A stretch of DNA of 64,000 nucleotides from Clostridiales bacterium (GTDB taxonomy: Bacteria; Bacillota; Clostridia; Christensenellales; JAISNN01), in assembly GCA_031276195.1 (NCBI GenBank), contig JAISNN010000077.1, positions 5,165 through 69,164 on the forward strand, in the 5' to 3' direction. A model generated the notes under the pieces. The model was not told the DNA's origin. It searched no databases and saw nothing but the letters and a program-made list of their open reading frames with translations. The position numbers and the translations under genes are program-made. Below are positions 1-64,000 of this stretch, in pieces. Numbering within the stretch: position 1 is the stretch's first letter; each line of letters starts with the position of its first letter.

Positions 1-88
1 CATAAAACATAACTACCGCAAAAAACGGAATCAGCAAAATACGAAAAATCGTAATAATATTCGGAACGGTAAAGACCTTATTTTTCAT
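1..88 (-). CDS. CDP-alcohol phosphatidyltransferase family protein (PgsA-like), N-terminal fragment; gene continues past the window start
   Basis: revcomp of 1-88 reads MKNKVFTVPNIITIFRILLIPFFAVVMFY, the typical N-terminus of CDP-alcohol phosphatidyltransferases; ATG at 86-88; absent from the ORF track because it is truncated. Confidence 0.45.
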   Translation of the reverse strand, partial: MKNKVFTVPNIITIFRILLIPFFAVVMFY

Positions 89-99
89 AGTTTCCCTCT

Positions 100-790
100 C
101 TTTTTTTTAACCAAGTTTTTCCTTTTTTAAATTTTTTCGTATACCTTTTTAAGCGTTCTTTGAATCTTTTTCCGTATACCTTGTCCGGAGTTTTTAAAAC
201 CATTTTTTTACATTTTTAACGCGTTTCCATTCGGCTTTCTTACCATTTTTTTACATTTCCATTTGGCTTTCTTGACCACTTTTTTACATTTTTATTCGGC
301 TTTTAAAGCCGTTTTTTACAATTTTCCGGCCCTTTTTTAAGCCTTTTTTGGGTATTTTTAGCCCTTTTTTGAGCGTTTTTTGAGCGTTTTTTGAGCCTTT
401 TTCAGCCGTTTTTTGAGCCTTTTTCAGCCGTTTTTAAGCCTTTTTTCGGATGTTTTTAGCCGTTTTTTGAGCGTTTTTCAGCCGTTTTTCAAGCCTTTAT
501 AAGTCTTTTTTCGGGTGTTTTCAGCCCTTTTTTAAGCCTTTTTTGGGGTATTTTCAGCCGTTTTTCAAGCCTTTATAAGCCTTTTTTCGGGTGTTTTCAG
601 CCCTTTTTTGAGCCTTTTTTGAGCGTTTTTAAGCCTTTTTTAGCCCTTTTTCAGCCGTTTTTCAAGCCTTTTTTCGGGCGTTTTTAGCCCTTTTTTGTAT
701 GTTTTTTAGCCGTTTTTTATATCTTATTTGACCGTTTTTTATATGTCATTTAACCATTTTTTGTATTTTTTAAATACATTTTTTGGGTAT
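100..790. repeat. degenerate T-rich tandem repeat block (units such as AGCCGTTTTTTGAGCCTTTTTC / CAGCCGTTTTTCAAGCCTTTATAAGCC)
   Basis: visible periodic recurrence of near-identical units across about 700 bp; ORFs inside (728..955 +) are repeat-encoded and implausible. Confidence 0.7.
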
Positions 791-799
791 TTTCCGGCT

Positions 800-1255
800 T
801 TAAAGGAGCGTTTCTTTTCGGCTTTTCTTATATATGCGCACCAAATAATTGATCGCGTATTCATAGCCCTCGATGCCGAGTCCCGAAACGATTCCGACGC
901 AAATCGGCGAAAGCACGGAATGTTTTCTGAATTCTTCGCGTTTAAAAATGTTTGAGATATGAACCTCGACGGCGGGCAAATCGGCATACTTCACCGCGTC
1001 GTAAAGCGCGTAACTATAATGCGTCAGCGCGCCGCCGTTGACGACCAACCCGTCGAAAACGCCCTTCGCCTCCTGGATTTTCGAGACGATTTCGCCCTCG
1101 CTGTTGCTTTGAAAGATTTCGACGTAAGCGTCCGCCTCCTCGGCGGATTTTTTGATTCGGGAGCAAAGCGCGGCGTAAGTAACCGTTCCGTATATGCTCG
1201 GCTCGCGTTTCCCGATAACGTTCAAATTCGGACCGTTAATGACGAGAATTTTCAT
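800..1255 (-). CDS. aroQ: 3-dehydroquinate dehydratase, type II
   Basis: 151 aa; MKILVINGPNLN...HISNI...R.HS motifs of type II dehydroquinase; RBS AGAGGGA 6 nt upstream of ATG. Confidence 0.9.
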   Translation of the reverse strand: MKILVINGPNLNVIGKREPSIYGTVTYAALCSRIKKSAEEADAYVEIFQSNSEGEIVSKIQEAKGVFDGLVVNGGALTHYSYALYDAVKYADLPAVEVHISNIFKREEFRKHSVLSPICVGIVSGLGIEGYEYAINYLVRIYKKSRKETLL

Positions 1256-1645
1256 AGCGTTTCCCTCTTTTTTTATTTTTATTCGGTGTCTTAAACTCCG
1301 TATTTACGTTTTTTAAAAAGCCTTTTTTGTATTTCTTTTTAAAGATTTTCAAGGCGTTTTTATAAATTTTCAAACTCTTTCCAAGTCTTTTTACGGCGTT
1401 TTCAAAGCCTTTTTTCAAATGATATTTTAAAGAATCTTTTATTCCAAATTACGCTTATTAGCGTAATTTAAAGCCTCTTTTTATCGCGTTTTCACGGTGT
1501 TTTCAAAGCCTTTTTTCAAATGATATTTTAAAGAATCTTTTATTCCAAATTCCGTTTATCGGCGTACTTTTAAGCCTCTTTTTATCGCGTTTTCACGGCG
1601 TTTTTAAGCGTTTTTAAGCCTTTTTTATTCCAAATCACGCTATTT

Positions 1646-2647
1646 TCAGTCTTTCAATCCCGTCTGAAAATTCCAGCCGTCCGCGAACATATCCTTCAAA
1701 TTTTTCTTCGCCTCAAATCCGATTTCGCGTTTTGCAAGCGACGTATCGGCGTAGCATTCGTCGATATCGCCCGGGCGGCGTCCGACGGTTTTATACGGCA
1801 GTTCCCTGCCCAAGACCGACGAAAAGACCTTGACCATTTCAAGCACGCTGTAACCTACGCCCGTCCCCAAATTATACGTAACGATACCCGGATTTTCTTC
1901 GAGTTTTTTCAGGGCGAGGAGGTGTCCTTCCGCCAGATCGACGACGTGGATATAGTCGCGCACGCCCGTTCCGTCCTTCGTTTTGTAGTCGCCGCCGAAC
2001 ACCCTCAAATATTCGAGTTTTCCCGCCGCGACTTGCATCATATACGGAACGAGATTGTTCGGAATTCCGTTCGGGTTTTCGCCGATCAATCCGCTTTTGT
2101 GCGCGCCGACGGGATTAAAATATCTCAAAATCGCGATATTAAAGGAGTTGTCCGAAGTATAGAGGTCTCTCAAAATGTTTTCGATCGCGAGTTTCGTCGC
2201 GCCGTAGGGGTTTGTCGCCGACAGCGGAAAGTCCTCTCTGATCGGGACGCTCGCGGGCTTGCCGTAGACGGTGGCGGACGAACTGAAAACGAAATTTTTG
2301 ACGCCGTTTTCCTTGATTGCGTCGAGCAGATTGAGTGTTCCGACGACGTTGTTGCGGTAGTATTTCAACGGGACGGCGACGGATTCGCCGACGGCTTTTA
2401 AGCCCGCGAAATGGATGACCGCGTTCGGTTTTTCCTTTTTGAAAACCGCGTCTAACGCCTCCGCATCTATCAAATCGACCTTATAAAAGGCGGGCTTAAC
2501 GCCCGTTATTTCCTTGATTTTGTCCAAAACGTCCTCTTTGCTGTTCGACAAATTGTCGACGATCGCGACCTCTTGACCGCTTTCGATCAGGCGGACGACG
2601 GTATGGCTTCCGATGTATCCCGTTCCGCCCGTAACTAAAATTTTCAT
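1646..2647 (-). CDS. galE: UDP-glucose 4-epimerase
   Basis: 333 aa; N-terminal GGTGYIGSH Rossmann motif, YxxxK active site, full-length GalE similarity; RBS GGAGG. Confidence 0.9.
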   Translation of the reverse strand: MKILVTGGTGYIGSHTVVRLIESGQEVAIVDNLSNSKEDVLDKIKEITGVKPAFYKVDLIDAEALDAVFKKEKPNAVIHFAGLKAVGESVAVPLKYYRNNVVGTLNLLDAIKENGVKNFVFSSSATVYGKPASVPIREDFPLSATNPYGATKLAIENILRDLYTSDNSFNIAILRYFNPVGAHKSGLIGENPNGIPNNLVPYMMQVAAGKLEYLRVFGGDYKTKDGTGVRDYIHVVDLAEGHLLALKKLEENPGIVTYNLGTGVGYSVLEMVKVFSSVLGRELPYKTVGRRPGDIDECYADTSLAKREIGFEAKKNLKDMFADGWNFQTGLKD

Positions 2648-2789
2648 ATATACGACCTCCGATTTGTATTATTTTTTTAGTTTTTTTGTTTTTTAGTTTT
2701 TAGTTTTTTTTATGCGGGAGAAAACTTTTTCGTAAAAAGTTTTCTCCCGCGCCCTCTTTCAAAAACTTTTAATTAAATTAAAACACTTA

Positions 2790-3235
2790 GAGTTTTTATA
2801 GAATACTCCGATTTTGTTTTTTAGAATGCTTCGGATTTTGCGTGATTTCCCGTCTTTTGGAACGCTTTTAATACCGCTTTCATATTTTTTAGAATACTTC
2901 GCGTTTTATAAAATAGTCCGACTTTGTTTTTTAGAATACTTCGGATTTTGTGTGATTTCCCGTCTTTTGGAACGATTTTAATACCGCTTTCATATTTTTT
3001 AGAATACTTCGCGTTTTATAAAATAGTCCGACTTTGTTTTATAGAATACTTCGGATTTTGCGTGATTTCCCGTCTTTTGGAACGATTTTAATGCCGATTT
3101 CATATTTTTTAGAATACTTAGAGTTTTTATAAAATACTCCGACTTTGTTTTATAGAATACTTCGGATTTTGTGTGATTCCCCGTCTTTTGGAACGCTTTT
3201 AACCCCGGATTTATATTTTTCGGAATATTTCTAAC
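2790..3235. repeat. about 117-bp tandem repeat, about 3.7 copies, upstream of galE
   Basis: unit TAGAATACTTCGCGTTTTATAAAATAGTCCGACTTTGTTTT...TTTGGAACGATTTTAATACCGCTTTCATATTTTT recurs at about 2889, 3001, 3113. Confidence 0.8.
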
Positions 3236-3241
3236 GGCGGA

Positions 3242-4381
3242 TTATTTATCCCCTATCCCGTGTTTTTCAAAAATTCTATCCAAAATCTCTTTTATTTTTC
3301 CTTCGTTTTTTTCCATATCGGCGGCGAGTTTATACTGCGTTCGCGCCCTGTCGAGATTGTGTTCGGGGCGTTTAGTTTTGAAATAGTTATCCCCGTCCAA
3401 ATAGTCCGTCAAAAATCTCATTCCGCATTCAAAGGTCATCAAAAAGGGCGCGAACCCGAGCAGTTCTCTCTCCGTTTTGGTCATCAGCCGTCCCGCTTCC
3501 CCTATATATCCGTCGGCGTAAGTCTCGAAAAGACCGAGATCAAAATTGACTTTATTTAAATCTTTTTCGTCCTCCGCGCCCGTATTGCACCCCGAACGGA
3601 TCGAGTCGCCGAAATCGTATAAAAGCGACCCCGGCATAACGGTATCGAGGTCGATGACGGCGGCGGCGGTCTCCGTTTCGTCGTCGATCATAACGTTGTT
3701 TAACTTTGTGTCGTTGTGCGTAACTCTTAGCGGAATGAGTTTTGAATCCAAAGCGCGAACGATTTTTCCGGCGCAAGCGCGCCTTTTCAAAGTGAATTCA
3801 ATCTCGTTATCCGCCGACGCGGCGCGGCGCGCCCGATCGGAATTCAGAGCGTCCGAAAAGGCTTGAAACCGCTTTTCCGTATTGTGAAAATCGGGTATGG
3901 ATTCATAGAGTTTCGACGCGTCGAAGTCGTTTAAAAGCACGGCGAACCTGCCGAACGCCCTCCCCGCTTCAAAAAAATGCGCGGGTTTTTCGACGCTTTG
4001 ATAGGCGGTTGCCCCGCCGATAAAGACGAAAGCGCGGAAAAATTCCCCCTCCGCCTCTACGAACGACTTGCCCGTCCGCGTAAAAATCAAGGTCAGCGCG
4101 CCGCGCGAAGGGTCGCCGCCGCTCTCCGAAACGCGCCGTCCCAAAAACTCCGTAACAAGTTCAAAATTCCGCATAAGCATAGGAACGTTTTTAAAAACCG
4201 CGGCGTTGATCCTTTGGATAATGTATTTCATTTCGTCCGCGCCGCGCCGAAAAGACGCCAAAAACGTGTCGTTTATGTGTCCGTTCCCGTAAGGGATATA
4301 GCCCGAAAACTCCCCGTCGAAGGAAAATTCACTCAAAATTTTATCCAGCCGCTCTCCGCTTATATTGTCCCTTTCCGCCAT
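3242..4381 (-). CDS. nahK: N-acetylhexosamine 1-kinase-like phosphotransferase (APH/NahK family)
   Basis: 379 aa; motifs YGNGHINDT, MRNFELVT, VTHNDTKLNNVM, IDLDTVMPGS, DFGDSIR, ECGMRFL, PEHNL match the NahK/APH-fold kinase family; adjacent to galE as in GNB/LNB loci. Confidence 0.65.
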   Translation of the reverse strand: MAERDNISGERLDKILSEFSFDGEFSGYIPYGNGHINDTFLASFRRGADEMKYIIQRINAAVFKNVPMLMRNFELVTEFLGRRVSESGGDPSRGALTLIFTRTGKSFVEAEGEFFRAFVFIGGATAYQSVEKPAHFFEAGRAFGRFAVLLNDFDASKLYESIPDFHNTEKRFQAFSDALNSDRARRAASADNEIEFTLKRRACAGKIVRALDSKLIPLRVTHNDTKLNNVMIDDETETAAAVIDLDTVMPGSLLYDFGDSIRSGCNTGAEDEKDLNKVNFDLGLFETYADGYIGEAGRLMTKTERELLGFAPFLMTFECGMRFLTDYLDGDNYFKTKRPEHNLDRARTQYKLAADMEKNEGKIKEILDRIFEKHGIGDK

Positions 4382-4552
4382 TAAATTTTTCCTTATAGAA
4401 TTCTTTTTTTAATTCCCAACGATTACGCTTTTTTGTCTGATTTTTTTTAGAATTCCCAACGATTTTGTTTTTTCTTTATCGATTTCTTTTTCCGATAGTT
4501 TTAAAATTATGCGATAAAGCGGTAGTTACCGTAAATTCCATTCCTTATATTC

Positions 4553-4589
4553 CCCTCCGTGGGAGGGGATCTAAGGGGTGGGGCGACCG
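4553..4589. repeat. short palindromic interspersed element (CCCCTCCGTGGGAGGGG-N6-GGGGTGGGGCGA)
   Basis: 7-bp stem / 3-nt loop GC hairpin followed by GGGGTGGGGCGACCGATT; same element at 37834, 41496 (inverted), 53388, 53489, 53609, 61994 and within the long forms at 61529 and 63426. Confidence 0.85.
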
Positions 4590-4985
4590 ATTTGGGCTTA
4601 TACTAATTTTTATCACACCTTTTTAGAACCGCCTTTTTTTTAACGCCCAACGATTCCGCTTTTTTTGTCAAATTCTTTTTTATCGATTTTTTTTAAGATT
4701 TTTTATCTTTTTTTACAATTCTTTACCCTTTTTACAATTCTTTACCTTTCTTTCCGCCGAACGTCTTTTTTTGACTCTTTCGCCGCCGTCTTGAATGCAA
4801 ACCGATAAAAATTATACTCCGAAACTCACCTATGGTACATTATACAACAAATTCAAAACAAAATCAAGAGAACAAACGATATAAAAAACGAAAATCACGG
4901 CATATATCCGTGTATATTATGCCGCCGCGGGTTTTAGACGGCGGATATACATTAGTATAAAATAAAAAAAATATATCGGGGATTA

Positions 4986-5014
4986 TTGACATTGGCAAAA
5001 ATTCATTATATAAT
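4986..5014 (+). promoter_or_regulatory. consensus sigma70-type promoter TTGACA-17-TATAAT
   Basis: TTGACA at 4986-4991, 17-nt spacer, TATAAT at 5009-5014, about 43 nt upstream of the 5057 ATG. Confidence 0.6.
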
Positions 5015-5056
5015 ATATCCGAAATCTATATTGATAAGGAATAAAGGGATAAAATT

Positions 5057-5917
5057 ATGAAAAAATATTACGCGCCCTTAAAACCGTATTACGTCATCCC
5101 CAGACCTCACCTCTTTTTTAAGACGGCGTTCGCAATCGGCGGACTCTTTATGACGCCGAAAGTCATTCTCTCCGAAGAACTCCCCGACGAACCCGTCATC
5201 TTTATGTCGAATCACGCTTTCGATTACGGACCGCGCGCAATGCTTTTCGTCCAAAAGGTCATAAAAAGGAAATTCAGAATGTGGTCGAACGCGAACGCGG
5301 TAACCGCGAAAACCGCCCCCGACCAAATGATGAAAACCACCTTTCCGAACGTCAAAAAACCTCTGCGCTATCTCGCGCGCCTATTCACATACATCGCGGG
5401 ACCGGTCATCGGCTTGTCGTTTAAAGCGGCGGGCATTATTCCCGTATACCGCGATATGCGCGTAAAGACGACCTACACAAAGACTTTCGAGACCTTAAAG
5501 GCGGGCTACGACGTCGTGATATTCCCCGACTCCGTAATCCCCGACCCCGATAACCCCTACCTCGACAAGGTTCAAAAAGGCGCGTTCAAGACTTTCGATA
5601 TGTGCCGCCGCTTTTTGGACAAAGTGCCGAAACTCTACCCCGTCTACGCTTGCAAACCCCTAAAAACCGTCTGCATCGGAAAAGGCTTCACTTTCGATAC
5701 CTCGATCCCCGTCGCCGAAGCCGAAGAAAAACTCGAAAAAGCCTTGTCGGACGAAATTAAACGCCTCGCGCTCTCCTTGCCGCCGCATAAAATCATTCAC
5801 TCGAATTCCATACCGAAGGATTTGGCGTCCGTCAAAAAATACTTGACCTACAACGAAGAAAAAATTTACTCGAAACTCGACGAAATAAACGCCGCGAAAG
5901 CCGAAAGCCCGAAATGA
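5057..5917 (+). CDS. lysophospholipid/glycerol-3-phosphate acyltransferase family protein (PlsC-like)
   Basis: 286 aa; HX4D acyltransferase motif (SNHAFDYGP); FPDSV..P second motif; RBS AAGGGA 7 nt upstream. Confidence 0.6.
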   Translation: MKKYYAPLKPYYVIPRPHLFFKTAFAIGGLFMTPKVILSEELPDEPVIFMSNHAFDYGPRAMLFVQKVIKRKFRMWSNANAVTAKTAPDQMMKTTFPNVKKPLRYLARLFTYIAGPVIGLSFKAAGIIPVYRDMRVKTTYTKTFETLKAGYDVVIFPDSVIPDPDNPYLDKVQKGAFKTFDMCRRFLDKVPKLYPVYACKPLKTVCIGKGFTFDTSIPVAEAEEKLEKALSDEIKRLALSLPPHKIIHSNSIPKDLASVKKYLTYNEEKIYSKLDEINAAKAESPK

Positions 5918-5944
5918 TTATAAAATTATGGAATACGAGGGGGA

Positions 5945-6000
5945 AAAACTTTTCCGTAAACAAAGATTTTTCCCCTCGCCCCTTTTCAAAAACTTTTAGA
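5945..6000 (+). terminator. palindromic terminator-like element (GGGGGAAAAACTTTTCC...GGAAAAATCTTTGTTT-family) after the acyltransferase gene
   Basis: long inverted repeat GAGGGGGAAAAACTTTTCCGTAAACAAAGATTTTTCCCCTCGCCCC followed by TTTTCAAAAACTTTTAG; member of a recurrent family (2704, 39539, 41660, 59886, 63649). Confidence 0.5.
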
Positions 6001-6318
6001 ATGCGTTCGCATAAGCGAAAACGAGAGAATTTTAGACGGTTTTTGTTCTTTTTAAGGCGTTTTTGACGCGGCATAGGAGCGGTTTTAAATCAAACGTACT
6101 TTTGATTTAAAAGTTTAACCGCTATATTAAGCGATTAAATAAATAAGTAAACCTTGCGAAAATAATCTACGCAAGGTTTTTTAATTACTCAAAACTTCCG
6201 TATGCAATTTTGCCCGTCCGCTAATTGCAATCCGTAATCAAAAAGCGCGAATACGGCAAACGAAACCGCCGCGGTCAGGGATAGCGTATAAGCGTATATC
6301 TGCCGCATATTATGCCGC

Positions 6319-6990
6319 TTATACCGCGCTTACCCGTTTAGAAAGCGCGAATACGGCAAGCGAAACCGCCGCGGTCAGTAATGCGATACAATAGAATACG
6401 GCGGAGAGCCCGAAACTTTCGGCAAGCAATTTCAGCAAAAAATAGGCGCAGACGGCGGCGGCAATCCCCAAGCCGAAAAGACCCGCAACGGGTCTTAAAT
6501 CTTTTGACAAAACCGTGTATCGTTTCAGATGATAGACGGCTATGCCGCCCGAAAGTCCGACAAGAACCGCCTTGACGACGAAATTTAAAAGCCCGGCAAA
6601 ATTTTGAACCGTTCTTTGCGACGTCGCGTCGAACATAATCGACTTTTGAAGGACTTCCGCAAAAAATTGAACGATCGGATTATAGAGAACGGCGCGCATA
6701 TTAAACGCGGTGATCGAAGCGTAAAGCGCGAAAACCGCCCCCGAAACAAAAAGCCACGCCGCGCCGCGCGCCGCCTTGAAACGGCGAACGAAAAAAAGCG
6801 CGGCGAAAGGCAAAAAAATCGGGATATAAATATAGAATTCACCGATTCCTTGCGTCATCTCACGCGGCGCGGATACCTCGCCGAGAAAGGCGCCGCCGAA
6901 AAAAAACAAAGCGGTCAAACCCGCCGACGCGGCGCATATTCCGAGCGCGGCGGGCAAAAAAGCCGCGTTTTTTAATTTTTTTCTTTCCAT
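6319..6990 (-). CDS. hypothetical polytopic membrane protein
   Basis: 223 aa, about 6 hydrophobic helices, no recognisable catalytic motif. Confidence 0.5.
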   Translation of the reverse strand: MERKKLKNAAFLPAALGICAASAGLTALFFFGGAFLGEVSAPREMTQGIGEFYIYIPIFLPFAALFFVRRFKAARGAAWLFVSGAVFALYASITAFNMRAVLYNPIVQFFAEVLQKSIMFDATSQRTVQNFAGLLNFVVKAVLVGLSGGIAVYHLKRYTVLSKDLRPVAGLFGLGIAAAVCAYFLLKLLAESFGLSAVFYCIALLTAAVSLAVFALSKRVSAV

Positions 6991-7240
6991 AAGATATGTT
7001 CCTTCCGGCTGTAAAATTTAAATTCCTCTCGATTCCGTAGACTTTCCGCGCTTTCTTTGCTCGCCTATAAGCGTTCGGCTTTTATATTTTACATAAATTT
7101 CGTATTCGCTTTACGTCTTTATAAGCCTTTAAATTCCTCTCGGTTCCGTAGCCTTTCCGTATTTATTCTATCGCGCCGTAAGTCTTGAATTTCTCAAAAA
7201 CGGCGATAAATTCCTCAAAAATCTCCCGCAAATCCGCCCG

Positions 7241-8683
7241 TTAAATCATTCTCTCCTCTTTCGCCCGCACAATCGCCTTCAAAAGCGAATATTCATTCCC
7301 GCTGTCAACGTCCGCGCCGATTTCCCAGCAAAAAACGCCGCTAAGACCGCTGTGAATCGCATACGCGGTTTTGTCGTAAATCAATTGAGGGCTGTTGAAC
7401 GCGCAAACCTCGCCCGTCGCGCCGTTTATAAGGCGGTTGTCAAAATAATTTTCACGGCGAAAAACGGGATTCCCGAAACCTATCTGCCTTGTAACCGCGT
7501 TTACGGGCGTGCCGTAGAACGGCATTCCGAGAACGATTTTTTCACGCGGAAAGCCTAAGTCCAAAAAGTAATTTACGGGCTGCAATACGCCCGAAAGAAA
7601 CGATCCGCCGTTTCCGTCTTGGTCGTATTGGTCGTAGCCCATAAGGTTCACATAATCGATCGCCACGCGCGCCTCTTCGCCGAACAGGCTCTGCCCCCAA
7701 CCGTACAACGCCAAAGATAACTTTATATTCCGCGCCGCAAACTCCGCCTTTACGTCCGTGATGTACGCGCTGAACAAACGGAAATCTTCCTCGCCCACCG
7801 GAAATTCCCAATTAAAATCTATCCCGTCCGCGCCGTATTTTTCGGCGAGTTCCGCGATATTGACGATCGACGCGCCGCGCGCCTTCGATTTAAGCAAAGC
7901 CGTCTCCACACCCGAAACGGTAATGAAAACCTCGTGACGCTTGTTCAACAAAACGGACTGCGCGTGAATTGCATCCGTCGTGATTTTTAATTCGCTTTCG
8001 CCGTTTTCCGATATGCGCTCGACGGCTGTTCCGTCCTCCGGATTCATTTTTACGCCGCTTATAACCGTGAAACGGTCGTAACCCGAAAAAATTCCGTAGT
8101 CGAACGGCTCGCCTTTTATGACGTTCTTGGGGATTCGACCGCTGATAAGATATCCCGCGGCGGTAAATCCGCCCGGCTTTTTCGGGACGTTAAACGCCTC
8201 GCATTCGATGAGTCTCGGGATAGCGATAGAATCGGTGATTTCAATTTTCAGTTTGGAAGACGTAACGGGCGAAAAGGCGAGATAGCGGTAGTCCTCAATC
8301 TTGTCCTGCCTCAAAAGAAAACGGTATTCCCCCTCCGCGTCCAAATAAAAAACCGAAAATTCCTTGACGTTAAAGCCCTTTTCACGCAAAATGACCGTGT
8401 TGAATACCGCGGGTTCGCCGAGATCGACGACGACGGAACCGGTTTTCGCGCGCATCGTGATATAAGTGGAATAATCTCCGTCCGTAAACAATCCGGGACT
8501 TCGCGCGGCGGCTTCCACCCGCTTTCCGCGCGCGAGATTTTCCGCGGACGTGTGGACGCTTTCACGGGTATAACCGACGTTTTCGCCGGCGTACGCGGCG
8601 AAAAATATAAGCGAAACAATGATTGCGGCGGCGGCAAAGCCGCATAAAATATAACGCGCTCTTTTCATACGGACATTATACAT
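7241..8683 (-). CDS. secreted glycoside hydrolase family 18-like protein with N-terminal discoidin (F5/8 type C)-like domain
   Basis: N-terminal signal/anchor; central beta-sandwich-like region; C-terminal TIM barrel with YGADGIDFNWEFP (variant of the GH18 DxxDxDxE motif, D-to-N at the third acidic position), MGYDQY, and CWEIG motifs; the start is uncertain (TTG 8686, ATG 8683, ATG 8667). Confidence 0.65.
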   Translation of the reverse strand: MYNVRMKRARYILCGFAAAAIIVSLIFFAAYAGENVGYTRESVHTSAENLARGKRVEAAARSPGLFTDGDYSTYITMRAKTGSVVVDLGEPAVFNTVILREKGFNVKEFSVFYLDAEGEYRFLLRQDKIEDYRYLAFSPVTSSKLKIEITDSIAIPRLIECEAFNVPKKPGGFTAAGYLISGRIPKNVIKGEPFDYGIFSGYDRFTVISGVKMNPEDGTAVERISENGESELKITTDAIHAQSVLLNKRHEVFITVSGVETALLKSKARGASIVNIAELAEKYGADGIDFNWEFPVGEEDFRLFSAYITDVKAEFAARNIKLSLALYGWGQSLFGEEARVAIDYVNLMGYDQYDQDGNGGSFLSGVLQPVNYFLDLGFPREKIVLGMPFYGTPVNAVTRQIGFGNPVFRRENYFDNRLINGATGEVCAFNSPQLIYDKTAYAIHSGLSGVFCWEIGADVDSGNEYSLLKAIVRAKEERMI

Positions 8684-9028
8684 CAATAAATCCCGAAAGT
8701 CAATACGTTCTTGATTTTTTTCTCCCGCTTTTTGCCGCCGATTCTCTAAGCATCTCCGCTTTTATTATTTTTTGCCGCTTATCGCCTGCCGCTTTTTGCC
8801 GCCGTTTATCGCCGCCTACATTTTTATTACTTTTTGCCCCTGCTTTTTACCGCCGTTTTTTACCGTCGCTTTTTGCCGCCGCCGGGCAGTGATTCCGCAC
8901 TTAAAAATACTTTGAACAATCCCCTTTCGATTTAAATAAACGCCGGAATTTTTATAAATGCCGGCGTTTTGTTATTTATTATTTATTCGCATTTTGTCTT
9001 TCCGATTTAAACGCGGAATTCTATAATT

Positions 9029-9610
9029 TCATTGTCTTAACCGCTCCTTGACCGCTTGTTCGCAGGATCGCATAGCGAGTATCGTTTTGCTTAGAAGCGT
9101 ATCTAATTCCCATCCGAGCATCCGCGCCCCTTTTTCGATAACGTCGCGGCTGCAACCCGCCGCAAATTTCCTGTCCTTATATTTCTTTTTCAACGACGAA
9201 AGTTCCATATCCGTAACGCTCCCCGACGGGCGCATTCTCGCCGCCGCGCCGATAAGCCCCGTCAATTCATCGACGGCGAACAATACCTTCTCCATTTGAC
9301 TAACGGGCTCGACGTCGACGGTCAACCCGTACCCGTGGCTGCAAACGGCGCGTATAATACCGTCGTCTACGCCCGCCGCCTTTAACAATTCCGGGGCTTT
9401 TTTGCAGTGTTCTTGCGGATACATCTCAAAATCAATATCGTGCAACAACCCCGCGATACCCCAATAATCAACCTCCCCGCCGAAACCTAAATCGACGGCA
9501 AACCACTTCATCACGCCCGAAACCGTCAAGCCGTGATAAATAAGATATTCGCTTTCGTTGTACTTTTTCAGCAAGTCTAACGCCGCCCGCTCCGATATTA
9601 ATCCGCCCAT
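9029..9610 (-). CDS. HD/HDIG-domain phosphohydrolase
   Basis: 193 aa; H..GLLHDID metal-binding motif and downstream D of the HD superfamily. Confidence 0.6.
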   Translation of the reverse strand: MGGLISERAALDLLKKYNESEYLIYHGLTVSGVMKWFAVDLGFGGEVDYWGIAGLLHDIDFEMYPQEHCKKAPELLKAAGVDDGIIRAVCSHGYGLTVDVEPVSQMEKVLFAVDELTGLIGAAARMRPSGSVTDMELSSLKKKYKDRKFAAGCSRDVIEKGARMLGWELDTLLSKTILAMRSCEQAVKERLRQ

Positions 9611-9639
9611 AATTTCTCTTCATAATCTCCCCGTTATTA

Positions 9640-9715
9640 TTTGTCCGCCGTTATTATTTATCCGCCGTTATTATTTGTCCGCCGTTATTATCTGTCCGCC
9701 GTTGCTAAACGGCGG
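9640..9715. repeat. 16-bp tandem repeat (TCCGCCGTTATTATTT) x about 5 ending in a GC hairpin
   Basis: direct visual periodicity. Confidence 0.7.
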
Positions 9716-9953
9716 TTTTACAAGATACACGCGCAAATTTAATTTGTCTTTTTAGAGATATTTCTTGCGGAAATCATTCGCTTTTGCTCTTTCGTTCCGC
9801 GACTTTCTTGTTTATTTCGCCGATATTCCCGCACGCGCCGCGTAAAATACGAAAGCATTTGTCCGTTGACGAAGTTATTTCACAAAAAAACGATATACAG
9901 ACCCGCGCCGCGTAAAATACAAAAAACTTGCGGTTTGCGCCGACCGCGGTATG

Positions 9954-12900
9954 CTATCTGTTTATCGGCTCTATCGAAAACGAAAAGATTAGCGGGCGGT
10001 TCATATCGATCGTATATTTTTTGAGCGGCAGCGGTCCGCAACTGTTGCTTCCCGTTCCGCGCACAAAGCCGTCGATCCTGAGATTCACGGTATTTTTTTC
10101 AATCAAATCCTCTTGATGTTTCGCTTCGGCGAGTTGTTTCGTCGTAAAGCGGTTGGCTGCGAAATTAAAATTCTCCCCCGATTTTTTGAAAATCAGTCCG
10201 TTGCCCTTAGCGTCGAAGATTTTCAGATACCGCACGCCCGAACGGTTTCCGCTGTCCTGCGGCTTTATATACCTTTCGCGAAGTTCCGAAACCTTTTTCG
10301 AATAGATTCCGACCGCCGCGTGGTCGGTCATATCGGGCAGCGTTTCGCCTCCTCCCGTTCCGAAATATTCCGCGTTGTCGTATTTTCCGTCTATCTCGAC
10401 CTCTAACCCGAACCGCGGAATCGGCAGCATTCTCTTATAGACTTTGCAAAGAAGGGCGGCGACGGTCAGCCTTGCCGTAACGGTGATTTTCCCTTTTCCG
10501 TCGATAACGTAAACGACTGATACGTTAAAAAGTTTATACTTTCCTTCCAGCGAATACAAAATTTTTATCTCCGCTTTTTTCGCTTCCGTCTTGCTTTTTT
10601 TCTTAATTTTTTCGCCGTTTTCGCCGACTAACGACGCGGAAAACTTTTTCAAGCGCGGCGACAGCCCGTCGATTCCGAATTTTTTATACAAAACCCTAAT
10701 CATATTGTCGTTGTCTAAGGGCGCGCGGTACACGGAGGGATAAAAGCCCGTTATTCCGCCCTCGGGATTGCGGTTTAGGTATTCCTTTTCTTTATATTTC
10801 AGGCTTGTCATACGTCCCGCCGTCTTATCGAATTCCGCGCTCCCGCCCTTAAATTTGACGGTGAGAGCAGCCGCGCCGTCGACAATTTCCGCTTTATACG
10901 ACGTTTCCTCGCTCTTAAAAACCGACGGAACGGTTTGAAGTTCGATCTGTTCCTCGGCGATAATATGGCCGTCGCGGCGGTCGCGGTATAAAAAATTGAT
11001 ATGATATTCGCCGCTTTTGTCGATTTTTCTGTGCGGTACGGCGATTTTTTGAACGCTTTCGGGGGGAATATCCGCGTCGATCGAACCGCTTTCGGCTTTT
11101 ATGCCGTTTTTCAAAAGTTTCCATTCGATTTCGATATATCCCGACGGCAAAAACCTGTTCGTGTTTTCAAAGGCGTACACTCCCGCCTCCGACAAGGACG
11201 CCCGTACGGGGCGGTATACCGCTTTCATATTGAGCGCGCCCGTGTGGGGCGTGCGGTCGGGGTAGAACAGCCCGTCCACGCAAAAGTTTCCGTCGTGAAT
11301 TTTTTCGCCGTGGTCGCCGCCGTAGGTGTATTTATATTTGTTCGCGTTTCCGGAATTTCCGGCGTTCGCGCCGTCGTTTCCGGCTTGGGATTTTACGGCT
11401 CCGATTTCGTTTTGCGCCTCCGTTTTTTCGGTTTCGGTTTGGAATTTTTCGTTTTCGGTTTCCGTGATGCCGGATATCACTCCGCCCGAAAAATTACCCT
11501 CGCGGAGAGGAATTGCGGTTTTGAATTCTTTTTTTGAAATTCCGCTTTGGGATTTTCCGTTTTCGTTTTCGGTTCGGGATTCTTTATTCTGAATTTCGTT
11601 TTCCGCCGTTTCAACGCCGCTTTGAGATTTTCCGTTTTGAGATTTTCCGTTTTCGGTTTCTTTCGGGTTTTTGCCGGTTTGGCATTCTCCGGTTTCGTGA
11701 AGTACGGCGTGGTCGGCGAATTCCCAAATACAGCCGCCCATAAGAATGTCGGAACTATAAAAAGCCTCGACGTATTCGCGGAGATTTCCCGGTCCGAAGC
11801 CCATCGCGTGGGCGTATTCGCAGAAAAAATACGGAACTTTTTGATATCCCGGGAGAGCCGTACCCTTGACGACGCGCGAAACGTGGCTCATAAAGGGATA
11901 CATCGTGCTTCTCACGTCGTAATATTTTCTTTTCGTGTGCCGCGCTCCCTCGTAGTGGACGGGGGCTTTCGCGCCCTCCGACTTCAAAAGTTTATAGCAA
12001 GCGTCCTGATTCGCGATTCCGCCCGCCTCGTTTCCGAGCGACCACATAATGACGGAGGGGTGATTTCTGTCCTTATAATACAGGCGTTTCACCCTATCCG
12101 TATAGTGTTTTTCCCATTTCGGGTCGTCGCTGATGCGGTTCATACCGGGCTGGCGGTTAAAGATATTCCATTTCTTTTGGTCGAAACAGCCGTGCGTTTC
12201 GATGTCCGCCTCGTCTATGACATAAAGCCCGTACACGTCGCAGAGCGTAACGAAAACCGGGTCTTTGGGGTAATGCGAAGTTCTTACGCCGTTGACGTTA
12301 TATTCTTTCATCAGCAAAACGTCTTTTTTCAACTCCTCCGCCGTCATAACGTAGCCGCCGCTTGGGGTGGAATCGTGGTGATTTACGCCCTTGATTTTGA
12401 TTTTTTTGCCGTTTAATTTAAAGACGTTTCCGTCGATTTCGATGGTTTTGAAGCCCGTATAGTTTCGGATTACGTCGTATATTTCCCCTTTTTCCCCGTC
12501 GTTTCCGCGTTTTTCAAGGGTTATAATCAGTTCGTAGATTTCGGGAATTTCCGCGCTCCATTCCTTTACGGCGAGTTTTTTCAGGCTCAAAGAGGGGTTT
12601 GCGTCCGCGGTTTCGGCGCGCTCCGCCGCTATGACCCCGCCCTTATATTTCAATTCGGCTTTTAAAATAAAGTCCGCAAAAGAGGGGGCTTTCGCGCGTT
12701 CTTTCAAATTTACGTTTTGAATTACGGCGTTTCCGTCGTTGTTTTTTTCCGTTTTTTCTATACTTACGGTTTCGTTTTTCTCCGTATTTTCCGCCGTTCC
12801 GGTATTTTCCGCATCCGCGGTTTCGGCTTTTTCTATACTTTCGCTATTCACGTTTCCGGTATCGGGATTTTCGGCTTTTTCTATACTTACGGCATTAAGA

Positions 12901-13670
12901 CTTTCGGTATTTTCTCCGTCTTTTCCGCCTTTTTCCGCGCCGAAAAGTTTGACCGTCAAGGTCAAATCATACGTTCCGTCCGCGTTTTTGTCCGTATCGG
13001 CGAAGTAGTCTCCGATGAATATTTCGTTATATTCGGTGATATAGACGTCCCGAAAAATCCCGTTTTCCCTGAACATATCCTGACATTCGAGATACGTTCC
13101 GTTGCACCACTTATACACGACGGCGAGCAATTCGTTTTCGCCTTCCGCTATATATCCGTCGATTTTAAACTCCGCGCCGTTGTGTCCGCCCTCGCCGTAT
13201 CCTACGAACTTCCCGTTTATATACACGTCCGCGCAAGCCGCCGCGCCCAAAAAGGTTAAAATATAATTTTTGTTTTCGATAGACTTTACGTCGAATTTTT
13301 TGACGTACACGCCCGCCGGGCAGTCCTCGGGGAAATGCGGCGGATTTGTCTCGAAAGGATACCGTACGTTGAGGTATACGGGGGGTTCGTAACCCGTTCT
13401 CTGCCAGCACGACGGGACTTTAATGCCGTCGAAACTCTCCGCGTCCGTATCGAAGACGTCCGGGATCAGCGAAACCCTTTCAAAATATTTAAATTTCCAA
13501 TCTCCCGAGAGGAGGTTCACCCTTTTCGATTGATATCTTTCGGTCATAAAGTCAGTGTTTTCGAGTTCTTCCGCGCTTGAAAAAGGAATAAAATAAGCCC
13601 TCGGCGCGAGTCTGTTTTTTTCAAAAATTTCAAACGTCTTATAATTTGTTTTGTCGATTTGATATTTCAT
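9954..13670 (-). CDS. beta-galactosidase, glycoside hydrolase family 2, with two low-complexity insertions
   Basis: LacZ-like: sugar-binding domain, NHHDS, WSLGNEAG (acid/base Glu), CEYAHAMG (nucleophile Glu), C-terminal small-chain domain. The start was moved to ATG 13668-13670 (MKYQIDKTNY) with RBS AAAGGGGAA; the upstream 41 codons of the track ORF are Lys-rich junk. Confidence 0.85.
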   Translation of the reverse strand: MKYQIDKTNYKTFEIFEKNRLAPRAYFIPFSSAEELENTDFMTERYQSKRVNLLSGDWKFKYFERVSLIPDVFDTDAESFDGIKVPSCWQRTGYEPPVYLNVRYPFETNPPHFPEDCPAGVYVKKFDVKSIENKNYILTFLGAAACADVYINGKFVGYGEGGHNGAEFKIDGYIAEGENELLAVVYKWCNGTYLECQDMFRENGIFRDVYITEYNEIFIGDYFADTDKNADGTYDLTLTVKLFGAEKGGKDGENTESLNAVSIEKAENPDTGNVNSESIEKAETADAENTGTAENTEKNETVSIEKTEKNNDGNAVIQNVNLKERAKAPSFADFILKAELKYKGGVIAAERAETADANPSLSLKKLAVKEWSAEIPEIYELIITLEKRGNDGEKGEIYDVIRNYTGFKTIEIDGNVFKLNGKKIKIKGVNHHDSTPSGGYVMTAEELKKDVLLMKEYNVNGVRTSHYPKDPVFVTLCDVYGLYVIDEADIETHGCFDQKKWNIFNRQPGMNRISDDPKWEKHYTDRVKRLYYKDRNHPSVIMWSLGNEAGGIANQDACYKLLKSEGAKAPVHYEGARHTKRKYYDVRSTMYPFMSHVSRVVKGTALPGYQKVPYFFCEYAHAMGFGPGNLREYVEAFYSSDILMGGCIWEFADHAVLHETGECQTGKNPKETENGKSQNGKSQSGVETAENEIQNKESRTENENGKSQSGISKKEFKTAIPLREGNFSGGVISGITETENEKFQTETEKTEAQNEIGAVKSQAGNDGANAGNSGNANKYKYTYGGDHGEKIHDGNFCVDGLFYPDRTPHTGALNMKAVYRPVRASLSEAGVYAFENTNRFLPSGYIEIEWKLLKNGIKAESGSIDADIPPESVQKIAVPHRKIDKSGEYHINFLYRDRRDGHIIAEEQIELQTVPSVFKSEETSYKAEIVDGAAALTVKFKGGSAEFDKTAGRMTSLKYKEKEYLNRNPEGGITGFYPSVYRAPLDNDNMIRVLYKKFGIDGLSPRLKKFSASLVGENGEKIKKKSKTEAKKAEIKILYSLEGKYKLFNVSVVYVIDGKGKITVTARLTVAALLCKVYKRMLPIPRFGLEVEIDGKYDNAEYFGTGGGETLPDMTDHAAVGIYSKKVSELRERYIKPQDSGNRSGVRYLKIFDAKGNGLIFKKSGENFNFAANRFTTKQLAEAKHQEDLIEKNTVNLRIDGFVRGTGSNSCGPLPLKKYTIDMNRPLIFSFSIEPINR

Positions 13671-13964
13671 TGCCGTTCCCCTTTTTTTTATTGAATTTCC
13701 GTATAAATCTTTTTTTTTGAAAATGCAACGTTTTTTTGAATTTTTTATAAATCTTTTTTTTAGGAATTTCCGTTTTTTTATACGGAATTGCAAACGAAGG
13801 TTTTTTTATTGAATTCCGCATAAATCTTTTTTTTTGAAAATGCAACGTTTTTTTAGAATTTTTTATAAATCTTTTTTTTGATATAAATACGGCCGCTTCC
13901 AAAATGCTTTTTTAGAAACGGCCTAAATTCACAGTTTATACACGCTAAACTTTAAAATACGGAA

Positions 13965-15200
13965 TTACAAGCCCTTCTCGTCGTAAAGCAAAACCGTATC
14001 GGTAACGATGTCGAACGCCTTTCCGAGAGTTTCGGGCGAGAGGTTGTCTTTCGTATCCTCTCTGGTGTGGTAGTAACTTTGCAAATTGTGATCCAATCCC
14101 GAAAGGCAGGTCGATCTGATCCCCGCCTGCGCGAAAGCGGCGGCGTCCGTCGCGCCCAAAGTAACCGTCGCGTAAGGAAGATCTATACCGTTCTTTTTAC
14201 CGGCCTCTCTGACCAGCGCGGCGGTGTCCAAATCGTTTTTAACTATTCCGTTGATGTCTTTCGTGTATAGGCAGAAATGCTCCGATTCTCTCAGCGTCTC
14301 CATACAAATCACGACGGTGGGAATATTTTCGGGCGAATTTTTCAATTCGGGGTGATTCTTTGCGAAAGCCTTCGCGCCGCGCAGACCGGCCTCCTCCGCG
14401 CCCGAGATCAGGACGCAAAGTTCCGTATTTTGAAGTTTGATTCCCGCCTCTTTCAACGCTTTCGGCACGGCGAGAGAAACGTAACACGCGGTCAAATTGT
14501 CGTTCGCGCCGTCGACCACGACTTTTTTGTTGTGGAATTTATAAAGCGCGGCCCAAACGACCAAAAACACAAGCCCGATAAGCCCTAAAACGAGCGAAGC
14601 GTTTTCTGCCGTCGCTTGAACGAAAATGCCGCTTGCGTCCGCTAAATCTATCGATATGCACGATATGACGACGACGTATACCGCGCCGATAAGAGAGCCG
14701 ATAAACACGGTTACCATACCCTTCATTCCGAATTTATAGAGCCAAAACCATTCCTCCGTCGCGTCGGCGTGTCCGTTGACGATGATTCTTCTTTTGACCT
14801 CGCCTTTCGGTTTTATAACGCCGTAGACGTTGACCGACTCCGCCTTTTTGTAGAGGGGGTCGAACCAGGTTTTATACAGAACGAGTTGCGAAACCATAGG
14901 TATAAACGCCAGCAAAACTAAGATGATCGAGATGATCGGCGCGAAAAAATACGCCGCCAAACTCAAAATCAAAAGCGTCGCGGTTATGTAGATCCAATCC
15001 ATAAAGGAATTCGGGTGAAGTTCAAACTTCTCGTCCGTAACCGTATCGCAAATCTTTTCCAATTCGGTCTTGAAATAAGCCTGCGCGTCTTTTTCGCCCT
15101 GCGTTCCCGGAAAACGCTTTCCGAACGTGTCCGTAACATGACCGATCCCGTCGACCATATACTTCACGGAATCCGACCTGATCTTTTCAGAAATCTTCAT
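13965..15200 (-). CDS. M28-family peptidase-like membrane protein
   Basis: peptidase M28-like N- and C-terminal halves (HADATEE..., ISGAEE.GLRGA, HT.ED) interrupted by about 4 TM helices. The start was set to ATG at 15198-15200 (MKISEKIR) with a perfect AAGGAG RBS. Confidence 0.55.
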   Translation of the reverse strand: MKISEKIRSDSVKYMVDGIGHVTDTFGKRFPGTQGEKDAQAYFKTELEKICDTVTDEKFELHPNSFMDWIYITATLLILSLAAYFFAPIISIILVLLAFIPMVSQLVLYKTWFDPLYKKAESVNVYGVIKPKGEVKRRIIVNGHADATEEWFWLYKFGMKGMVTVFIGSLIGAVYVVVISCISIDLADASGIFVQATAENASLVLGLIGLVFLVVWAALYKFHNKKVVVDGANDNLTACYVSLAVPKALKEAGIKLQNTELCVLISGAEEAGLRGAKAFAKNHPELKNSPENIPTVVICMETLRESEHFCLYTKDINGIVKNDLDTAALVREAGKKNGIDLPYATVTLGATDAAAFAQAGIRSTCLSGLDHNLQSYYHTREDTKDNLSPETLGKAFDIVTDTVLLYDEKGL

Positions 15201-15439
15201 AGAAATGCTCCTTATTATCGCTTGTTTTGGGATTATATCAGTCATTATAACACAAACAAAATTAAAACACAAGCCGTTTAGCGATACTATTAAATATAAA
15301 TTTTCTAAAATTTCAAATTTATTACGGAATATTTAATAAAAATCTTGCAAAAAGAACAAACCGTTCGTTTGCGGGCTATTCTCATAAGTCCTCCGCGATC
15401 CATAGCCTTGACGAAAAAACACAACGCTTTTTATCTTTT

Positions 15440-15889
15440 TTACTTAAAATATTTTTCCTCTATCTCCGCGATTTTGTCGACTCTTCTCTGATGTCTGCCG
15501 CCCTCGAAGTCCGTCGCGATCCACGCCTTGACGATCTTTTCCGCAAGGCTTTTATCGACGACTCTGCCCCCGACCGCGAGTACGTTGCTGTCGTTATGCG
15601 CGGCGGTCGCTTTCGCCGAAAACTCGTCGTTACATACGGCGGCGCGGATTCCCTTGACCTTGTTGGCGCAAATCGCCATACCTATACCCGTTCCGCAGAG
15701 GAGGATTCCCTTGCGGCACTTACCGCCCGCGACGGCTTCCGCGACGGCGAGCGCGAAGTCGGGGTAGTCGCAGGACTCCTCGCCGTAAGTTCCGTAGTCC
15801 ATAATTTCGTGTCCCGACGACGCAAGACAATTTACGACGGTTTCTTTGAGGACAAAGCCCGCCGCGTCGCATCCGATTGCAATTTTCAT
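15440..15889 (-). CDS. rpiB: ribose-5-phosphate isomerase B (RpiB/LacAB family)
   Basis: 149 aa; MKIAIGCDAAG...LCGTGIGM.I.ANK...R...C motifs. Confidence 0.85.
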   Translation of the reverse strand: MKIAIGCDAAGFVLKETVVNCLASSGHEIMDYGTYGEESCDYPDFALAVAEAVAGGKCRKGILLCGTGIGMAICANKVKGIRAAVCNDEFSAKATAAHNDSNVLAVGGRVVDKSLAEKIVKAWIATDFEGGRHQRRVDKIAEIEEKYFK

Positions 15890-15899
15890 AGTTTCGACT

Positions 15900-16260
15900 C
15901 TCCTTAAACAAAATGATTGACGTTTTATTTTCTTTTATCCGTATTCTTTCGTTTTATTTTTTTGTTATTTCAGTTTTTGCTTTTTTCTTTTCTCTTGCCC
16001 CTTGTTATTTCCGCTTTTGCTTTTTTCTTTTGACTTTCGTTGTTTCTATTTTTGCTTTTCTTTTTTCTTGCCATTTTGTTATTTCCGCTTTTGCTTTTTT
16101 CTTTTGACTTTGATTATTTATATTTTTGCTTTTTTTCTTTTCTTTATATTTGTTAATTCGTTTTTTTGCTTTCTTTTTTTCTTTTCCGTTTCTATTTCGT
16201 TTTATTCTTTTATCATATTCTATCACATCGCAGGACAAAAATCAAATTTCCGAACGCGTT
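15900..16260. repeat. CT-rich degenerate repeat block (TTTTGCTTTTTTCTTTTGACTTT...)
   Basis: two about 75-bp copies (16000-16075 and 16076-16135) plus degenerate flanks; the ORFs it encodes are poly-F/L junk. Confidence 0.6.
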
Positions 16261-16367
16261 TTATAAATAAAAATGCTTAAAACGGGGAATACTATTGTAG
16301 AATTCGTATTTATGAAATTAAAATTGAATAAAAAAATACCGCTTAAAAAAAAACGGAGAAATATTAT

Positions 16368-17555
16368 ATGAAAAATTTCAAAATCTCAATCAAAAAAACA
16401 GCCGCCCTCGCCGCCGCCCTGTCTCTCCTCATCGCCGCGCTCGTTTCGTGCCAGCACTCGTCGCCGAAAAGCCTCGCGCGCGCCTACGTTACGGATTATA
16501 AGGCGATGAACGCGGCGGGAATTACGGGACTGTACCGCCACGAAAACGACGGCGAAAGAGAAGAATTTAAAGAAGCCCTCGAAAAAACCTTCGGGGACGC
16601 GTCCGAAAGCGAAAAAACAAGCGTCAAATCCGCGAAGTTTAAGGGTTACGAAAAGACGGACGGGAACAAAAATTCGGAAACGGGCGTCGTTAAGATCGCG
16701 GTCAAAACGGGCGGAAACGGCGGAAAAAACGAGCGGAACGTCCCTATGAATTTCGTGAAAATCAAAAATAAATGGTATATCAAAAAGACGCAAAATCAAG
16801 AAACCCAAATATCCGTAACCGCGGCTAAGCCATACGAAACGGATATTGCAACAAACAAAAAAACAAGCGGCGCAAAAAATTTTAGTGCGTACGCAAAAGC
16901 AAACGGCGTAAAGAATTTTATTATGAACGCAAAAACAAGCGGCGCAAAAAATGTCATTATGAACGCAAAAACAAACGGCGCAAAGAATGTCATTATGAAC
17001 GCAAAAACAAGCGGCGCGGCGGATTTTAATATAAACACCTCAATGAACGCCGAAGTAAACGGTACGCCGAACGCCGGAAAAAATGTGAAAGATTTTTTTG
17101 AAAATTTCGGCGAACGGATAAAGAATGCGGCGGAAAAAATGCGATCCGAACTCGGCGGTTTTTTGAACGACGCGGCGGATAAAGCGAAGGTCCTTATCGA
17201 CGGCGTAATCGCTTCCGCGAAAAAGATAAACTCCGGATTCGCCGCCTTCGCGAAAAAAACGGCGGATAAGGTGAAAAACTTTGCGGACGGAATTATTAAT
17301 TCCCTTCAAAAAACGAATTCAAAATTCGCGGGTTTTGCCAAAAACGCGGCGGACAAAGCCCGAACCGTTATAGACGGAATTATTAATTCCACAAAAAAAT
17401 TCAACGCGGAATTCGGGAAATTTGCCAAAAACGCGGCGGATAAAGCCCGAACCGTTATAGACGGAATTATTAATTCCTCAAAAAAATTCAACGCGGAATT
17501 CGGAAAATTTACCAAAACGCGGCGGATAAAATCAAGACCGTACCCGACGGCATAA
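16368..17555 (+). CDS. repeat-containing lipoprotein (signal peptide with LVSC lipobox), probably 3'-frameshifted
   Basis: MKNFKISIKKTAALAAALSLLIAALVSC; internal tandem repeats NAKTSGAKNVIM x3 and AADKARTVIDGIINSxKKFNAEFGKFAKN x3. The last repeat shifts frame at an A4 run (17507-17510) where earlier copies have A5; the +1 frame continues the repeat (..DKIKTVPDGIIAAHRRRNVI*). Confidence 0.6.
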   Translation: MKNFKISIKKTAALAAALSLLIAALVSCQHSSPKSLARAYVTDYKAMNAAGITGLYRHENDGEREEFKEALEKTFGDASESEKTSVKSAKFKGYEKTDGNKNSETGVVKIAVKTGGNGGKNERNVPMNFVKIKNKWYIKKTQNQETQISVTAAKPYETDIATNKKTSGAKNFSAYAKANGVKNFIMNAKTSGAKNVIMNAKTNGAKNVIMNAKTSGAADFNINTSMNAEVNGTPNAGKNVKDFFENFGERIKNAAEKMRSELGGFLNDAADKAKVLIDGVIASAKKINSGFAAFAKKTADKVKNFADGIINSLQKTNSKFAGFAKNAADKARTVIDGIINSTKKFNAEFGKFAKNAADKARTVIDGIINSSKKFNAEFGKFTKTRRIKSRPYPTA

Positions 17556-17817
17556 TCGCCGCCCACCGCCGTCGCAACGTGATTTAAATTATACAAAACG
17601 GAGGGCTTAATTTAAGTCCTCCGCTATAACGCTTTTCCGCGCTTCTATACCGCGGAATATTCGCCTTTTCTTTGCCTTTCTCAAAGCGTTTTCCGCAATT
17701 CAAAATTGAAAAATTTACGCTCTTTTTTATAACACTTTTCCGCGCTTCTATACCGCCTATTTGCCGCCCCTTATTTAGCCCTACGCGGATTAAAATCAAA
17801 ACGCAGCCGGCGGTTTT

Positions 17818-18546
17818 TCACACCGTTTCCTTGCTGATATTTTTTGAAACGGTTACCTCTTGAAATTTGTTGTCCTTATAAAATCTCAAAATTTTCGGCA
17901 ACGCCTCCAAGGTATGCGCCGTGGGGTGCATAAGGACAAGATCGCCGTTTTTGAGGTTCTTTACGGCGCGCTCAAAAGTCAGATTCGGGTCTTTGTCGCG
18001 CCAATCGATGGTATCCTTGCTCCACATAATGACGTCGTAGCCGAGATCCGCGCTTGCCTTAAACATCTCTTTCCCGACGGAGCCGGACGGCGGCGCGAAA
18101 AGCGTCATTTTTATGCCGCAAATCTCCTCGATCAATCTGTGATTCATAATGATTTCGTCATAATTTTCCTTGTAACTCAGTTTTTCGGGCGATCTGTGAT
18201 AATACCCGTGATTGCCGATTTCGTGTCCGTTTTCGCAGATTTTTTTGACTAACGCCCCGTTCCGCATAGCGAAACTTCCGCCGATAAAAAAAGTCGCCTT
18301 GACTCCGTATTCCTCGAAAACCCTCATCATCGGCTCGATATATTCGCCGCCCGTATAGACGTTGATCATAAGGGATACATAGGGCTTTTCGGAATTTCCC
18401 CTGTAATAAGCGCGGCTGTTCCCCGCCGCCGCGATCGCCCCGCCGCCCGCGAACGCCGCGATAAACAACGCCGCAAGCGTCAAAAAAATTACCGCGTTCC
18501 CGAGCGCGTATATGTGAAAACTTTTGCCGTCCCCCGCCTTTCTCAT
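17818..18546 (-). CDS. polysaccharide deacetylase (NodB homology domain), membrane-anchored
   Basis: 242 aa; N-terminal TM; TFDDG-equivalent region, GHEIGNHGYYH, LMH motifs of CE4 deacetylases. Confidence 0.75.
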   Translation of the reverse strand: MRKAGDGKSFHIYALGNAVIFLTLAALFIAAFAGGGAIAAAGNSRAYYRGNSEKPYVSLMINVYTGGEYIEPMMRVFEEYGVKATFFIGGSFAMRNGALVKKICENGHEIGNHGYYHRSPEKLSYKENYDEIIMNHRLIEEICGIKMTLFAPPSGSVGKEMFKASADLGYDVIMWSKDTIDWRDKDPNLTFERAVKNLKNGDLVLMHPTAHTLEALPKILRFYKDNKFQEVTVSKNISKETV

Positions 18547-18669
18547 AAAACATACATCCCAACCGTCTTTTTGTATATCCTATGCGCGGGATTTTTATAA
18601 TATACCCGTCATAATATGCAAGTTGCGCGTTTGAATTTCGGAATCCGTATCGATGAATAAAAAACGTCC

Positions 18670-19032
18670 TTAAAGTCCGCCTTTCTCTTGCCCCGCGAGT
18701 TTGATCTCAATCCCCAAAACGCCGCACCGTTTCTCTTGTTCCTTTGAGTAGTAGTTTTTATACGTATCGGCAAGCCGTTCCCCGATCCCTTTATGCGCCG
18801 AACCGCAAACCTCGGGCGTGAATTTTTCATACAGTTCGCGGAACGTACCGAAAGGATAAAGCCCGACGACTTCGACCGTTAATTGTTCCGCGCCGTCCGT
18901 CCGCGTGAAAATGATAACGTCGCCTTTTTTCACGCCTTTACGCTTTTCGTCGTTCAAACGTATTTCCACCGTCTTTTTGCCCGCTTTCATCGCCTCGAAC
19001 GGCGCGGAATTCAATCGCATATTGTGAACCAT
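18670..19032 (-). CDS. ASCH-domain protein
   Basis: 120 aa; FEAMKAGKKTVEIRLND pattern typical of the ASCH beta-barrel; RBS AGGGAGA 6 nt upstream. Confidence 0.55.
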   Translation of the reverse strand: MVHNMRLNSAPFEAMKAGKKTVEIRLNDEKRKGVKKGDVIIFTRTDGAEQLTVEVVGLYPFGTFRELYEKFTPEVCGSAHKGIGERLADTYKNYYSKEQEKRCGVLGIEIKLAGQEKGGL

Positions 19033-19175
19033 AAAAAATCTCCCTAAAAAAACAATGCCGCTGTATCAACGCCCATATGTCAAAACCGCCGCGCAAATAA
19101 AGATCTTGCTTTATAAAACCGCGGAATCCGACCGTCCGTAACGTTGAAAAATCATACCCGAAAACTATAAAATTT

Positions 19176-19618
19176 CTAACAATGCCAAACGCATCTCGCC
19201 GGGTTCGGCTCGTTTTCCACCGCGACCGCCCGTAACGCTGCGGTATAGTCCGCGCAAACCTCCTCGGCAATTCTATCATACTCCGCTTCGTCCGCGCCGA
19301 ATCCCAATTTAAATACTTACGCGCCTAACAATGCCAAACACATCTCGCCGGGTTCGGCTCGTTTTCCGCCGCGACCGCCCGCAACGCGGCGGTATAGTCC
19401 GCGCAAACTTCCTCGGCGATTTTATCATACTCCGCTTCGTCCGCGCCGAATTCCAATTTAAATACTTACGCGCCTAACAATGCCAAACACATCTCGCCGG
19501 GTTCGGCTCGTTTTCCGCCGCAACCGCCCGCAACGCGGCGGTATAGTCCGCGCAAACCTCCTCGGCAATTCTATCATACTCCGCTTCGTCCGCGCCGAAT
19601 CCCAAGCGGTCATAAGCG
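19176..19618. repeat. three tandem copies (about 149 bp) of the 3'-terminal coding segment plus stop of the 19474..20004 gene
   Basis: copies at 19176-19324, 19325-19473 and 19474-19618 (the last is the real gene end); each begins CTAACAATGCCAAAC (stop codon on minus strand). Confidence 0.85.
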
Positions 19619-20004
19619 ATTGCCGCCGCCGCGTAAAAATACAACCCAAGCGAATGCGGCGCGGCGTGTATACTTCCCGCCGCCTGTCCGACGGCTCTCG
19701 CGGCGGCTTGCGCGATCGGATTGTTCTCTTGCTCGCGCGCGGCGGCGTGGCACTCGTTCAAAATGATATTTTTCACATACGGCAGTTTAACCTTTCCGTC
19801 CAGCCATTCGCGCGCGGCGGCTATCGCGCGGACGGGACGCGAATCATTCGGGCAATACCTCTCAAACAACGGAATCATCCGCCGCTCGGCATAATTCAAC
19901 GTCCAATTCGCAACCGTGATTTTGCTCTGCGTTTCGATCAGCCGCATCAGCGCGGCGACGGACGGCGACCCGACCTTGCCGAGAGTTTTTCTCAATTTTT
20001 TCAT
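19474..20004 (-). CDS. hypothetical alpha-helical protein (possible immunity-like protein)
   Basis: 176 aa; Ala-rich helical, no catalytic motif; RBS AAGGAG; embedded in a duplication array. Confidence 0.5.
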   Translation of the reverse strand: MKKLRKTLGKVGSPSVAALMRLIETQSKITVANWTLNYAERRMIPLFERYCPNDSRPVRAIAAAREWLDGKVKLPYVKNIILNECHAAAREQENNPIAQAAARAVGQAAGSIHAAPHSLGLYFYAAAAIAYDRLGFGADEAEYDRIAEEVCADYTAALRAVAAENEPNPARCVWHC

Positions 20005-20500
20005 TTCGCATTCTCCTTAGCGCAAAAAGCCGCGATCTCCGCAATGAGTTCTATCGGCAAGGGCTTATTATTCGGGAATTGCACCGCGCCCTTGCTTGTT
20101 TTGTATTCCGTCAATTTATCGGCAAAAAAGGCGACCGCCTTCCAAAAAAGTCTTTCTCAATTTTTTCATTCCGCATTCTCCTTAGACGCAAAAAAACGTG
20201 ATCTACGCGATAAATCAGAACGAATTACCGCCCATTTCACCGAATATCTTTCTCAATTTTTTCATTTCGCATTCTCCTTAGCGCAAAAAACCGTGATCTA
20301 CGCGATAAATCATAACAAACGACAACCGCCTTCCCAAAAAGTCTTTCTCAATTTTTTCACTTCGCATTCCCCTTAGCGCAAAAAGCCGCAATCTCCGCGA
20401 TGAGTTCTATCGGCAAGGGCTTATTATTCGGGAATTGCACCGCGCCCTTGCTTGTTTTGTATTCCGTCAATTTATCGGCAAAAAAGGCGACCGCCTCCAA
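19983..20500. repeat. array of four duplicated gene-junction units (3' end of a DUF1801-like gene + stop + RBS + start of the next gene)
   Basis: the unit TTTCTCAATTTTTTCAYTTCGCATTCYCCTTAGCGCAAAAA recurs at 19983, 20172, 20252, 20346; a 130-bp segment at 20024-20152 duplicates 20388-20516. Confidence 0.8.
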
Positions 20501-20716
20501 GCCGGGATACAATCCGATATGGGTTTTTTGCGCCGCGAAGTGAATAATATTCCGTCCTTTCCAAAAAGTCGGCATTCCCCATGAAATTTTTTCCGCCGCG
20601 CCGTCGGGCATTTCCGCCTTAATGCGCGCGTAAATTTCGAGAAGCCGCGCCCGAACGCCTTCCTCCCGCGTCTCGATATAACCGCCGATAGAGCCGGCAT
20701 TTTTTAACGAGTCCAT
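20357..20716 (-). CDS. DUF1801/YdhG-like small protein
   Basis: 119 aa; RBS AAGGAGG; weak resemblance to the DUF1801 fold family; the 3' end is duplicated upstream of the next gene. Confidence 0.45.
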   Translation of the reverse strand: MDSLKNAGSIGGYIETREEGVRARLLEIYARIKAEMPDGAAEKISWGMPTFWKGRNIIHFAAQKTHIGLYPGLEAVAFFADKLTEYKTSKGAVQFPNNKPLPIELIAEIAAFCAKGNAK

Positions 20717-21028
20717 ATATCCTCCTTTTATCGTCGTTATACAACGTTTAAACTTTTAAATCAAGCGCATATTTTAATTTAAAGCCGAATAATATTTCAG
20801 CGTAATAATTTCAAACGCCGCCTTGCGCCGCATAAAATAAATATCCCGTTCCGCCTGTTTTAATTTAAATCCGCTCTTATCTTTTAATGTATCTTTTACC
20901 TTGTCCGCGATTTTTTTTGCGGTTTTTCCGCCGTTTTTATGCGGTTTTTCACCGTTTTTGTGCGGTTTTTTTGCCGTTTTTATGCGGTTTTTTCATACTT
21001 TTTGTTGTTTTAACCGAACGTTTTTCCC

Positions 21029-22543
21029 TCACAGTTTCCCGATATCAAGAACTTTTTTTACCGCGTCCGCGATTTTTCCGTCGTTTTCGATTTCATAATC
21101 GGCGAAGTTTTCATACAAACTTTTGCGCGCGGAAAAAAGTTCCGCGGCGGAAAATTTTGCCGACAGCGGTCTGCCCGCCGACGCCAAAAGGTTCAGTCCG
21201 CGTTTAACATATATTATAACCGCGTTCTGTTTGAGCGCGTAATAATTCTCACGGTTCAAGACGACGCCGCCGCCCGTCGAAATGACGCTTCCGCTTGTTT
21301 TGCCCGCCTCGCGGACGGCGAAAGCCTCTCTTTCGCGGAAATATTTCTCGCCTTTTTTTTCAAAAATATACGGTATGGACGCGCCCTCGCGCCCCGCGAT
21401 TTCCTCGTCCGTATCGATAAATTTTCTGCCCGAAAGGGCGGCCGCCGTTCTGCCGATCGAAGACTTTCCGGAGCCGGGCATACCTATCAAAACTATGTTT
21501 CTTTTTTCGATTGTTATATCACGTGTTATGCTCTCTATAACGCGGTTTTCGATACTTTTTCCCGTGAAAAGTTCGGCGGCGAATTTCGCCTGCGCGACCA
21601 GCATTTGCAGCCCCGAACAACACCTTATTCCCCTCTCCTCCGCAGAAAAAATCAGCCTCGTTTTCAAAGGATTGTATATGACGTCCGCAACCGCCTCCAA
21701 GTTCTTAAAGCGCGCCAAATCGACTAAGCATTCCCCGTTGTCCGGGTACATTCCGACGGGCGACGCGTTGATCAAGACCGCGGCGTTCGCCGAAAAATTC
21801 ATATAGTTTTCATAGTTTACCGCGCCGCGCCGCGAAACGACAGTGATACTTCCGACTCCGAGAGAATTCAAAACCGCCTTGACCGTCGCGGTCGTACCGC
21901 CGTCGCCGAGGATAAAAACATCCTTGCCGCGGACGTCGATTCCGTTCGCCTCCAAAAGGTATTTGAAACCAAAAAAATCCGTATTATAGCCGACGGTTAC
22001 GGTTTCGTTCTCCGCTCCTTTATTTTTTAGAATTTCGTTTTCGTATCCGCTCTTTATTCCGCGTGCCGCGGTTACGGTTTCATTTTCCTGTTTTTTTTGT
22101 ATCTCGTTTTCCGCTCCTTCATTCTTTATTCCGTATGGCGCGGTTTCGTTTTCATTTTCCTGTTTTTTTTGTATCTCGCTTTCCGCGTATCCGCTCTTTA
22201 TTCCGTGTGCAGAGGTTTTGCTTTCCGCTTCTTTGCCTTCATCTTTTTGTGTTTCATTCTCTCCTTGTCCGCTTTCAAATTCGGCGGCGCGCCTCTTGAC
22301 GACGGTATTGACCGCGCCCGAAAGCGACGCGCTCGCGTCTATCCGGTCGAGAAATTTCACGACGGTTTTTTTATATGGAATCGTAACGTTGAACGCGTCT
22401 ATACCGCTCCTTATAAAGTCCTCTATCCCGTCCTCTTTAATCTCGATAAGCCGATACGAATACGCGCCGTCGGACAACCGCCGGTGTATTTCGGCGGAAT
22501 AACTGTGTTTCAGGCTCGCGCCGATAAGACCGCATTTTAACAT
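21029..22543 (-). CDS. aroE/aroK: bifunctional shikimate 5-dehydrogenase / shikimate kinase (AroE-AroK fusion) with low-complexity insertion
   Basis: N-terminal AroE substrate domain (GLIG.SL.HS.S..IH, N.T.PYK, GAVNT), Rossmann GDGG.T, C-terminal kinase with GMPGSGKS Walker A, DTD, STGGG; about 95-aa repeat insert at about 21990-22275. Confidence 0.85.
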   Translation of the reverse strand: MLKCGLIGASLKHSYSAEIHRRLSDGAYSYRLIEIKEDGIEDFIRSGIDAFNVTIPYKKTVVKFLDRIDASASLSGAVNTVVKRRAAEFESGQGENETQKDEGKEAESKTSAHGIKSGYAESEIQKKQENENETAPYGIKNEGAENEIQKKQENETVTAARGIKSGYENEILKNKGAENETVTVGYNTDFFGFKYLLEANGIDVRGKDVFILGDGGTTATVKAVLNSLGVGSITVVSRRGAVNYENYMNFSANAAVLINASPVGMYPDNGECLVDLARFKNLEAVADVIYNPLKTRLIFSAEERGIRCCSGLQMLVAQAKFAAELFTGKSIENRVIESITRDITIEKRNIVLIGMPGSGKSSIGRTAAALSGRKFIDTDEEIAGREGASIPYIFEKKGEKYFREREAFAVREAGKTSGSVISTGGGVVLNRENYYALKQNAVIIYVKRGLNLLASAGRPLSAKFSAAELFSARKSLYENFADYEIENDGKIADAVKKVLDIGKL

Positions 22544-22589
22544 TTTTGCAACCCTTAATTTAAATATTTTAAAAACTTTATTTTCCCGT

Positions 22590-22960
22590 TTAATGCCCTC
22601 ATATTCGTTCTATATATGTTTTTCCGTCTGTTATATAACTGTTTTTTTTAGTTTTCCGCGATACCGTACCGCGTTTTTTAAGGGATTTTCCGCCGTATTT
22701 ACGTATGTTTTTCATATCGTTTTACGGAGGATTTTCAGCCTTATTTCACGCGGTACTATGCCGCGTTTTTTAAGAGATTTTCCGCCGTATTTACGTATGT
22801 TTTTCATATCGTTTTACGGAGGTTTTCAGCCTTATTTTCCGCGATACCGTACCGCGTTTTTTAAGAGAATTTCCGCCGTATTTACGTATGTTTTTCATAT
22901 CGTTTTACGGAGGTTTTCAGCCTTATTTTCCGCGGTACTATGCCGCGTTTTTTTAATGGA
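22590..22960. repeat. about 95-bp tandem repeat x3.3
   Basis: unit TTCCGCGATACCGTACCGCGTTTTTTAAGGGATTTTCCGCCGTATTTACGTATGTTTTTCATATCGTTTTACGGAGG.TTTCAGCCTTATT. Confidence 0.8.
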
Positions 22961-22962
22961 TT

Positions 22963-24126
22963 TTAATAAAATTCCTCATAAATTTTATTGTCGGGCATAT
23001 CCGAAATTTCCGCGTAATTGCCTATAAAGGTTATATTATACGCCTTACCCGAAAGTTCTTTCAAAAGTTCCAAAAGCCCCGTATTTTTCAAATTCGCCTC
23101 GAAGTCAAAATAGAACATAAATTCAAAATCCGTCTCGGGAATGGGGCGGCTTTCCAATTTCGTCATATTATACGACGCGAACTTCTTCAAAAAATTTAAG
23201 AGGCTTCCGTTGGTATGCGGCAGCGAAACCATTATGCTGACCCTATTCGCGCCCGCGTACACCGCCATTTTTTTGGAAACGCATATAAATCTCGTATAGT
23301 TGTTATCATTGTTTTGGATGTTCGCTCTGACGATATTCATATCGTATATCGACGCGCAAGCCTTAGACGCGATCGCCGCGATATCCGTCCTCCCCGACTC
23401 CTTGACGTTGACGACCGACTGCGCGGTATTCTCCGCAAAGACGGCTTTCAACCCGTTCGCTTTCAAAAAATTTCCGCATTGAGCGATCGCCTGTTCGTTT
23501 GAATAGACCTCTTTTATGTCCTTCAATTTGACGCCCTTCGCCGCGATCAGGTTATGTTCGACTTTGATTCTCGCGCTTCGGACGATATAGAGTTTATACT
23601 TGCGCATAAGGTCGTAGATCTCGTTGACCGATCCCGCCGTGCTGTTTTCGATCGGCAGCACTCCCGTCTCGCATTCGCCGCCGTCCACCGCCTTAAAGAC
23701 CTCCCCGAACGTGCCGTAAAAATTTATATCGGGGTCTTTAAAGAGTTTGTTCGCCGCAATGTACGAAAACGCTCCCTTCGCGCCTTGACAGGCGGTTTTA
23801 AGCCTTTTCGGGAATTGCGGAAGGTCGCAAGACAGCATTCTCTCCAATTCGTCGAACACGGTATAGACCTTATATTCCGATTGAATTTTTCGGCTCGTTT
23901 CGAATATGACGGAATAAAGTTCCTTGATGCAGGCGGCGGTTTTCGCGTCGTAGCCCGCGGTCAGCCTTTCGATAATTTTGTTCTCGCGGTATACGTCGAG
24001 AACGTCGATTCCGCCCGCGCGTTTCAGTTCGCCGATACGGCGTACAAGCCCGACTCTTTCGGCGTAATCCTTTGCGATTCTGTCGTCTACGACGTTGATC
24101 AGGTTTCTCAAATCCTCAATGTTCAT
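22963..24126 (-). CDS. pheA: chorismate mutase / prephenate dehydratase (P-protein)
   Basis: 387 aa; N-terminal AroQ-class chorismate mutase helices, PDT domain (QGAKGAFSY, PIENS.AG.V, TRF), C-terminal ACT. Confidence 0.85.
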   Translation of the reverse strand: MNIEDLRNLINVVDDRIAKDYAERVGLVRRIGELKRAGGIDVLDVYRENKIIERLTAGYDAKTAACIKELYSVIFETSRKIQSEYKVYTVFDELERMLSCDLPQFPKRLKTACQGAKGAFSYIAANKLFKDPDINFYGTFGEVFKAVDGGECETGVLPIENSTAGSVNEIYDLMRKYKLYIVRSARIKVEHNLIAAKGVKLKDIKEVYSNEQAIAQCGNFLKANGLKAVFAENTAQSVVNVKESGRTDIAAIASKACASIYDMNIVRANIQNNDNNYTRFICVSKKMAVYAGANRVSIMVSLPHTNGSLLNFLKKFASYNMTKLESRPIPETDFEFMFYFDFEANLKNTGLLELLKELSGKAYNITFIGNYAEISDMPDNKIYEEFY

Positions 24127-24351
24127 AATTGTTATTCCTTTTTTATATTGAATTCGTTTATTTCTTTAAAGCCGCAAGCCGCGTTTGTATGCTTTTTTGT
24201 TTTTTTATTTGCATTTTTTATTGTATTTCGTTTTTTACTTGCTTTTTCAATTTTTTACGTTTATTTTTATTGTATTTCGTTTTTTGAATTCTTTTTATGC
24301 CTTTTCTTTTTGAATCGCTTTTCCGCGTTTATTTTTTCCCGGTTTGCCGTT

Positions 24352-25671
24352 CTACAACAAAAAATCTACCAAAGCGCACGCCGCCGCCGCCTCTATGACG
24401 GGAACGGCTCGCGGAACGATACAAGAATCGTGCCTGCCCGGGATTACAATTTTCGTATTTTTTCCGCTCGCGGCGTCGATCGTATCCTGCTCTTTCGCGA
24501 TCGACGGAACGGGTTTTATCGCGGTTCTGAACAAGATCGGCATACCGTTGGAAATCCCGCCCGTGATTCCGCCGTTGTTATTCGTCTTGGTTTTGACATC
24601 GGCTTTCGCGCCCGTTTGCGCGCCGCGCTTCTCCGGATTTAACCCGTTTTCGCGGCAAACGCCGGATTTTTCCGAATTTGACGCCGGATTAAAATAAGCC
24701 GTATTCTTTTCCGGATTCGATACGCTATTGCCGCAAGCCGCGTCTCTTTCCGGATTCGATACGCTATTGCCGCAAGCCGTGCCTCTTTCCGGATTCGATA
24801 CGCTATTACCGCAAGCCGTATTCTTTTCCGGATTTTTTTCCTCATAATAAATCGCGTCGTTCGCCGCGCTTCCGCGCATTTCCGAAAGTTTAAAGCCCCC
24901 TCCGAATTCAATCCCTTTAACCGCGGGAATCGCAAAAATCAACTTCGCGATACTCCCCTCTATGCCGTCATAGACGGGTTCGCCGATGCCGGCGGGCAGC
25001 CCCGTTACGACGCATTCGACCACGCCGCCCACCGAATCGCCATCGCGCGCCGCCGCGGTGATCTCTTCTATTATAGCCGTTTCGTATGAAAAGTCAAGCA
25101 AAGGATAAACCGCCGATTTCATTTCCGCGATTTTTTCACGGTTAAGTCCCTCTATCCCGCCGCCGTCAAGGTAAGAAACAGCCCGAACACGCCCGACGGA
25201 CGCCAAATATGCGGCGATTTCAACTCCGCGCGCCCTCAAAACCGAAAGCGCGACACTCCCCGCCGCGCACAAAGCCGCGGTCAAACGCCCCGAAAACTGT
25301 CCGCCGCCGCGATAGTCGTTATATCCGCCGTATTTTACATAGGCGGCATAGTCGGAATGCGACGGTCTGAACGCGCTTTTCAATATTTCATAGTCCGAAG
25401 AGCGCGCGTCGGCGTTTTCTATGATTATGCAAAGGGGCGCGCCCGTCGCCCTCCCGTCGAGCAGCCCCGACAAGACGACGGGGCGGTCGGTTTCACGCCT
25501 CGCCGTCGAATGAGCCGCGCTTGACGGACGCCTGCGCGCCAAAAAAGCGGCGATTTCGTCTAAGTCGATAGGCGTACCCGCGGGGATTCCGTTTATGACG
25601 ACGCCCATCGCCTTTGAATGAGACTCCCCGAAAATGTCGATTATAAAATTTTTTCCGCATATGAACGCCAT
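24352..25671 (-). CDS. aroC: chorismate synthase with tandem-repeat insertion
   Basis: 439 aa; GESHG-like N-terminus (FGESHSKAMGVVI.G.PAG), conserved C-terminal core; about 95-aa insert (24580-24865) containing 3 x 16-aa repeats ACGNSVSNPE(R/K).. Confidence 0.9.
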   Translation of the reverse strand: MAFICGKNFIIDIFGESHSKAMGVVINGIPAGTPIDLDEIAAFLARRRPSSAAHSTARRETDRPVVLSGLLDGRATGAPLCIIIENADARSSDYEILKSAFRPSHSDYAAYVKYGGYNDYRGGGQFSGRLTAALCAAGSVALSVLRARGVEIAAYLASVGRVRAVSYLDGGGIEGLNREKIAEMKSAVYPLLDFSYETAIIEEITAAARDGDSVGGVVECVVTGLPAGIGEPVYDGIEGSIAKLIFAIPAVKGIEFGGGFKLSEMRGSAANDAIYYEEKNPEKNTACGNSVSNPERGTACGNSVSNPERDAACGNSVSNPEKNTAYFNPASNSEKSGVCRENGLNPEKRGAQTGAKADVKTKTNNNGGITGGISNGMPILFRTAIKPVPSIAKEQDTIDAASGKNTKIVIPGRHDSCIVPRAVPVIEAAAACALVDFLL

Positions 25672-25898
25672 TTGCTTTTCCGCTCCCTTTTTTCGGTCTT
25701 TTTTTATATTTTATTTGTATTTTTTAATGCTTTTTTTTTGCGTTTTATATGTTTTCTTATGTTCTTTAATGCTTTTTTTTGCGTTTTTTTGCGTTTTATA
25801 TGTTTTCTTATGTTTTTTAATGCTTTTTTGTGTTTTTTTAGGCTGTTCCGCTCCGCGTGAGGGGGACGGGGCGGCATTGCTTTCTCACCCGATAACGG

Positions 25899-27803
25899 TT
25901 ACGCTTTCAGCCCTTCCAAATCCTCGAAAAAATCCGGATAAGATTTATTCACCGCTTCCGCCCCGACAATCTCCGCGGAAGAGCGGCAAATCAATCCCGC
26001 GACGGCGGCAGACATAACCATTCTATGGTCGTTATACCCGTCCAAAACGACGGTTTTTCCCTTCGCGTCTTTCCCGAATCCGCCTCCGCCGCCGTCGATT
26101 GTCAGGGTATCCCCGTCCGCAACCGCCGCGACGCCCAAACGGACGAGCATTTCCGCGGTCGCTTCGAGCCTGTCGCATTCTTTCAACCTCAATCTGCCGG
26201 CGTTGTATATGACGGTTCGTCCCGAAGCCGCGCCCGCCGCGACGGAAATTATAGGGATTATATCGGGTATATTTTTCGCGTCGATTTCAACGCCTTTCAA
26301 AGAAGATTTTTTGACCTCTATACCGCATTTTTCCGCGCCCGTTTCATTCGTTTCGCCGCATTTATTTTCACATATTTTACCGCGCTCTATACCGCGGTTC
26401 TTATCCGTTTCTCCGAATTCCGCGCCACAGTTTTTTTCCGTTTCGCCGCATTTATTTTCACACATTTTACCGCGCTCTATACCGCGGTTTTTATCCGTTT
26501 CTCCGAATTCCGCGCCGCCGTTTTTTTCTCTTTCGTAATACTCTTTTTCCCCCGTTTCGTTATGCTCTATACCGCGGTTTTTGACCGTTATATCGCCGCC
26601 CATACGCCTTATTATATCGACAATTTCTCTGTCGGGCTGCTTTGAATTAAGGTCTAATCCCTTCAAAAATATATCACCGTTCAAAACTCCCGCGACGATA
26701 AAAAACGCCGCGTTCGACCAATCTTTTTCAATCTCGACATACCCGGGAGAACGATATTTTCCGATATATTTATTACCCCCTAAACCGACCGCCGCCGCTT
26801 CAAAAGACGGACGGCTTTCACTATTTCCGGTATGTTTTTCATTTTCGCCCTCAATCGGCGCACACTCAGATTGCGGATATTTTTTTCCGTTTATAATGTA
26901 TTTCCCGTTTTCGCAACAGACCGCCGCCGCGCCGAATTTTTCCAAAACACCGAGTGTTATGTCGATATATCCCGCCGATTCGGGAGCGTTTCCGCACGAG
27001 ATAACGCTTTCGCCCTCTAAAAGAGGCAACGCCATAAGCAGTCCCGAGATAAATTGCGAACTGACCTTTCCGCCAAGCGTAAAAATTCCGCTTTTCAGCC
27101 GCCCGGACGTCCTCAAAATCCGTCCGTCTTTCAAGACTTTTACGCCGTTTTTTTTCATCGCGTCCGTCAATTCGTCCGTCGGGCGTTCGGGCAGTCTGCC
27201 GCTCATATGAAACTCCGCGTCGAACCCCAGCGCGGCGGCAAAAGGAAGCAAAAAACGCAGCGTCGAGCCGCTTTCGCCGCAGTCCAAGATCTTTATTTCG
27301 CCGCTTTTTTCCGCATTTAAATTTTCGGTGCTTGCGTTTCCGTCCGCTTTAAAATTCTTTATTTCGCCGCTTTTTTCCGCATTTAAATTTCTTATTTCCA
27401 CGCTCTTTTCCGCGTCCGCACCGCCCTTAATCCTCAAATCGGAAAGCGGAAATCCCTCTTGCTTGACCAAAAAATCCGCTTTTAAATTCCTTATTTCACC
27501 GCCGTTCCCGGCGTTTTTATTTTCGGTATCTTTATTTCCGTCCGCGTTTTGTCCCCGTTTTAAAATAGGCGTAATCTCGCAAGCCCCGTCCGGCATATCT
27601 CTAAATTCCGCGCCCAAAGCCGTCAAACACCGCCTCGTCGCCGCCGTATCCGCGGAATCGTTCAGCCCGAAAACGACGGTTTTTTTGTCCGCCGCGGCCG
27701 CGCAAATCATAACTCTGTGCGCGGCGGACTTCGACGTAATCACTTCGACCGAACCTTTTAAAAACGCGCCTTTTATAATTTTATTCATTCCGCTCCCATC
27801 CAT
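25899..27803 (-). CDS. aroA: 3-phosphoshikimate 1-carboxyvinyltransferase (EPSP synthase) with two repeat insertions
   Basis: 634 aa versus about 430 typical; conserved EPSPS blocks at the N-terminus, middle and C-terminus (..DHRM.M..A.A.L); inserts at about 27265-27560 and 26290-26620 (GETDKNRGIERGK.CENKCGET x2). An alternative start ATG at 27788 (MNKIIKG) has the better RBS (GGGAG). Confidence 0.85.
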   Translation of the reverse strand: MDGSGMNKIIKGAFLKGSVEVITSKSAAHRVMICAAAADKKTVVFGLNDSADTAATRRCLTALGAEFRDMPDGACEITPILKRGQNADGNKDTENKNAGNGGEIRNLKADFLVKQEGFPLSDLRIKGGADAEKSVEIRNLNAEKSGEIKNFKADGNASTENLNAEKSGEIKILDCGESGSTLRFLLPFAAALGFDAEFHMSGRLPERPTDELTDAMKKNGVKVLKDGRILRTSGRLKSGIFTLGGKVSSQFISGLLMALPLLEGESVISCGNAPESAGYIDITLGVLEKFGAAAVCCENGKYIINGKKYPQSECAPIEGENEKHTGNSESRPSFEAAAVGLGGNKYIGKYRSPGYVEIEKDWSNAAFFIVAGVLNGDIFLKGLDLNSKQPDREIVDIIRRMGGDITVKNRGIEHNETGEKEYYEREKNGGAEFGETDKNRGIERGKMCENKCGETEKNCGAEFGETDKNRGIERGKICENKCGETNETGAEKCGIEVKKSSLKGVEIDAKNIPDIIPIISVAAGAASGRTVIYNAGRLRLKECDRLEATAEMLVRLGVAAVADGDTLTIDGGGGGFGKDAKGKTVVLDGYNDHRMVMSAAVAGLICRSSAEIVGAEAVNKSYPDFFEDLEGLKA

Positions 27804-28143
27804 AAATTTTTTAATTCAAATACGCATTTTAAAAAACGCAAAACGCAACTTTTCAATACGGAATTCTAAATATGACTTTCAAAGTCAAAATCTAAAACCA
27901 TAAATCCCAAAGCTTGAAATTCCGAATACCGATTCTGATTCTAAAATTCCAAATCTGAAATCCCAATTCCTAATTCCTAAATCTAAAATCTCAAATCCCA
28001 AATCCCAAATCTCAAATCTGAAATTCAAAAATCCCGAATTTCTAAAATCCTAAACCCTAATTCCTAATTCCTAAAATCTAAAATCCCAAAATTCTAAATC
28101 CCGATTCCAATTCCAAAATTCTAATTCCAAACCGTTCGCGCCC

Positions 28144-29448
28144 TCAACCGCCGATCCTCAAAAAATTCCTTATCTCTTTTGCCGGAATTTCCTCGACGGC
28201 GCACCGCCCTATACCGCGAATCACGACCGCCCCCAGCATCGCGCCGCTCATTTTTTTGTCGGAAAGTATGACCTCCGACATTTCGTCTATCCCGTACGGA
28301 CAGGGTATATCAAGACGGTTTTTTGAGAGCAGTTTCAAAATTCTTTCGTATTCGCCGCCGCTCAAAAAGCCCTTTTCACGCGACAAAGCCGCGATATATA
28401 AAAGCCCTATCGACACGCATTTCCCGTGGCGGATTTGATAGCCCGATAACTTTTCGACGGCGTGTCCGATCGTATGCCCGAGGTTGAGAAGCCGCCTGAC
28501 GTTTTGTTCTTTCTCGTCCGCTTCGACGATTTCCGCTTTTACGGCGACGGAAAGCGCGATAATTTTCTCCCAATTATAGCCGCCGTAAGCGTTTTTTCCG
28601 GTTTCATTTTTCTTTTCCGAACCGCCGCCATGCCCCGTACTATCGTTATTTTCTTCAAAACCGTCGTAATTTTCGGTATTCCCGTTATTGTTTTTCAATC
28701 CGCCGCTATGCCGCGCGCTATCCTTGTTTTCTTCGAAACCGTCGTAATTTTCGGTATTCCCGTTATTGTTTTTCAATACGCCGCTATGCCGCGCGCTATC
28801 GTTATTTTCTTCAAAACCGTCGTAATTACGGTTGTTTTCATTGTTTTTTTCCAATTCGTCCAACAGTTCACCGCCCTTTAAAATCGCGTGCTTCACAATC
28901 TCGCCCATTCCGTCGGCGATCAAATCCTCCGACAGCGTTTTCAAAAATCCGATATCGCAAAGCACCGCCCGCGGTTGATGAAACGCCCCCGCGAGATTTT
29001 TTCCGGTCGAAAGGTTTATGCCCGTCTTGCCTCCGACGGACGAATCGACGGCGGCGAGCAGCGTCGTGGGTATCTGAACGAGGTTTATTCCGCGCAAATA
29101 CGTCGCCGCGGCAAAGCCCGCGAGATCGCCCGTTACGCCCCCCCCGAGCGCGGCGGCGGCGTCGCTCCGCGTCAATTTCGCCTCCGCCAAAAACTCCAAA
29201 ATTTTAAAATATTCGGCGGAATTCTTTGAATTTTCTCCGCCCGTAAAGGTATGGGAAAAGACCTCGAAGCCCGCCGATTCGAGCGATTTTACGACGCGCG
29301 CGCCGTAAAGCCCGAATACCGTGCGGTCGGATATAAGGGCGATTTTACGGACTTTTTTTAAGCGTTCTTTGAGCGCGCCGCCGAAGTCTATGCCTTCGCC
29401 GATCACAACGTCGTAGCCTCCGCCGGCATTTACGCGAATTTGCGTCAT
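28144..29448 (-). CDS. aroB: 3-dehydroquinate synthase with repeat insertion
   Basis: 434 aa versus about 360; NAD-binding GGGV.GD.AGF.A, metal-binding H..GH..E motifs; insert 28565-28865 (NYDGFEENNDSARHSG.LKNNNGNTE x3). Confidence 0.85.
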   Translation of the reverse strand: MTQIRVNAGGGYDVVIGEGIDFGGALKERLKKVRKIALISDRTVFGLYGARVVKSLESAGFEVFSHTFTGGENSKNSAEYFKILEFLAEAKLTRSDAAAALGGGVTGDLAGFAAATYLRGINLVQIPTTLLAAVDSSVGGKTGINLSTGKNLAGAFHQPRAVLCDIGFLKTLSEDLIADGMGEIVKHAILKGGELLDELEKNNENNRNYDGFEENNDSARHSGVLKNNNGNTENYDGFEENKDSARHSGGLKNNNGNTENYDGFEENNDSTGHGGGSEKKNETGKNAYGGYNWEKIIALSVAVKAEIVEADEKEQNVRRLLNLGHTIGHAVEKLSGYQIRHGKCVSIGLLYIAALSREKGFLSGGEYERILKLLSKNRLDIPCPYGIDEMSEVILSDKKMSGAMLGAVVIRGIGRCAVEEIPAKEIRNFLRIGG

Positions 29449-29459
29449 ACTTTCCTCTC

Positions 29460-29640
29460 TTTTTTATAACTTTTTTTTAGCGGTACTATACCGCGTTTTT
29501 TGTGATATTTTTAAATGCTTTCAAATGAGTTTTTCTTTACGTTTTCCGCCGCTTATTTATAACTTTTTTTCCGCGCTTCTATACCGCGTTTTTTGTGATA
29601 TTTTTAAATGCTTTCAAATGGATTTTTTCGTTCTTTAATA
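29460..29640. repeat. about 100-bp direct repeat x2
   Basis: ATAACTTTTTTT..GCGCTTCTATACCGCGTTTTTTGTGATATTTTTAAATGCTTTCAAATG twice. Confidence 0.7.
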
Positions 29641-30465
29641 AACTTTCCCGAACAGCCCCGCAATATCCTTTATCTTTCTCGAAACGGTCTCGAATTCGGA
29701 CGGCAAAATCGACTGATCGCCGTCGCAGAGCGCGTTTTCGGGGTCGTTATGAACCTCGATGATAAGCCCGTCCGCGCCCGACGCGACGGACGCATACGAC
29801 ATAGGCGCGACGAGCCGCGCTATACCCGTAGCGTGGCTGGGGTCTACGATCACGGGAAGGTGCGTCGCCTCCTTTATGAGCGGAATACAAGAAAGGTCTA
29901 AGGTGTTTCTCGTTACGCCCTCGAAGGTTCTGATTCCGCGTTCGCACAAGATGACCTTGCCGTTCCCCTCCGACATAATATATTCCGCGCTCATCAAAAA
30001 TTCCTGAACCGTATTGGCAAGCCCGCGCTTCAATAAAATCGGCTTATCGAGCCGCCCGAGTTCTTTTAACAGTTCAAAATTTTGCATATTCCGCGCCCCG
30101 ACCTGAATCACGTCCACATCGGCGAAAAGCCCGATATGCGCGATGTTCATAATTTCGGTCACGATCGGAAGCCCCGTGATACTCTTAGCCTCCAAAAGGT
30201 ATTCCATTCCGAGCGCTTTCAACCCTTGAAAGGCGTATGGCGACGAACGCGGCTTAAACGCTCCGCCGCGCAGAGCGTGCGCGCCCGATTTTTTGACGCT
30301 TTTTGCGATTTCGACGATTTGCGCCTCCGACTCGACCGAGCAAGGTCCGGCGATGACCGTAAAGTTTTCGCCGCCGATTTTGACGCCGCCGCCGATGTCG
30401 ACGACCGTATCCCCGGGATGGTTTTTCCGGCTGACGCTTTTGAACGCCTTTTCTTTGAGTTCCAT
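29635..30465 (-). CDS. aroF: 3-deoxy-7-phosphoheptulonate (DAHP) synthase, type I-beta (KDO8PS-like)
   Basis: 276 aa; AGPC.VES, LRGGAFKPR.SPY.FQG, KRG motifs of AroG/KdsA-family DAHP synthases. Confidence 0.85.
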   Translation of the reverse strand: MELKEKAFKSVSRKNHPGDTVVDIGGGVKIGGENFTVIAGPCSVESEAQIVEIAKSVKKSGAHALRGGAFKPRSSPYAFQGLKALGMEYLLEAKSITGLPIVTEIMNIAHIGLFADVDVIQVGARNMQNFELLKELGRLDKPILLKRGLANTVQEFLMSAEYIMSEGNGKVILCERGIRTFEGVTRNTLDLSCIPLIKEATHLPVIVDPSHATGIARLVAPMSYASVASGADGLIIEVHNDPENALCDGDQSILPSEFETVSRKIKDIAGLFGKVY

Positions 30466-30886
30466 AAAAAATACTTGCCTCCGCGGTTTTTAAACCGAAA
30501 TATCAAAATAACGTGATGATTATCTAATTCTTTCTTTCGGTTGGAATTCGGTTGGAATAAAGACGGATTTAAAAATAAAAAAAGAGTTCCCATATATCGG
30601 CAACTCTCTATATCCGTTCGTTTGTCAATATATGTTTATTTGCATCTCAAAAAGCGGCTAAAATAAAACCAGCCGAAAAAGAAACTAAACGCAAAATAAA
30701 CATTTTTTAACACTCTATTCATAACGTTTTACATTATAAAATAAAAATTCCGATTTGTCAAGCCTTTTTAAGAACATTTTTCTAAATAATCCCCAAATTT
30801 TCATCTTTTAAATTAAATACGGTACAAAAAAAGTATTAAAGCGGCAAGAAAAGCATTAAAGCGTAAAATATTTTTTGCGCGGCGTA

Positions 30887-30915
30887 TTGACAATTACGTA
30901 TTTTTATGTTATGAT
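30887..30915 (+). promoter_or_regulatory. near-consensus sigma70 promoter TTGACA-17-TATGAT
   Basis: TTGACA 30887-30892, 17-nt spacer, TATGAT 30910-30915; precedes a GC-rich structured segment in an otherwise AT-rich intergenic region. Confidence 0.55.
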
Positions 30916-30921
30916 ATTTTA

Positions 30922-31060
30922 GGTTTCGGGAAAATTAATCTCCTATGCGTCAACCTTAGAGGGTTGCGCGGTGCGGTCGGGCTATGCCCTTTCCGTATGC
31001 CGGGGGTTATTTATGTCCCGCGGCTATCGATCGGAGGTTCGACTCCCCGGTCTTTCTAAA
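30922..31060 (+). ncRNA. candidate structured small RNA of unknown class
   Basis: GC-rich island with several local hairpins (GCGTCAACC..GGTTGCGC, GGGCTATGCCC, CGGAGGTTCGACTCCCCGG with a T-loop-like GGTTCGACTCC) immediately after a strong promoter; followed at 31095-31150 by hairpin + T-run. Confidence 0.3.
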
Positions 31061-31421
31061 AAAAGCGCACGGTATGCTCCTAAGAAGACTTTTGCGGTTT
31101 TCACAAAACCGCAAAAGAGATGAGAGTTCATCTTCCCTTTTTTAAAAAAAACGTTTAAACCTGCCCCGTTCTTTTTTTTCGGCGGTTTTTGCCGTCCGTT
31201 AAAGAAAGGACAAAAAAAGACATACCTTGCGGAAAGGCGGATACCGCGTCCGCCCGAACGTCCGCCGGCAAACACCCGCGGCGCGATTAGGGGTTCGCTC
31301 AAACCTTTCCCCGTACGTTCTTTTTTCGGGTCGGCTTTAAGCGTTTTGAACGTTCCGCTCTTACCGATTTTTTTATTCGTTAAGGGCTTTATATATGCCC
31401 GCAAAAAAAGGAGAAATTAAT

Positions 31422-32579
31422 ATGAAATACGTTATAAAAGACCTTGAAATCGGTTTGCTCTACAAAAACGGTTTATTTGTAAAAAGTTTGCCTAAGGGCG
31501 TTTACAATTATCTCCGTATTTTAAACTACGGCGTGGATATCGCGGACAAAAAACGGCCTTTCGGCGTTTATCTTGCGCAATCCGGATATGACATAAGTAT
31601 GTTCGACGGCGACGAAAATCTCAAAAAAATCTTGCGCCGTATCGCGGTCAAGGACGGCGAAGCGGCTTTTCACTTTACGGACGGCGTTTTTTCCGACATT
31701 CTTTACGGCGGAAACTACTATTATTTTAACGACGTAAACAAACACGACTTCATATTCTGCGACGCCGCGGAAATCGACTTTCCCGAAACGATACCGCATT
31801 CGGTTTTGGATTCCGATAGGTTCAAAGTCTTTAATAACGGCTTCGCGGCTCCCTTTACCGTCGGAAACGGGCGCGAGGGCGCGCTTTTTTGCAACGGAAA
31901 ATTGATTCGCATTCTGCCCGAGGGGAGATATTGGTTCTGCACGAAAAACAAAAAGGTCGAAGTCAAAGAAATCGACAAAAGAATACAATCTATGCAAATC
32001 TCGGGACAGGAACTTTTGACCTCCGATAAAGTCGAGTTGCGCATAAATTTCGCGCTGAGTTACAAAATCAACGACACCTTAAAAGCCGCCTCGGAATACG
32101 ATAAATTTGACGAACAACTGTACCTTTTATTTCAGTTCGCTCTGCGCGAATACGTTTCGACGAAATCTTTGGACGAACTTCTCGTCCAAAAACACGAGAT
32201 CGGAAAGATTATTTTGGACGGCTTGAAGGCGAAAGAACAAGACTTCGGCGTAAGTTTCATCGGCGCGGGAATCAAGGACGTAATTCTCCCGGGAGAGGTG
32301 AAAGATATCTTGAATACCGTCCTTATCGCCGAAAAAAAGGCGTACGCCAACGTCGTTACAAGACGCGAAGAAACCGCGTCGACGAGAAGTCTGCTCAACA
32401 CCGCAAAACTGATGGACGAAAACAAAACTCTGTACCGTTTGAAAGAATTGGAATATTTGGAACGCATCTGCGACAAAGTGGGCTCGATTTCCCTCTCGAA
32501 CGGAGGCGGCTTGATCGAACAATTAAGCGCGCTGACAGGCGAAAAATCCATAGACGGAAAGTCCGCGAAGAAAGGGTAA
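31422..32579 (+). CDS. SPFH/band-7 (slipin/flotillin-like) domain protein
   Basis: SPFH domain in the C-terminal half (TSDKVELRINFALSYKI.D..KA......DEQL...F..ALREYVS...LDELL..K.EIG..I..GL......GV.F); start set to ATG 31422 (MKYVIKDL) with AGGAGA RBS 7 nt upstream. Confidence 0.7.
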   Translation: MKYVIKDLEIGLLYKNGLFVKSLPKGVYNYLRILNYGVDIADKKRPFGVYLAQSGYDISMFDGDENLKKILRRIAVKDGEAAFHFTDGVFSDILYGGNYYYFNDVNKHDFIFCDAAEIDFPETIPHSVLDSDRFKVFNNGFAAPFTVGNGREGALFCNGKLIRILPEGRYWFCTKNKKVEVKEIDKRIQSMQISGQELLTSDKVELRINFALSYKINDTLKAASEYDKFDEQLYLLFQFALREYVSTKSLDELLVQKHEIGKIILDGLKAKEQDFGVSFIGAGIKDVILPGEVKDILNTVLIAEKKAYANVVTRREETASTRSLLNTAKLMDENKTLYRLKELEYLERICDKVGSISLSNGGGLIEQLSALTGEKSIDGKSAKKG

Positions 32580-32726
32580 AAGTCCGTCCGCGTAAATCCC
32601 GAACAACCCGTAAAAAAACGGCATTCTTAAATCGCGGATATAAATCCGCCTTTCTTTAAACAAACGATATCGCGGAACCGAAAATCTCAAACTTATAAAT
32701 ACTATTTAAATAAAGGAAAAACCGAT

Positions 32727-34298
32727 ATGAAACCAAAATCAAAAAAGCCTTTTTTCATCGCAATTTCAATACTTTTGATCGCCGCGTCCGTCGCCGGGGC
32801 GGCATACTTAATCATTCACGCTCCCCCGCGGCACGTACCGCCCGTCCTTTGGGACGACGACACGGAGATCACGGAAAGCGTCGCGACCGAGTTTTCTTAC
32901 GTTGATTTTTCGCAAAGCCCGTCCGATATGTTTTTGACCGCGGACAACGCCGAACCCCTCCTTTCAAACCCGGACCGCGGCTTACGTACGGAAATTTATA
33001 TCAATCTAAGCCTCGCGGGCGGCAAACCCGAAGCCTACCCCGGCAGCGGCAAAGATCCGTATCAATACGCTCTCGACGAATTCGCGAGATACGCCTCCGA
33101 CGGACCGCGCCTGACGCAAGCCTATGTCTATCTCTCGAATTACGGCGAAAAAAAGAAGATAGACGCCGCCGCGTTCGACCAAATGAAACGATTTTTTGAA
33201 CTGTGCCGCGACAACGATATGCGTATGCTTCTCCGGTTTGCCTACGCGACCGAGTCGCCGACCGTAAACGACGCCAAATACGACGTCGTAAAGGCGCACT
33301 TAGACCAAATCGGCGTGTGGATTAAGGACAATCAAAAACTGTTTTCGGACGCCGTATACGCGGTTCAAGCGGGGCTGGTCGGCTATTGGGGCGAGGGGCA
33401 TACAAACTCCAACTTTGACGGCCGTTATATAGGCGTAGCCTTTGAACAACTGATGAACATCACCCCGAAAAGGTTCTACGTGCAGGTGCGCAATACCGGT
33501 CTGCGTTCGCAAATCGACCGTTCTTACATACGGACGGGACGCGTGGGCGCGCACGACGACTATATCGTCGGCGACATAGCGCATATGTGGTCATTTTTCG
33601 GAAGCGGCTTCAAGCCGGAATACCTGCCCATTCTAAAAAACACAATCAACGACGCGGAAATGCCTTGGGGCGTCGCCCTCCGCGACGATTCGCCTACGGG
33701 AGAGCCGCTAAACGACTTGAACGGGTTCGACGTGATCAAACAACTTTCGGACTATTCTATGACTTCCTTTTCGCTGACGCACAACTACCGCGAGATCGAA
33801 GGTCCGCCCGCGCCGCTCAGTATGGAACGGTGGAAAACGCGCTATCTGACGACGGCGGAATTGGACGCGGCGGGCATAGTCTATAACCCGAATCTTTTTA
33901 AAATCACCGAACAAGGCGATGCGCCCGTTATGTCGGCATACGACTTTTTGCGGTATCACTTGGGATATCAACTCGCGCTGTCGGACGTTGCCGTAAACGA
34001 CGGAAAATTGACCTTTTCGGTTACGAATTTCGGTATGGCGGCTCCGCTGAATTTCAACGCCTTTACGCTGGTCTTAGAGGCGGAGGACGGAATGCGGAAA
34101 GAGTTCCGCCTCGCGGGCTACGACAAAGAAACGTTTATGCCGGGAAAAACCGTGAGAGTGTCGGTCGATATCCCGGCGGCTTCCGCGGGGAGCAGATTGG
34201 GCTTGAAATTGGCGATCAAAGGCGGCTCGGATATCGCGGCGCGCTTCGCCAACGAATTGACCTTTCAAGACGGCATAAACTTTGTCGCGGCAATTTAA
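32727..34298 (+). CDS. membrane-anchored secreted protein, putative glycoside-hydrolase-like (DUF4874/DUF4832-like)
   Basis: 523 aa; N-terminal signal anchor; NPDRGLRTEIYIN and GYWGEGH motifs reminiscent of TIM-barrel hydrolase-like DUF families; identity uncertain. Confidence 0.45.
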   Translation: MKPKSKKPFFIAISILLIAASVAGAAYLIIHAPPRHVPPVLWDDDTEITESVATEFSYVDFSQSPSDMFLTADNAEPLLSNPDRGLRTEIYINLSLAGGKPEAYPGSGKDPYQYALDEFARYASDGPRLTQAYVYLSNYGEKKKIDAAAFDQMKRFFELCRDNDMRMLLRFAYATESPTVNDAKYDVVKAHLDQIGVWIKDNQKLFSDAVYAVQAGLVGYWGEGHTNSNFDGRYIGVAFEQLMNITPKRFYVQVRNTGLRSQIDRSYIRTGRVGAHDDYIVGDIAHMWSFFGSGFKPEYLPILKNTINDAEMPWGVALRDDSPTGEPLNDLNGFDVIKQLSDYSMTSFSLTHNYREIEGPPAPLSMERWKTRYLTTAELDAAGIVYNPNLFKITEQGDAPVMSAYDFLRYHLGYQLALSDVAVNDGKLTFSVTNFGMAAPLNFNAFTLVLEAEDGMRKEFRLAGYDKETFMPGKTVRVSVDIPAASAGSRLGLKLAIKGGSDIAARFANELTFQDGINFVAAI

Positions 34299-34689
34299 AA
34301 AACGTAATATTAGCGGTTAGTGATCGGCGAAAGCGGTTATTATATAGCGGACAGCCGCAATTTTAATCGCTTTGCATAAATCTTAACCCATAAAAACTTT
34401 ACAACTCTTAACTCCCTAAAAACTTTAATTATTTATATAAATTATACAAAAAAAGAGTATTCCGAGATATGAAATACTCTTTTTTTGAATTAATTTTGAA
34501 GATTTTGAAAGAATTTTTTACGCAAATCAAGGTATTTTCTGCGGCGTATCGCTAAATAAATAACATCCGATCACTGTCTAACAACCGCATTCACCGATCA
34601 CCCGCCGCTAATTACCGATCGCTAAATAAATAACCTCCGATCACTGCCTAACAACCGCATTCACCGATCACCGCCGCTAAAATATCCCT

Positions 34690-35904
34690 TTACTTTCCCG
34701 CGGTCAATTCAAAAGTTTCTCTTGCTATCACCAATTCTTCGTCCGTCGGGATAACGAGAATTTTGATTTCCGAGTCGGCGGCATTGATTTCGGATATTTC
34801 GCCGCGTTTCGCGGACAGGTTTCTCTCCGCGCAAAACTTCACGCCGAGACCGCAAAGTCCTTTCAAAATCCGCTCTCTCATCTTGACCGAATTTTCGCCG
34901 ATTCCGCCCGTAAAGACGATCGCGTCCGCGCCGTTTAGCGCGGCGAAGTAACTCCCTATGTATTTTTTCACTCTGTACGCGAACATTCCGAGCGCAAGTT
35001 CCGCTCTTTCGTTCCCCTCTTCCGCCGCCGCGCTAAGGTCGCGGAAGTCGCTGCTCACGCCGCTGACTCCCAAAACGCCGCTTTTTTTATTCAAAATATT
35101 GATAGTTTCGGCGAGATTTTTGCCCGTTTTGACGGCGATAAATTCGATTACCGCTGGGTCGAGGTCGCCCGAGCGCGTTCCCATCATAAGCCCTTCCAAG
35201 GGTGTCAGCCCCATCGACGTATCTATGACCTTGCCGTCTTTGACCGCGGCGATCGACGAACCGTTTCCGAGGTGGCACGTTATGATTCTCGACGGATTTT
35301 TACCGATTTTTTCCATATATTTGATCGCCTCGCCCGAAACGTACCTATGCGACGTGCCGTGAAAGCCGTATTTTCTGATTTTGTAGTCGGTGTAATATTC
35401 ATACGGAATCGCATACATAAAGGCGGTTTTGTCCATTGTGCTGTGAAAAGCGGTATCGAACACCGCCGCGTTCGGCGTATCGCGCGCGAGTTCCCTGCAA
35501 GCGTCCACGCAGGCGAGATTCGGCGGCATATGAAGAGGTCCGAGGTCGATATTTTTGCGGCATTTTTGAAGATTTTCCTCCGTCATCAAAACGGACGCGT
35601 TGAAGTCTTCCGCGCCGTGAAGGATTCTGTGTCCGAACGCCGATATGTCCGAAACTCCCGAAATCACGCCGTAATCCTTATCGGTCAGGGCGGCGAAAAC
35701 TTTTTTGAGCGCGTCGGTGTGGTTTGCGATCGCGCCGTCGATACGAACCTCCGCGCCGTCTTTGCCCTTGTGTCCGACGAAAGAACCGTTCAGCCCGATC
35801 CTCTCGACGACGCCCTTCGCGAGTACGGCGTGCGCGCCGTTTTCAAAGCGGAAAAGTTGATATTTGAGAGAAGAACTTCCCGCGTTCAATACTAAAATCG
35901 TCAT
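34690..35904 (-). CDS. ackA: acetate kinase
   Basis: 404 aa; MTILVLNAGSSSLKYQLF N-terminus, HLGNGSS, IVFTGGIGEN motifs. Confidence 0.92.
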   Translation of the reverse strand: MTILVLNAGSSSLKYQLFRFENGAHAVLAKGVVERIGLNGSFVGHKGKDGAEVRIDGAIANHTDALKKVFAALTDKDYGVISGVSDISAFGHRILHGAEDFNASVLMTEENLQKCRKNIDLGPLHMPPNLACVDACRELARDTPNAAVFDTAFHSTMDKTAFMYAIPYEYYTDYKIRKYGFHGTSHRYVSGEAIKYMEKIGKNPSRIITCHLGNGSSIAAVKDGKVIDTSMGLTPLEGLMMGTRSGDLDPAVIEFIAVKTGKNLAETINILNKKSGVLGVSGVSSDFRDLSAAAEEGNERAELALGMFAYRVKKYIGSYFAALNGADAIVFTGGIGENSVKMRERILKGLCGLGVKFCAERNLSAKRGEISEINAADSEIKILVIPTDEELVIARETFELTAGK

Positions 35905-36235
35905 TTATTTTTCTCCTTTTTTTGGTGCGTCTAAGCCGTTAAAAACTTGTTTTTTACTGCTTTTGGTTTGCAATGCCGTATCGTTGTTTTTTTATGAAAT
36001 TACGTTCTTTTTTTCGTTTATTCAATTCAAAAAACTTGCTCTCGCGCCTTTTGGTTCGCAATGCCGTATCGTTGTTTTTTTGCCGTTATTATACCTATAT
36101 AATAAGAACCTTTTTTTAAACCTTGAATTTTTTATACTAAAATCTAAAACGTTTTTTATTCCGCGCGCTTTATACATTCGCTAATATAAACGTTTTTTAT
36201 TCCGCATATTTATATATGCCGCAAAATCCGTTTGT

Positions 36236-37225
36236 TTATTCCGCCTGCAACGCCGTAATCGCCGCCACGTTGACGATATCCCCGACCGAACAGCCCCTCG
36301 ACAAGTCGTTCACGGGCTTTGCCAACCCTTGAATGATCGGTCCGACCGCGTCCGCGTCCGCGTACCGCTGAACCAGCTTATAAGCGATATTCCCCGCCTG
36401 CAAATCGGGGAATACCAAAACGTTCGCCTCCCCCGCGACGACGCTCCCCGGGGCTTTCAGCGCGGCGACGCTTGCCGCGATCGCGGCGTCGGCTTGCAAT
36501 TCGCCGTCGGCTTGCAATTCGGGCGCGATCTCCTTGACCTTTTTCAGCGCGGCGGTAACGTTGTCCACCAGCGCGTGCTTCGCGCTCCCCTTAGTCGAGA
36601 AAGACAGCAGCGCGACTTTCGGTTCGATTCCCGCGATGACCTTTGCGGAATTCGCCGACGCGACCGCGATCGCCGCGAGTTGATCCGCGTCGGGCTGAGG
36701 CACGACCGCGCAGTCCGCGAAAACCATAACGCCGTCTTTCGCGTATTTCGTGTCCTTCATAACCATAATAAAACAACTCGAAACCGTCGAAATATTCGGA
36801 GCGGTCTTGATGATTTGCAGCGCGGGACGCAAGACGTCGCCCGTCGCGCTGACCGACCCCGCGACCATACCGTCCGCCGCGCCCGTCTTTAACATCATCG
36901 CGCCAAAATATAGCGGATTTTGCGCGAGACGCGCCGCTTCCTCGGCGGTAAGCCCTTTGGCTTTTCTCGATTCATAGATAAATTCCGCGTATTTCGCCGT
37001 GTCGGGGTTGTCCTTTATTGCGACGATTTCAATCTTTCCGAAGTCGACGTTCGGATATTTCTTTTTCAATTCCGCTTCGTCGCCGACGAGCAAAACGCGC
37101 GCGATACCCTTCCCGGCGATTTCGGCGGCGGCAAAAATCACCCTTTCGTCGTTGCTTTCGGGCAAAACTATGCGCTTATTTCTGCTTTTCGCCTTCTCGA
37201 TAATGCTATCCATTAACTTAGACAT
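36236..37225 (-). CDS. pta: phosphate acetyltransferase
   Basis: 329 aa short-form Pta; RIVLPE..D.R...A, GLADGMVAG, SxxGSAKH-type motifs. Confidence 0.9.
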
Positions 37226-37249
37226 ATAAAAAACTCTCCTAAAATATAA

Positions 37250-37545
37250 TTTTTTTCAAATATATAGCGGCATTCCGAAAAATAAAACCGTAAATAACTA
37301 AATACTTAACTTTTATCTTAATTTCCGTATCCACCGTATCTCAATTCCGCATTCCGAAAAACAAAACCGTAAATAACTAAATACTTAACTTTTATTTTAA
37401 TTTCCGTATCCACCGTATCTCAATTCCGTATTCTAAAAAACAAAACCGTAACCGACTAAATATTTAAATTTTATCTTAATTTCCGTATCCACCGTATCTC
37501 AATTCCGTATTCCGAAAAACAAAACCGTAACCGACTCAAAACTCT
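37250..37545. repeat. about 62-bp tandem repeat x4 upstream of pta
   Basis: unit AATTTCCGTATCCACCGTATCTCAATTCCGTATTCCGAAAAACAAAACCGTAA.TAACTAAATACTTAACTTTTAT. Confidence 0.8.
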
Positions 37546-37833
37546 AACCGTTATATTATAAACCAAAGAGGAAAATAAATAAAGTAAATTTAAGCCGATT
37601 AACCAAAAAAACAAAAAAAATCACGCGGCAATCCGATCCCGAACCGCCGCGCAAAAAAAATCACATTAAAAAAATTTCAAAAACTTCCGCGCTCCGCAAA
37701 AAATCCCGATTAAATCAAATGGTACAAAAATTACAACTAACATCGGACGGCGTAAAAATTACGACTAAAATCGTACAATGCAAAATTCCCCTCTCGTTAA
37801 GAGAATACCAAATTGGCGTGGCAACAGACTATT

Positions 37834-37870
37834 CCCCTCCGTGGGAGGGGATCAAAGGGGTGGGGCGACC
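37834..37870. repeat. short palindromic interspersed element
   Basis: ATTCCCCTCCGTGGGAGGGGATCAAAGGGGTGGGGCGACCGATT. Confidence 0.85.
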
Positions 37871-37884
37871 GATTAAAAATTATT

Positions 37885-38238
37885 TTATTTCTTTATTTCC
37901 ACTATGCAATACTTTTTCTGGTTATAAGGATAACCGCCCGCAAACGTAAGTCGTCCTTTTTCTTTTGCATTCTTAGTTAATTGCACTTGAAACTTTTTAC
38001 CGTTTGCGGAAAAAGATGATTTATTATCCTTTTCCCTGTTTGTTGCAATATTTGCAATTTGTATGTTTTCGTACGTATCCTTGCCGCCGTTTGATAACGG
38101 CTGTATATGATCGATATTCCAGCCGTACGGCGAATTCTCGTTTCCGTACTCGCTTTTGTGAATTTCGCGTCCCGCGAAATCATACGCTATCTGCTTATTT
38201 CCAAAGTCCTTTTCCCACAAATATATTTCATTCGACAT
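37885..38238 (-). CDS. small HNH-family endonuclease
   Basis: 117 aa; NIDHIQPLSNGGKDTYENIQIANIATN = HNH/His-Me finger core (DH...P...GG....N); RBS GGAGGA; low-GC gene. Confidence 0.7.
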   Translation of the reverse strand: MSNEIYLWEKDFGNKQIAYDFAGREIHKSEYGNENSPYGWNIDHIQPLSNGGKDTYENIQIANIATNREKDNKSSFSANGKKFQVQLTKNAKEKGRLTFAGGYPYNQKKYCIVEIKK

Positions 38239-38405
38239 AAATATGTCCTCCGTTAGTTTTTTTCGGCAATGCCGTCAATCTTTTATTTTTTTATTTCCGC
38301 TATGCAATACTTTTTACTTGAATAGTCATATCCGCCCTTCCGCCCGCCGCCGTCTTTAACTACGGCGGTTTTTAGTACGGATTAAAGTTTAGCGAATATC
38401 TTTTG

Positions 38406-38963
38406 TTATTCTTTTGCTTTCGCAAAGAATGTCGCTCTGCTGTCGTTTACCGTTTGCTTTTTTATTTCTTCCAGATCCGTTATTTTTTGGTATCTAATTC
38501 TCAGTTGTCCGGCGTATTCTTGTTCGGCTTGCGCGTATTTTTCTTGATATTCTTTTTTATATGTATCGTATTTATAGTATGCTATTATTTTATACGCTAT
38601 TAGACTTAACGATATTATTACCGGGTACACCGTTATATTTGAACTCATGGCCGATGTTATGACTATCGCGGAAATCATTATAATTATTAAGACGTTTATT
38701 AGTTTTGTTTTGGGTTTTTCTTTCATTTCTTCAAATTGAAATAATATCGTTGTGTTTTTCAGTTTATTTATTTGTTCTTGTGTGTTTTCATATTGTATTT
38801 GATATTTTAGCAAATCACCGTAAACCGGGTTTTGCGTTTCTCTTGATAAGGCTATCCCTTTTTCAGTTACGGACAGCAACTCCCATCCGAAACTTTCATA
38901 ATCATATATGATTTGTTGCTTATCTTCTTTCTGACATTCTATCAATTTCGATTCTCTTGACAT
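38406..38963 (-). CDS. hypothetical membrane protein (2 TM helices, coiled-coil tail), co-oriented immediately upstream of the HNH gene
   Basis: 185 aa; cytoplasmic N-domain, TM helices LINVLIIIMISAIVITSAM and VYPVIISLSLIAYKIIAYY, charged C-terminal coiled coil; very AT-rich. Confidence 0.6.
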   Translation of the reverse strand: MSRESKLIECQKEDKQQIIYDYESFGWELLSVTEKGIALSRETQNPVYGDLLKYQIQYENTQEQINKLKNTTILFQFEEMKEKPKTKLINVLIIIMISAIVITSAMSSNITVYPVIISLSLIAYKIIAYYKYDTYKKEYQEKYAQAEQEYAGQLRIRYQKITDLEEIKKQTVNDSRATFFAKAKE

Positions 38964-39193
38964 ATATTATATGTACTCCTTTTTGCTTTTTTTCGGCAAT
39001 CCCCCACAATACTTTATTTTTTTAGTACCATTACCGTATTATGTATTCATATTAACATAACTTTCAATATGATGTCAACTATTTTACATACCATACCTTG
39101 AAATAATTATAATTATATCATTTTACCAATTTTCATAACTGTATAGCGGAAGCCTTTTTGCTCTATAATTTTAGTGTCGATAAGGGAGGCGTT

Positions 39194-39502
39194 ATGGAAC
39201 TTGACGAATTGATTCACAGAATAGGCGTATTGCGCGCCCGCGCAAACCTTTCCGCGCGCGCTTTGAGCCTGAAAATCAATATGAACGAATGCTATATCAA
39301 CCGCTTGGAAAACAATAAAACAAAGTTCGAGCCGTCTCTCGGCACGCTTTTTTCGATCATCGAGGCTTGCGATTCGACGCCCGAAGAATTCTTTTATCAC
39401 AATATAAACGAATTTAAAATCGACAAACAAACCATAGACCTCTTGAAAAAACTCTCTCACGAACAAAAAGAAGCCCTTATGACACTGTTAAAAAATAAAT
39501 GA
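39194..39502 (+). CDS. XRE-family helix-turn-helix transcriptional regulator
   Basis: start moved to ATG 39194 (MELDELIHRIGVLRARANLSARALSLKINMNECYINRLEN) with AGGGAGG RBS; classic HTH_3 pattern; divergent from the membrane-protein/HNH pair. Confidence 0.75.
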   Translation: MELDELIHRIGVLRARANLSARALSLKINMNECYINRLENNKTKFEPSLGTLFSIIEACDSTPEEFFYHNINEFKIDKQTIDLLKKLSHEQKEALMTLLKNK

Positions 39503-39538
39503 CAACAAAACAATAAATTTCAACGAATATAAAATATG

Positions 39539-39596
39539 CGGCGGAAAACTTTTTTTAAAAAAACTTTTCCGCCGCATTCTTTATTTAACATTCTCT
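39539..39596 (+). terminator. palindromic terminator element (GCGGCGGAAAACTTTTTTTAAAAAAACTTTTCCGCCGC)
   Basis: perfect long inverted repeat with AT-rich centre after the XRE gene; member of the GGGAAAACTTTTT family. Confidence 0.55.
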
Positions 39597-39613
39597 AATT
39601 TTTGCAATTTAAA

Positions 39614-40981
39614 CTACTTTATATTCCCGAACGCGTCGCGCACCGCGTAATACGACGGTTTGGGGTTGCCGTTCCGGTCGACTATTCCCCAGCGCGTTTC
39701 GGTGGGGCAATCCTCGAAGCCGCAGACGTAGCAGCGATCGGAGTCGCTCCAACAATACAAGAACTCCCCGATGATATACGGATTTTTCGCCAGCCGCGGA
39801 ATCATATCCGCATAGAATTTCGCCTGTCCCTCGGGGGTATGCGGATAATTTTTTAGTACGACGTCGGCGGGCAGTTCGCGGTAGAGGTGATTGCGCATAA
39901 TATCGCTGAAAAGATAGCCCGCGGGGTCGCCGTTCGCGCCTTTTTTGATATCGTTTTGGAAATTTTCGGGCAATTTTTTGACAAAATTTTCGATATCGGC
40001 TTTCGCCTCCGCCTCGGAATTATAGCCGTATCCGCGAAGGATTTCCAGCCTTTCCTCCTCGGTTTTCGGCATTCCGCCGCCGATATAGCCGAATTCGCAT
40101 ATGATGACGGGCAGACCGGTAAAACTCCAAAGAAACGCCGGAATGAAGTCGTAAATTTCGATTCTGTTCATAATCGAAGGACCGCTGAAACAGCCGGCGT
40201 AGATATCGACGCCTATATAGTCGCAGTATTTATGATAGGGTTTCATCGCGCCGTGGTGGTCGGGCTGAGGGCCGGCGGAATTGTAGCCCGTTATGATATC
40301 GCCCTTATAAGGCGCGACCGCTTCGAGTTGAATGCCCATAAAGCGCACCGCCTGTTCCGTGTTTTCGAGCGGATACATAAAGCGCGCGACGCCTAACTCG
40401 TTCGTGATTTGGAGCCCTTCGATGACGTCTTTTAAATCTTGGATCAAAAACACCGCGACCTCTTTTATCGCCTTTTCGCTGTTCGGATCGCGCGGATCTA
40501 TACCTTCAAAATCCAAAAAATCTTCCGGATACGGCGTAACCGCAAAAATCTTTATGCCGTTTTCGGCGTATTCTTGCATTTCGGCTTTCCAGCCCGTATA
40601 CTCCTCTCTGACAATCCGGTTTCCGCCGGCGTCTTTTTCGAAAGGATACGGTATGTCGGCGCGGTTCCATTCGATTCCCGCGCCTTTGATGAGTTCGTAG
40701 TCTTCGTCCGGGTGGCAAATCCCCTTGATAAATCCGCCCGCCTTGGTCTTAGCCGCCGAAACCGCCCCGTTCGTCTTTGGCTTGAAAGGATAGGACAGGA
40801 GCGAAAACGGAACGTAACGTATTATGGGCCAAATTTGCGCGCGCACCATCGGGTCGTCGATCCCGTTGATAAAACCGGTCAAGGCGGCCGCACCTCCCCC
40901 GAACAACGTAACGATGATAATCAAAGTTATCAACAATTTTTTTAAAACCTTGCGCGGTTTTTTCGCCTTATTTTTTGCCAT
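39614..40981 (-). CDS. membrane-anchored glycoside hydrolase (TIM-barrel, clan GH-A-like)
   Basis: 455 aa; N-terminal TM anchor; ITNELG (acid/base NE) and ICEFGY (nucleophile E) motifs spaced as in clan GH-A families (GH5/GH113-like). Confidence 0.55.
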   Translation of the reverse strand: MAKNKAKKPRKVLKKLLITLIIIVTLFGGGAAALTGFINGIDDPMVRAQIWPIIRYVPFSLLSYPFKPKTNGAVSAAKTKAGGFIKGICHPDEDYELIKGAGIEWNRADIPYPFEKDAGGNRIVREEYTGWKAEMQEYAENGIKIFAVTPYPEDFLDFEGIDPRDPNSEKAIKEVAVFLIQDLKDVIEGLQITNELGVARFMYPLENTEQAVRFMGIQLEAVAPYKGDIITGYNSAGPQPDHHGAMKPYHKYCDYIGVDIYAGCFSGPSIMNRIEIYDFIPAFLWSFTGLPVIICEFGYIGGGMPKTEEERLEILRGYGYNSEAEAKADIENFVKKLPENFQNDIKKGANGDPAGYLFSDIMRNHLYRELPADVVLKNYPHTPEGQAKFYADMIPRLAKNPYIIGEFLYCWSDSDRCYVCGFEDCPTETRWGIVDRNGNPKPSYYAVRDAFGNIK

Positions 40982-41394
40982 TGAACAATTCCTCCCTCTT
41001 TAAATTTATCGCTTTACGGCTCTTTTGACGGTTAATAAAATTCTATCAATTTAAAATTCCGCTTTGCGGTTCCCGTATGTTTGCGAAAACGTTCATCGTT
41101 TAAAATTCCGCTTTACGGCTCTTTTATCGTTTACCGTAACGTTCCGTCTTTTAAAATTTATCGATTGAAATTCTTACGGCTTTTAAATCTCCTCTTTTAT
41201 TCTTTACGCTTATTCATTTTAAATTCACAATTACATTATATTGCATAAGAAAGCCAAAGTCAATAGGTTTTGAAAAAATAAATCATAAAATATATGACGG
41301 ATTAAAAGTTTAATTACGGTTCTACACTTTTCCCAAAATTATTGAAAGTTTTTGAAAAAAAGCGGAAATAAGTAAAATACCTTTTTAGTGCGCG

Positions 41395-41528
41395 GATTTT
41401 TCAGATAAAAAACGGCTTATTTTTGAGGGCAATAGCGTTCGCTATTGCCAAAAACACAAGAACGATTACAAAAATACTAACCCTTTCGCCCCACCCCTAC
41501 ACCCCTCCCACGGAGGGGAATTCTTTAC
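41395..41528. repeat. composite interspersed element in inverted orientation (CAATAGCGTTCGCTATTG palindrome module + CGCCCCACCCC..CCCTCCCACGGAGGGG)
   Basis: revcomp gives CCCCTCCGTGGGAGGGGTGTAGGGGTGGGGCGA followed by GGCAATAGCGAACGCTATTGCC, homologous to the internal module of the 61505 and 63419 long elements. Confidence 0.75.
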
Positions 41529-41659
41529 GGCATAGTTTTTGAGTCACGCGGCGTTATTTTTGCGTTATAAAGCATAGTTTTTTGTATAAAGCGTGAATTT
41601 AGAGTATTAAAAATGATTGTAACGCGTTACTTCTCTCAAAATTACTAAAAGTTTTTGAA

Positions 41660-41702
41660 ATGGGGGCGGGGGAAAACTTTTTTCAAAAAGTTTTCCCCCG
41701 CA
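41660..41702 (-). terminator. palindromic terminator element after the ABC exporter genes
   Basis: GGGGGCGGGGGAAAACTTTTTTCAAAAAGTTTTCCCCCGC perfect inverted repeat. Confidence 0.5.
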
Positions 41703-41728
41703 TAAAAAAACACACAAATAAATAATAT

Positions 41729-43633
41729 TTAACTCTTTGCGAACTGCGTATTGTACATTTTCGCATAGATTCCGTTCATTGCCAGCAGTTCTTTATGTGT
41801 TCCGCGTTCTTTCAATTCGCCCTCTTGCATAACCAAAATCAAATCGGAATTGATGATCGTGGACAGGCGGTGCGCGATGACGAAGCACGTCTTGCCCTTT
41901 GTGATTTTGTCTACGGCGTCTTGGACGACGCGTTCGGTCAGGGTATCGATCGATGAGGTCGCCTCGTCGAATATGATGATTGCGCTGCGCCGGATTACGG
42001 CGCGCGCGATGGATAAAAGTTGTTTTTGCCCTTCGGAGAGATTGCCGGCGTCCTCGCTTATAACGGTGTCGTAGCCGTCCTTTAACGCCGAAATAAATTT
42101 ATCCGCGCCCGCCGCCGCCGCCGCTTCTTCGACTTCGCGGTCGGACGCGCCGAGCCGCCCGTAGCGTATATTTTCCCTTATCGTGCCGTGGAACAGCCAA
42201 ATATCTTGCAATACCATAGCGACGAGCCGTCTGTATTCGCACCCGTCGTAGTTTTTTATGTCGCCGCCGTCTATCAAAATCCTGCCCGAATCGGCGGTAT
42301 AGAACCGCATCAAAAGTTTGACCAACGTAGTCTTTCCCGATCCCGTCTGTCCCACTATCGCGACTCTGCTCCCGGGCGTTATATCGAGACTGAGATTCTT
42401 CAAGACGGGCACGCCCGGCTCATATCCGAATGTCAGGTTTTCAAAGGTTACGCGCCCCGTGATGCCGTCGTCCGCCGGAACTTTTTCGGGATTTTCGGAG
42501 GGTTTTTCCTCCTCTTCCGAAAGGAATACGAATATGCGTTCCGCGGCGGCGACCGTGGACTGCACGACGTTTGAAATTTGCGCCGTTTGGTTTATCGGCG
42601 AAGTGAAAGACTTGACGTATTGGACAAAGGCGTACATAATTCCGAGCGTCGTTCCCGTCGGATCTTTTATGGTCAGATACGCGCCGAAAACGACGACGGC
42701 GACGTATGCCAAATTCCCGATAAAGACGACGAGAGGGTTTATCATTCCCGAAAAGGTCTGTGATTTCCACGCCGTTCCGTGTAGTTTGTCGTTCAATTCG
42801 CGGAATTTTTCTCCGCTCCCCGCCTCCATTCCGAAAGCGCGCACGACGTCGTGTCCGCCGTAGATCTCCTCGATACAGCCGTTGACCGCGCCGAGATAGT
42901 TTTGTTGTTCTCTGAAATGCTTTTGGGAGCGTTTCGCGATGATTCTTATGACGACGTAAGAAAAAGGCAGGATCAAAAGCACGACGAGCGTCAAGGGGAC
43001 GTTCATCGTGAACATCATAACCGCCATTCCCAAAATCGTGAATACGGCGGTAACGATTTGCGTCAAGCCTTGATTCAAAGTATTTCCGATCGCGTCCACG
43101 TCGTTCGTTACGCGGGACATTATGTCGCCGTGGGAATGCTTGTCAAAATAGCCTACGGGCAGACGGCTGAGTTTTTTGTTTATGTCGCTCCGCATTTTTA
43201 GGGAGACTTTTTGGGCGACCGTCGCCATTATGAAACTTTGGATATACAAAAAAAACGCGCTCAAAACGTAAAAAACGAACACGGCTATAAGAACGCCGTA
43301 AATCTTTTCTTTTACCTCCGCGTCGAGGAGATTCGCGCCGCCGTAAACCAAACCCTTTACGCCTTCGATGATCATATCCGTCAACGCCGCCATATATTTG
43401 GGCGCGAAAACGACGAAAACCGAAGAGGCGATCGCAAAAACCGCCGCCGCCAAAAGAGCATATTTGTATAAGGAAAGACTTTTCACAAGGCGCGCAAAGG
43501 TTTTTTTGAACTCTACGGGCTTGTCGAGAACGCTGATGACGGTCGCGACCGTCTTTCCGTAGCCGCCGACGAACGACGTACCTTGATTTGTGTCCTTTTG
43601 GGCGGCTTGACCGAATGTGTTTTTTTCGGACAT
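41729..43633 (-). CDS. ABC transporter ATP-binding/permease protein (type I exporter, MsbA/LmrA-like half transporter)
   Basis: 634 aa; 6-TM domain then NBD with GQTGSGKTT Walker A, LSEGQKQLLSIARAV signature, IIFDEATS Walker B, H-loop. Confidence 0.85.
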   Translation of the reverse strand: MSEKNTFGQAAQKDTNQGTSFVGGYGKTVATVISVLDKPVEFKKTFARLVKSLSLYKYALLAAAVFAIASSVFVVFAPKYMAALTDMIIEGVKGLVYGGANLLDAEVKEKIYGVLIAVFVFYVLSAFFLYIQSFIMATVAQKVSLKMRSDINKKLSRLPVGYFDKHSHGDIMSRVTNDVDAIGNTLNQGLTQIVTAVFTILGMAVMMFTMNVPLTLVVLLILPFSYVVIRIIAKRSQKHFREQQNYLGAVNGCIEEIYGGHDVVRAFGMEAGSGEKFRELNDKLHGTAWKSQTFSGMINPLVVFIGNLAYVAVVVFGAYLTIKDPTGTTLGIMYAFVQYVKSFTSPINQTAQISNVVQSTVAAAERIFVFLSEEEEKPSENPEKVPADDGITGRVTFENLTFGYEPGVPVLKNLSLDITPGSRVAIVGQTGSGKTTLVKLLMRFYTADSGRILIDGGDIKNYDGCEYRRLVAMVLQDIWLFHGTIRENIRYGRLGASDREVEEAAAAAGADKFISALKDGYDTVISEDAGNLSEGQKQLLSIARAVIRRSAIIIFDEATSSIDTLTERVVQDAVDKITKGKTCFVIAHRLSTIINSDLILVMQEGELKERGTHKELLAMNGIYAKMYNTQFAKS

Positions 43634-43710
43634 AAAGCGGTTTCCTCCTTTTTTTAGAATTCATTATTTTTTGTTTTTAAAGCGTTTTTTTGAATTTATT
43701 TCTTTCGTTT

Positions 43711-46700
43711 TTAAGCGTTTTTTTGAATTCGCCCGTTTCGTTTTTTAAGCGTTTTTTTGAATTCGTCCGTTTCGTTTTTAAGCGTTTTTTTGAATTCGCT
43801 CGTTTCGTTTTTTAAGCGTTTTTTGAATTCGTCCGTTTCGTTTTTTAAGCGTTTTTTGAATTCGTCCGTTTCGTTTTTAAGCGTTTTTTTGAATTCGTCC
43901 GTTTCGTTTTTAAGCGGTAATAATTCCTCTTCGGGCAGTTGAGACCTTGCCAACTCGCCGTAGGGCGGGCAATCGCGCATAAGTTCCTTATGCGTTCCCT
44001 GACCGATGATTTTTCCGCCGTCCACCATTACGATCTTGTCGGCGTTTAAGACGGACGCGATCCTTTGCGTTACGACTATTACTCCCGCGTTATTTTCCTT
44101 TGTTTCGCGGCTCAGCGCGGCGCGTAAATTCGCCTCGGTCAGATAGTCCAGCGCGGAAAACGAATCGTCGAAAACATACAACCGCGGACGGCGCACGACG
44201 GCGCGCGCGATCGCGAGTCTCTGTTTTTGACCGCCCGACATATTTTTTCCGGCGCGGCTGACGAACGCGCCGTATTTATCCGTTCCGTTTTCGTTCGGTA
44301 CCGTTTTTTCGCCGTTCGGTATTATTTCAACGTTATTCCTTCCTTTTTCTTTCTCGTTTTGTATTATTTCACTTCTTTCCGCGGTTTTCGGCTCTTTTGC
44401 GCCGATGAAATCTTCGGCTTTCGCGATCAAAACCGCCCTGTCCATATCGGCTATATCCGCGTCCTCCTTCCCCGCGGCGAGGTTTTCCCTCACCGTTCCC
44501 GAAAAAAGGCGCGGTTGTTGGGATACGAATCCGATATTTTTCCTCAAATCCTCCTGCCTTACGCGCCTTATATCTATTCCGTTGACGAAAACCGCCCCCT
44601 CGGTCGGGTCGTAGAAACGTAAAATGAGGTTTACGATCGTGGTTTTTCCGCTGCCCGTAACGCCGACGATAGCGGTTGTTTTGCCCGATTTCGCCTCGAA
44701 CGACACGTCTTTCAGAGCGTATTCGCCGCTCCCCGCGTATTTAAATGCGACGTTTTGAAAACGGATATCGAATCTCTTTTCTTTGGCGGCGGATTTTCCG
44801 CCGTTCGTTTCTAATTCCGTATTCGAAGACTTATCTTTATCTTTATTTAATTCCGTTTCAAAATTCAAAGATTTTCCGCCGTTCGTTTTCAATTCCGTAT
44901 TTAATTCCGTTCCGGCGTTAACCGGCTCTCCCGTATATATATCGACGGGGTTTTCGGGGTCGGCGACCTCGGGTTTCGCCGCCAAGATCTCCCAAATCCT
45001 CTTCATCGCGACGACCGCGCGCGGCAAAAAAACGAACATCCCCGCGATCAGCATAAACGCGTAGATTATCTGCACGGTATACTGCAAAAACGCCAGCAAA
45101 CTCCCGGGCAGTATAGAACCGTCGATAAGATAGTTTCTGTCCACCGTGAGGTATATGATTACAACGCCCAAAGCGTTCAAAAACAACATCATAAAAGGAT
45201 TCAATAACGCCATAGTGCGGTTGATAAAGAGGTTCACGTTCGTGATTTTTTGGTTCACGTCCTCATATCTCCCCTCCTCGCGCGGTTCGTTGTCGTTCGC
45301 GCGTATGACCAAAACGCCGCTCAAACGCTCCCTCGTTACGAGATTGAGTTTGTCGAGAAGTTTTTGTCCCGCGAGAAATTTCGGCAAAACCAAAGCGTAG
45401 ACCGCTGCCACGCCGACGGAAATGACCGCGATCATAGCCGCGATCAAAAGCAGCAGCCGTTCGTTTATTCCCAGCGTCTTATGCAGATAATACAGCCCGC
45501 CGCCCACGACGAATATCGCGTAGAAGGTGTTTTTTATCATAAGAAAAAACAGGCTTTGGAGTTGGCTTACGTCGTTCGACGTTCTCGTGATCAAAGACGC
45601 GGTCGAAAATTTGTCGAATTCCGCGTTCGAGAAGGTCTGCACCTTTGAAAAAACGTCGCGTCTGAGATCGCGCGCGACGTTCGCCGCGACGCGCGCCGAC
45701 AACGCGATTATGACCGCCGCCGCCGCTATACTCCCCACGGTATAGAGGAGCATAAAAATTCCGTTTTGGACGATATAATTGATTTGAAGCAGGCGCGTAT
45801 CCACGCCCGCCCGCCCGTACTCGAACTTTTTATAGTCGATATTTCCGAGTTCTAATATATAGTCCGTGATCTCGGGCGCGATTCTCGAAAAAGCGGAGAG
45901 TACAGTATCGGCGAAACTTGACGCTTCGTTTTCGTCTATGCCGAATTCGTCGACCAACGCTTTTACGACGTCCTCTTTTTTTATCTCGCCCGCTTTTGGC
46001 GAAAATTTGCCGTTCACCGCGCCCGAAACGATCTGCATAAACAGCCCTCTTTCGGAATTTCCGTAAATCACGCCCTCTCCGTCCGGGTTTTGTCTCTCGC
46101 TCATAGCCTTTAATTCGTCAAAATATTCGGATAGCGTCCAGCCTTTTTGATTTTCTTTATATTCGTTAAATCCGTCGGGATTGTCTTTCGGGTTTAGTCC
46201 GTTGAAATACGCGAACAACACGGAAAGAAAAGAGTTGTCGCTCAAAAAGCCCACGGACGAAATCGCAAGCATTTCGTTAAACGCCGCGTAGACTATCGCG
46301 GGAATTTTTAATTTTTCGCGGAGAGCGTCGATTTCCTCCTCCGTAAAGTCGTTTTTAAAATATTCGACGTTGCGTTTGAGGAGATACACCTCCTCGCCCT
46401 CGTTTAGTTTCGTATACTTTTTTTTGTATGCCTCGAATTCTTTTTTATCGATAACCCTTAACGGGTTTGTGTAGGCGTAGTTAATCCCGATATAATAATT
46501 TTTAAACTCATCGTACTCCTTGTCCGTCATAAAGAGTTTAATTTCCCCGAAAGTCTTTTGGCTGAAAACGTCGGGGAGAGCGTCGTCGATTCCGTATTGC
46601 CTGATTCCGACGTTTATCATATTGGACATATATTTCGGCAATTCCAAATCGCAGTACGCCTGAATCCCGATCAAGCATACCGCGAGAATAATTATTTTTA

Positions 46701-46734
46701 AATATTTTTTCGGATATTTTAATATTTTCAGCAT
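43711..46734 (-). CDS. ABC transporter ATP-binding/permease protein, heterodimer partner, with about 300-aa N-terminal extracytoplasmic domain, NBD insertions and C-terminal 11-aa tandem repeats
   Basis: 1007 aa; TM1, large loop, 5 more TM; NBD with GVTGSGKTT, MSGGQKQRLAIARAV, LYVFDDSFSALD; C-terminus (LKNETDEFKK[TR]) x6 encoded by 33-bp DNA tandem repeats at 43711-43930. Confidence 0.8.
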   Translation of the reverse strand: MLKILKYPKKYLKIIILAVCLIGIQAYCDLELPKYMSNMINVGIRQYGIDDALPDVFSQKTFGEIKLFMTDKEYDEFKNYYIGINYAYTNPLRVIDKKEFEAYKKKYTKLNEGEEVYLLKRNVEYFKNDFTEEEIDALREKLKIPAIVYAAFNEMLAISSVGFLSDNSFLSVLFAYFNGLNPKDNPDGFNEYKENQKGWTLSEYFDELKAMSERQNPDGEGVIYGNSERGLFMQIVSGAVNGKFSPKAGEIKKEDVVKALVDEFGIDENEASSFADTVLSAFSRIAPEITDYILELGNIDYKKFEYGRAGVDTRLLQINYIVQNGIFMLLYTVGSIAAAAVIIALSARVAANVARDLRRDVFSKVQTFSNAEFDKFSTASLITRTSNDVSQLQSLFFLMIKNTFYAIFVVGGGLYYLHKTLGINERLLLLIAAMIAVISVGVAAVYALVLPKFLAGQKLLDKLNLVTRERLSGVLVIRANDNEPREEGRYEDVNQKITNVNLFINRTMALLNPFMMLFLNALGVVIIYLTVDRNYLIDGSILPGSLLAFLQYTVQIIYAFMLIAGMFVFLPRAVVAMKRIWEILAAKPEVADPENPVDIYTGEPVNAGTELNTELKTNGGKSLNFETELNKDKDKSSNTELETNGGKSAAKEKRFDIRFQNVAFKYAGSGEYALKDVSFEAKSGKTTAIVGVTGSGKTTIVNLILRFYDPTEGAVFVNGIDIRRVRQEDLRKNIGFVSQQPRLFSGTVRENLAAGKEDADIADMDRAVLIAKAEDFIGAKEPKTAERSEIIQNEKEKGRNNVEIIPNGEKTVPNENGTDKYGAFVSRAGKNMSGGQKQRLAIARAVVRRPRLYVFDDSFSALDYLTEANLRAALSRETKENNAGVIVVTQRIASVLNADKIVMVDGGKIIGQGTHKELMRDCPPYGELARSQLPEEELLPLKNETDEFKKTLKNETDEFKKRLKNETDEFKKRLKNETSEFKKTLKNETDEFKKTLKKRNGRIQKNA

Positions 46735-47027
46735 ACCGTTTTTTCCTAAGGTTTTTTTGCGGTCTTTTACTTTTTTTATGAATATCTATAACGTTTTTAG
46801 AATGAATTTTCTTGAATGTCTATAACGAACCGTTTTTTTTGTAAAGTTTCTTGTATGTCTATAACGAATAAATAAACTAACCGTTATTTTTAATCCGCTA
46901 CCCCCCGCTATTGACCGCCGTCCGCCGATATTCCACTAAATTATACCACACTATTATTCAAATTTCAATAATAAAGGAAAAATAGAAAAAAATATTTTTA
47001 AAAATTTTGAAAAAGGCTATAAAAATA

Positions 47028-47056
47028 ATTGACATTGCCGCCTTTTAATTATATAA
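47028..47056 (+). promoter_or_regulatory. perfect consensus sigma70 promoter TTGACA-17-TATAAT upstream of potA
   Basis: TTGACA 47028-47033, 17-nt spacer, TATAAT 47051-47056; about 465-nt leader before potA. Confidence 0.6.
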
Positions 47057-47522
47057 TCAATTTAACGTTCTAACGCGGCTTCACGATGCCGCCCGGACGG
47101 GAAAAAGTAAAAAGAGTAAAAAAGCGACAAAACTATTGTTAAAATCCTTAGCTTTTACCGATTTTATATAATTTTTTTGGAAGACGCGCTTTCGTTTAAA
47201 CGGGAATTCTCCCTTTTAAAAGGCTTAACCGCCGCGCGGCTTCTTTAACCGGGTTATATAATTTCCCTAAAAAACGCGGCTTGTCCGTCGTTTCGTTAAG
47301 GATCTTGACGGTAGTTATTTTTTTGCTTTTTTTATAGCAAGTGTTATAAAAAAGACACGGAGGGACGCGGACTTTTACCGGGCTTAATTCCGAATCCCGT
47401 AAAAATCAGCGCGGAATCGTCTTTAAAATTCCCGAATCCCCTTAAAACTTAGTCAATAATTATCATAAAAATTCGTTTCGTAAAGAATTTTGGATATCCC
47501 TATTCTATCGAGGAGCAAAAAA

Positions 47523-49106
47523 ATGGCGGATAACACGATCATCGAATTAAAAAACGTCTCGAAAAGTTTTGCGGGCGGCGTGAACGTCGTCGACAATATC
47601 GGCTTAAAAATCAAAAAGGGCGAGTTCGTAACCCTTTTAGGTCCGTCGGGCTGCGGAAAAACGACCACGCTCAGAATGATCGCGGGTTTTGAGATTCCGA
47701 CGGCGGGCGACGTGCTTTTGAACGGCGAATCCATAATAAACGTCCCCCCTCACCTGCGCCCCGTCAATACGGTGTTTCAAAAATACGCGCTTTTTCCGCA
47801 TTATAACGTGTTTGAGAATATCGCTTTCGGTCTGAAAATCCGGAATAAGCGTATGATCGCCGAAAAAAAAGCCGAAGCGAAACGCGAAAGCAATGCGGAA
47901 AAAAGACAAGCATTGAAATACAAGTCCGAAGCAAAAAAAGAAAATGATTCCGATAAAAAACAAGCATTAAAAGATAAAGCGAAAGAAACGCTAAAAAGCG
48001 GCGCGGAAAAAAGACAAGCCCTAAAAAACGAAGCCGCCGGAATCAAGGCGAATTCCAAAAATGAAATAGAAAAAAAGGTCAAAACCGTCTTAAAGATGGT
48101 GGGGCTCAGCGACTACGAATACCGCGACGTAAACAGCCTCAGCGGCGGACAGCAACAGCGCGTCGCGATCGCCCGCGCGCTTGTGAACGAACCCGAAGTC
48201 CTCCTCCTCGACGAGCCTTTGGGCGCGTTGGACTTGAAACTCCGCAAGGAAATGCAACTCGAATTAAAGGAGATGCACGAAAAACTCGGCATAACGTTTA
48301 TATACGTTACGCACGACCAAGAGGAGGCTTTGACGATGAGCGATACCGTCGTCGTTATGAAAGACGGGATTATCCAGCAAGTCGGAACGCCTACGGACGT
48401 ATACAACGAACCGAAAAACGCCTTCGTCGCGAATTTCATAGGGGATTCTAATATATTCGACGGCGTTATGCCCGAAGATTTGGTCGTGCGCTTTGACGGC
48501 GCGGTCTTCGAGTGCGCGGACAAGGGTTTCAAAAAGAACGAAAAGGTCGACGTGGTTATACGCCCCGAAGATATATACCTTATGGACGCGTCCAACCCGA
48601 ACGCGCAAGTCAAAGGAAAGGTTATTTCCAGCATATTCAAGGGCGTTCACTACGAGATGGGCGTTATGTCCGAAAATAAATGCGAATATCTCGTGCAGGA
48701 CACGACGAAACGGGACGTCGGCGAAGAAGTGGGTATGTTCGTCAAGCCCTTCGATATACACATTATGAAAAAGCCCTATACGGCGAACGTATTCGAGGGT
48801 GTAATCGCGGAGAACGGCAAGGTCAATTTCGGCGGCGGCGTCTACGACGCGGATACCGAAGGCTTTTCGGAGGGCGAAAACGTCTGGGTCAAGGTATCAC
48901 TGAACGCCGTCGAAATCGTCGACGACAAGGAAAACGGTACGGTAGGCGGCGAAGTTACGACCATTTTATTTAAGGGGACGCACTACCATATCGATATCAA
49001 ATGCGGAAACTTTATATACCACGTCAATACCGACGTGCAATGGGACGACTATGACCGCGTGGGCATAATCATAAAACCCGAAAATATAAAACTCTATAAG
49101 GCATAA
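47523..49106 (+). CDS. potA: spermidine/putrescine ABC transporter ATP-binding protein with Lys/Glu-rich repeat insertion and C-terminal TOBE domains
   Basis: GPSGCGKTT Walker [28 protein letters not shown]-loop; about 75-aa insert (AEKRQALK repeats, about 47840-48085) in the helical subdomain; start set to ATG 47523 ([14 protein letters not shown]) with GGAG RBS; the track start 47490 is TTG. Confidence 0.88.
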
Positions 49107-49134
49107 AAAAAACGCGGTTGGTTTGCCGCGGAAA

Positions 49135-49430
49135 TACTTGCGGAATAATACGCTAAAAACACGGCTCTATACCGCGGAATTACGCGCAGAATAATATACT
49201 AAAAAACGCGGCTCTATACCGCGGAATGACGAACGGAATAATATACTAAAAACGCGGCTCTATACCGCGGAAATACTTGCGGAATAATATACTAAAAAAC
49301 GCGGCTCTATACCGCGGAATTGCGAACGGAATAATATACTAAAAAACGCGGCTCTATACCGCTGAATTACGCGCAGAATAATATACTAAAAAACGCGGCT
49401 CTATACCGCGGAATTACGCGCAAAAAACAC
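49135..49430. repeat. about 58-bp tandem repeat x5 between potA and potB
   Basis: unit ACGCGGCTCTATACCGCGGAATTACGCGCAGAATAATATACTAAAAA. Confidence 0.85.
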
Positions 49431-49454
49431 GGCTTTTGTGAGGTTTAAAAAAAT

Positions 49455-50246
49455 ATGAAGAAATTCAAAATGAAAAGAAGTTATCTCGCCCTCCCCTACG
49501 CCGTTTGGCTGACGATATTTTTCTTTGTTCCTATGCTTTTTATCCTCTTTTACGCTTTTATGACAAAGGAGGCTCCGCAAGAATTCACCTTTAAACACAT
49601 AACGGCGGTCTTTTCCTCGACATACGTACAAGGGTTTTTGCGTTCGATTTTCTACGGCTTTTTGGTGACGCTGATCTGTTTGATTTTGGGCTATCCCGTG
49701 GCGTACGTTCTAAGTCAAAAGCGGTTCAAGTTAGGCGGGATCGTCGTCGTGCTTTTCATCCTGCCTATGTGGATAAATTTTTTGATCCGGACGCTGGCTT
49801 TGAAATCCCTTTTTTATTCTCTCGGCATCGCCCTCGGCAAAGGTACGGCGATCGCGGGTATGGTCTACGACTTTCTGCCCTTTATGATTCTGCCGATCTA
49901 TACGACCCTTTTAAAGATCGATAAAAATCTGATCGAAGCCTCGGAGGATCTCGGCGCTCCGCCCTTTACGGTCATTTTAAAAACCGTCCTGCCCTTGTCC
50001 GTACCGGGTATTATAAGCGGCTGTCTTATGGTCTTTATGCCCTCTATGTCAACCTACGCGATATCCGATACGCTAAGCGGCGGCAACTTTCCGCTCATCG
50101 GAACGCTTATCCGCTTAAACTACAACAACAATTGGGGGCTTAGTTCGGCGATCGCCATAATTATGCTGATTTTTATATTTATTTCGATGCTGATAAGTTA
50201 TAAATTCAACGACAAAGAGGAATTGAAAGGAGGAGGGTTATGGTAA
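49455..50246 (+). CDS. potB: spermidine/putrescine ABC transporter permease
   Basis: 263 aa; 6 TM; EAA-like loop (IEASEDLGAPPFTVILKTVLP). Confidence 0.85.
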   Translation: MKKFKMKRSYLALPYAVWLTIFFFVPMLFILFYAFMTKEAPQEFTFKHITAVFSSTYVQGFLRSIFYGFLVTLICLILGYPVAYVLSQKRFKLGGIVVVLFILPMWINFLIRTLALKSLFYSLGIALGKGTAIAGMVYDFLPFMILPIYTTLLKIDKNLIEASEDLGAPPFTVILKTVLPLSVPGIISGCLMVFMPSMSTYAISDTLSGGNFPLIGTLIRLNYNNNWGLSSAIAIIMLIFIFISMLISYKFNDKEELKGGGLW

Positions 50247-50364
50247 AAATGGTAAAAAACGCTTTTAAAACACCTTTCGTCGAGTATTTATCCCGCCGAA
50301 CGCTCTTAAAAAACCTTTCAAAATCCGTATGCGGCCGCGAAAAACGCGCGGAAGGAGGACTGCG

Positions 50365-51222
50365 GTGAAAAAAGATTCAAAAAAACCTTCTTTAAAATCG
50401 GATTTTTATAAAAAAAGAAAGATAGGTCTATACCTCGGAAAATCATACGTTTGGCTGATTCTCGCCCTTTTGTACGTACCCATCCTTATGATCGTCGTCT
50501 ATTCTTTTTCCGACGGCGCGGGCTTTGCGAATTTCCGTTTCTCGACGGCGAACTTCACCGAACTTTTCACATCCGATTCGGACAGCGTGCAAAGAATGAA
50601 AACCGCCCTTTTAAACACCGTCGTAATCGGGCTCGTCTCCTCGCTTTTCGCGACGGTTTTGGGAACGTTGGGCGCGGTCGGCTTGAACGGTATGAGCAAA
50701 AAGCCGCGCAACGTCCTGCTCAATCTCTCGAACGTCCCGATCTTCAACGCCGATATCATAACCGCCCTCGCCCTTATGTTCTTTTTTCTCTTTATCAAGG
50801 TTGACAGAAGCGTTTTCACCGTCTTGATCGGGCATATCGCGATGACCTGCCCGTATGTTATGCTGAGCGTCCTGCCCCGCCTAAAACAAATGAATATGTC
50901 CGTATACGAGGCGGCTCTCGACCTCGGCGCGACGCCCTTTTCCGCGCTGATTAAAATTATAGTGCCGGAAGTTTTCCCGGGAATGGTTTCGGGATTCGCG
51001 CTGGCGTTCACCCTCTCTATCGACGACTTTATCATTACGCAGTTCAACCGGAGTTCGACTTTCGAGACGCTCTCGACCTATATATATTCGCAGGCGGCGG
51101 GAAAGGCGGGGCTGAGCGGCGCGCTGAAACCCTTGTCCGCGCTGATTTTTCTGACCGTTTTGGCGGGGCTGGTGATATATAATATCCAAAAAAATAAAAA
51201 AGCGAAGGCGGCGAAGCGGTAA
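50365..51222 (+). CDS. potC: spermidine/putrescine ABC transporter permease
   Basis: EAA loop YEAALDLGATPFSALIKIIVP; start assigned to in-frame GTG 50365 with AGGAGG RBS 6 nt upstream (the track ATG 50329 lacks an RBS). Confidence 0.8.
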   Translation: MKKDSKKPSLKSDFYKKRKIGLYLGKSYVWLILALLYVPILMIVVYSFSDGAGFANFRFSTANFTELFTSDSDSVQRMKTALLNTVVIGLVSSLFATVLGTLGAVGLNGMSKKPRNVLLNLSNVPIFNADIITALALMFFFLFIKVDRSVFTVLIGHIAMTCPYVMLSVLPRLKQMNMSVYEAALDLGATPFSALIKIIVPEVFPGMVSGFALAFTLSIDDFIITQFNRSSTFETLSTYIYSQAAGKAGLSGALKPLSALIFLTVLAGLVIYNIQKNKKAKAAKR

Positions 51223-51440
51223 CGCTTAATTTGACGGTTATAATATCAAAATATCACATAAAAAAAACAAGTACGGCGAAGCGGCAACGCTTAATTTTGA
51301 TATTTAACATACAATCCCAAACCATTTTTAATGCAAAATGCACGGTATTAAATATTCATTTATTCAATATTGAGTATTAAATATACAGCCCGGTATACAA
51401 TTTTTAAAAAAAACAATAAAAAAGGAGTTATCAAAAAAAA

Positions 51441-53045
51441 ATGAAAAAAACAAAGTTCATCGTTCTGCTTTTGGTTTTGGCGATCTGCCTGCCCGTCTTG
51501 GCGGCTTGCAACACCGCCACACCCGACGACGTCCTCTACGTCTACAACTGGGAGGACTATATCAGCGAGGATCTGATCAAAGCCTTTGAAGAAAAATATA
51601 GCGTTACCGTCGAAGTTCCGACCTTCGACACAAACGAAACTATGATCACAAACCTTGTCGACGGAAAACAGTCCTACGACATAATCTGCCCGTCCGACTA
51701 CGCCATTCAGCAACTCATAAAACGCAAACTCTTGGAACCGCTTGACAAGGACAAATTGCCCGTATATTTTGAAAACGTTTCGTACGGCGTCCACGACAAA
51801 TTCGAGGGCATCATAACGGACGACGCGGACAATCTTTACGCGATCGGCTATATGTGGGGCATTATGGGCATCCTGTATAACGTCGAAAAACTTGAAGAAA
51901 AAGGCTTTTCAGTCGAAAACGACAATATCGACACATGGGGCTTGCTGTTTGAGGAGGAGTTTAAAGGGCAGGTCTATATGAAAGACAGCATAAGGGACAC
52001 TTTCGCCGCGCTCTCGCTTTGGGCATACAGAGAAGAATTGGCAAGCGGCGAATTAAAACCTCAGGACGTTTTGTCGAACGATAAAGACGGCTTGATCGAC
52101 CGCGTAAAAGCGGTGTTTAAAGAACAAAAAAGCAAGGTTTCTCCCCTTTTCGAGGTCGACGAGGCGAAAAACAGTTTGGCGGAGGGGCAGTACGCTATGG
52201 CTCTTATGTGGAGCGGCGACGCTTATGAATCCATCTTGAACGCCGCCGAAAAAGGCATAGAACTCGGTTTTGCATATCCTACGGAGGGCAATAACATATT
52301 CTTTGACGGGCTGGCGATTCCGAAAAACGATAAGCGCACGGATGCCAAACGCGACCTTATATATAAGTTTTTGAATTTCATATCCGAACCCGAAAACGCC
52401 GCCGTCAATATGGAAGCGACGGGCTACACGAGCGTTATCGCGGGAACGGGTACGACGGTCGACGACAATCCTATTTTGAAATACGCGCATGTTTCGGAGG
52501 AAGAGGGCGGCGAAGTAAACAACTTCTTTTTTCCCGAAGGCGTGGACGTTCCCGTCGACACTCTTTTGTATCCATCGCCCGAATATTTGGCTGAAAAATG
52601 CGCGATAATGTACGACTACGGCGACAGAACGGAAGCCTTTAACGACGCGTGGGTCGAACTTATGGGCAACGTCGGCGGCGATGACGAAGGACTGCCGGGC
52701 TGGGCGGTCGCATTGATCGTCATAGGATCGATATTGGTCGTTTTGGGCGTCTTGGGCTTTGTATTCAGAGCGAAAGTCGCGGACTTTATCGGCAAAAAAT
52801 TCCCAAACCTCTTAAAGAAAAATACGGCTGATTCCGCGGCAAGCGGCGCGGCAAACGCGCCGAAACCTTCTTCCGCAAGCGGCGCGGAAACGGAAAAATC
52901 GCCCGGAAACGCAACGACGAAAGCCGAAAAACCCTCCCCCGCTCCGTCCGAAACGGAAAGCGGCAAGACCGCCGAACAACACGCGGACAAAAAACCGCCC
53001 GCATTCGACGATGACGACGACGAATTTATTCCTCCCGTCAAATAA
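51441..53045 (+). CDS. potD: spermidine/putrescine-binding lipoprotein with C-terminal TM helix and low-complexity acidic tail
   Basis: lipobox LAAC; PotD/PotF SBP fold over about 400 aa; then GWAVALIVIGSILVVLGVLGFVF TM and an Ala/Ser/Pro/Lys-rich tail ending DDDDDEFIPPVK. Confidence 0.8.
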   Translation: MKKTKFIVLLLVLAICLPVLAACNTATPDDVLYVYNWEDYISEDLIKAFEEKYSVTVEVPTFDTNETMITNLVDGKQSYDIICPSDYAIQQLIKRKLLEPLDKDKLPVYFENVSYGVHDKFEGIITDDADNLYAIGYMWGIMGILYNVEKLEEKGFSVENDNIDTWGLLFEEEFKGQVYMKDSIRDTFAALSLWAYREELASGELKPQDVLSNDKDGLIDRVKAVFKEQKSKVSPLFEVDEAKNSLAEGQYAMALMWSGDAYESILNAAEKGIELGFAYPTEGNNIFFDGLAIPKNDKRTDAKRDLIYKFLNFISEPENAAVNMEATGYTSVIAGTGTTVDDNPILKYAHVSEEEGGEVNNFFFPEGVDVPVDTLLYPSPEYLAEKCAIMYDYGDRTEAFNDAWVELMGNVGGDDEGLPGWAVALIVIGSILVVLGVLGFVFRAKVADFIGKKFPNLLKKNTADSAASGAANAPKPSSASGAETEKSPGNATTKAEKPSPAPSETESGKTAEQHADKKPPAFDDDDDEFIPPVK

Positions 53046-53183
53046 AAAGCGGACAAAAAACCGCCCGCGTTCGATGATGACAACGACGATGAATTTATTC
53101 CTCCCGTCAAATAAAAAGCGGACAAAAAACCGCCCGCATTCGACGATGACGACGACGATGAATTTATTCCTCCCGTCAAATAA
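52978..53183. repeat. 69-bp tandem repeat x3 (potD tail codons + stop)
   Basis: AAAAGCGGACAAAAAACCGCCCGCRTTCGAYGATGAC(GAC/AAC)GACGA(T)GAATTTATTCCTCCCGTCAAATAA three times; only copy 1 is inside the ORF. Confidence 0.85.
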
Positions 53184-53220
53184 AAAACGTATAGTTTAAA
53201 AAAATAAAAAATAAAAACAG

Positions 53221-53255
53221 CCCCTTGATTTAACCTTTCAAGGGGTTTGTTTTAT
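53221..53255 (+). terminator. intrinsic terminator after potD
   Basis: CCCCTTGATTTAACCTTTCAAGGGG hairpin followed by TTTGTTTT. Confidence 0.6.
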
Positions 53256-53380
53256 AAAGCGAGAATACATCCCGATTTAAAAATATAACAAATAAAGCGA
53301 ATTCCTTGATTTACAATCTTTCGATCTTGTTTGTTTTATACCGAAAAAAAACACGCCAACGTAAAAAAATTAATATCCTT

Positions 53381-53690
53381 GTAAATTCCCCTCCGCGGGA
53401 GGGGCAAGGGGTGGGGCGAACTTTCCTTACTATCCTCAATTCCCCTCTTAAAGCGCATCTTTCCGCATTTCTCTAATTTTCCGCTATTCCCCTCCGCGGG
53501 AGGGATCAAAGGGGTGGGGCGAAACGTTCGCTTGATATTTTACCGTTTACGTCAATGACAACGGGGCTTACAAAGCGATGCATTTTCCCCCGTTCTCTCA
53601 TTATCCTCAATTCCCCTCCGCGGGAGGGATCAAAGGGGTAGGGCGGCATTATGAAATTATTATATTCCTCAATTCCCCTCCGTATAGAAA
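53381..53690. repeat. cluster of 3 complete + 2 truncated short palindromic elements
   Basis: complete copies at 53388-53420, 53489-53522, 53609-53640; truncated AATTCCCCTC at about 53440 and 53674; irregular spacing (20-85 bp). Confidence 0.8.
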
Positions 53691-53726
53691 AAAAATTGAA
53701 AAAACTTTAAAAAAGTTAAAAATGAT

Positions 53727-53755
53727 TTGACATATCGCAATCTATATGATAATAT
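53727..53755 (+). promoter_or_regulatory. sigma70-type promoter TTGACA-17-TAATAT
   Basis: TTGACA 53727-53732; -10 TAATAT 53750-53755 preceded by TG-containing TATATGA. Confidence 0.5.
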
Positions 53756-53799
53756 ATTTAAAATCGGTTTTTCGCGTAATTAAACGCGTAAAATCCGAC

Positions 53800-54000
53800 G
53801 TCATAGAGGCGCGGAATATCAATAGTAACTTTTTTTTAAGAGGGCTTCGCGGCTTTCGCATATTCTTTCCCGTCCGCTTTACGGGAAGTTATGACCGTTA
53901 AGAAAAGTGAAAGGGATTTTCCGCCGAAACAAAACGGAATTTTATCGCGGTTTTCCGTTTTGTTGGCCGCGCGGGGCTAATACCTCTCCGGCTGTCGCTT
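53800..54000 (+). promoter_or_regulatory. candidate lysine riboswitch (L-box)
   Basis: ordered conserved L-box blocks: AGAGGCGC (53808), AGTAAC (about 53826), GAAAGGG (53893), CCGAAAC (53907), TGGCCG (53957), GCTGTCGC (53990) over about 190 nt, followed by a U-rich stretch; downstream neighbourhood includes asd-dapA-dapB. Confidence 0.5.
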
Positions 54001-54249
54001 TTGTTTTGTATTTTGTTTTTCGGTCGTTTCGGCAAATACGGCGGTTAAAAGTTCCGCGTTGACCGATTAAAAACTTTGCGGTTAAAGTTTTCGGCGCGGG
54101 TTGCAAAAATACAAAAAAAATAAAGCGGAGCGCTATGTTACTTCTAAAATTACGGGGTTTAAATAAGCGGCAGTTTTTTTAAACCGTTGTTTTGGGGCGG
54201 CATTAGCGGAATGCCGTCTTTATTTATACCTCGAAAAAAAATAAAAATT

Positions 54250-54600
54250 TACTTTCGGCATAACAAAAACGAAATAAAAAACGCGTTATCTTTCCACTTT
54301 CGGCATAACAAAAAACGAAATAAAAAACGCGTTGTCTTTCCCCGTTCGGCATAACAAAAACGAAATAAAAAACGCGTTATCTTTTCCCCGTTCGGCATAA
54401 CAAAAAACGAAACAAAAAACGCGTTATCTTTTCCCCGTTCGGCATAACAAAAACGAAATAAAAACGCGTTATCTTTCCCCGTTCGGCATAACAAAAAACG
54501 CGTTGTCTTTCCGCTTTCGGCATAACAAAAAACGAAATAAAAAACGCGTTATCTTTTCCCCGTTCGGCATAACAAAAACGAAACAAAAAAACGCGTTTTT
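54250..54600. repeat. 46-bp tandem repeat x about 7 (unit GTTCGGCATAACAAAAACGAAATAAAAAACGCGTTATCTTTTCCCC)
   Basis: near-identical units with no unique spacers; each contains the AACGCGTT palindrome; one unit internally deleted (54481-54515). Confidence 0.85.
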
Positions 54601-54666
54601 TTATAACGGAAAGAATAAAAAACTATATTTCCGTCATCCCCCAAAAAATCGGGAGGTAAAACAAAA

Positions 54667-55752
54667 TTGAGCGAAGAAAATAACGCTTTCAACGGCGAAT
54701 CAAACCCCGCCGTTTCATACGGTTGTTCCTCTTGCGGCGGCGCGCTCGAATACTCGCCCGAAAAGGGCGCGCTTTGCTGTCCGTACTGCGGAAATACGGA
54801 GGAAGTCGCGCGCGGCGAGTCCGCGGAACGCGATTTTTTGTCGCACGCCTCCTCTTCCGAGGGCTGGGCGGAAGAAGCGTTCGCCTATTCCTGCCCGAAC
54901 TGCGGAAGCGCGCAAGTCATCGAAAAAGACGACTTGACGCACGTATGCCCTTTTTGCGGCACGCAAGCCGTCCTGAACAGCGGCGTTTTGACGGGTATCA
55001 AACCCGACAGCCTGATCCCCTTTTCTCTGCCGCGGACAAAGGCGGAGGAGGCTTTTAAGGCGTGGACAAAGAGCCGTTTTTTCCTGCCGAACGCCCTAAA
55101 AAAACGGGCGGACGCCGATAAATATCACGGCGTGTTTATGCCCGTCTGGACGTTCGACGACAAAACCTTTTCCGATTATGAAGGGCTGCTCGGAAAACAC
55201 TACACCGTTACGGTCGGAAGCGGCAAAAACCGCCGCACCGAAGTACGCACGAGATATTTCAGCATTAAAGGTTCCGTTTCGGAATTTTTCGATGACGTTT
55301 GCATAAACGCCAGCGACAAAATCGAAAAAAAACATCTGAATAAAATTATGCCCTACGACACCAACAACGGCGTAAAATACGACAAAAAGTTTTTGGCGGG
55401 TTTTTCGGCGATACGGTATAACAAGGACATAAAAACCGCGTGGGCGGAGGCGAAAGACAATATCGCGGGGCGGCTCCGCGCGCTCATTTTGTCAAAATAT
55501 AACTATGACGTCGTGTCGCGCCTCAATATCCAAACGCGGCACACGAACATCACCTTTAAATATATACTGCTCCCCGTTTGGGTCTCGAATTTCAAATATA
55601 ATTCTAAAATATACAATTTTTTTATAAACGGAATAAGCGGAAAAGTTTCGGGAAAACGCCCGTACTCCGCGCCGAAAATTCTCGCCGCGATCGGAGGGGG
55701 ACTCGCCGCCGCGGGGCTGCTGTTTTTTCTCATTTCAAAACTTGCGGGGTAA
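54667..55752 (+). CDS. hypothetical zinc-ribbon protein with C-terminal TM anchor
   Basis: 361 aa; three CxxC..CPxCG pairs at the N-terminus (CSSCGG..CCPYCG; CPNCGS..CPFCG); C-terminal hydrophobic helix; TTG start with GGGAGG RBS. Confidence 0.5.
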   Translation: MSEENNAFNGESNPAVSYGCSSCGGALEYSPEKGALCCPYCGNTEEVARGESAERDFLSHASSSEGWAEEAFAYSCPNCGSAQVIEKDDLTHVCPFCGTQAVLNSGVLTGIKPDSLIPFSLPRTKAEEAFKAWTKSRFFLPNALKKRADADKYHGVFMPVWTFDDKTFSDYEGLLGKHYTVTVGSGKNRRTEVRTRYFSIKGSVSEFFDDVCINASDKIEKKHLNKIMPYDTNNGVKYDKKFLAGFSAIRYNKDIKTAWAEAKDNIAGRLRALILSKYNYDVVSRLNIQTRHTNITFKYILLPVWVSNFKYNSKIYNFFINGISGKVSGKRPYSAPKILAAIGGGLAAAGLLFFLISKLAG

Positions 55753-55789
55753 TGAAAGCGCGAACTTAGCGGAAATACTATACAGAGTC

Positions 55790-56000
55790 CAAACAACGGC
55801 ATACCGTACAAAATCTAAATAATGCAATACTCTAATAACGCGGCATACCGTGCAAAACCTAAACAATGCAATACTCTAATAACGCGGCATACCGTGCAAA
55901 ACCTAAACAATGCAATACTCTAATAACGCGGCATACCGTACAAAACCTAAATAATGCAATACTCTAATAACGCGGCATACTATGCAAAATCTAAATAATG
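55790..56000. repeat. about 57-bp tandem repeat x about 4 upstream of asd
   Basis: unit CTAAACAATGCAATACTCTAATAACGCGGCATACCGTGCAAAAC. Confidence 0.8.
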
Positions 56001-56130
56001 TAATATTCTAAAATACAGAATACTCCGCAAAACCGGTTAAATACCGCCGCTAACCGCCGCAAATGTAAAATCCCTTTCAATCACATCATAATATATAATA
56101 CACAATATATATCAAGGAGAAACAACGTCA

Positions 56131-57129
56131 ATGAAAAAGTACAATATCGCGGTCGTCGGCGCGACCGGTATGGTCGGAAATAAATTTTTGCAGGTTTTGT
56201 CCGAAAAAAATCTGCCCGTCGAAAACTACTATCTCTACGCCTCCGCGAAAAGCGCGGGCAAGGTCATAAATTTTATGGGCAAGGATCTCACCGTCCTCGA
56301 ACTCACGCGCGAAAATATCACGGGGAAAAATATCGATATCGCCCTCTTTTCGGCGGGCGCGTCGGTCAGCCGCGAGTTTGCGCCGGTGTTCGCGGAGGCG
56401 GGCGCGGTCGTGATCGACAACAGCAGTTGTTTTAGAATGGACAAGGACGTGCCGCTCGTCGTTCCGGAAGTCAACCCCGAAGACGTCTTTTGGAACAAGG
56501 GCGTCATCGCGAACCCGAATTGCTCGACGATTCAAGCCGTCGTCGCCTTGAAACCCCTGCACGACAAATACAAAATCAAAAGGATCGTCTATTCGACCTA
56601 TCAATCCGTGTCGGGCGCGGGAATGGGCGGTTATAACGACCTTATCGAGGGCGCGAAAGGCAATCCCCCGAAGAAATTTCCCTACCCTATTTTCAACAAT
56701 TTAATTCCTCAAATCGACGTCTTTTTGGAGGACGGGTACACGAAAGAGGAGGTCAAAATGATCAACGAAACGCGCAAAATCCTGCACGACGACGGTCTGA
56801 AAATCACGGCTACGACGGTCAGAGTTCCCGTAACGTACGGACACAGCGAATCTATAAACGTCGAGTTTTTTGAACCCTGTACGCTCGGCGGGATCAAGGA
56901 CGCGCTCAAAAATCAAGAGGGAATCGTTTTGTACGACGACATAAAAAACGGCGTATATCCGATGCCGTGCGTCTGCGAGGACAAAGACGAGGTTTTCGTG
57001 GGCAGAATCAGATTGGACGAGAGCGTCGAAAGCGGTTGTAATATATTCGTCGTCGCCGACAATATCCGAAAAGGCGCGGCGACAAACGCCGTCCAAATCG
57101 CCGAATATATCATCAAAAACGAAAAATAA
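56131..57129 (+). CDS. asd: aspartate-semialdehyde dehydrogenase
   Basis: 332 aa; VGATGMVG N-terminus, NPNCSTI active-site Cys, SGAG motif. Confidence 0.92.
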   Translation: MKKYNIAVVGATGMVGNKFLQVLSEKNLPVENYYLYASAKSAGKVINFMGKDLTVLELTRENITGKNIDIALFSAGASVSREFAPVFAEAGAVVIDNSSCFRMDKDVPLVVPEVNPEDVFWNKGVIANPNCSTIQAVVALKPLHDKYKIKRIVYSTYQSVSGAGMGGYNDLIEGAKGNPPKKFPYPIFNNLIPQIDVFLEDGYTKEEVKMINETRKILHDDGLKITATTVRVPVTYGHSESINVEFFEPCTLGGIKDALKNQEGIVLYDDIKNGVYPMPCVCEDKDEVFVGRIRLDESVESGCNIFVVADNIRKGAATNAVQIAEYIIKNEK

Positions 57130-57467
57130 TTATATAATATACGTTATATAAAACGGACGTAAAAACAAAAACGGTTATATGATATATATTATATAAATCA
57201 AACGCTTGAAAACCGGATAATATATAATATACGTTATATAAATCAAGCGTGAAAACCGAATAATATATACAATGTAAGTTACGTAAATACGCCGTGAAAA
57301 AACATAAAGAATTATATAATGTAAGTTATACCATTCCAAAACGAAAAACGGATAATATATAATACAAATTATATAAGCGCGGAAAAATAGAAAGAATTAT
57401 ATGATATATATTATATAAAAATTATATAAAAAAATAACGCGTATTAAAAAAACGGGAAGTGATTTTT

Positions 57468-58370
57468 ATGACAGACGCTATATTTAAAGGCTGCGGAACG
57501 GCTCTCATCACGCCCTTCACGGAGGGCGGCGGCGCGGTGGATTTTTCCGCGCTGGAACGTCTTATCGAGTTTCAGATTTCAAACGGGATAGATTCTCTCG
57601 TCGCGCTTGGCACGACGGGCGAAGCGATGACCCTCACCCCCTCCGAAAAAGAGGAGGTCATAAGGTTCGCGGTTTCAAAGATCAACCGCCGCGTTCCCGT
57701 CATAGTGGGAACGGGTTCAAATTCGACGGCTTGCGCGGTCGAAAATTCGCGCGCCGCCGAAAAACTCGGCGCGGACGGGATTCTCCTCGTTACCCCGTAC
57801 TACAATAAATGCACTCAAAACGGACTTATCGCCCATTTCGGCGCGGTTGCGGACGCGGTGGGGCTGCCCGTCGTCGCCTACAACGTCCCGGGACGCACGG
57901 GCGTGAACATTCTCCCCGCGACGTTTGCGAAAATGTGCGAACACAAAAACGTTTCCGCGATAAAGGAAGCGAGCGGCGACATCTCCCAAATTTCCGAAAC
58001 CGCCCGCCTGACGCGCGGCAAAGCGCACATATATTGCGGCGACGACGGGATAATTCTGCCCGTGATTAGCGTCGGGGGGATAGGCGTGATCAGCGTCGCG
58101 GCGAATATCGCGCCCAAATATTTTTCGGAATTGACCGCCGCCGCCCTGAGCGGACAAAAAAAAGCGGTCGAAATGCAACTCAACGCTTTACCCCTCATAA
58201 AGGCTCTTTTTTCCGAAGTCAATCCCATTCCCGTCAAGGCGGCGGCGGAACTGCTCGGGCTGTCCGGCGGCGCGGTCAGACTTCCCCTCACCCGGATCGA
58301 GGACGGCAATCTTTTGAATCTCAAAAAAGTTACGGACGAATTTTTTAAAGCGCAAGAAAATTTTTTTTAA
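57468..58370 (+). CDS. dapA: 4-hydroxy-tetrahydrodipicolinate synthase
   Basis: GTTGE motif (LGTTGEAMTLT), YNVPGRTG, Schiff-base K region; start set to ATG 57468 (MTDAIFKG). Confidence 0.9.
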   Translation: MTDAIFKGCGTALITPFTEGGGAVDFSALERLIEFQISNGIDSLVALGTTGEAMTLTPSEKEEVIRFAVSKINRRVPVIVGTGSNSTACAVENSRAAEKLGADGILLVTPYYNKCTQNGLIAHFGAVADAVGLPVVAYNVPGRTGVNILPATFAKMCEHKNVSAIKEASGDISQISETARLTRGKAHIYCGDDGIILPVISVGGIGVISVAANIAPKYFSELTAAALSGQKKAVEMQLNALPLIKALFSEVNPIPVKAAAELLGLSGGAVRLPLTRIEDGNLLNLKKVTDEFFKAQENFF

Positions 58371-58394
58371 CGCCGGGTTTAAAAGCGTATTTAG

Positions 58395-58660
58395 TATAAA
58401 TCCGCATTCTAAATTGTAGAAAAACGGATAAAATTTTCGCATTCGATATTAAAAAAGCATAAAAAAACGATTGTATTATTTTGTATTTCAATACTAAAAA
58501 AGTATAAATAACGATTGAAAACATTGTATATCCGTTATTAAAAAACATAAAAAAACGATTGAAAACATTATATATCCGCCGTTAAAAAAGCATAAAAAAC
58601 GATTGTATTATTTTGTCTTTCAATATTAAAAAGCATAAATAACGATTGAGTTAAAAAAAA
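58395..58660. repeat. about 60-bp tandem repeat x4 between dapA and dapB
   Basis: unit GTTAAAAAAGCATAAAAAACGATTGTATTATTTTGTATTTCAATACTAAAAA / variant ..GATTGAAAACATTGTATATCCG. Confidence 0.75.
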
Positions 58661-58667
58661 GGAAAAT

Positions 58668-59867
58668 ATGATTAAGGTTTTGATTTTCGGAATCAGCGGA
58701 AAAATGGGGCATATGATATACTCTCAACTCCAAAACCACGAAAGGTTAAAGGCGGTCGCGGGGATTGACAAATACGCCGTCAAGATAGATTTCGACGTCC
58801 CCGTCTTTCCCGACGTCAAGGACTGCGCGGTCGTACCCGACGTGATAATCGACTTTTCGCGCCCCGACTCGCTCCAAGACATCCTTGCCTACGCCGTCCC
58901 GAACAATATTCCCGTCGTCCTCGCCACGACGGGCTATTCCGCCGAACAACTCGACAAAATTTCGCGCGCCTCAAAAGACGTTCCGATTTTTATGACGAGC
59001 AATATGTCTCTCGGCATAAATCTTTTGATCTCCCTCGCCAAACAAGCGGCCGGCTTTTTGGGCGGCGGTTTCGACGTCGAGATCGTCGAGCAGCACCACA
59101 ACCAAAAGGCGGACTCCCCCAGCGGCACCGCGCTTTCGATCGCGCGCGCCGTCAACGAAATTTTTTCGGAGGACAAGGAATTCGTCTACGGCAGATGCGG
59201 AAATTCATCCAAACGCCGCCCCTCCGAAATAGGGATTCACGCCGTGCGCGGCGGGACGATCGTCGGCAAACACGACGTGATGTTTATCGGCACGGACGAA
59301 GTCATAACTCTCACCCACGAGGCGCAGAGCAGGCGCGTTTTCGCGGCGGGAGCGATCCGCGCCGCCGAATATATCGTCGGGAAAAAACCGAAAATCTACG
59401 GTATGAACAACCTCTTAGGGCCGGACTATTCCGTAACGGGCGTCCGCGTCGAAAACGATATCACGGTGTTCAATATCGCGAATACCGATATCGCGGAATA
59501 CATAAAAATGTTCGACGCGTTCGCAAAGGAAAATATCAATATCGATATGATAAGTCAGGTCTATAACGCGGGCGGTTCGGTCGCTATAAGTTTCACCGTA
59601 AAGGATAAAAAATCCGAAAAATCCAAAACCGTTCTGGAAAATCAAAAAATTAAGTTCTCCGCCGTCAACGGTACCGCCAAAATCACCTGCGAAGGCGCGG
59701 GTATGGAATACCAAAGCGGCGTGTTTAAAGATATCGTCAATATCCTGCGCGGAGTCGGCGCGAAAATCTATCTCGTAACCACAAGCGAAACCAAAATCTC
59801 TTGCTGCGTCGACTCCCCCTCCGCGAAAGAAGCCGAAAAACTAATCGCAGATTACTATATTAAATAA
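58668..59867 (+). CDS. dapB: 4-hydroxy-tetrahydrodipicolinate reductase fused to C-terminal tandem ACT-like regulatory domains
   Basis: residues 1-265 = DapB (GxxGxMG N-terminus, E.HH..K.D.PSGTA catalytic motif); residues about 270-399 resemble aspartokinase-type ACT domains (ISFTV, KISCCV patterns). Confidence 0.8.
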   Translation: MIKVLIFGISGKMGHMIYSQLQNHERLKAVAGIDKYAVKIDFDVPVFPDVKDCAVVPDVIIDFSRPDSLQDILAYAVPNNIPVVLATTGYSAEQLDKISRASKDVPIFMTSNMSLGINLLISLAKQAAGFLGGGFDVEIVEQHHNQKADSPSGTALSIARAVNEIFSEDKEFVYGRCGNSSKRRPSEIGIHAVRGGTIVGKHDVMFIGTDEVITLTHEAQSRRVFAAGAIRAAEYIVGKKPKIYGMNNLLGPDYSVTGVRVENDITVFNIANTDIAEYIKMFDAFAKENINIDMISQVYNAGGSVAISFTVKDKKSEKSKTVLENQKIKFSAVNGTAKITCEGAGMEYQSGVFKDIVNILRGVGAKIYLVTTSETKISCCVDSPSAKEAEKLIADYYIK

Positions 59868-60163
59868 CGGAAAATTCATTTTACGCGCGGGAAAACTTTT
59901 CTAAAACTTTTAGTAAATTTAAAACACGGTTTTACGTTATAAAACTTTCACTATTAAAAAAACTTCTCTCTTAAAAAACAAGAGAGAAGTTTTTTAAAAA
60001 GGAATTTTATTTATATTTTTTCGTCTTTTCTTTTAAGTAAAACCGCTAAAATCTTAATTGAAATCTCCGGAATTCCCGGCCGAAATTGTGAAAATCTTAA
60101 CAAACTTTATTTTTTGCGGTTATTTACTTGCCATATTTTTATAATTGGCTTATAATATATAGC

Positions 60164-60193
60164 AGTTGAACTTTTAAATCAAACATATGTTTG
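60164..60193. promoter_or_regulatory. 26-bp perfect palindrome TTTAAATCAAACATATGTTTGATTTAAA (operator-like) upstream of serC
   Basis: perfect dyad; a near-identical dyad (TTTTAAATCAAACGTACTTTTGATTTAAAAG) occurs at 6082-6112, there embedded in a larger GAGCGGTT...AACCGCT inverted repeat. Confidence 0.5.
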
Positions 60194-60381
60194 ATTTAAA
60201 ACCGCTCTATAAGAGCGGCGGCGAAATGCAAGCATTTTGCCGGATTTACCGCTATGACGGCATTAAACGGGCGGATTTCCGCCCTCCGCCGCCTTTATAC
60301 GACGGCGGATTTTAATCCGTACACTGAATAAAACAGACTATAATATAACCTATAATAACAAAAAGGGAGTTCGATAAAAAA

Positions 60382-61458
60382 ATGAGAGTTTACAATTTTT
60401 CAGCCGGCCCGTCGATGCTTTTCGAGGACGTTTTAAAAGAGGTTCAAGCCGATATGCTGTCCTACAAGGGTTCGGGGTTATGCGTCGCGGAGATGAGTCA
60501 TCGTTCCAAGGATTATATGGAAATTCATTCGGAATTTATAAGTCTTCTCCGCGAATTGATGGAAATTCCGGAGGGTTACGACGTTCTTTTGCTTCAAGGC
60601 GGCGCGTCGCAGCAATTCGACGCGATCCCGCTCAACCTCTTAAAAAACGGCAAAGCGGACTACGTTATCACGGGGCACTGGTCGGAGCGCGCTTTTTCGC
60701 AGGCCGCGCCTTTGGGGGACGTCGCCGCCGTCGCGTCGTCTAAGGAGTCCGTGTTCACGTACGTTCCCGAACTTCCGTCGTCTATATTCCGCGGCGGCAC
60801 GGATTACGTTCACATCACGACGAACAACACCATTTACGGCACGAGATACACCTCCCTTCCCGACACCGAATCCCCTTTGGTCGCGGACGCGTCGTCGAAC
60901 ATTTTGAGTGAAAAGACGGACGTTTCAAAGTTCGGAGTCATATACGCGGGGGCGCAAAAGAATATCGGGCCGGCGGGTCTGACCGTCGTCATAATCAAAA
61001 AATCCTTAATTTGCAAGGATTTGCCGCGTTACTGCCCCAAAATGCTCAAATATTCCACGCAAGCCGAGGCGGACAGTCTTTTCAACACGCCGCCGTGTAT
61101 GGCGATTTATATGTCGCTTTTGACCTTGCGGCATCTCAAAAAACTCGGCGGAATCGGCGCGGTTCAAAAGATAAACGAGGAAAAAGCCGGTCTTCTCTAT
61201 GACTTTATCGACAATTCCGCGTTCTACAAAAACAACGTAAACAAAAAAGACCGTTCGCTTATGAACGTTCCCTTCCTCTCGCCGAACGGCGACCTTGACA
61301 AAAAGTTTATTAAAGAATCCGCGGCGGCGGGGCTGCTCACTTTGGCTGGGCATAAGACCGTCGGGGGGATGAGAGCGTCGATATATAACGCTATGCCGAT
61401 CGAAGGAGTTAAGGCTTTGATCGGATTTATGAAAAAATTTGAAATTGAGAATAAGTGA
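60382..61458 (+). CDS. serC: 3-phosphoserine/phosphohydroxythreonine aminotransferase
   Basis: 358 aa; MRVYNFSAGPS N-terminus, PLP-lysine region GAQKN.GP.G. Confidence 0.92.
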   Translation: MRVYNFSAGPSMLFEDVLKEVQADMLSYKGSGLCVAEMSHRSKDYMEIHSEFISLLRELMEIPEGYDVLLLQGGASQQFDAIPLNLLKNGKADYVITGHWSERAFSQAAPLGDVAAVASSKESVFTYVPELPSSIFRGGTDYVHITTNNTIYGTRYTSLPDTESPLVADASSNILSEKTDVSKFGVIYAGAQKNIGPAGLTVVIIKKSLICKDLPRYCPKMLKYSTQAEADSLFNTPPCMAIYMSLLTLRHLKKLGGIGAVQKINEEKAGLLYDFIDNSAFYKNNVNKKDRSLMNVPFLSPNGDLDKKFIKESAAAGLLTLAGHKTVGGMRASIYNAMPIEGVKALIGFMKKFEIENK

Positions 61459-61504
61459 GTTTTGCCGTTAGAGATTATCTTTCGCGGATTGCAAGTTTAA
61501 GAGC

Positions 61505-61712
61505 CGTCAGCCTCCAAAATTCCCCTCCGTGGGAGGGGATAAGGAAGCGGAGATTAAACGGAACGAATTTTGAATAGCGGATTTTTTAGATAGGAAGCGG
61601 CTTGTTTTTGCGGGCAATAGCATTCGCTATTGTCAAAAAGACAAGGCGGTTTATAGCAAAAAAGACGCATTCTAAAATCCGTTCAAGTTTACTCGACGAT
61701 TCCAAGGGTGGG
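61505..61712. repeat. long-form interspersed element (about 205 bp), copy A, upstream of serA
   Basis: CCCCTCCGTGGGAGGGG at the left end, internal GCAATAGCATTCGCTATTG palindrome, CCAAGGGTGGGGCG at the right end; about 97% identical to 63419-63618. Confidence 0.85.
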
Positions 61713-61993
61713 GCGGCCGTTAAAAAAACTTTCGCGGATTGCAAGTTTAAGCGTTGTCTAAAACGACAAAATTATTCATTGAAAAAAGGATATAATGTTT
61801 GAGAGTTGAGTAATTTAAGAGTTATCTGAAACATTATATATTCGTAATATATAGTATGTATGCCGTTTGCGGACCGCGCAGCCCCCCCTTTTTCGGGGGA
61901 AACCGGCAATTAAACGCGGAAAAAACGGCATTTAAAAAAACCGAAACCAAAACGGCATTTAAAAAATCCCCTTAGCGGAAAGTCTCCAAAATT

Positions 61994-62030
61994 CCCCTCC
62001 GTGGGAGGGGTTGGGGTGGGGCGACCGATT
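61994..62030. repeat. short palindromic interspersed element
   Basis: AATTCCCCTCCGTGGGAGGGGTTGGGGTGGGGCGACCGATT. Confidence 0.85.
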
Positions 62031-62248
62031 AGAAAAAGTCCGTCCTCCGTATCGCGATAAAAATTTCCTAAAAAAACGGATTACAAAAAAATTTAAAACA
62101 AGAAAGCAAAACAATCAAAATAAAACAAGAAAAACAGTCAAAACAAACTAAAACCCATTATAAATCATTATAAACCAAACCAAACGTTATAAAACGAACC
62201 AAACCAAACCCAAAAAAACATTATAAAACAAGGAAACCGATATAAAAT

Positions 62249-63412
62249 ATGTATAAAATTTTAAAATTGAATGAAATAAGCGACCGAATCGACGCGATTT
62301 TTGATGAAAACTATTCCTGCACCGACGACGCGAACGAAGACGCGGACGGCATAATCGTCCGCAGTTTCAAGATGGCGGATTTTAATACGGGCGGCAGGCT
62401 CAAAGCCGTCGCGCGCGCGGGCGCGGGCGTAAACAACATTCCGATAGACAAGATGACGGAAAAGAACGTCGTCGTTTTCAACACTCCGGGCGCGAACGCG
62501 AACGCCGTCAAGGAACTTGTCATTTGTTCTTTGCTTTTGGCTTCCCGAAAGGTTACGGAGTCGATCGGCTGGGCGGCGGCGCAGAAGGGCAAGGGCGGCG
62601 AAGTCCCGAAACTCGTCGAGAAGTTTAAAAACCAATTTGTCGGACCCGAAATCGCGGGGAAAACTCTCGGCGTGATCGGTTTGGGCGCGATCGGGATTCT
62701 GGTTGCGAACGCCGCGATCGGTTTGGATATGAAGGTTTTGGGGTATGACCCGTATCTCAGCGTCGAGTCCGCGCTCACCTTAAACAACAAAGTCGGGCAT
62801 ACCAAGGACATAAACGCCCTTTATGCCGCGAGCGACTATATAACTTTGCATCTTCCCCTTTTGCCCTCGACTTCGGGTATGATAAACGCCGAAACGATCG
62901 CCAAGATGAAAGACGGCGTAAAACTTATCAATTGCGCGCGCGGCGAATTAGCGGACAACGCCGCGGTGATTGCGGCGGTGAGTTCGGGCAAGGTCGCCAA
63001 GTACGTAACGGATTTTCCGACGGACGACGTTTTGAACGTCGAAAACATAATTGCGATTCCCCATCTCGGCGCGTCCACGCCCGAAGCGGAGGACAACTGC
63101 GCGGTTATGGCGGCGAAACAACTCAAAGACTACCTTGAAAACGGCAATATCGTAAACAGCGTGAACTACCCCGCGGCGGTTTTGCCGCGCAGCGGAAAAG
63201 CGCGGATCACGATCACGCACAAAAATATAAGCGGTATGATATCGCAGGCGGCGGCTTTCCTCTCCGACTCAAAAATTAATATCTCGAATATGCTCAGCGC
63301 GACGCGCGGCGACCTCGGCTATATGATAATCGATACCGACGACGCCGTACCCGAAAAAACTATATCCGAAATGAAAAAAATCCAAGGCTTCCTGCAAATC
63401 AATATATATTAA
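62249..63412 (+). CDS. serA: D-3-phosphoglycerate dehydrogenase (short form with C-terminal ACT)
   Basis: 387 aa; 2-hydroxyacid DH NAD-binding GxGxIG (GVIGLGAIG), catalytic R/E/H region, C-terminal ACT (ITHKNISGMIS). Confidence 0.88.
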   Translation: MYKILKLNEISDRIDAIFDENYSCTDDANEDADGIIVRSFKMADFNTGGRLKAVARAGAGVNNIPIDKMTEKNVVVFNTPGANANAVKELVICSLLLASRKVTESIGWAAAQKGKGGEVPKLVEKFKNQFVGPEIAGKTLGVIGLGAIGILVANAAIGLDMKVLGYDPYLSVESALTLNNKVGHTKDINALYAASDYITLHLPLLPSTSGMINAETIAKMKDGVKLINCARGELADNAAVIAAVSSGKVAKYVTDFPTDDVLNVENIIAIPHLGASTPEAEDNCAVMAAKQLKDYLENGNIVNSVNYPAAVLPRSGKARITITHKNISGMISQAAAFLSDSKINISNMLSATRGDLGYMIIDTDDAVPEKTISEMKKIQGFLQINIY

Positions 63413-63418
63413 AACCTC

Positions 63419-63618
63419 CATACATTCCCCTCCGTGGGAGGGGATAAGGAAGCGGAGATTAAACGGAACGAATTTTGAATAGCGGATTTTTTAGATAGAA
63501 AGCGGCTTGTTTTTGCGGGCAATAGCATTCGCTATTGCCAAAAAGACAAGACGGTTTATGGCAAAAAAGACCCATTCTAAAATCCGTTCAAGTTTACTCG
63601 ACGATTCCAAGGGTGGGG
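63419..63618. repeat. long-form interspersed element, copy B, immediately downstream of serA
   Basis: begins 7 bp after the serA stop; direct repeat of 61505-61712. Confidence 0.85.
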
Positions 63619-63648
63619 CGTCCGTTTGTTTTATTTCTATTTTTACGA

Positions 63649-63746
63649 GTGGGAAAACTTTTTAAAAAGTTTTCCCACTCACCCCTTTTCAAAAACTTTT
63701 AGTAAAATAAAAAAACTTCCGTTTGATTTCGATACGGAAGTTTTTT
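63649..63746 (+). terminator. tandem terminators after serA (palindromic GGGAAAACTTTTT-family element + canonical hairpin/T-run)
   Basis: GTGGGAAAACTTTTTAAAAAGTTTTCCCAC perfect palindrome; then CTTCCGT-N11-ACGGAAG followed by TTTTTT at 63717-63746. Confidence 0.6.
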
Positions 63747-63785
63747 ATTTATCTTAATCTTTTTTATTTGACTTAATCCCAATCC

Positions 63786-64000
63786 TTATTCCGCGATATC
63801 GTTCCACGGTGTGGGGATTGATATTCCGCTCTCGTTCTCGACATATTTCCAGCCGTCCTCTTTTCTTTCGTCGGGCGAATACCAATACACGGGACCGAGG
63901 TTGCCATAATAATCCGAAGTGTTAAAACCGTTCGCCCAGCCGCTCTCCTCGAAACTCCCCGCCTCGGCAAAAATCGTCGCGGGGAAATAGGACAAGCCGT
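63786..64000 (-). CDS. C-terminal fragment of an unknown gene extending beyond the window end
   Basis: open frame to the window edge on the minus strand (.. WYSPDERKEDGWKYVENESGISIPTPWNDIAE*); no recognisable domain. Confidence 0.3.
   Translation of the reverse strand, partial: GLSYFPATIFAEAGSFEESGWANGFNTSDYYGNLGPVYWYSPDERKEDGWKYVENESGISIPTPWNDIAE

Follow-up and report, generated by a model that had tools for sequence, protein, structure and literature searches.

In a 64-kb stretch of DNA from a Clostridiales bacterium (the window, to which all positions refer unless a locus is named), the candidate L-box at 53802-54137, judged by its sequence, truly belongs to the lysine riboswitch family and is unusually large through peripheral expansion. 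We consider it likely, with a probability of roughly 0.7, that this element works as a lysine-OFF transcriptional attenuator and gates one ~6.2-kb transcript comprising a ydjG-like gene, asd, dapA and dapB, the last fused to ACT domains. An earlier note on the same DNA had described a 46-bp array, an ORF for a Zn-ribbon protein and asd-dapA-dapB downstream on the same strand, all of which are in the sequence; asd, dapA and dapB lie on the strand of the L-box and behind the ydjG-like first cistron.

Features of the leader:
53727-53755, + strand: sigma-70-type promoter TTGACA-17-TAATAT with a TG extended -10 (10/12 consensus matches)
53802-54137, + strand: complete lysine riboswitch aptamer, 336 nt (RF00168 match, orthologue 3' motif, MFE fold, RNAalifold)
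53811-53924, + strand: P2/P2a/P2b arm, in which a 58-nt branched distal part replaces ~13 model positions
53928-53964, + strand: P3 hairpin, a 12-bp perfect stem (100% complementary inverted repeat) with GCGG in the loop and compensatory GC/AU changes
53965-53992, + strand: P4 hairpin with the conserved CUAAUAC loop (cmscan, MFE, RNAalifold)
53994-54129, + strand: P5, extended into a long irregular hairpin by a ~115-128-nt insertion (MFE, inverted repeat, orthologue comparison)
54131-54142, + strand: predicted antiterminator 5' half, overlapping the P1 3' strand and pairing with 54196-54208
54196-54228, + strand: predicted intrinsic terminator, hairpin GGCGGCAUU-AGCGG-AAUGCCGUC (54196-54218), then UUUAUUUAUA
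54254-54597, + strand: tandem array, 46 bp x 7.8 copies (344 nt), in the 5' UTR between terminator and ribosome-binding site
54651-54656, + strand: ribosome-binding site GGGAGG, 10 nt 5' of a TTG start codon (direct reading)

Identity and true extent of the aptamer

The match to RF00168 (Lysine) at 53796-54008 on the + strand reached 62.8 bits in Rfam cmscan against a gathering score of 30 (E=4.8e-14), and a scan of the whole 64-kb window returned no second Rfam match. This Infernal result, together with the five-helix fold found by the folding checks, bears out the L-box call of the earlier note. The same note had placed the conserved blocks AGAGGCGC, AGUA, GAAAGGG, CCGAAAC, UGGCC and CUGUC in a segment of ~190 nt; they do occur in that order, within 53805-53995, and this part of the description stands, whereas its coordinates are partial, the aptamer really spanning 53802-54137.

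In the cmscan alignment, the 23 model positions of P5 are aligned to nothing and P1 is poor, with non-canonical pairs, and we therefore suspected that the 3' part had been mis-assigned. The aptamers of two orthologous leaders, L003 and L007, end CUGUCGCCG...CGGCGGAGCGCUAUG, and it is because of this end motif that we place the 3' end of the window aptamer at 54137. Its true 3' end is thus GCGGAGCGCUAUG at 54125-54137, and the orthologues have the identical 3' motif GGAGCGCUAUG. Between CUGUCGC at ~53990 and this end, 128 nt separate the conserved blocks. The RF00168 core blocks (AGAGG.GC, AGUA, GAAAGG, GCCGAA, UGG, the AAUA loop, CUGUC and GGAG.GCUA) are then complete and ordered, the final one, GGAG.GCUA, lying at 54128-54135, and the 5' strand of P1, CAUAG (53802-53806), pairs with its 3' strand, CUAUG (54133-54137). 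P1 has just 5 bp, after which comes a U-U mismatch. At 336 nt against the 182 positions of the RF00168 model, the window aptamer is about twice as long, owing to the P5 insertion and the branched P2.

Fold, covariation and the P5 extension

The unconstrained minimum free energy (MFE) structure of 53796-54146 is the five-helix L-box fold P1-P5, at -107.3 kcal/mol; with the L-box helices enforced the value is -104.9 kcal/mol. MAFFT misaligned the leaders 3' of CUGUCGC owing to the P5 insert, and RNAalifold was instead given four leaders (window, L086, L007 and L003) that had been anchored on the motifs and whose P5 inserts had been cut back to their ends. The resulting consensus contains P1-P5, with 52 pairs of which 10 show compensatory changes; P3, for instance, has G-C in the window where the other three orthologues have A-U. 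The loop of the distal P2 hairpin reads CCGCUUU and is complementary to GCGG of the P3 loop, and this L2-L3 match, which is a complementarity read directly from the letters, takes the form CCGC/GCGG in the window and YCGC with GCGG in L007, L086 and L003 as well.

In the MFE structure the base of P5, CGCUUU/AAAGCG, runs on into a long irregular hairpin, and the P5 extension contains an inverted repeat at 54000-54014 and 54106-54120 (15 nt, 93% complementary). The gap from GGCUGUCGC to GGAGCGCUAUG measures 128 nt in the window and 100 nt in L086, 17 nt in L003 and 13 nt in L007, and the insertions of the window and L086 have the core CGGTCGTT(T)CGGC in common. Since the fold of the P5 insert has a z-score of only -1.7 relative to shuffled sequences, the case for a P5 helix rests on the terminal inverted repeat and not on overall stability. 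The U-rich run at ~53998-54020, which the earlier note had seen as the end of the element and as a point of premature termination near 54000, was rejected as a terminator: it is the 5' strand of the P5 extension and pairs with 54106-54120, and the predicted terminator lies further on, at 54196-54228.

Promoter, expression platform and predicted switch

The promoter reported before, TTGACA-17-TAATAT, is present at 53727-53755, and the orthologous leaders have identical hexamers and spacing (L007:593-621 and L086:175-203). Relative to L007, the window has a 25-nt insertion between promoter and P1 (53765-53795), with a small CGCGT/ACGCG hairpin inside, and L086 has an insertion of ~115 nt at the equivalent site. 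Directly upstream of the riboswitch promoter there are three to four copies of a dispersed REP-like element, ATTCCCCTCCGCGGGAGGGATCAAAGGGGTRGGGCG, with a CCCTCC-GCG-GGAGGG hairpin (53380-53690), which recurs at 4562-4579 and 37844-37861. A tRNA gene is found just 5' of the L-box at L003:5543-5614 and L007:397-468 (- strand), the strands differing; the window has none there.

A consensus scan called a terminator-like hairpin at 54194-54220, and the predicted terminator of the window is homologous to those of L086 (695-729) and L007 (896-925). The L007 terminator is canonical, GGCGGCAUAG-UUU-CUAUGCCGCC-GUUUUUUG, and in the window and L007 alike the terminator begins 58 nt past P1; the U-tract is interrupted in the window (UUUAUUUAU) and in L086. 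When the nascent transcript was folded minus the 3' arm of the terminator, the MFE structure predicted an antiterminator pairing 54131-54142 with 54196-54208. The same thermodynamic prediction gives an equivalent 11-bp antiterminator in L007 (832-843 with 896-906) that likewise overlaps P1, and a less clear pairing in L003.

A terminator opposed by a competing antiterminator, with lysine stabilising P1 and so stopping transcription, is the classical logic in Firmicutes, and the B. subtilis lysC leader and the Thermotoga maritima aptamer are known examples of RF00168. The window element resembles lysine riboswitches in its core blocks, five-helix junction, L2-L3 complementarity and, by prediction, a downstream terminator with a competing antiterminator, and we infer that it binds lysine and switches in the same way. 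Transcription would start from the promoter (53727-53755). Once lysine is bound, the aptamer with its five helices (53802-54137) would lock P1, leaving 54196-54218 free to form the terminator, and RNA polymerase would stop at ~54219-54228. When lysine is absent, 54131-54142, that is, the 3' strand of P1 and the next bases, would pair with the 5' arm of the terminator at 54196-54208, and this antiterminator would permit read-through of the 46-bp array into a ~6.2-kb unit, which would comprise the ydjG-like gene, asd, dapA and dapB(+ACT) and end at a terminator at 59961-60000.

The setting differs from that of known L-boxes in the ~530 nt that lie between P1 and the start codon, the 344-nt tandem array included. 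From the terminator to the start codon the window has 448 nt of untranslated sequence, the same stretch in L003 and L007 being only 40-100 nt. How far away the start codon lies is of no consequence in itself to a transcriptional attenuator.

The transcription unit and a possible internal promoter

Features of the operon:
54667-55752, + strand: YdjG/SamG-family gene, 361 aa, first cistron, with two Zn ribbons, a central beta-rich domain and a C-terminal transmembrane helix
55797-56011, + strand: tandem array, 44 bp x 4.9 copies, in the ydjG-like/asd spacer
56000-56024, + strand: palindrome AATATTCT-7-AGAATACT in the ydjG-like/asd spacer, conserved in L003, L005 and L007
56131-57129, + strand: asd, aspartate-semialdehyde dehydrogenase (ORF and protein analysis)
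57176-57300, + strand: tandem array, period ~43-45, 2-2.8 copies, in the asd/dapA spacer
57459-58370, + strand: dapA, 4-hydroxy-tetrahydrodipicolinate synthase (ORF and protein analysis)
58441-58649, + strand: tandem array, 44 bp x 4.8 copies, in the dapA/dapB spacer
58668-59867, + strand: dapB fused to two aspartokinase-type ACT domains (ORF and protein analysis)
59961-60000, + strand: terminator hairpin AACTTCTCTCTT-AAAAAAC-AAGAGAGAAGTT, then TTTT (direct reading)

Among the readings offered in the earlier note, read-through control of the whole block has turned out to be the best supported, the gene order being conserved and compact in relatives and dapB being followed by a terminator. Consensus scans of the three operon spacers gave no + strand terminator-like site, and what they gave as + strand promoter-like sites, at 54600 and 58582, is weak (9/12). 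The hairpin at 59961-60000 was not listed by the consensus scan; it is likely the end of the transcription unit, and 3' of it, ahead of serC, stands an 11/12 promoter. The outcome of the spacer scans and the hairpin 3' of dapB thus support a unit running from 53727 to ~60000 and, with it, the co-transcription of the four genes. This reading as one unit carries the caveat that the AT-rich arrays, with their many TATAAT-like strings, could hide promoters that a consensus scan misses.

Two further observations concern the end of this region. DapB with two ACT domains is a ~400-aa architecture shared by almost every one of the best 120 homologue clusters, which are mostly from Clostridia or Christensenellaceae MAGs and are annotated plainly as dapB; the ACT domains may give DapB allosteric feedback. 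Beyond the operon, 60128-60380 contains a strong promoter, TTGCCA-17-TATAAT, followed by a ~220-nt GC-rich leader with several inverted repeats before serC, and this leader has no Rfam match.

Does the L-box then reach as far as asd-dapA-dapB? It is conceivable, if unlikely in our estimation, that it gates the ydjG-like gene only, or little more, and that an internal promoter in the ydjG-like/asd spacer, which the palindrome may control, also drives asd-dapA-dapB or is the main source of their expression. This 378-nt spacer is AT-rich and full of TATAAT-like strings, its palindrome AGAATACT/AGTATTCT is kept in the window, L003, L005 and L007 (L003:7090-7120, L005:7085-7120 and L007:2122-2175), and two relatives, L001 and L005, retain the operon without an L-box. 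However, the scans gave neither a + strand promoter-like site of at least 9/12 nor a terminator within 55753-56131, the palindrome was not found in the ydjG-like/asd spacer of L086, and the arrangement that appears ancestral has the L-box directly controlling asd-dapA-dapB. The palindrome itself could be an operator, a promoter element, or an RNA or processing hairpin. The 44-bp array unit upstream of it contains a half-site-like GCAATACTCTAA.

The first cistron belongs to the YdjG/SamG family

The ‘Zn-ribbon membrane protein’ encoded ahead of asd is no stray gene product: from its amino acid sequence, it is a homologue of YdjG/SamG. BLASTP aligned it with YDJG_BACSU over its full length (residues 16-361, E=2e-45, 26% identity), the reference being confirmed by exact look-up as ‘PspA localization factor YdjG’. 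Like B. subtilis YdjG, to which it shows homology throughout, it has two N-terminal CxxC...CxxC ribbons and a C-terminal transmembrane helix. The Zn-ribbon cysteines (20, 23, 38, 41, 76, 79, 94 and 97) are invariant or nearly so among homologues, and the AF2 model (mean pLDDT 89) places the helix at 335-360. In B. subtilis, the membrane protein YdjG/SamG acts together with YdjH to recruit PspA and the SPFH protein YdjI (PMC8581546; bioRxiv 10.64898/2026.02.06.704340), and ydjG mutants mislocalise cell-wall synthesis under stress (PMC8581546).

Non-redundant loci bearing homologues, most of them from a scan of GTDB species-representative genomes, provide the wider context: a YdjI-like gene, encoding an SPFH Band_7_1 protein with Zn ribbons at its C terminus, lies directly upstream on the same strand in 65 of the 77 other loci. 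It is this neighbour, and not the dap genes, that usually accompanies the family, and this context lends no support to the novel lysine-related function that the earlier note had contemplated for the Zn-ribbon protein. The two-gene module of SPFH and YdjG-family genes (L010-L085, e.g. L010:4931-7086) has a gene order unlike that of B. subtilis pspA-ydjGHI. Unlike that operon, too, the window has no pspA, ydjH or SPFH gene, and its ydjG-like gene stands under an L-box together with dap genes; no SPFH (YdjI-like) homologue was found in the window or beside the ydjG-like genes of its clade, and one may be located elsewhere in the genome. One could imagine that the YdjG-family protein is kept under lysine control as a link between envelope or peptidoglycan assembly and the supply of meso-diaminopimelate and lysine, and that the large P5 extension, found in two lineages, is a functional add-on and not neutral growth, but we regard this as quite improbable.

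History of the operon

How might a ydjG-like gene have come to head an operon of this kind? A YdjG homologue followed 3' by asd-dapA-dapB was found only in a small clade of Clostridiales MAGs (window, L086, L001, L007, L003 and L005), within which the YdjG-like proteins are 78-55% identical, the closest relative found being L086 at 78%. The four-gene block is syntenic in every clade locus long enough, the flanking genes vary, and in four of the six loci (window, L086, L007 and L003) an L-box stands directly before the ydjG-like gene, so that the order is L-box, ydjG-like, asd, dapA, dapB. These L-boxes score 98.5 bits in L003, 90.2 in L007 and 70.5 in L086; in L001 and L005, Rfam searches at E<=10 gave none upstream of the ydjG-like gene. 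Two more distant Clostridia, L087 and L088, carry the same DapB-ACT fusion at 49% identity and have an L-box (82.1 and 79.9 bits) directly before asd-dapA-dapB(ACT), with no ydjG-like gene. A metagenome scan with CATAGAGGCGCGGRAWA yielded 120 stretches, none with a matching 3' motif or a ydjG-like gene, and added no relatives.

Operons with asd-dapA-dapB under lysine riboswitches, including some with unrelated inserted genes, are documented, for example asd-dapA-dapB-dapD in Staphylococcus pseudintermedius and lysA-asd-dapA-dapB in C. difficile (PMC5584792). The window agrees with these Firmicutes operons in having an L-box ahead of asd-dapA-dapB and an unrelated gene inserted, and differs in that this gene is the first cistron and of the YdjG/SamG family, that dapB carries ACT domains, and that every spacer holds a tandem array. 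Given the more distant Clostridia in which the L-box directly precedes asd-dapA-dapB, the ydjG-family gene probably entered an ancestral L-box-asd-dapA-dapB operon as its first cistron in this small clade; the insertion of the gene, one of the possibilities raised in the earlier note, is thus supported by the synteny. The lineage of the window would afterwards have expanded its non-coding DNA, through the P2 and P5 insertions, the 25-nt insert before P1 and the arrays in the leader and in all spacers.

The insertion of the array, suggested in the same note, is supported by its being missing from the orthologous leaders: the 46-bp leader array is not present in L003 or L007. L086 has ~180 nt from terminator to start; three degenerate CGGCATA motifs in this stretch are similar to the window repeat unit and are possibly a proto-array. 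Operon spacers are short in L003, L005 and L211, those of L211, whose DapB-ACT is 85% identical, measuring 94 and 77 nt. TRF listed 31 tandem arrays in the window, 6,658 bp or 10.4% of its length, with one in each operon spacer and one in the leader; relatives carry 1, 1 and 0 per 13 kb. The scarcity of arrays in relatives, the short spacers of L211 and the motifs of L086 argue that leader sequence was amplified into the 46-bp array recently and specifically in this lineage, an event of a kind that is not peculiar to this locus.

Array periods across the window range from 14 to 149 bp, and many arrays lie between ORFs (e.g. 224-773, 2794-3231, 19176-19605, 49107-49421 and 52983-53186). Through most of the first half, their units read T-rich on the + strand, and from ~49 kb, where the called genes are on the + strand, they read A-rich; unit orientation may follow the gene strand. 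CGGCATAMC was considered as a regulatory motif and rejected, its enrichment arising only from its position inside two arrays.

That the L-box is a decaying relic, inactivated by the P2 and P5 insertions, the leader array and the weakened U-tract and heading for loss as in L001 and L005, is least probable of all: the window has the lowest Rfam score of the six L-boxes scored (62.8 against 70.5-98.5 bits), two relatives have lost theirs, P1 is short and the U-tract interrupted, but every conserved core block is intact, compensatory changes in P3 and P2 of the window preserve pairing, the inserts are located in peripheral loops, where they close into helices, L086 and L007 share the promoter, the terminator and the spacing, and cmscan, by skipping P5 and misplacing P1, accounts for the lower score. 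The likeness to L086, the compensatory pairs and the kept loop complementarity likewise argue against a relic.

Significance

The apparent orphan riboswitch is hereby explained. The two L-boxes with P5 inserts, those of the window and L086, score lowest of the six, and the case illustrates how a real aptamer can be cut short by a covariance model when it carries a large peripheral insertion, which is useful to bear in mind when annotating MAGs. It also puts on record that a YdjG/SamG-family gene stands under predicted lysine-riboswitch control, with a 344-nt tandem array in its leader that apparently must be transcribed between the switch and the gene. The known mechanism of the L-box is unchanged by these results: what this clade presents would be a switch of the ordinary type in an unusual setting.

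What the first reader, a model, noticed from the sequence alone, without database searches (positions are those of the whole stretch)
58668..59867. DapB fused to tandem ACT-like domains
The first about 265 residues are a canonical dihydrodipicolinate reductase. The C-terminal about 130 residues have the ferredoxin-like ACT pattern found in the aspartokinase regulatory region (ISFTVKD..., KISCCVD...). This fusion would put DapB under direct allosteric control by lysine, threonine or a related effector. I do not recall this architecture being characterised. It sits in a dapA-dapB block with no lysC nearby.
Basis: inference. Interest (0 to 1): 0.55.

Follow-up and report, generated by a model that had tools for sequence, protein, structure and literature searches.

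The report
DapB fused to aspartokinase regulatory module
A lysine-pathway enzyme (DapB) in this gut-type Clostridia genome carries, as a permanent C-terminal addition, the amino-acid-sensing module normally found on aspartokinase; the same fusion occurs in over a hundred species, has never been studied, and probably lets the cell switch DapB off directly.

Summary
ORF 58668-59867 (+) encodes one uninterrupted 399-aa protein. Residues 1-251 are a complete, catalytically intact DapB. Residues 255-399 are a tandem ACT pair that aligns with, and is predicted to fold like, the whole regulatory region (beta subunit) of alpha2beta2-type aspartokinases.

It is not an artefact or a one-off:
- The architecture occurs in at least 117 species-representative genomes (Christensenellales and other Clostridia, Oscillospiraceae, Mahella, Spirochaetota).
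- It nearly always closes an asd-dapA-dapB operon, often behind a lysine riboswitch.
- The two halves co-diverge and are under equally strong purifying selection.
- In two lineages the same modules are adjacent genes (dapB plus a 155-162-aa ACT-pair gene).
- One close relative lacks the module entirely.

One ACT-interface pocket is almost invariant, while the loop that binds threonine in C. glutamicum aspartokinase is degenerate. The neighbouring DapA usually carries the lysine-insensitive marker.

The most likely function is end-product (probably lysine) allosteric control of DapB. This is inferred, not shown. All databases call the protein plain DapB, and no paper found describes it. It is a new variant of a known kind, of moderate interest.

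The parts
58668..59867 (+). Fusion gene dapB-ACT2 (399 aa; identical to MDR2091428.1)
   Evidence: Single ORF. A 100%-identical protein, P0001, is in the databases.
58671..59006 (+). [quoted passage not shown]
   Evidence: Pfam PF01113, 93 bits. The glycines are conserved in the family.
59013..59417 (+). DapB C-terminal substrate-binding/tetramerisation domain (residues 116-250), including the catalytic H143-H144-x-x-K147-x-D-x-P-S-G-T-A motif
   Evidence: Pfam PF05173, 152 bits. The motif is invariant in 45 homologs. The fold matches 44 DapB structures.
59418..59438 (+). Junction (residues 251-257, GPDYSVT). It has no flexible linker and corresponds to the point where the aspartokinase beta subunit begins (C. 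glutamicum residue ~250)
   Evidence: Profile alignment to 3aaw_A from residue 244. V256 and T257 are (nearly) invariant. There is no internal ribosome-binding site ahead of Met246.
59439..59642 (+). ACT1 (residues 258-325, beta-alpha-beta-beta-alpha). Strands N291-x-D293-M-I-S-Q297 and S308-F309-T310 are conserved; the beta1-alpha1 loop is degenerate
   Evidence: AlphaFold models. Conservation in 116 homologs.
59658..59858 (+). ACT2 (residues 331-397)
   Evidence: Pfam ACT_9/ACT_7, residues 335-393. Models. Fold hits to aspartokinase beta subunits, TM 0.78-0.84.
59679..59726 (+). Nearly invariant ACT2 beta1-alpha1 loop K338-I-T-C-E-G343-A-G345-M346-E-Y-Q-S-G351-V-F353 (family consensus KLTxEGAGMEHxSGVA): the predicted effector pocket
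   Evidence: G343, G345 and M346 occur in 115/116, G351 in 114/116. Aligns to C. glutamicum G351-A-G-M354...G359.
59778..59807 (+). Nearly invariant ACT2 strand T371-T-S-E-T-K-I-S-C-C380. It aligns with the C. glutamicum S379-T-S-E382 strand next to the lysine site
   Evidence: [quoted passage not shown]
57459..58370 (+). dapA (DHDPS) directly upstream. Lys at the position equivalent to E. coli residue 56, the lysine-insensitive marker
   Evidence: ORF. Motif GTTGEAMTLTPSEK. Marker rule from PMC5109050.
56131..57129 (+). asd (aspartate-semialdehyde dehydrogenase), first gene of the conserved asd-dapA-dapB block
   Evidence: ORF. An asd-family ORF lies upstream of the fusion in 56 of 84 sequences, on the same strand in almost all. 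Pfam Semialdhyde_dh in relatives.
53796..54008 (+). Lysine riboswitch aptamer, 2.1 kb upstream of asd. In relatives it sits directly upstream of asd
   Evidence: Rfam RF00168, 62.8 bits, cut-off 30. The same element lies directly before asd in L001, L037 and L068.
59951..60001 (+). Terminator-like hairpin plus T-run that closes the operon after the fusion gene
   Evidence: Inverted repeat I4, 22-nt arms, 91% complementary. Sequence.

Best explanation
The gene encodes an active 4-hydroxy-tetrahydrodipicolinate reductase (DapB). It has permanently captured the regulatory module of an alpha2beta2-type aspartokinase, namely the tandem ACT pair that in lysC is also made separately as the beta subunit.

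Proposed mechanism (inferred):
1. As in aspartokinase beta subunits, ACT pairs from two chains of the DapB tetramer associate. This forms amino-acid pockets at the ACT1/ACT2 interfaces.
2. An end product of the branch binds in the one well-conserved pocket. That pocket consists of the ACT2 loop EGAGME(H)xSG, the strand TTSETKIS, and the ACT1 strands NxDMISQ and SFT. The effector is most probably L-lysine, and less probably meso-diaminopimelate.
3. Binding locks the ACT dimer. Through the short rigid junction to DapB's last helix, this restrains the hinge closure of the NAD(P)H and substrate domains and so lowers activity.

The result is fast feedback control at the second committed step of the lysine branch, in organisms whose DapA carries the lysine-insensitive marker. 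It acts on top of slower lysine-riboswitch control of the operon.

Shown: the architecture, the fold, the distribution, the selection and the site conservation.
Inferred: ligand binding, the identity of the ligand, and the effect on catalysis.
For: Architecture and fold
- domain scans; matches to solved aspartokinases.
- full-length model, pLDDT 90.8.
- all top 50 fold hits for the isolated module are aspartokinase regulatory domains or beta subunits (TM 0.78-0.84, rmsd about 2 A).
- The DapB part is intact: TIGR00036 above its cut-off, and the HHxxK motif is invariant.

A family, not an accident
- More than 110 clusters at 43-85% identity.
- 117 genome relatives, and 83 of 84 sequences carry one ORF.
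- About 51 of the best 150 representatives at 50% identity are fusions.

The module is under selection
- dN/dS is 0.03-0.15 for the ACT half and 0.04-0.17 for the DapB half.
- The two halves co-diverge, r = 0.88.

A ligand-type pocket is conserved
- G343, G345 and M346 in 115/116; T371 and T372 in 115/116; D293 in 116/116; F309 in 114/116.
- These map onto the C. glutamicum loop G351-G359 and the strand S379-E382, next to the lysine site.
- The ACT1 'DKPG' loop, which holds the threonine-site mutant positions I272/D274, is degenerate and two residues shorter.

Functional link to DapB
- The same two modules occur as adjacent genes, dapB then an ACT pair, in L068 (a cultured isolate) and in L085/L086.

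Lysine logic
- dapA lies directly upstream in 69 of 84 sequences and asd in 56 of 84.
- A lysine riboswitch precedes the operon in the window and in 3 of 7 other loci.
- DapA position 56 is Lys or Arg in 66 of 79 neighbours, the lysine-insensitive marker of PMC5109050.

Precedent
- Effector binding drives association of beta-type ACT pairs in C. glutamicum aspartokinase (PMC4691045).
Against: - No binding or kinetic data exist.
- DapB has no known allosteric feedback in any organism, so there is no precedent for how an ACT pair would act on it.
- The ligand assignment rests partly on my recollection of the C. glutamicum lysine and threonine sites. The primary papers could not be read.
- Gln297, the equivalent of the threonine-site residue Q298, is still present in 81 of 116 sequences.
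- A close relative (L088, 75% identical) does without the module, so it is dispensable for DapB function.
- Lys/Arg at DapA position 56 is common in Gram-positive bacteria generally. It also occurs in the ACT-less relative, so it is not specific evidence.
- The quaternary arrangement could not be modelled, because only single-chain prediction is offered.
Confidence: 0.55

Rival explanations
1. Surrogate aspartokinase beta subunit. The ACT pair on DapB (or the free ACT-pair protein in the split lineages) pairs with the regulatory region of an alpha2beta2-type aspartokinase alpha chain. This would tether DapB to aspartokinase, or would regulate the kinase rather than DapB.
For: The module corresponds exactly to the beta subunit, starting at the same point. 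In C. glutamicum aspartokinase, beta-type ACT pairs naturally heterodimerise with the alpha regulatory region (PMC4691045). Free ACT-pair genes exist.
Against: No aspartokinase gene is linked to the fusion in 83 of 84 neighbourhoods. The only one seen (L022) belongs to the PRK09034 class, which has its own, differently arranged ACT pair. The free ACT-pair genes sit directly behind dapB, not lysC. Whole genomes could not be searched, so an alpha2beta2 kinase elsewhere in the genome is not excluded.
Confidence: 0.13
2. The module is a regulator, but the effector is not lysine. Candidates are threonine, methionine or isoleucine (cross-branch balancing), meso-DAP, or an activator such as aspartate or aspartate semialdehyde.
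For: Aspartokinase beta subunits solved so far mostly bind threonine (2dt9, 3s1t, 4go7). Gln297 is retained in 70% of sequences. The family-specific residues E347 and H348 in the conserved loop differ from the aspartokinases in the profile alignments (C. glutamicum reads GAGMKSHPG) and could specify a different ligand.
Against: The threonine-type ACT1 loop is degenerate. The operon is lysine-riboswitch controlled. DapB is committed to the DAP/lysine branch, so its end products are the logical signal.
Confidence: 0.17
3. The module is structural only. The ACT pair has lost ligand sensing and serves only oligomerisation, stability or solubility of DapB.
For: One of the two pocket types is degenerate. 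A close relative lacks the module. Non-ligand ACT domains are known (general knowledge).
Against: The glycine-rich ACT2 loop and its partner strands are nearly invariant across roughly 35-40% overall ACT identity. That is the pattern of a preserved binding pocket, not just a fold. Purifying selection is as strong as on the enzyme.
Confidence: 0.12
4. Artefact: a missed stop, a frameshift or an assembly chimera joins dapB to a separate ACT gene.
For: Split versions exist in two lineages. Some database 'stand-alone' ACT proteins are fragments.
Against: An identical single ORF is found in 83 of 84 independent assemblies, including a complete chromosome (CP070696.1). The junction residues V256 and T257 are conserved. 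The two halves co-diverge.
Confidence: 0.01

Closest known systems
Aspartokinase beta subunit / regulatory region of alpha2beta2-type LysC (C. glutamicum 2DTJ/3AAW, T. thermophilus 2DT9, M. tuberculosis 3S1T, P. aeruginosa 5YEI, Synechocystis 3L76)
   Same: Same tandem ACT pair, same start point, same fold (TM 0.78-0.84), and shared GxGM...G and (S/T)TSExxIS motifs. It probably works the same way, through effector-dependent pairing of ACT domains.
   Different: It is attached to DapB instead of an amino-acid kinase domain. The ACT1 'DKPG' loop is degenerate. There are family-specific residues (E347/H348, C379/C380). There is no evidence of a separately translated copy.
Canonical bacterial DapB / DHDPR (E. 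coli 1ARZ, S. aureus 3QY9, T. maritima 1VM6)
   Same: Residues 1-251 are a full DapB with intact cofactor and catalytic motifs, in a dapA-dapB operon.
   Different: All 44 solved DapB chains that matched are 215-275 aa and end where the ACT module begins. No allosteric regulation of DapB by pathway end products turned up in the literature searched.
Other biosynthetic enzymes with C-terminal ACT regulators (SerA 3-phosphoglycerate dehydrogenase, PheA prephenate dehydratase, threonine deaminase, B. subtilis homoserine dehydrogenase)
   Same: The same design principle: a catalytic domain plus C-terminal ACT domain(s) that bind the end product. SerA and PheA examples lie in this same window (62249-63412 and 22963-24126).
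   Different: Those carry one ACT or ACT-like domain of other subfamilies. Here the complete two-ACT aspartokinase unit was transplanted.
Lysine-inhibited DHDPS (DapA) of Gram-negative bacteria and plants
   Same: It provides feedback control at the entry of the lysine-specific branch (PMC5109050). The fusion would do the same job one step later.
   Different: The DHDPS site is an intrinsic pocket at the dimer interface, not a separate domain. Here DapA carries the insensitive marker Lys56.
Bifunctional aspartokinase fusions (AK-homoserine dehydrogenase ThrA/MetL; AK-diaminopimelate decarboxylase, NCBIfam NF006515)
   Same: The aspartokinase regulatory ACT region is combined with another aspartate-family enzyme in one chain (one search lists these models).
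   Different: Those keep the kinase domain. This protein has none (no AA_kinase hit).

Membership tests
DapB / 4-hydroxy-tetrahydrodipicolinate reductase (TIGR00036, EC 1.17.1.8) | Equivalog HMM score above the curated cut-off over the full model length | tested here: met
   212.8 bits against a cut-off of 122; residues 1-251 match model positions 1-270.
DapB / 4-hydroxy-tetrahydrodipicolinate reductase (TIGR00036, EC 1.17.1.8) | N-terminal Rossmann GxxGxxG and both Pfam domains (DapB_N, DapB_C) | tested here: met
   G8, G11 and G14 are present. PF01113 scores 93 bits and PF05173 scores 152 bits.
DapB / 4-hydroxy-tetrahydrodipicolinate reductase (TIGR00036, EC 1.17.1.8) | Catalytic/substrate motif E-x-H-H-x-x-K-x-D-x-P-S-G-T-A | tested here: met
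   E141, H143, H144, K147, D149, P151, S152, G153, T154 and A155 are invariant in 45 homologs. The identity of the motif is from my own knowledge of E. coli H159/H160/K163.
DapB / 4-hydroxy-tetrahydrodipicolinate reductase (TIGR00036, EC 1.17.1.8) | DapB fold | tested here: met
   The top 44 PDB hits are DapB structures, E 1e-28 to 1e-17, target TM up to 0.9.
DapB / 4-hydroxy-tetrahydrodipicolinate reductase (TIGR00036, EC 1.17.1.8) | Reductase activity on HTPA/DHDP with NAD(P)H | not testable with these tools
   Needs an enzyme assay.
Aspartokinase regulatory module (tandem ACT pair, beta-subunit type) | [quoted passage not shown] | tested here: met
   ACT_9 scores 65.4 bits (cut-off 27) in two stretches. 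The secondary structure in the models agrees.
Aspartokinase regulatory module (tandem ACT pair, beta-subunit type) | Colinear alignment with the whole regulatory region, and fold match to solved beta subunits | tested here: met
   Residues 255-397 align to positions 252-402 of 407. The family profile matches 3l76, 2re1, 3aaw and 5yei with E 1e-58 to 1e-28. TM is 0.78-0.84 with rmsd about 2 A.
Aspartokinase regulatory module (tandem ACT pair, beta-subunit type) | Conserved effector pockets at both ACT beta1-alpha1 loops | tested here: inconclusive
   The ACT2 loop pocket is nearly invariant. The ACT1 loop (threonine-type 'DKPG') is degenerate and two residues shorter.
Aspartokinase regulatory module (tandem ACT pair, beta-subunit type) | Binds lysine and/or threonine and pairs with a partner ACT pair | not testable with these tools
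   Needs ITC or thermal shift, and AUC or multimer modelling.
Aspartate kinase (EC 2.7.2.4) | Amino-acid kinase catalytic domain (PF00696) and a whole-protein score above the family cut-off | tested here: not met
   There is no AA_kinase hit. The best aspartokinase model scores 69 bits against cut-offs of 346-657. The protein is not an aspartokinase.

The most novel reading that the evidence does not exclude
The ACT pair on DapB, and the free ACT-pair protein encoded behind dapB in Soleaferrea-like lineages, acts as a shared regulatory subunit. It would pair with the regulatory region of the cell's aspartokinase as a surrogate beta subunit. That would physically couple the first enzyme of the aspartate pathway to the lysine-branch reductase, so that one effector-binding event controls both steps (a regulated AK-DapB assembly).
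Probability: 0.08. Interest if true: 0.8.

Novelty: new variant of a known kind. Interest (0 to 1): 0.5.

Why it matters
DapB (DHDPR) is a textbook enzyme and an antibiotic target. In the literature searched here, feedback control in the lysine pathway is placed at aspartokinase and DHDPS. If the ACT module does confer end-product inhibition, this would be the first allosterically regulated DapB. A large group of uncultured gut and sediment Clostridia and Spirochaetes would then have moved branch-point control one step downstream, by transplanting a ready-made sensor from the pathway's first enzyme.

It is also a clean natural example of the portability of a two-ACT regulatory cassette. It exists fused, split and absent in close relatives, which is useful for engineering ligand-controlled enzymes and for annotating these genomes. 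At present every copy is labelled plain DapB.

The question is directly testable with one recombinant protein and a standard coupled assay.

Tried and rejected
1. 'Aspartokinase has lost its ACT domains to DapB'. The only aspartokinase found near a fusion (L022) keeps its own ACT pair. The idea is not supported, though whole genomes could not be searched.

2. An internal translation start that makes a free beta-like subunit, as in lysC. No ribosome-binding motif precedes the invariant Met246: 0 of 80 strong, and 9% weak against 23% at other internal Mets. Rejected.

3. Using the 'stand-alone ACT pair' representatives as evidence for many split genes. L084, L087 and L089 turned out to be frameshifted or fragmentary fusions. 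Only L068 and L085/L086 are accepted.

4. Compensation test: does the ACT-less relative have a lysine-sensitive DapA? No, L088 also has Lys56. The only His56 is in the split-gene isolate L068. No clean correlation.

5. The word-indexed search with the ACT region alone found only 7 hits. It was replaced by the profile search.

6. A sequence-only nhmmer search for the riboswitch in other loci found nothing. The Rfam covariance models did find it.

7. The primary structural papers on C. glutamicum and M. tuberculosis aspartokinase were not available. Residue-level contacts for the lysine site therefore rest on secondary sources and on my own recollection.

8. The look-up of encoding contigs had no record for the window's own protein.

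Full report
1. THE OBSERVATION

The window has a single ATG-initiated ORF at 58668-59867 on the + strand. It encodes 399 residues with no internal stop. An AAGGA ribosome-binding site lies 5 nt upstream. A hairpin with a T-run follows at 59951-60001.

Pfam finds DapB_N (residues 2-113), DapB_C (116-250) and ACT_9 in two stretches, all above their gathering scores. NCBIfam's dapB equivalog TIGR00036 scores 212.8 bits against a cut-off of 122 over residues 1-251. Residues 255-397 align colinearly with positions 252-402 of several 407-aa aspartate kinase models at E about 1e-19, which is the entire regulatory region. The kinase models score far below their cut-offs and there is no AA_kinase domain, so the protein is not an aspartokinase.

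DapB ends at about residue 251, not 265. The ACT part is about 145 residues, not 130. There is practically no linker.

2. FOLD

A 45-sequence alignment (A1) gave an AlphaFold2 model with mean pLDDT 90.8 and pTM 0.75. [quoted passage not shown] Against the PDB, its first 44 hits are DapB structures of 215-275 residues that cover only the N-terminal two thirds. After those come aspartokinases. No DapB chain that matched has such an extension.

The C-terminal module was also modelled alone (pLDDT 90.1). Its top 50 hits are exclusively aspartokinase regulatory domains and beta subunits, with TM 0.78-0.84 relative to the ~150-residue beta subunits and rmsd about 2 A. Sequence searches of the PDB agree: phmmer E 1e-15 to 1e-4, and the family profile E 1e-58 to 1e-21.

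3. A CONSERVED FAMILY, NOT A ONE-OFF

- A search of 5.8 billion proteins returned more than 110 clusters of 382-421 residues with the same Pfam architecture at 43-85% identity. All were named only '4-hydroxy-tetrahydrodipicolinate reductase'. The window's protein is MDR2091428.1 from a Clostridiales MAG.
- A scan of one genome per GTDB species, using the junction+ACT profile (A2), found 117 relatives. The best 80 were fetched. They come from Christensenellales and Christensenellaceae, many unclassified Clostridia, Oscillospiraceae, Mahella, Feifaniaceae, the cultured Ca. Soleaferrea massiliensis AP7, and a tight group of Spirochaetota that includes a complete chromosome.
- In 83 of 84 sequences one ORF carries both the DapB and the ACT profile hits.
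- A profile search of 1.84 billion 50%-identity representatives gave 120 hits at E <= 1e-30. Of the best 150, about 51 are fusions. The rest are aspartokinases (mostly the ~600-residue type with a duplicated regulatory region) or short ACT-pair proteins.
- Pairwise identities of the DapB and ACT halves correlate at r = 0.88. The spirochaete copies have the same clostridial nearest neighbours in both halves. This fits one ancestral fusion inherited, and occasionally transferred, as a unit.
- dN/dS on 14 close pairs is 0.03-0.15 for the ACT half and 0.04-0.17 for the DapB half. The module is as constrained as the enzyme.

4. CONTEXT

The gene closes an asd-dapA-dapB block. dapA lies directly upstream in 69 of 84 sequences and asd in 56 of 84. 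A lysine riboswitch is present upstream in the window. It sits directly before asd in 3 of 7 other loci tested.

No aspartokinase is present in the window. Among all the flanks, only L022 holds one. It is a PRK09034-class enzyme with its own ACT domains.

5. NATURAL VARIANTS

Two lineages carry the modules as separate adjacent genes.
- Ca. Soleaferrea massiliensis (L068): dapB (249 aa) ends at TGA. About 40 nt later (a second in-frame stop lies between) a GGAGGTG site and an ATG start a 155-aa ACT-pair gene.
- L085/L086, two independent samples: a 245-aa dapB is followed 18 nt later by a 162-aa ACT-pair gene.

Fused and split forms of the same pair, always next to dapB and never next to lysC, argue that the module's partner is DapB.

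Other apparent stand-alone ACT proteins proved to be frameshifted or truncated fusions. Conversely, a close relative (L088, 75% identical in the DapB part) has the same operon but a 261-aa DapB and no ACT gene. The module is therefore an accessory, as expected for a regulator.

6. WHICH LIGAND?

The family profile aligns with C. glutamicum aspartokinase from residue 244. The numbering lands on the known mutant positions I272, D274, A279, Q298, S301, T308, T311, G345 and S381 (mutant table in PMC10464499).

Across 116 fusions, four segments are almost invariant:
- the ACT2 beta1-alpha1 loop KLTxEGAGMEHxSGVA (G343, G345 and M346 in 115/116);
- the ACT2 strand TTSETKISCC;
- the ACT1 strand NxDMISQ;
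- the ACT1 strand SFT.

The ACT1 beta1-alpha1 loop is different. In C. glutamicum it is G271-I-S-D274-K-P-G and holds threonine-site mutant positions. In the fusions it is variable and two residues shorter.

[quoted passage not shown] It also places a lysine site in the regulatory region at the alpha/beta interface (PMC4691045).

Together with the pathway position of DapB and the lysine riboswitches, this favours lysine (or meso-DAP) over threonine.

A further consistent observation concerns DapA. According to PMC5109050, DHDPS residue 56 (E. coli numbering) is His or Glu in lysine-inhibited enzymes and Lys or Arg in insensitive ones. The DapA next to the fusion has Lys or Arg in 66 of 79 cases, including this window, and His only in the split-gene isolate. 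This marker is common in Gram-positive bacteria and also occurs in the ACT-less relative, so it is supportive but not specific.

7. MECHANISM PROPOSED

Bacterial DapB is a homotetramer whose activity needs closure of the cofactor and substrate domains (PMC5109050). Beta-type ACT pairs associate with a partner pair, and effector binding stabilises that association (PMC4691045).

I propose that ACT pairs from neighbouring DapB chains dimerise. The end product binds in the conserved ACT2-loop pocket. Through the short rigid junction, the locked ACT dimer then restrains DapB's domain movement and inhibits it.

An internal start that would make a free beta-like copy, as in lysC, is not supported. 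No ribosome-binding motif precedes the junction Met in 80 genes.

8. RIVALS

- A surrogate aspartokinase beta subunit. Not excluded, because whole genomes could not be searched. It is disfavoured by gene linkage and by the one aspartokinase seen.
- A regulator with a different effector.
- A purely structural module. Disfavoured by the pocket conservation.
- An artefact. Refuted.

9. NOVELTY

Eight full-text searches found no description of a DapB-ACT protein and no report of end-product allostery in DapB (six aimed at the architecture; two on aspartokinase structure). The architecture is, however, plainly visible in public domain annotations, and it follows the familiar 'enzyme plus ACT regulator' logic.

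I therefore class it as a new variant of a known kind. It is uncharacterised, widespread and easily testable, and of moderate interest (0.5).

Noticed in passing
window, whole length; e.g. 322-719, 2794-3231, 15960-16210, 22652-22953, 37270-37530, 43669-43916, 49107-49421, 54254-54597, 55797-56011, 57104-57420, 58441-58649: Almost every intergenic spacer carries its own tandem-repeat array. The unit sequences are unrelated to each other, with periods mostly 33-49 nt or 70-149 nt. All four spacers of the riboswitch/asd/dapA/dapB region have arrays with a ~44-46-nt period. In relatives the same genes are packed with spacers under 15 nt.
   Followed up: partly
window 24696-24834 (inside ORF 24352-25671, chorismate synthase), 28622-28827 (inside ORF 28144-29448, 3-dehydroquinate synthase), 26331-26589, 22042-22225: Tandem repeats with periods divisible by three (39, 78, 90 and 72 nt) lie inside ORFs. 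At least the first two are housekeeping genes. Those two enzymes are unusually long (439 and 434 aa), and their Pfam matches are split or gapped. This suggests in-frame repeat insertions.
   Followed up: no
window 53796-56130: The lysine riboswitch is 2.1 kb from asd. In between lie a terminator-like hairpin (54194-54220), a 46-nt x 7.8 repeat array and a 361-aa zinc-ribbon protein with a C-terminal hydrophobic tail (54667-55752). In relatives the riboswitch abuts asd. Either something was inserted into the leader, or the riboswitch now controls a longer transcript.
   Followed up: partly
L088 1492-2277 (GCA_031289865.1, JAITOQ010000248.1): A close relative (75% identity in the DapB part) with the same asd-dapA-dapB operon has a 261-aa DapB and no ACT module or ACT gene. 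This is a natural deletion control.
   Followed up: yes
protein P0269 (479 aa), from the representative search: A protein with an N-terminal glycoside hydrolase family 3 domain followed by an aspartokinase-type ACT pair. It is either another unexpected host for this module or a chimeric gene call.
   Followed up: no
L068 8420-9331 (Ca. Soleaferrea massiliensis AP7): The only DapA among the 79 scored neighbours with His at the lysine-sensitivity position 56 belongs to the one isolate where dapB and the ACT pair are separate genes.
   Followed up: no
proteins P0135, P0137, P0146 and others (580-635 aa), from the representative search: The aspartokinases whose regulatory regions score best against the fusion-family profile are the ~600-residue enzymes with a duplicated ACT-pair region (Synechocystis 3L76 type). 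This may hint at the donor lineage of the module.
   Followed up: no

Follow-up and report, generated by a model that had tools for sequence, protein, structure and literature searches.

The two near-identical non-coding repeats that flank serA in the window (the whole 64-kb stretch of DNA that was analysed) are probably two copies of a composite, non-autonomous interspersed repeat, in which one small element became nested in another a single time and the product was then copied as a unit. The outer part would correspond to a clade-specific REP/BOX-like short repeat and the inner part to a MITE-like palindromic module of 159-161 bp. The short repeats form a small, hitherto undescribed family that is confined to a single clade of uncultured Clostridiales, and the long copies would capture a rare intermediate, namely a mobile non-coding module nested in another and subsequently propagated together with it. 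The locus is organized as follows:

serC (phosphoserine transaminase), 60382-61458, plus strand, upstream of copy A
Long copy A, 61511-61721, plus strand, core 61519-61715 extended by the conserved CCTCCA upstream and CCGTT downstream, boundaries taken from the family flank table
serA-type D-3-phosphoglycerate dehydrogenase, 62249-63412, plus strand, downstream of serC, 387 aa with an ACT domain
Long copy B, 63415-63626, plus strand, core 63424-63620, module 63450-63608
Perfect 17+17-bp palindrome followed by CCCCTTTTC, 63647-63680, no strand assigned, 100% complementary, putative serA terminator

The assignment of serC relies on the NCBIfam models NF003764 (2.8e-149) and TIGR01364 (471 bits), both above cut-off. 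The serA-type protein reaches 2.8e-73 with TIGR01327, short of the equivalog cut-off, and is 100% identical to an entry from a Clostridiales MAG named 3-phosphoglycerate dehydrogenase; its gene is intact, with the stop codon at 63410-63412. Since the adjacency of serC and serA is native in all relatives compared, serA is not cargo of the repeats. Copy A begins 53 nt past the serC stop and copy B only 3 nt past the serA stop (with its core at 63424), and the sole terminator-like palindrome near serA is found downstream of copy B. The same hairpin-plus-TTTTCAAAAAACTTT architecture is present in one relative (L002) both after serC and after serA. The palindrome at 63647-63680 is likely the serA terminator, which would place copy B within the serA 3' UTR.

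An earlier note on this DNA had reported near-identical direct repeats of about 200 bp around serA. These are real: a repeat search of the window recovers a direct pair (61519-61721 and 63424-63626) of 203 nt with 97% identity (197/203) and a spacing of 1905, and the coordinates given at the time prove correct within about 10 nt. All three parts named then can be recognized, the hairpin CCCCTCCGTGGGAGGGG having 9 window matches at <=2 mismatches (0 expected), the palindrome GCAATAGCATTCGCTATTG occurring in the window only at 61614, 63519 and, with 1 mismatch, 41429, and the terminal box GGGTGGGGCG being found in the long copies. In a global alignment, A and B differ at six positions (window 61594, 61633, 61646, 61655, 61667 and 61716), which are scattered over the 3' two-thirds, the first 75 nt being the same in both. 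Their homology runs from CCTCCA (61511 and 63415; 1-nt indel) to CCGTT (61721 and 63626); outside these family boundaries the flanks are unrelated and no sequence is common to A and B. This includes any flanking duplication shared by the two, and a target-site duplication for the composite is not definable.

Repeats of this kind break metagenome assemblies, and the source is a MAG contig in which the identical first 75 nt of the two copies could confuse a short-read assembler. Nevertheless, it is very improbable that one of the long copies is an assembly artefact, be it a repeat-induced misjoin or a strain chimera. A looped duplication would yield identical copies, whereas A and B carry six differences and have unrelated flanks; a third, diverged copy exists (copy C, below); and the serA gene between them is intact, with the serC-serA order as in all relatives.

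A separate repeat surrounds copy A:

23-bp perfect direct repeat CTTTCGCGGATTGCAAGTTTAAG, 61479-61501 and 61729-61751, plus strand, around copy A, found by the window motif search

These are its only 2 matches in the window at <=3 mismatches, with 0 expected. The repeat brackets copy A alone and not copy B, and the copying of a composite leaves it unexplained.

The long copies belong to a family whose typical member is much shorter (33-37 bp). Its left box is ATTCCCCTCC, its hairpin is CCCCTCC-GYG-GGAGGGG (7-bp stem, 3-nt loop), and a variable linker separates these from the G-box GGGGTGGGGCGACC. The short members in the window are:

Short family member, 4549-4585, plus strand
Short family member, 37831-37867, plus strand, adjoining an HNH ORF
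Short family member, 41487-41521, minus strand, directly adjoining copy C at its truncated right arm
Cluster of three short members with solo left-end fragments, 53385-53418, 53486-53521 and 53610-53645, plus strand, upstream of the lysine riboswitch
Short family member in the serC-serA spacer, 61991-62023, plus strand, from the window repeat search and the flank table

Together with the 2 long copies and 1 degenerate copy, these 7 short copies give a density of about one per 6-7 kb; all ten are intergenic and 9/10 lie on the plus strand. The termini are conserved and the linker varies in length and sequence, with interiors ranging from 2 nt to 165 nt between conserved ends in the window and in the related loci L001, L007, L011 and L012. 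The suggestion that the long repeats and the 37-bp elements are one family is supported. The canonical G-quadruplex motif has seven matches in the 64-kb window, every one of them a short element, and overlaps the competing hairpin. The tetranucleotide GTAG is found in one of nine copies in this genome (the copy at 41487) and also in the linker of several variants from L001, L007 and L011.

What distinguishes the long copies is an internal module, a diverged partial version of which also occurs elsewhere in the window:

Left hairpin of copy A, 61522-61538, plus strand, CCCCTCC-GTG-GGAGGGG
Internal module of copy A, 61545-61703, plus strand, 159-bp imperfect palindrome, from self-reverse-complement alignment and RNA fold
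Right G-box of copy A, 61704-61718, plus strand, AAGGGTGGGGCGGCC
Copy C, diverged partial module, 41360-41478, plus strand, blastn 87% over 69 nt, three-way alignment and the palindrome match with 1 mismatch

In both long copies, the module occupies exactly the hypervariable linker of the family. Its length becomes 161 bp if the GG at 61543-44 is counted into the terminal inverted repeat GGAAGCG...CGATTCC. When aligned with its own reverse complement, 122 of 169 columns match, making it 72% self-complementary, and its coding content is limited to spurious TTG ORFs of 50-66 aa. Copy C retains the left arm, the tip and the start of the right arm, the outer right arm being lost; it lies outside any short-element frame, is antisense to the neighbouring genes and has the same left boundary, AAGCGG, as the module of copy A. 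The earlier note had described this third copy as rearranged and inverted. A module is indeed present at 41360-41478, but in the same (plus) orientation and not as an inverted long form, and only the adjoining short element (41487-41521) is inverted. AAGG stands on both sides of the copy A module (61541-44 and 61704-07), and AA or AAGG flanks the modules of A and B, but A and B represent the same junctions in duplicate and C is without its right end, so that no independent junction exists. Because the 64 kb hold only three module copies, two of them near-identical and inside the composite, the module ends and any target-site duplication (AA or AAGG) cannot be fixed. The module is so far restricted to this genome.

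Relatives provide the direction of change. Those with 86-88% serA identity, together with two further loci, contain at least 14 short or variant copies and no module, and the module is likewise absent across all 13 related or fetched loci; relatives at <=81% serA identity have no family copies at all. Judged from these sequences, the ancestral state is the short form, into which the module was inserted, since relatives carry short forms only and since at 41360-41478 a module is found without a short element around it. Thus, of the two derivations that had been proposed, a short element with an insertion is favoured over a long form with a deletion, and the location of the module exactly at the linker agrees with this. 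Such repeats also inflate intergenic spacers, the serC-serA spacer being 790 bp here versus 15-172 bp in relatives at <=81% identity, and 15-20 bp in the more distant ones. The earlier view that the family is or was mobile fits its intergenic-only spread, its conserved termini with variable interiors, its narrow clade and the ending of the A/B homology at the family boundaries.

Most likely, the composite was copied whole, because A and B have derived states in common beyond the module and their homology extends no further than the family boundaries. Both carry GGGT, as opposed to GGGGT in 7/7 short copies, and CCGTT in place of the family consensus CCGATT. It is on this point that two independent, site-specific insertions of the module into two existing short elements, in the manner of IS1397 or of the solo ssr9 A'B' modules of ISPpu9, become an unlikely account. 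The identical linker position of the module in A and B would be compatible with such insertions, as would its existence as a separate entity at 41360-41478; moreover, REP sequences are documented insertion targets (PMC1525189) and a non-coding module can spread into REPs by means of an IS110 transposase (PMC12288879). However, GGGT, CCGTT and the upstream CCTCCA common to A and B are combined in none of the seven short copies of the window, no IS110-type or other transposase is encoded in the window, and the module is devoid of large internal loops resembling those of a bridge RNA.

Recombination could also have generated the second long copy, either by gene conversion from an occupied to an empty short element on the conserved termini or by a local duplication in the serC-serA region, and we consider this quite unlikely, slightly more so than a double insertion. 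The long copies are just 1.9 kb apart, in relatives, short elements occupy the serC-serA spacer as well as the region downstream of serA, the 23-bp repeat bracketing copy A suggests local rearrangement, and copy A shares additional flank homology with the neighbouring short element at 61991, whose flanks (61974-61990 and 62024-62036) are similar to the copy A flanks (89% and 83%). Against this, the homology arms would measure merely about 20-30 bp, A and B have nothing in common beyond the family boundaries, and the downstream elements of relatives are located 350-460 bp after the serA stop versus 3-12 bp here, which means that the sites are not obviously orthologous.

Under the preferred reading of a composite copied as a unit, the module would have landed once in the variable linker of a short element, and the composite would then have been transferred to a second intergenic site, presumably by a trans-acting enzyme that uses the family termini. 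The 43 window ORFs screened include no transposase, integrase or Y1/RAYT gene, and an empty-site comparison of the window with L001 and L007 for a target-site duplication met spacers too diverged for the sites to be aligned. The whole element has no blastn match among plasmids and phages, and neither the short-element seed nor the module seed has any in viral contigs. In genome and metagenome contig collections, the hairpin-tip 20-mer GGCAATAGCRTTCGCTATTG retrieves only chance terminator-like or coding matches, although this seed is palindromic and other seeds might recover more. With respect to Rfam, a gathering-threshold scan of the whole window returns only the lysine riboswitch, and a scan of 61400-63720 at E<=10 gives only sub-threshold noise.

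At the RNA level, the whole of copy A folds into one long hairpin (-83 kcal/mol, z = -8.4), the module having internal loops of 1-4 nt only. A and B would be co-transcribed with serC and serA as 3'-UTR hairpins, and by analogy with REP, BOX, ERIC and Correia elements, which have such effects, these might alter the decay or processing of the mRNA. That the long form is instead a selected structured RNA of the serine-biosynthesis genes, acting as a 3'-UTR stabiliser, a processing site or an sRNA, and not a selfish repeat, appears improbable. Both copies directly follow the serC and serA stops in sense orientation, B precedes the terminator-like palindrome, and the very stable fold of copy A is stronger on the plus strand (-83 vs -60 kcal/mol on the minus strand). 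This asymmetry is, however, much smaller in copy B (-74 vs -66), no Rfam family matches, no relative has the module, not even those with 86-88% serA identity, and copy C is truncated and antisense to its neighbouring genes. Furthermore, the six A/B substitutions display no compensatory pattern: two are unpaired, one strengthens G-U to G-C, one changes G-U to A-U, one disrupts a G-C pair and one, in the weak G-box stem, disrupts a G-U pair. Since these differences are non-compensatory, they provide no evidence of selection on structure.

A more speculative proposal, which we regard as a long shot, is that the short element is a structural switch between G-quadruplex and hairpin and that the module is a transcribed hitch-hiker RNA in the 3' UTRs of serC and serA, so that a selfish repeat would be linked to the control of serine-biosynthesis mRNA; relatedly, the near-uniform orientation could stem from HUH-type, replication-coupled mobilisation of single strands, carried out by an enzyme so far unrecognised in Clostridia. 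On general grounds, A and B, as 200-bp direct repeats 1.9 kb apart, might also serve as a substrate for unequal recombination across serA, the generic basis on which the earlier note proposed that serA could be deleted or amplified by RecA, and repeats so placed would create recombination substrates around an essential biosynthetic gene.

Several other identities were considered and rejected. An integron attC site is dismissed, as there is no GTTRRRY at the 3' end and no integrase, and serC and serA are syntenic housekeeping genes in all relatives. A terminator scan of the element gives only the weak 5-bp G-box stem, in copy B alone, and fewer sites than shuffled sequences, the T-rich tract lying about 20 nt after the long hairpin. 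A promoter within the module would rest on one 9/12 match, no more than in shuffles. An IS110 bridge RNA or solo REP module is discarded on the grounds that the window has no DEDD transposase, that the internal loops span 1-4 nt where two large loops are required, and that no Rfam match was obtained. Finally, retron-like and 6S-like readings were dropped on anatomy.

Correia/NEMIS and ERIC are inverted-repeat elements of 100-160 bp that are co-transcribed with flanking genes, and their long duplexes serve as substrates of RNase III and change the stability of the mRNA. The long copies resemble them in long-hairpin architecture, and no sequence similarity is claimed. The BOX elements of Streptococcus pneumoniae, modular repeats of the form boxA-boxB(n)-boxC (Croucher et al. 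2011, PMC3049150), are another parallel, compared here by architecture only, as no relationship in sequence is expected: both are small non-coding intergenic repeats of a narrow clade, with conserved end modules, an optional internal module folding largely on its own and extensive RNA secondary structure, and the frequent co-transcription of BOX with neighbouring genes is what is proposed, by analogy, for A and B. In contrast to the common, repeatable boxB, the internal module described here is one long palindrome in 2-3 copies, and target-site duplications are reported for BOX (PMC3049150) but not definable for the composite.

With regard to REP sequences, BIMEs and REPINs and their RAYT (Y1, IS200/IS605-like) transposases (PMC3333891, PMC2817692, PMC3116915), the short element is a G+C-rich imperfect palindrome of 33-37 bp, within the 20-40 bp expected, and is strictly extragenic, dense, sometimes clustered, specific at the species or genus level and without target-site duplication. 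It departs from them in that the GTAG head, present in 1/9 copies, is not a conserved feature of this genome, in that no RAYT gene lies within the window, and in its orientation: 9/10 copies are on the plus strand and the cluster at 53385-53645 is entirely direct, whereas BIMEs alternate and REPINs are inverted pairs.

The module, in turn, recalls MITEs, including nested ones (Delihas 2011, PMC3184786), REP-targeted insertions (Tobes & Pareja 2006, PMC1525189) and the solo ssr9 modules of ISPpu9 (PMC12288879). Unlike a typical MITE, it is not found as dispersed copies, its number being very low (3 in 64 kb, 0 in 13 other loci), and it has no known parent IS with matching ends and no transposase among the 43 window ORFs. 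Nonetheless, at about 160 bp it is well under the limit of about 300 bp, it is non-coding and self-complementary from end to end, it has terminal inverted repeats and a possible, ambiguous flanking duplication of 2-4 bp, and it resides inside a REP-like element, the kind of sequence into which some mobile elements are known to insert preferentially. The repeat pair is an ordinary REP/BOX/MITE-like nested repeat and no new type of system, and the current understanding of bacterial repeats is left unchanged by it.

A repeat search of the window returned one pair of direct repeats of 203 nt, with 97% identity and a spacing of 1905 bp, and thus recovered the near-identical repeats of about 200 bp by which the earlier note had held serA to be bracketed. 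The locus is laid out as follows:

60382-61458: serC, an unambiguous assignment, upstream of copy A
61519-61721: copy A, first member of the repeat pair
62249-63412: serA-type gene between copies A and B, encoding a 387-aa phosphoglycerate-dehydrogenase-type protein with an ACT domain
63424-63626: copy B, second member of the repeat pair

When aligned globally, the two copies differ within the repeat by six substitutions and no indels. Homology between them runs from a CCTCCA motif (61511 and 63415) to CCGTT (61721 and 63626), outside of which the flanks are unrelated to each other; copy A starts 53 nt after the serC stop, and copy B 3 nt after the serA stop, with its core at 12 nt. The three landmarks noticed earlier (hairpin, palindrome and terminal box) are all found, at a frequency far above chance, and that first interpretation is largely right in outline. 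Judged from gene order, the conserved serC-serA adjacency shows serA to be in its native place and not cargo. Directly 5' of the serA start, at 62100-62247, an A-rich low-complexity stretch of overlapping short direct repeats (CAAACC and ATTATAAA units) adds to the unusually long serC-serA spacer.

The outer parts of copies A and B are members of a short repeat family, the consensus of which in this genome is (T)CCTC(C)A..ATTCCCCTCCGYGGGAGGGG-linker-GGGGTGGGGCGACCGATT. In addition to both long copies and a degenerate one near 25848, the window holds seven short copies, consisting of a left box, a hairpin, a variable linker and a G-box, and on a crude ORF map all window copies of the family are intergenic. 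A canonical G-quadruplex expression (four runs of at least three G, loops of 1-7), applied to both strands of the whole window, matches exactly these seven:

short element at 4549: motif 4561-4583
short element at 37831: motif 37843-37865
short element at 41487, minus strand: motif 41489-41509, minus strand
short element at 53385: motif 53397-53416
short element at 53486: motif 53498-53519
short element at 53610: motif 53622-53643
short element at 61991: motif 62003-62021

The family termini, ATTCCCCTCC and GGGGTGGGGCGAYC, are conserved between copies and between relatives, the linker from hairpin to G-box varies freely (TT, CAA, TGTA, TGCA, CGTA, ATCAAA, ATCTAA), and in one subfamily of the related locus L007 the hairpin itself is replaced (ATTCCCCTCCTTAGGGYGYAGG...). 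Solo left-end fragments (TCCTCAATTCCCCTCY, lacking hairpin and G-box) lie beside complete copies at 53430-53450, 53660-53690 and 37780-37800. Nine of the ten copies are on the + strand, although the genes change from the - to the + strand at about 47 kb; since the + orientation of the family persists across this switch, its orientation bias is independent of gene strand. At the switch (about 46000-48000), before which almost all genes are on the minus strand and after which all are on the plus strand, AT skew also changes sign and GC skew moves from about -0.1 to about 0. The three clustered short elements at 53385-53645 are followed directly by a lysine riboswitch (RF00168, 53796-54008, + strand, 62.8 bits, E 4.8e-14), which lies 5' of asd/dapA/dapB-aspartokinase-like genes.

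The source organism is an uncultured Clostridiales MAG, and the serA loci of its relatives were retrieved through exact-protein look-up.

serA loci compared: serA identity, serC-serA spacer and family elements
Window: 100%; 790 bp; copies of both the short and the long form
L001: 88%; 288 bp; several copies, short or variant, between serC and serA as well as 3' of serA; module absent
L007: 86%; 498 bp; as in L001, several short or variant copies at both places; module absent
L002 and L003: 81%; 172 bp; none
L008-L010: 79-80%; 15-20 bp; none

Two further clade loci (L011 and L012) carry short copies and fragments, again without the module, which among the loci compared is seen in this genome only. 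By this distribution, the short family is restricted to a narrow clade and dense there. With the module seen in this genome alone, the short form is ancestral and the long form is a short element plus an insertion; this decides between the two alternatives offered earlier, in favour of insertion over deletion from a long form. In L011, a unit of ~124 bp with a short element inside is tandemly repeated. Another repeat (ATCGACCGCCGCCCGTCC..CTTCAAAA), absent from the window's serC-serA spacer, lies 3' of short elements in L001 (2440-2480) and L007 (2500-2540 and 4410-4450). A run of 16 C is present at 2525-2540 in L001.

The module occupies the linker position in both long copies (159-161 bp; 61545-61703 and 63450-63608) and is imperfectly palindromic along its entire length, with 122 of 169 columns identical to its own reverse complement. 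The whole of copy A folds as RNA at -83 kcal/mol on the + strand (z = -8.4) versus -60 on the - strand, the asymmetry being smaller for copy B (-74 versus -66). AAGG flanks the module on each side in both copies, which is compatible with a target duplication of 2-4 bp but is no proof, as the copies are not independent. Copy C, a diverged module at 41360-41478 (87% over the best 69 nt), starts with the same AAGCGG and comprises the left arm, the tip palindrome (one mismatch) and the beginning of the right arm. No short element encloses it; rather, the truncated right arm directly adjoins the G-box end of the inverted short element at 41487-41521 (minus strand). Module and short element are thus separable and found in two different arrangements. 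This third copy had been described as rearranged and inverted, but the module has the same + orientation as in A and B, and only the adjoining short element is inverted.

As to the origin of the second long copy, the simplest reading has the nested composite behaving as a family member and being copied a single time. The limits of A-B homology coincide with those of family-level conservation, and both copies have GGGT before GGGGCG (GGGGT in all short copies), CCGTT versus consensus CCGATT, and the upstream CCTCCA; no short copy of the seven unites these states, which A and B have in common outside the module. Possible alternatives are that the module inserted twice, independently and site-specifically, or that conversion or a local duplication took place. 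A perfect 23-bp direct repeat brackets copy A (61479-61501 and 61729-61751, 227 bp between), with no further occurrence in the window and no counterpart at copy B. At 23 bp it exceeds the length of a classical target duplication, and it may reflect local rearrangement in the expanded serC-serA spacer; copy A and the short element at 61991 are additionally alike over ~17 nt of left and ~13 nt of right flank.

Screening of 43 window ORFs against Pfam or NCBIfam found no transposase, integrase or Y1/RAYT among them. They are housekeeping genes (aromatic amino-acid, lysine and serine biosynthesis, ack-pta, ABC transporters, glycosidases), the sole nuclease-like oddity being a 117-aa HNH ORF (37885-38238, minus strand; PF01844, 2.1e-6), the start of which is 18 nt away from the short element at 37831-37867. 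This ORF is the first of three small ones in a low-GC3 patch on the minus strand (37885-39466; 0.32-0.43 versus about 0.6 elsewhere), which could represent a small insert of foreign or mobile origin. Public sequence collections scanned with chosen element and module seeds gave no relevant match.

Nothing indicates a dedicated function for the long copies. No Rfam family matches them at the gathering threshold over the whole window, nor at E<=10 over 61400-63720; promoter and terminator signals in the element do not rise above shuffles, none of the six A/B differences is compensatory, and the module is missing from close relatives. Both long copies lie in sense orientation 3' of serC and serA and, by position, would fall within their 3' untranslated regions, the only terminator-like palindrome after serA being at 63647-63680, 3' of copy B. 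A hairpin plus TTTTCAAAAAACTTT pattern also follows serC and serA in L002. The motif TTTTCAAAAAACTTT(CGCG) recurs after terminator-like hairpins (window 63647-63700 and 61722-61740; L002 2195-2250 and 3560-3625), and the A-run plus CTTTCGCGG following copy A fits it. In this clade the motif could serve as a conserved terminator tail or as a promoter-upstream element. If transcribed, a ~70-bp imperfect duplex at the mRNA 3' end would be expected to affect decay or RNase III processing, an influence described for REP, ERIC and Correia elements. For BOX elements, too, such an influence is described (PMC3049150). In the short elements, the first two G-runs of the G-quadruplex motif double as the 3' arm of the hairpin, so that the two structures would compete; in the long forms the motif is interrupted by the module. 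A reading considered improbable is that the element acts as a hairpin/G-quadruplex switch with a hitch-hiking RNA affecting serC/serA mRNA; its basis is that the seven short elements are the sole canonical motifs in the window. At the DNA level, direct repeats of 200 bp with 97% identity should be adequate RecA substrates, and unequal exchange between A and B would delete or amplify the 1.9-kb unit bearing serA.

As a class of object this is ordinary; what is mildly interesting is a nested composite apparently caught after a single propagation, against two serine-biosynthesis genes. With REPs the short element shares its size, a G+C-rich palindrome, density outside genes and restriction to a clade (PMC3333891, PMC2817692, PMC3116915), but the GTAG head is not conserved in this genome, the BIME/REPIN arrangement is lacking, and no RAYT is known for it. 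The module, in turn, resembles MITEs in size, non-coding nature and inverted repeats, but not in copy number or in having a parent IS. That the module sits within a REP-like element brings to mind insertions that target REPs (PMC1525189), as well as the solo ssr9 modules spread into REPs by ISPpu9 (PMC12288879). The composite is thus filed as a small non-autonomous interspersed repeat, nested and modular, outside any named family, its architecturally closest analogue being pneumococcal BOX, in which the end modules are conserved and an internal module, folding independently, is optional (PMC3049150).
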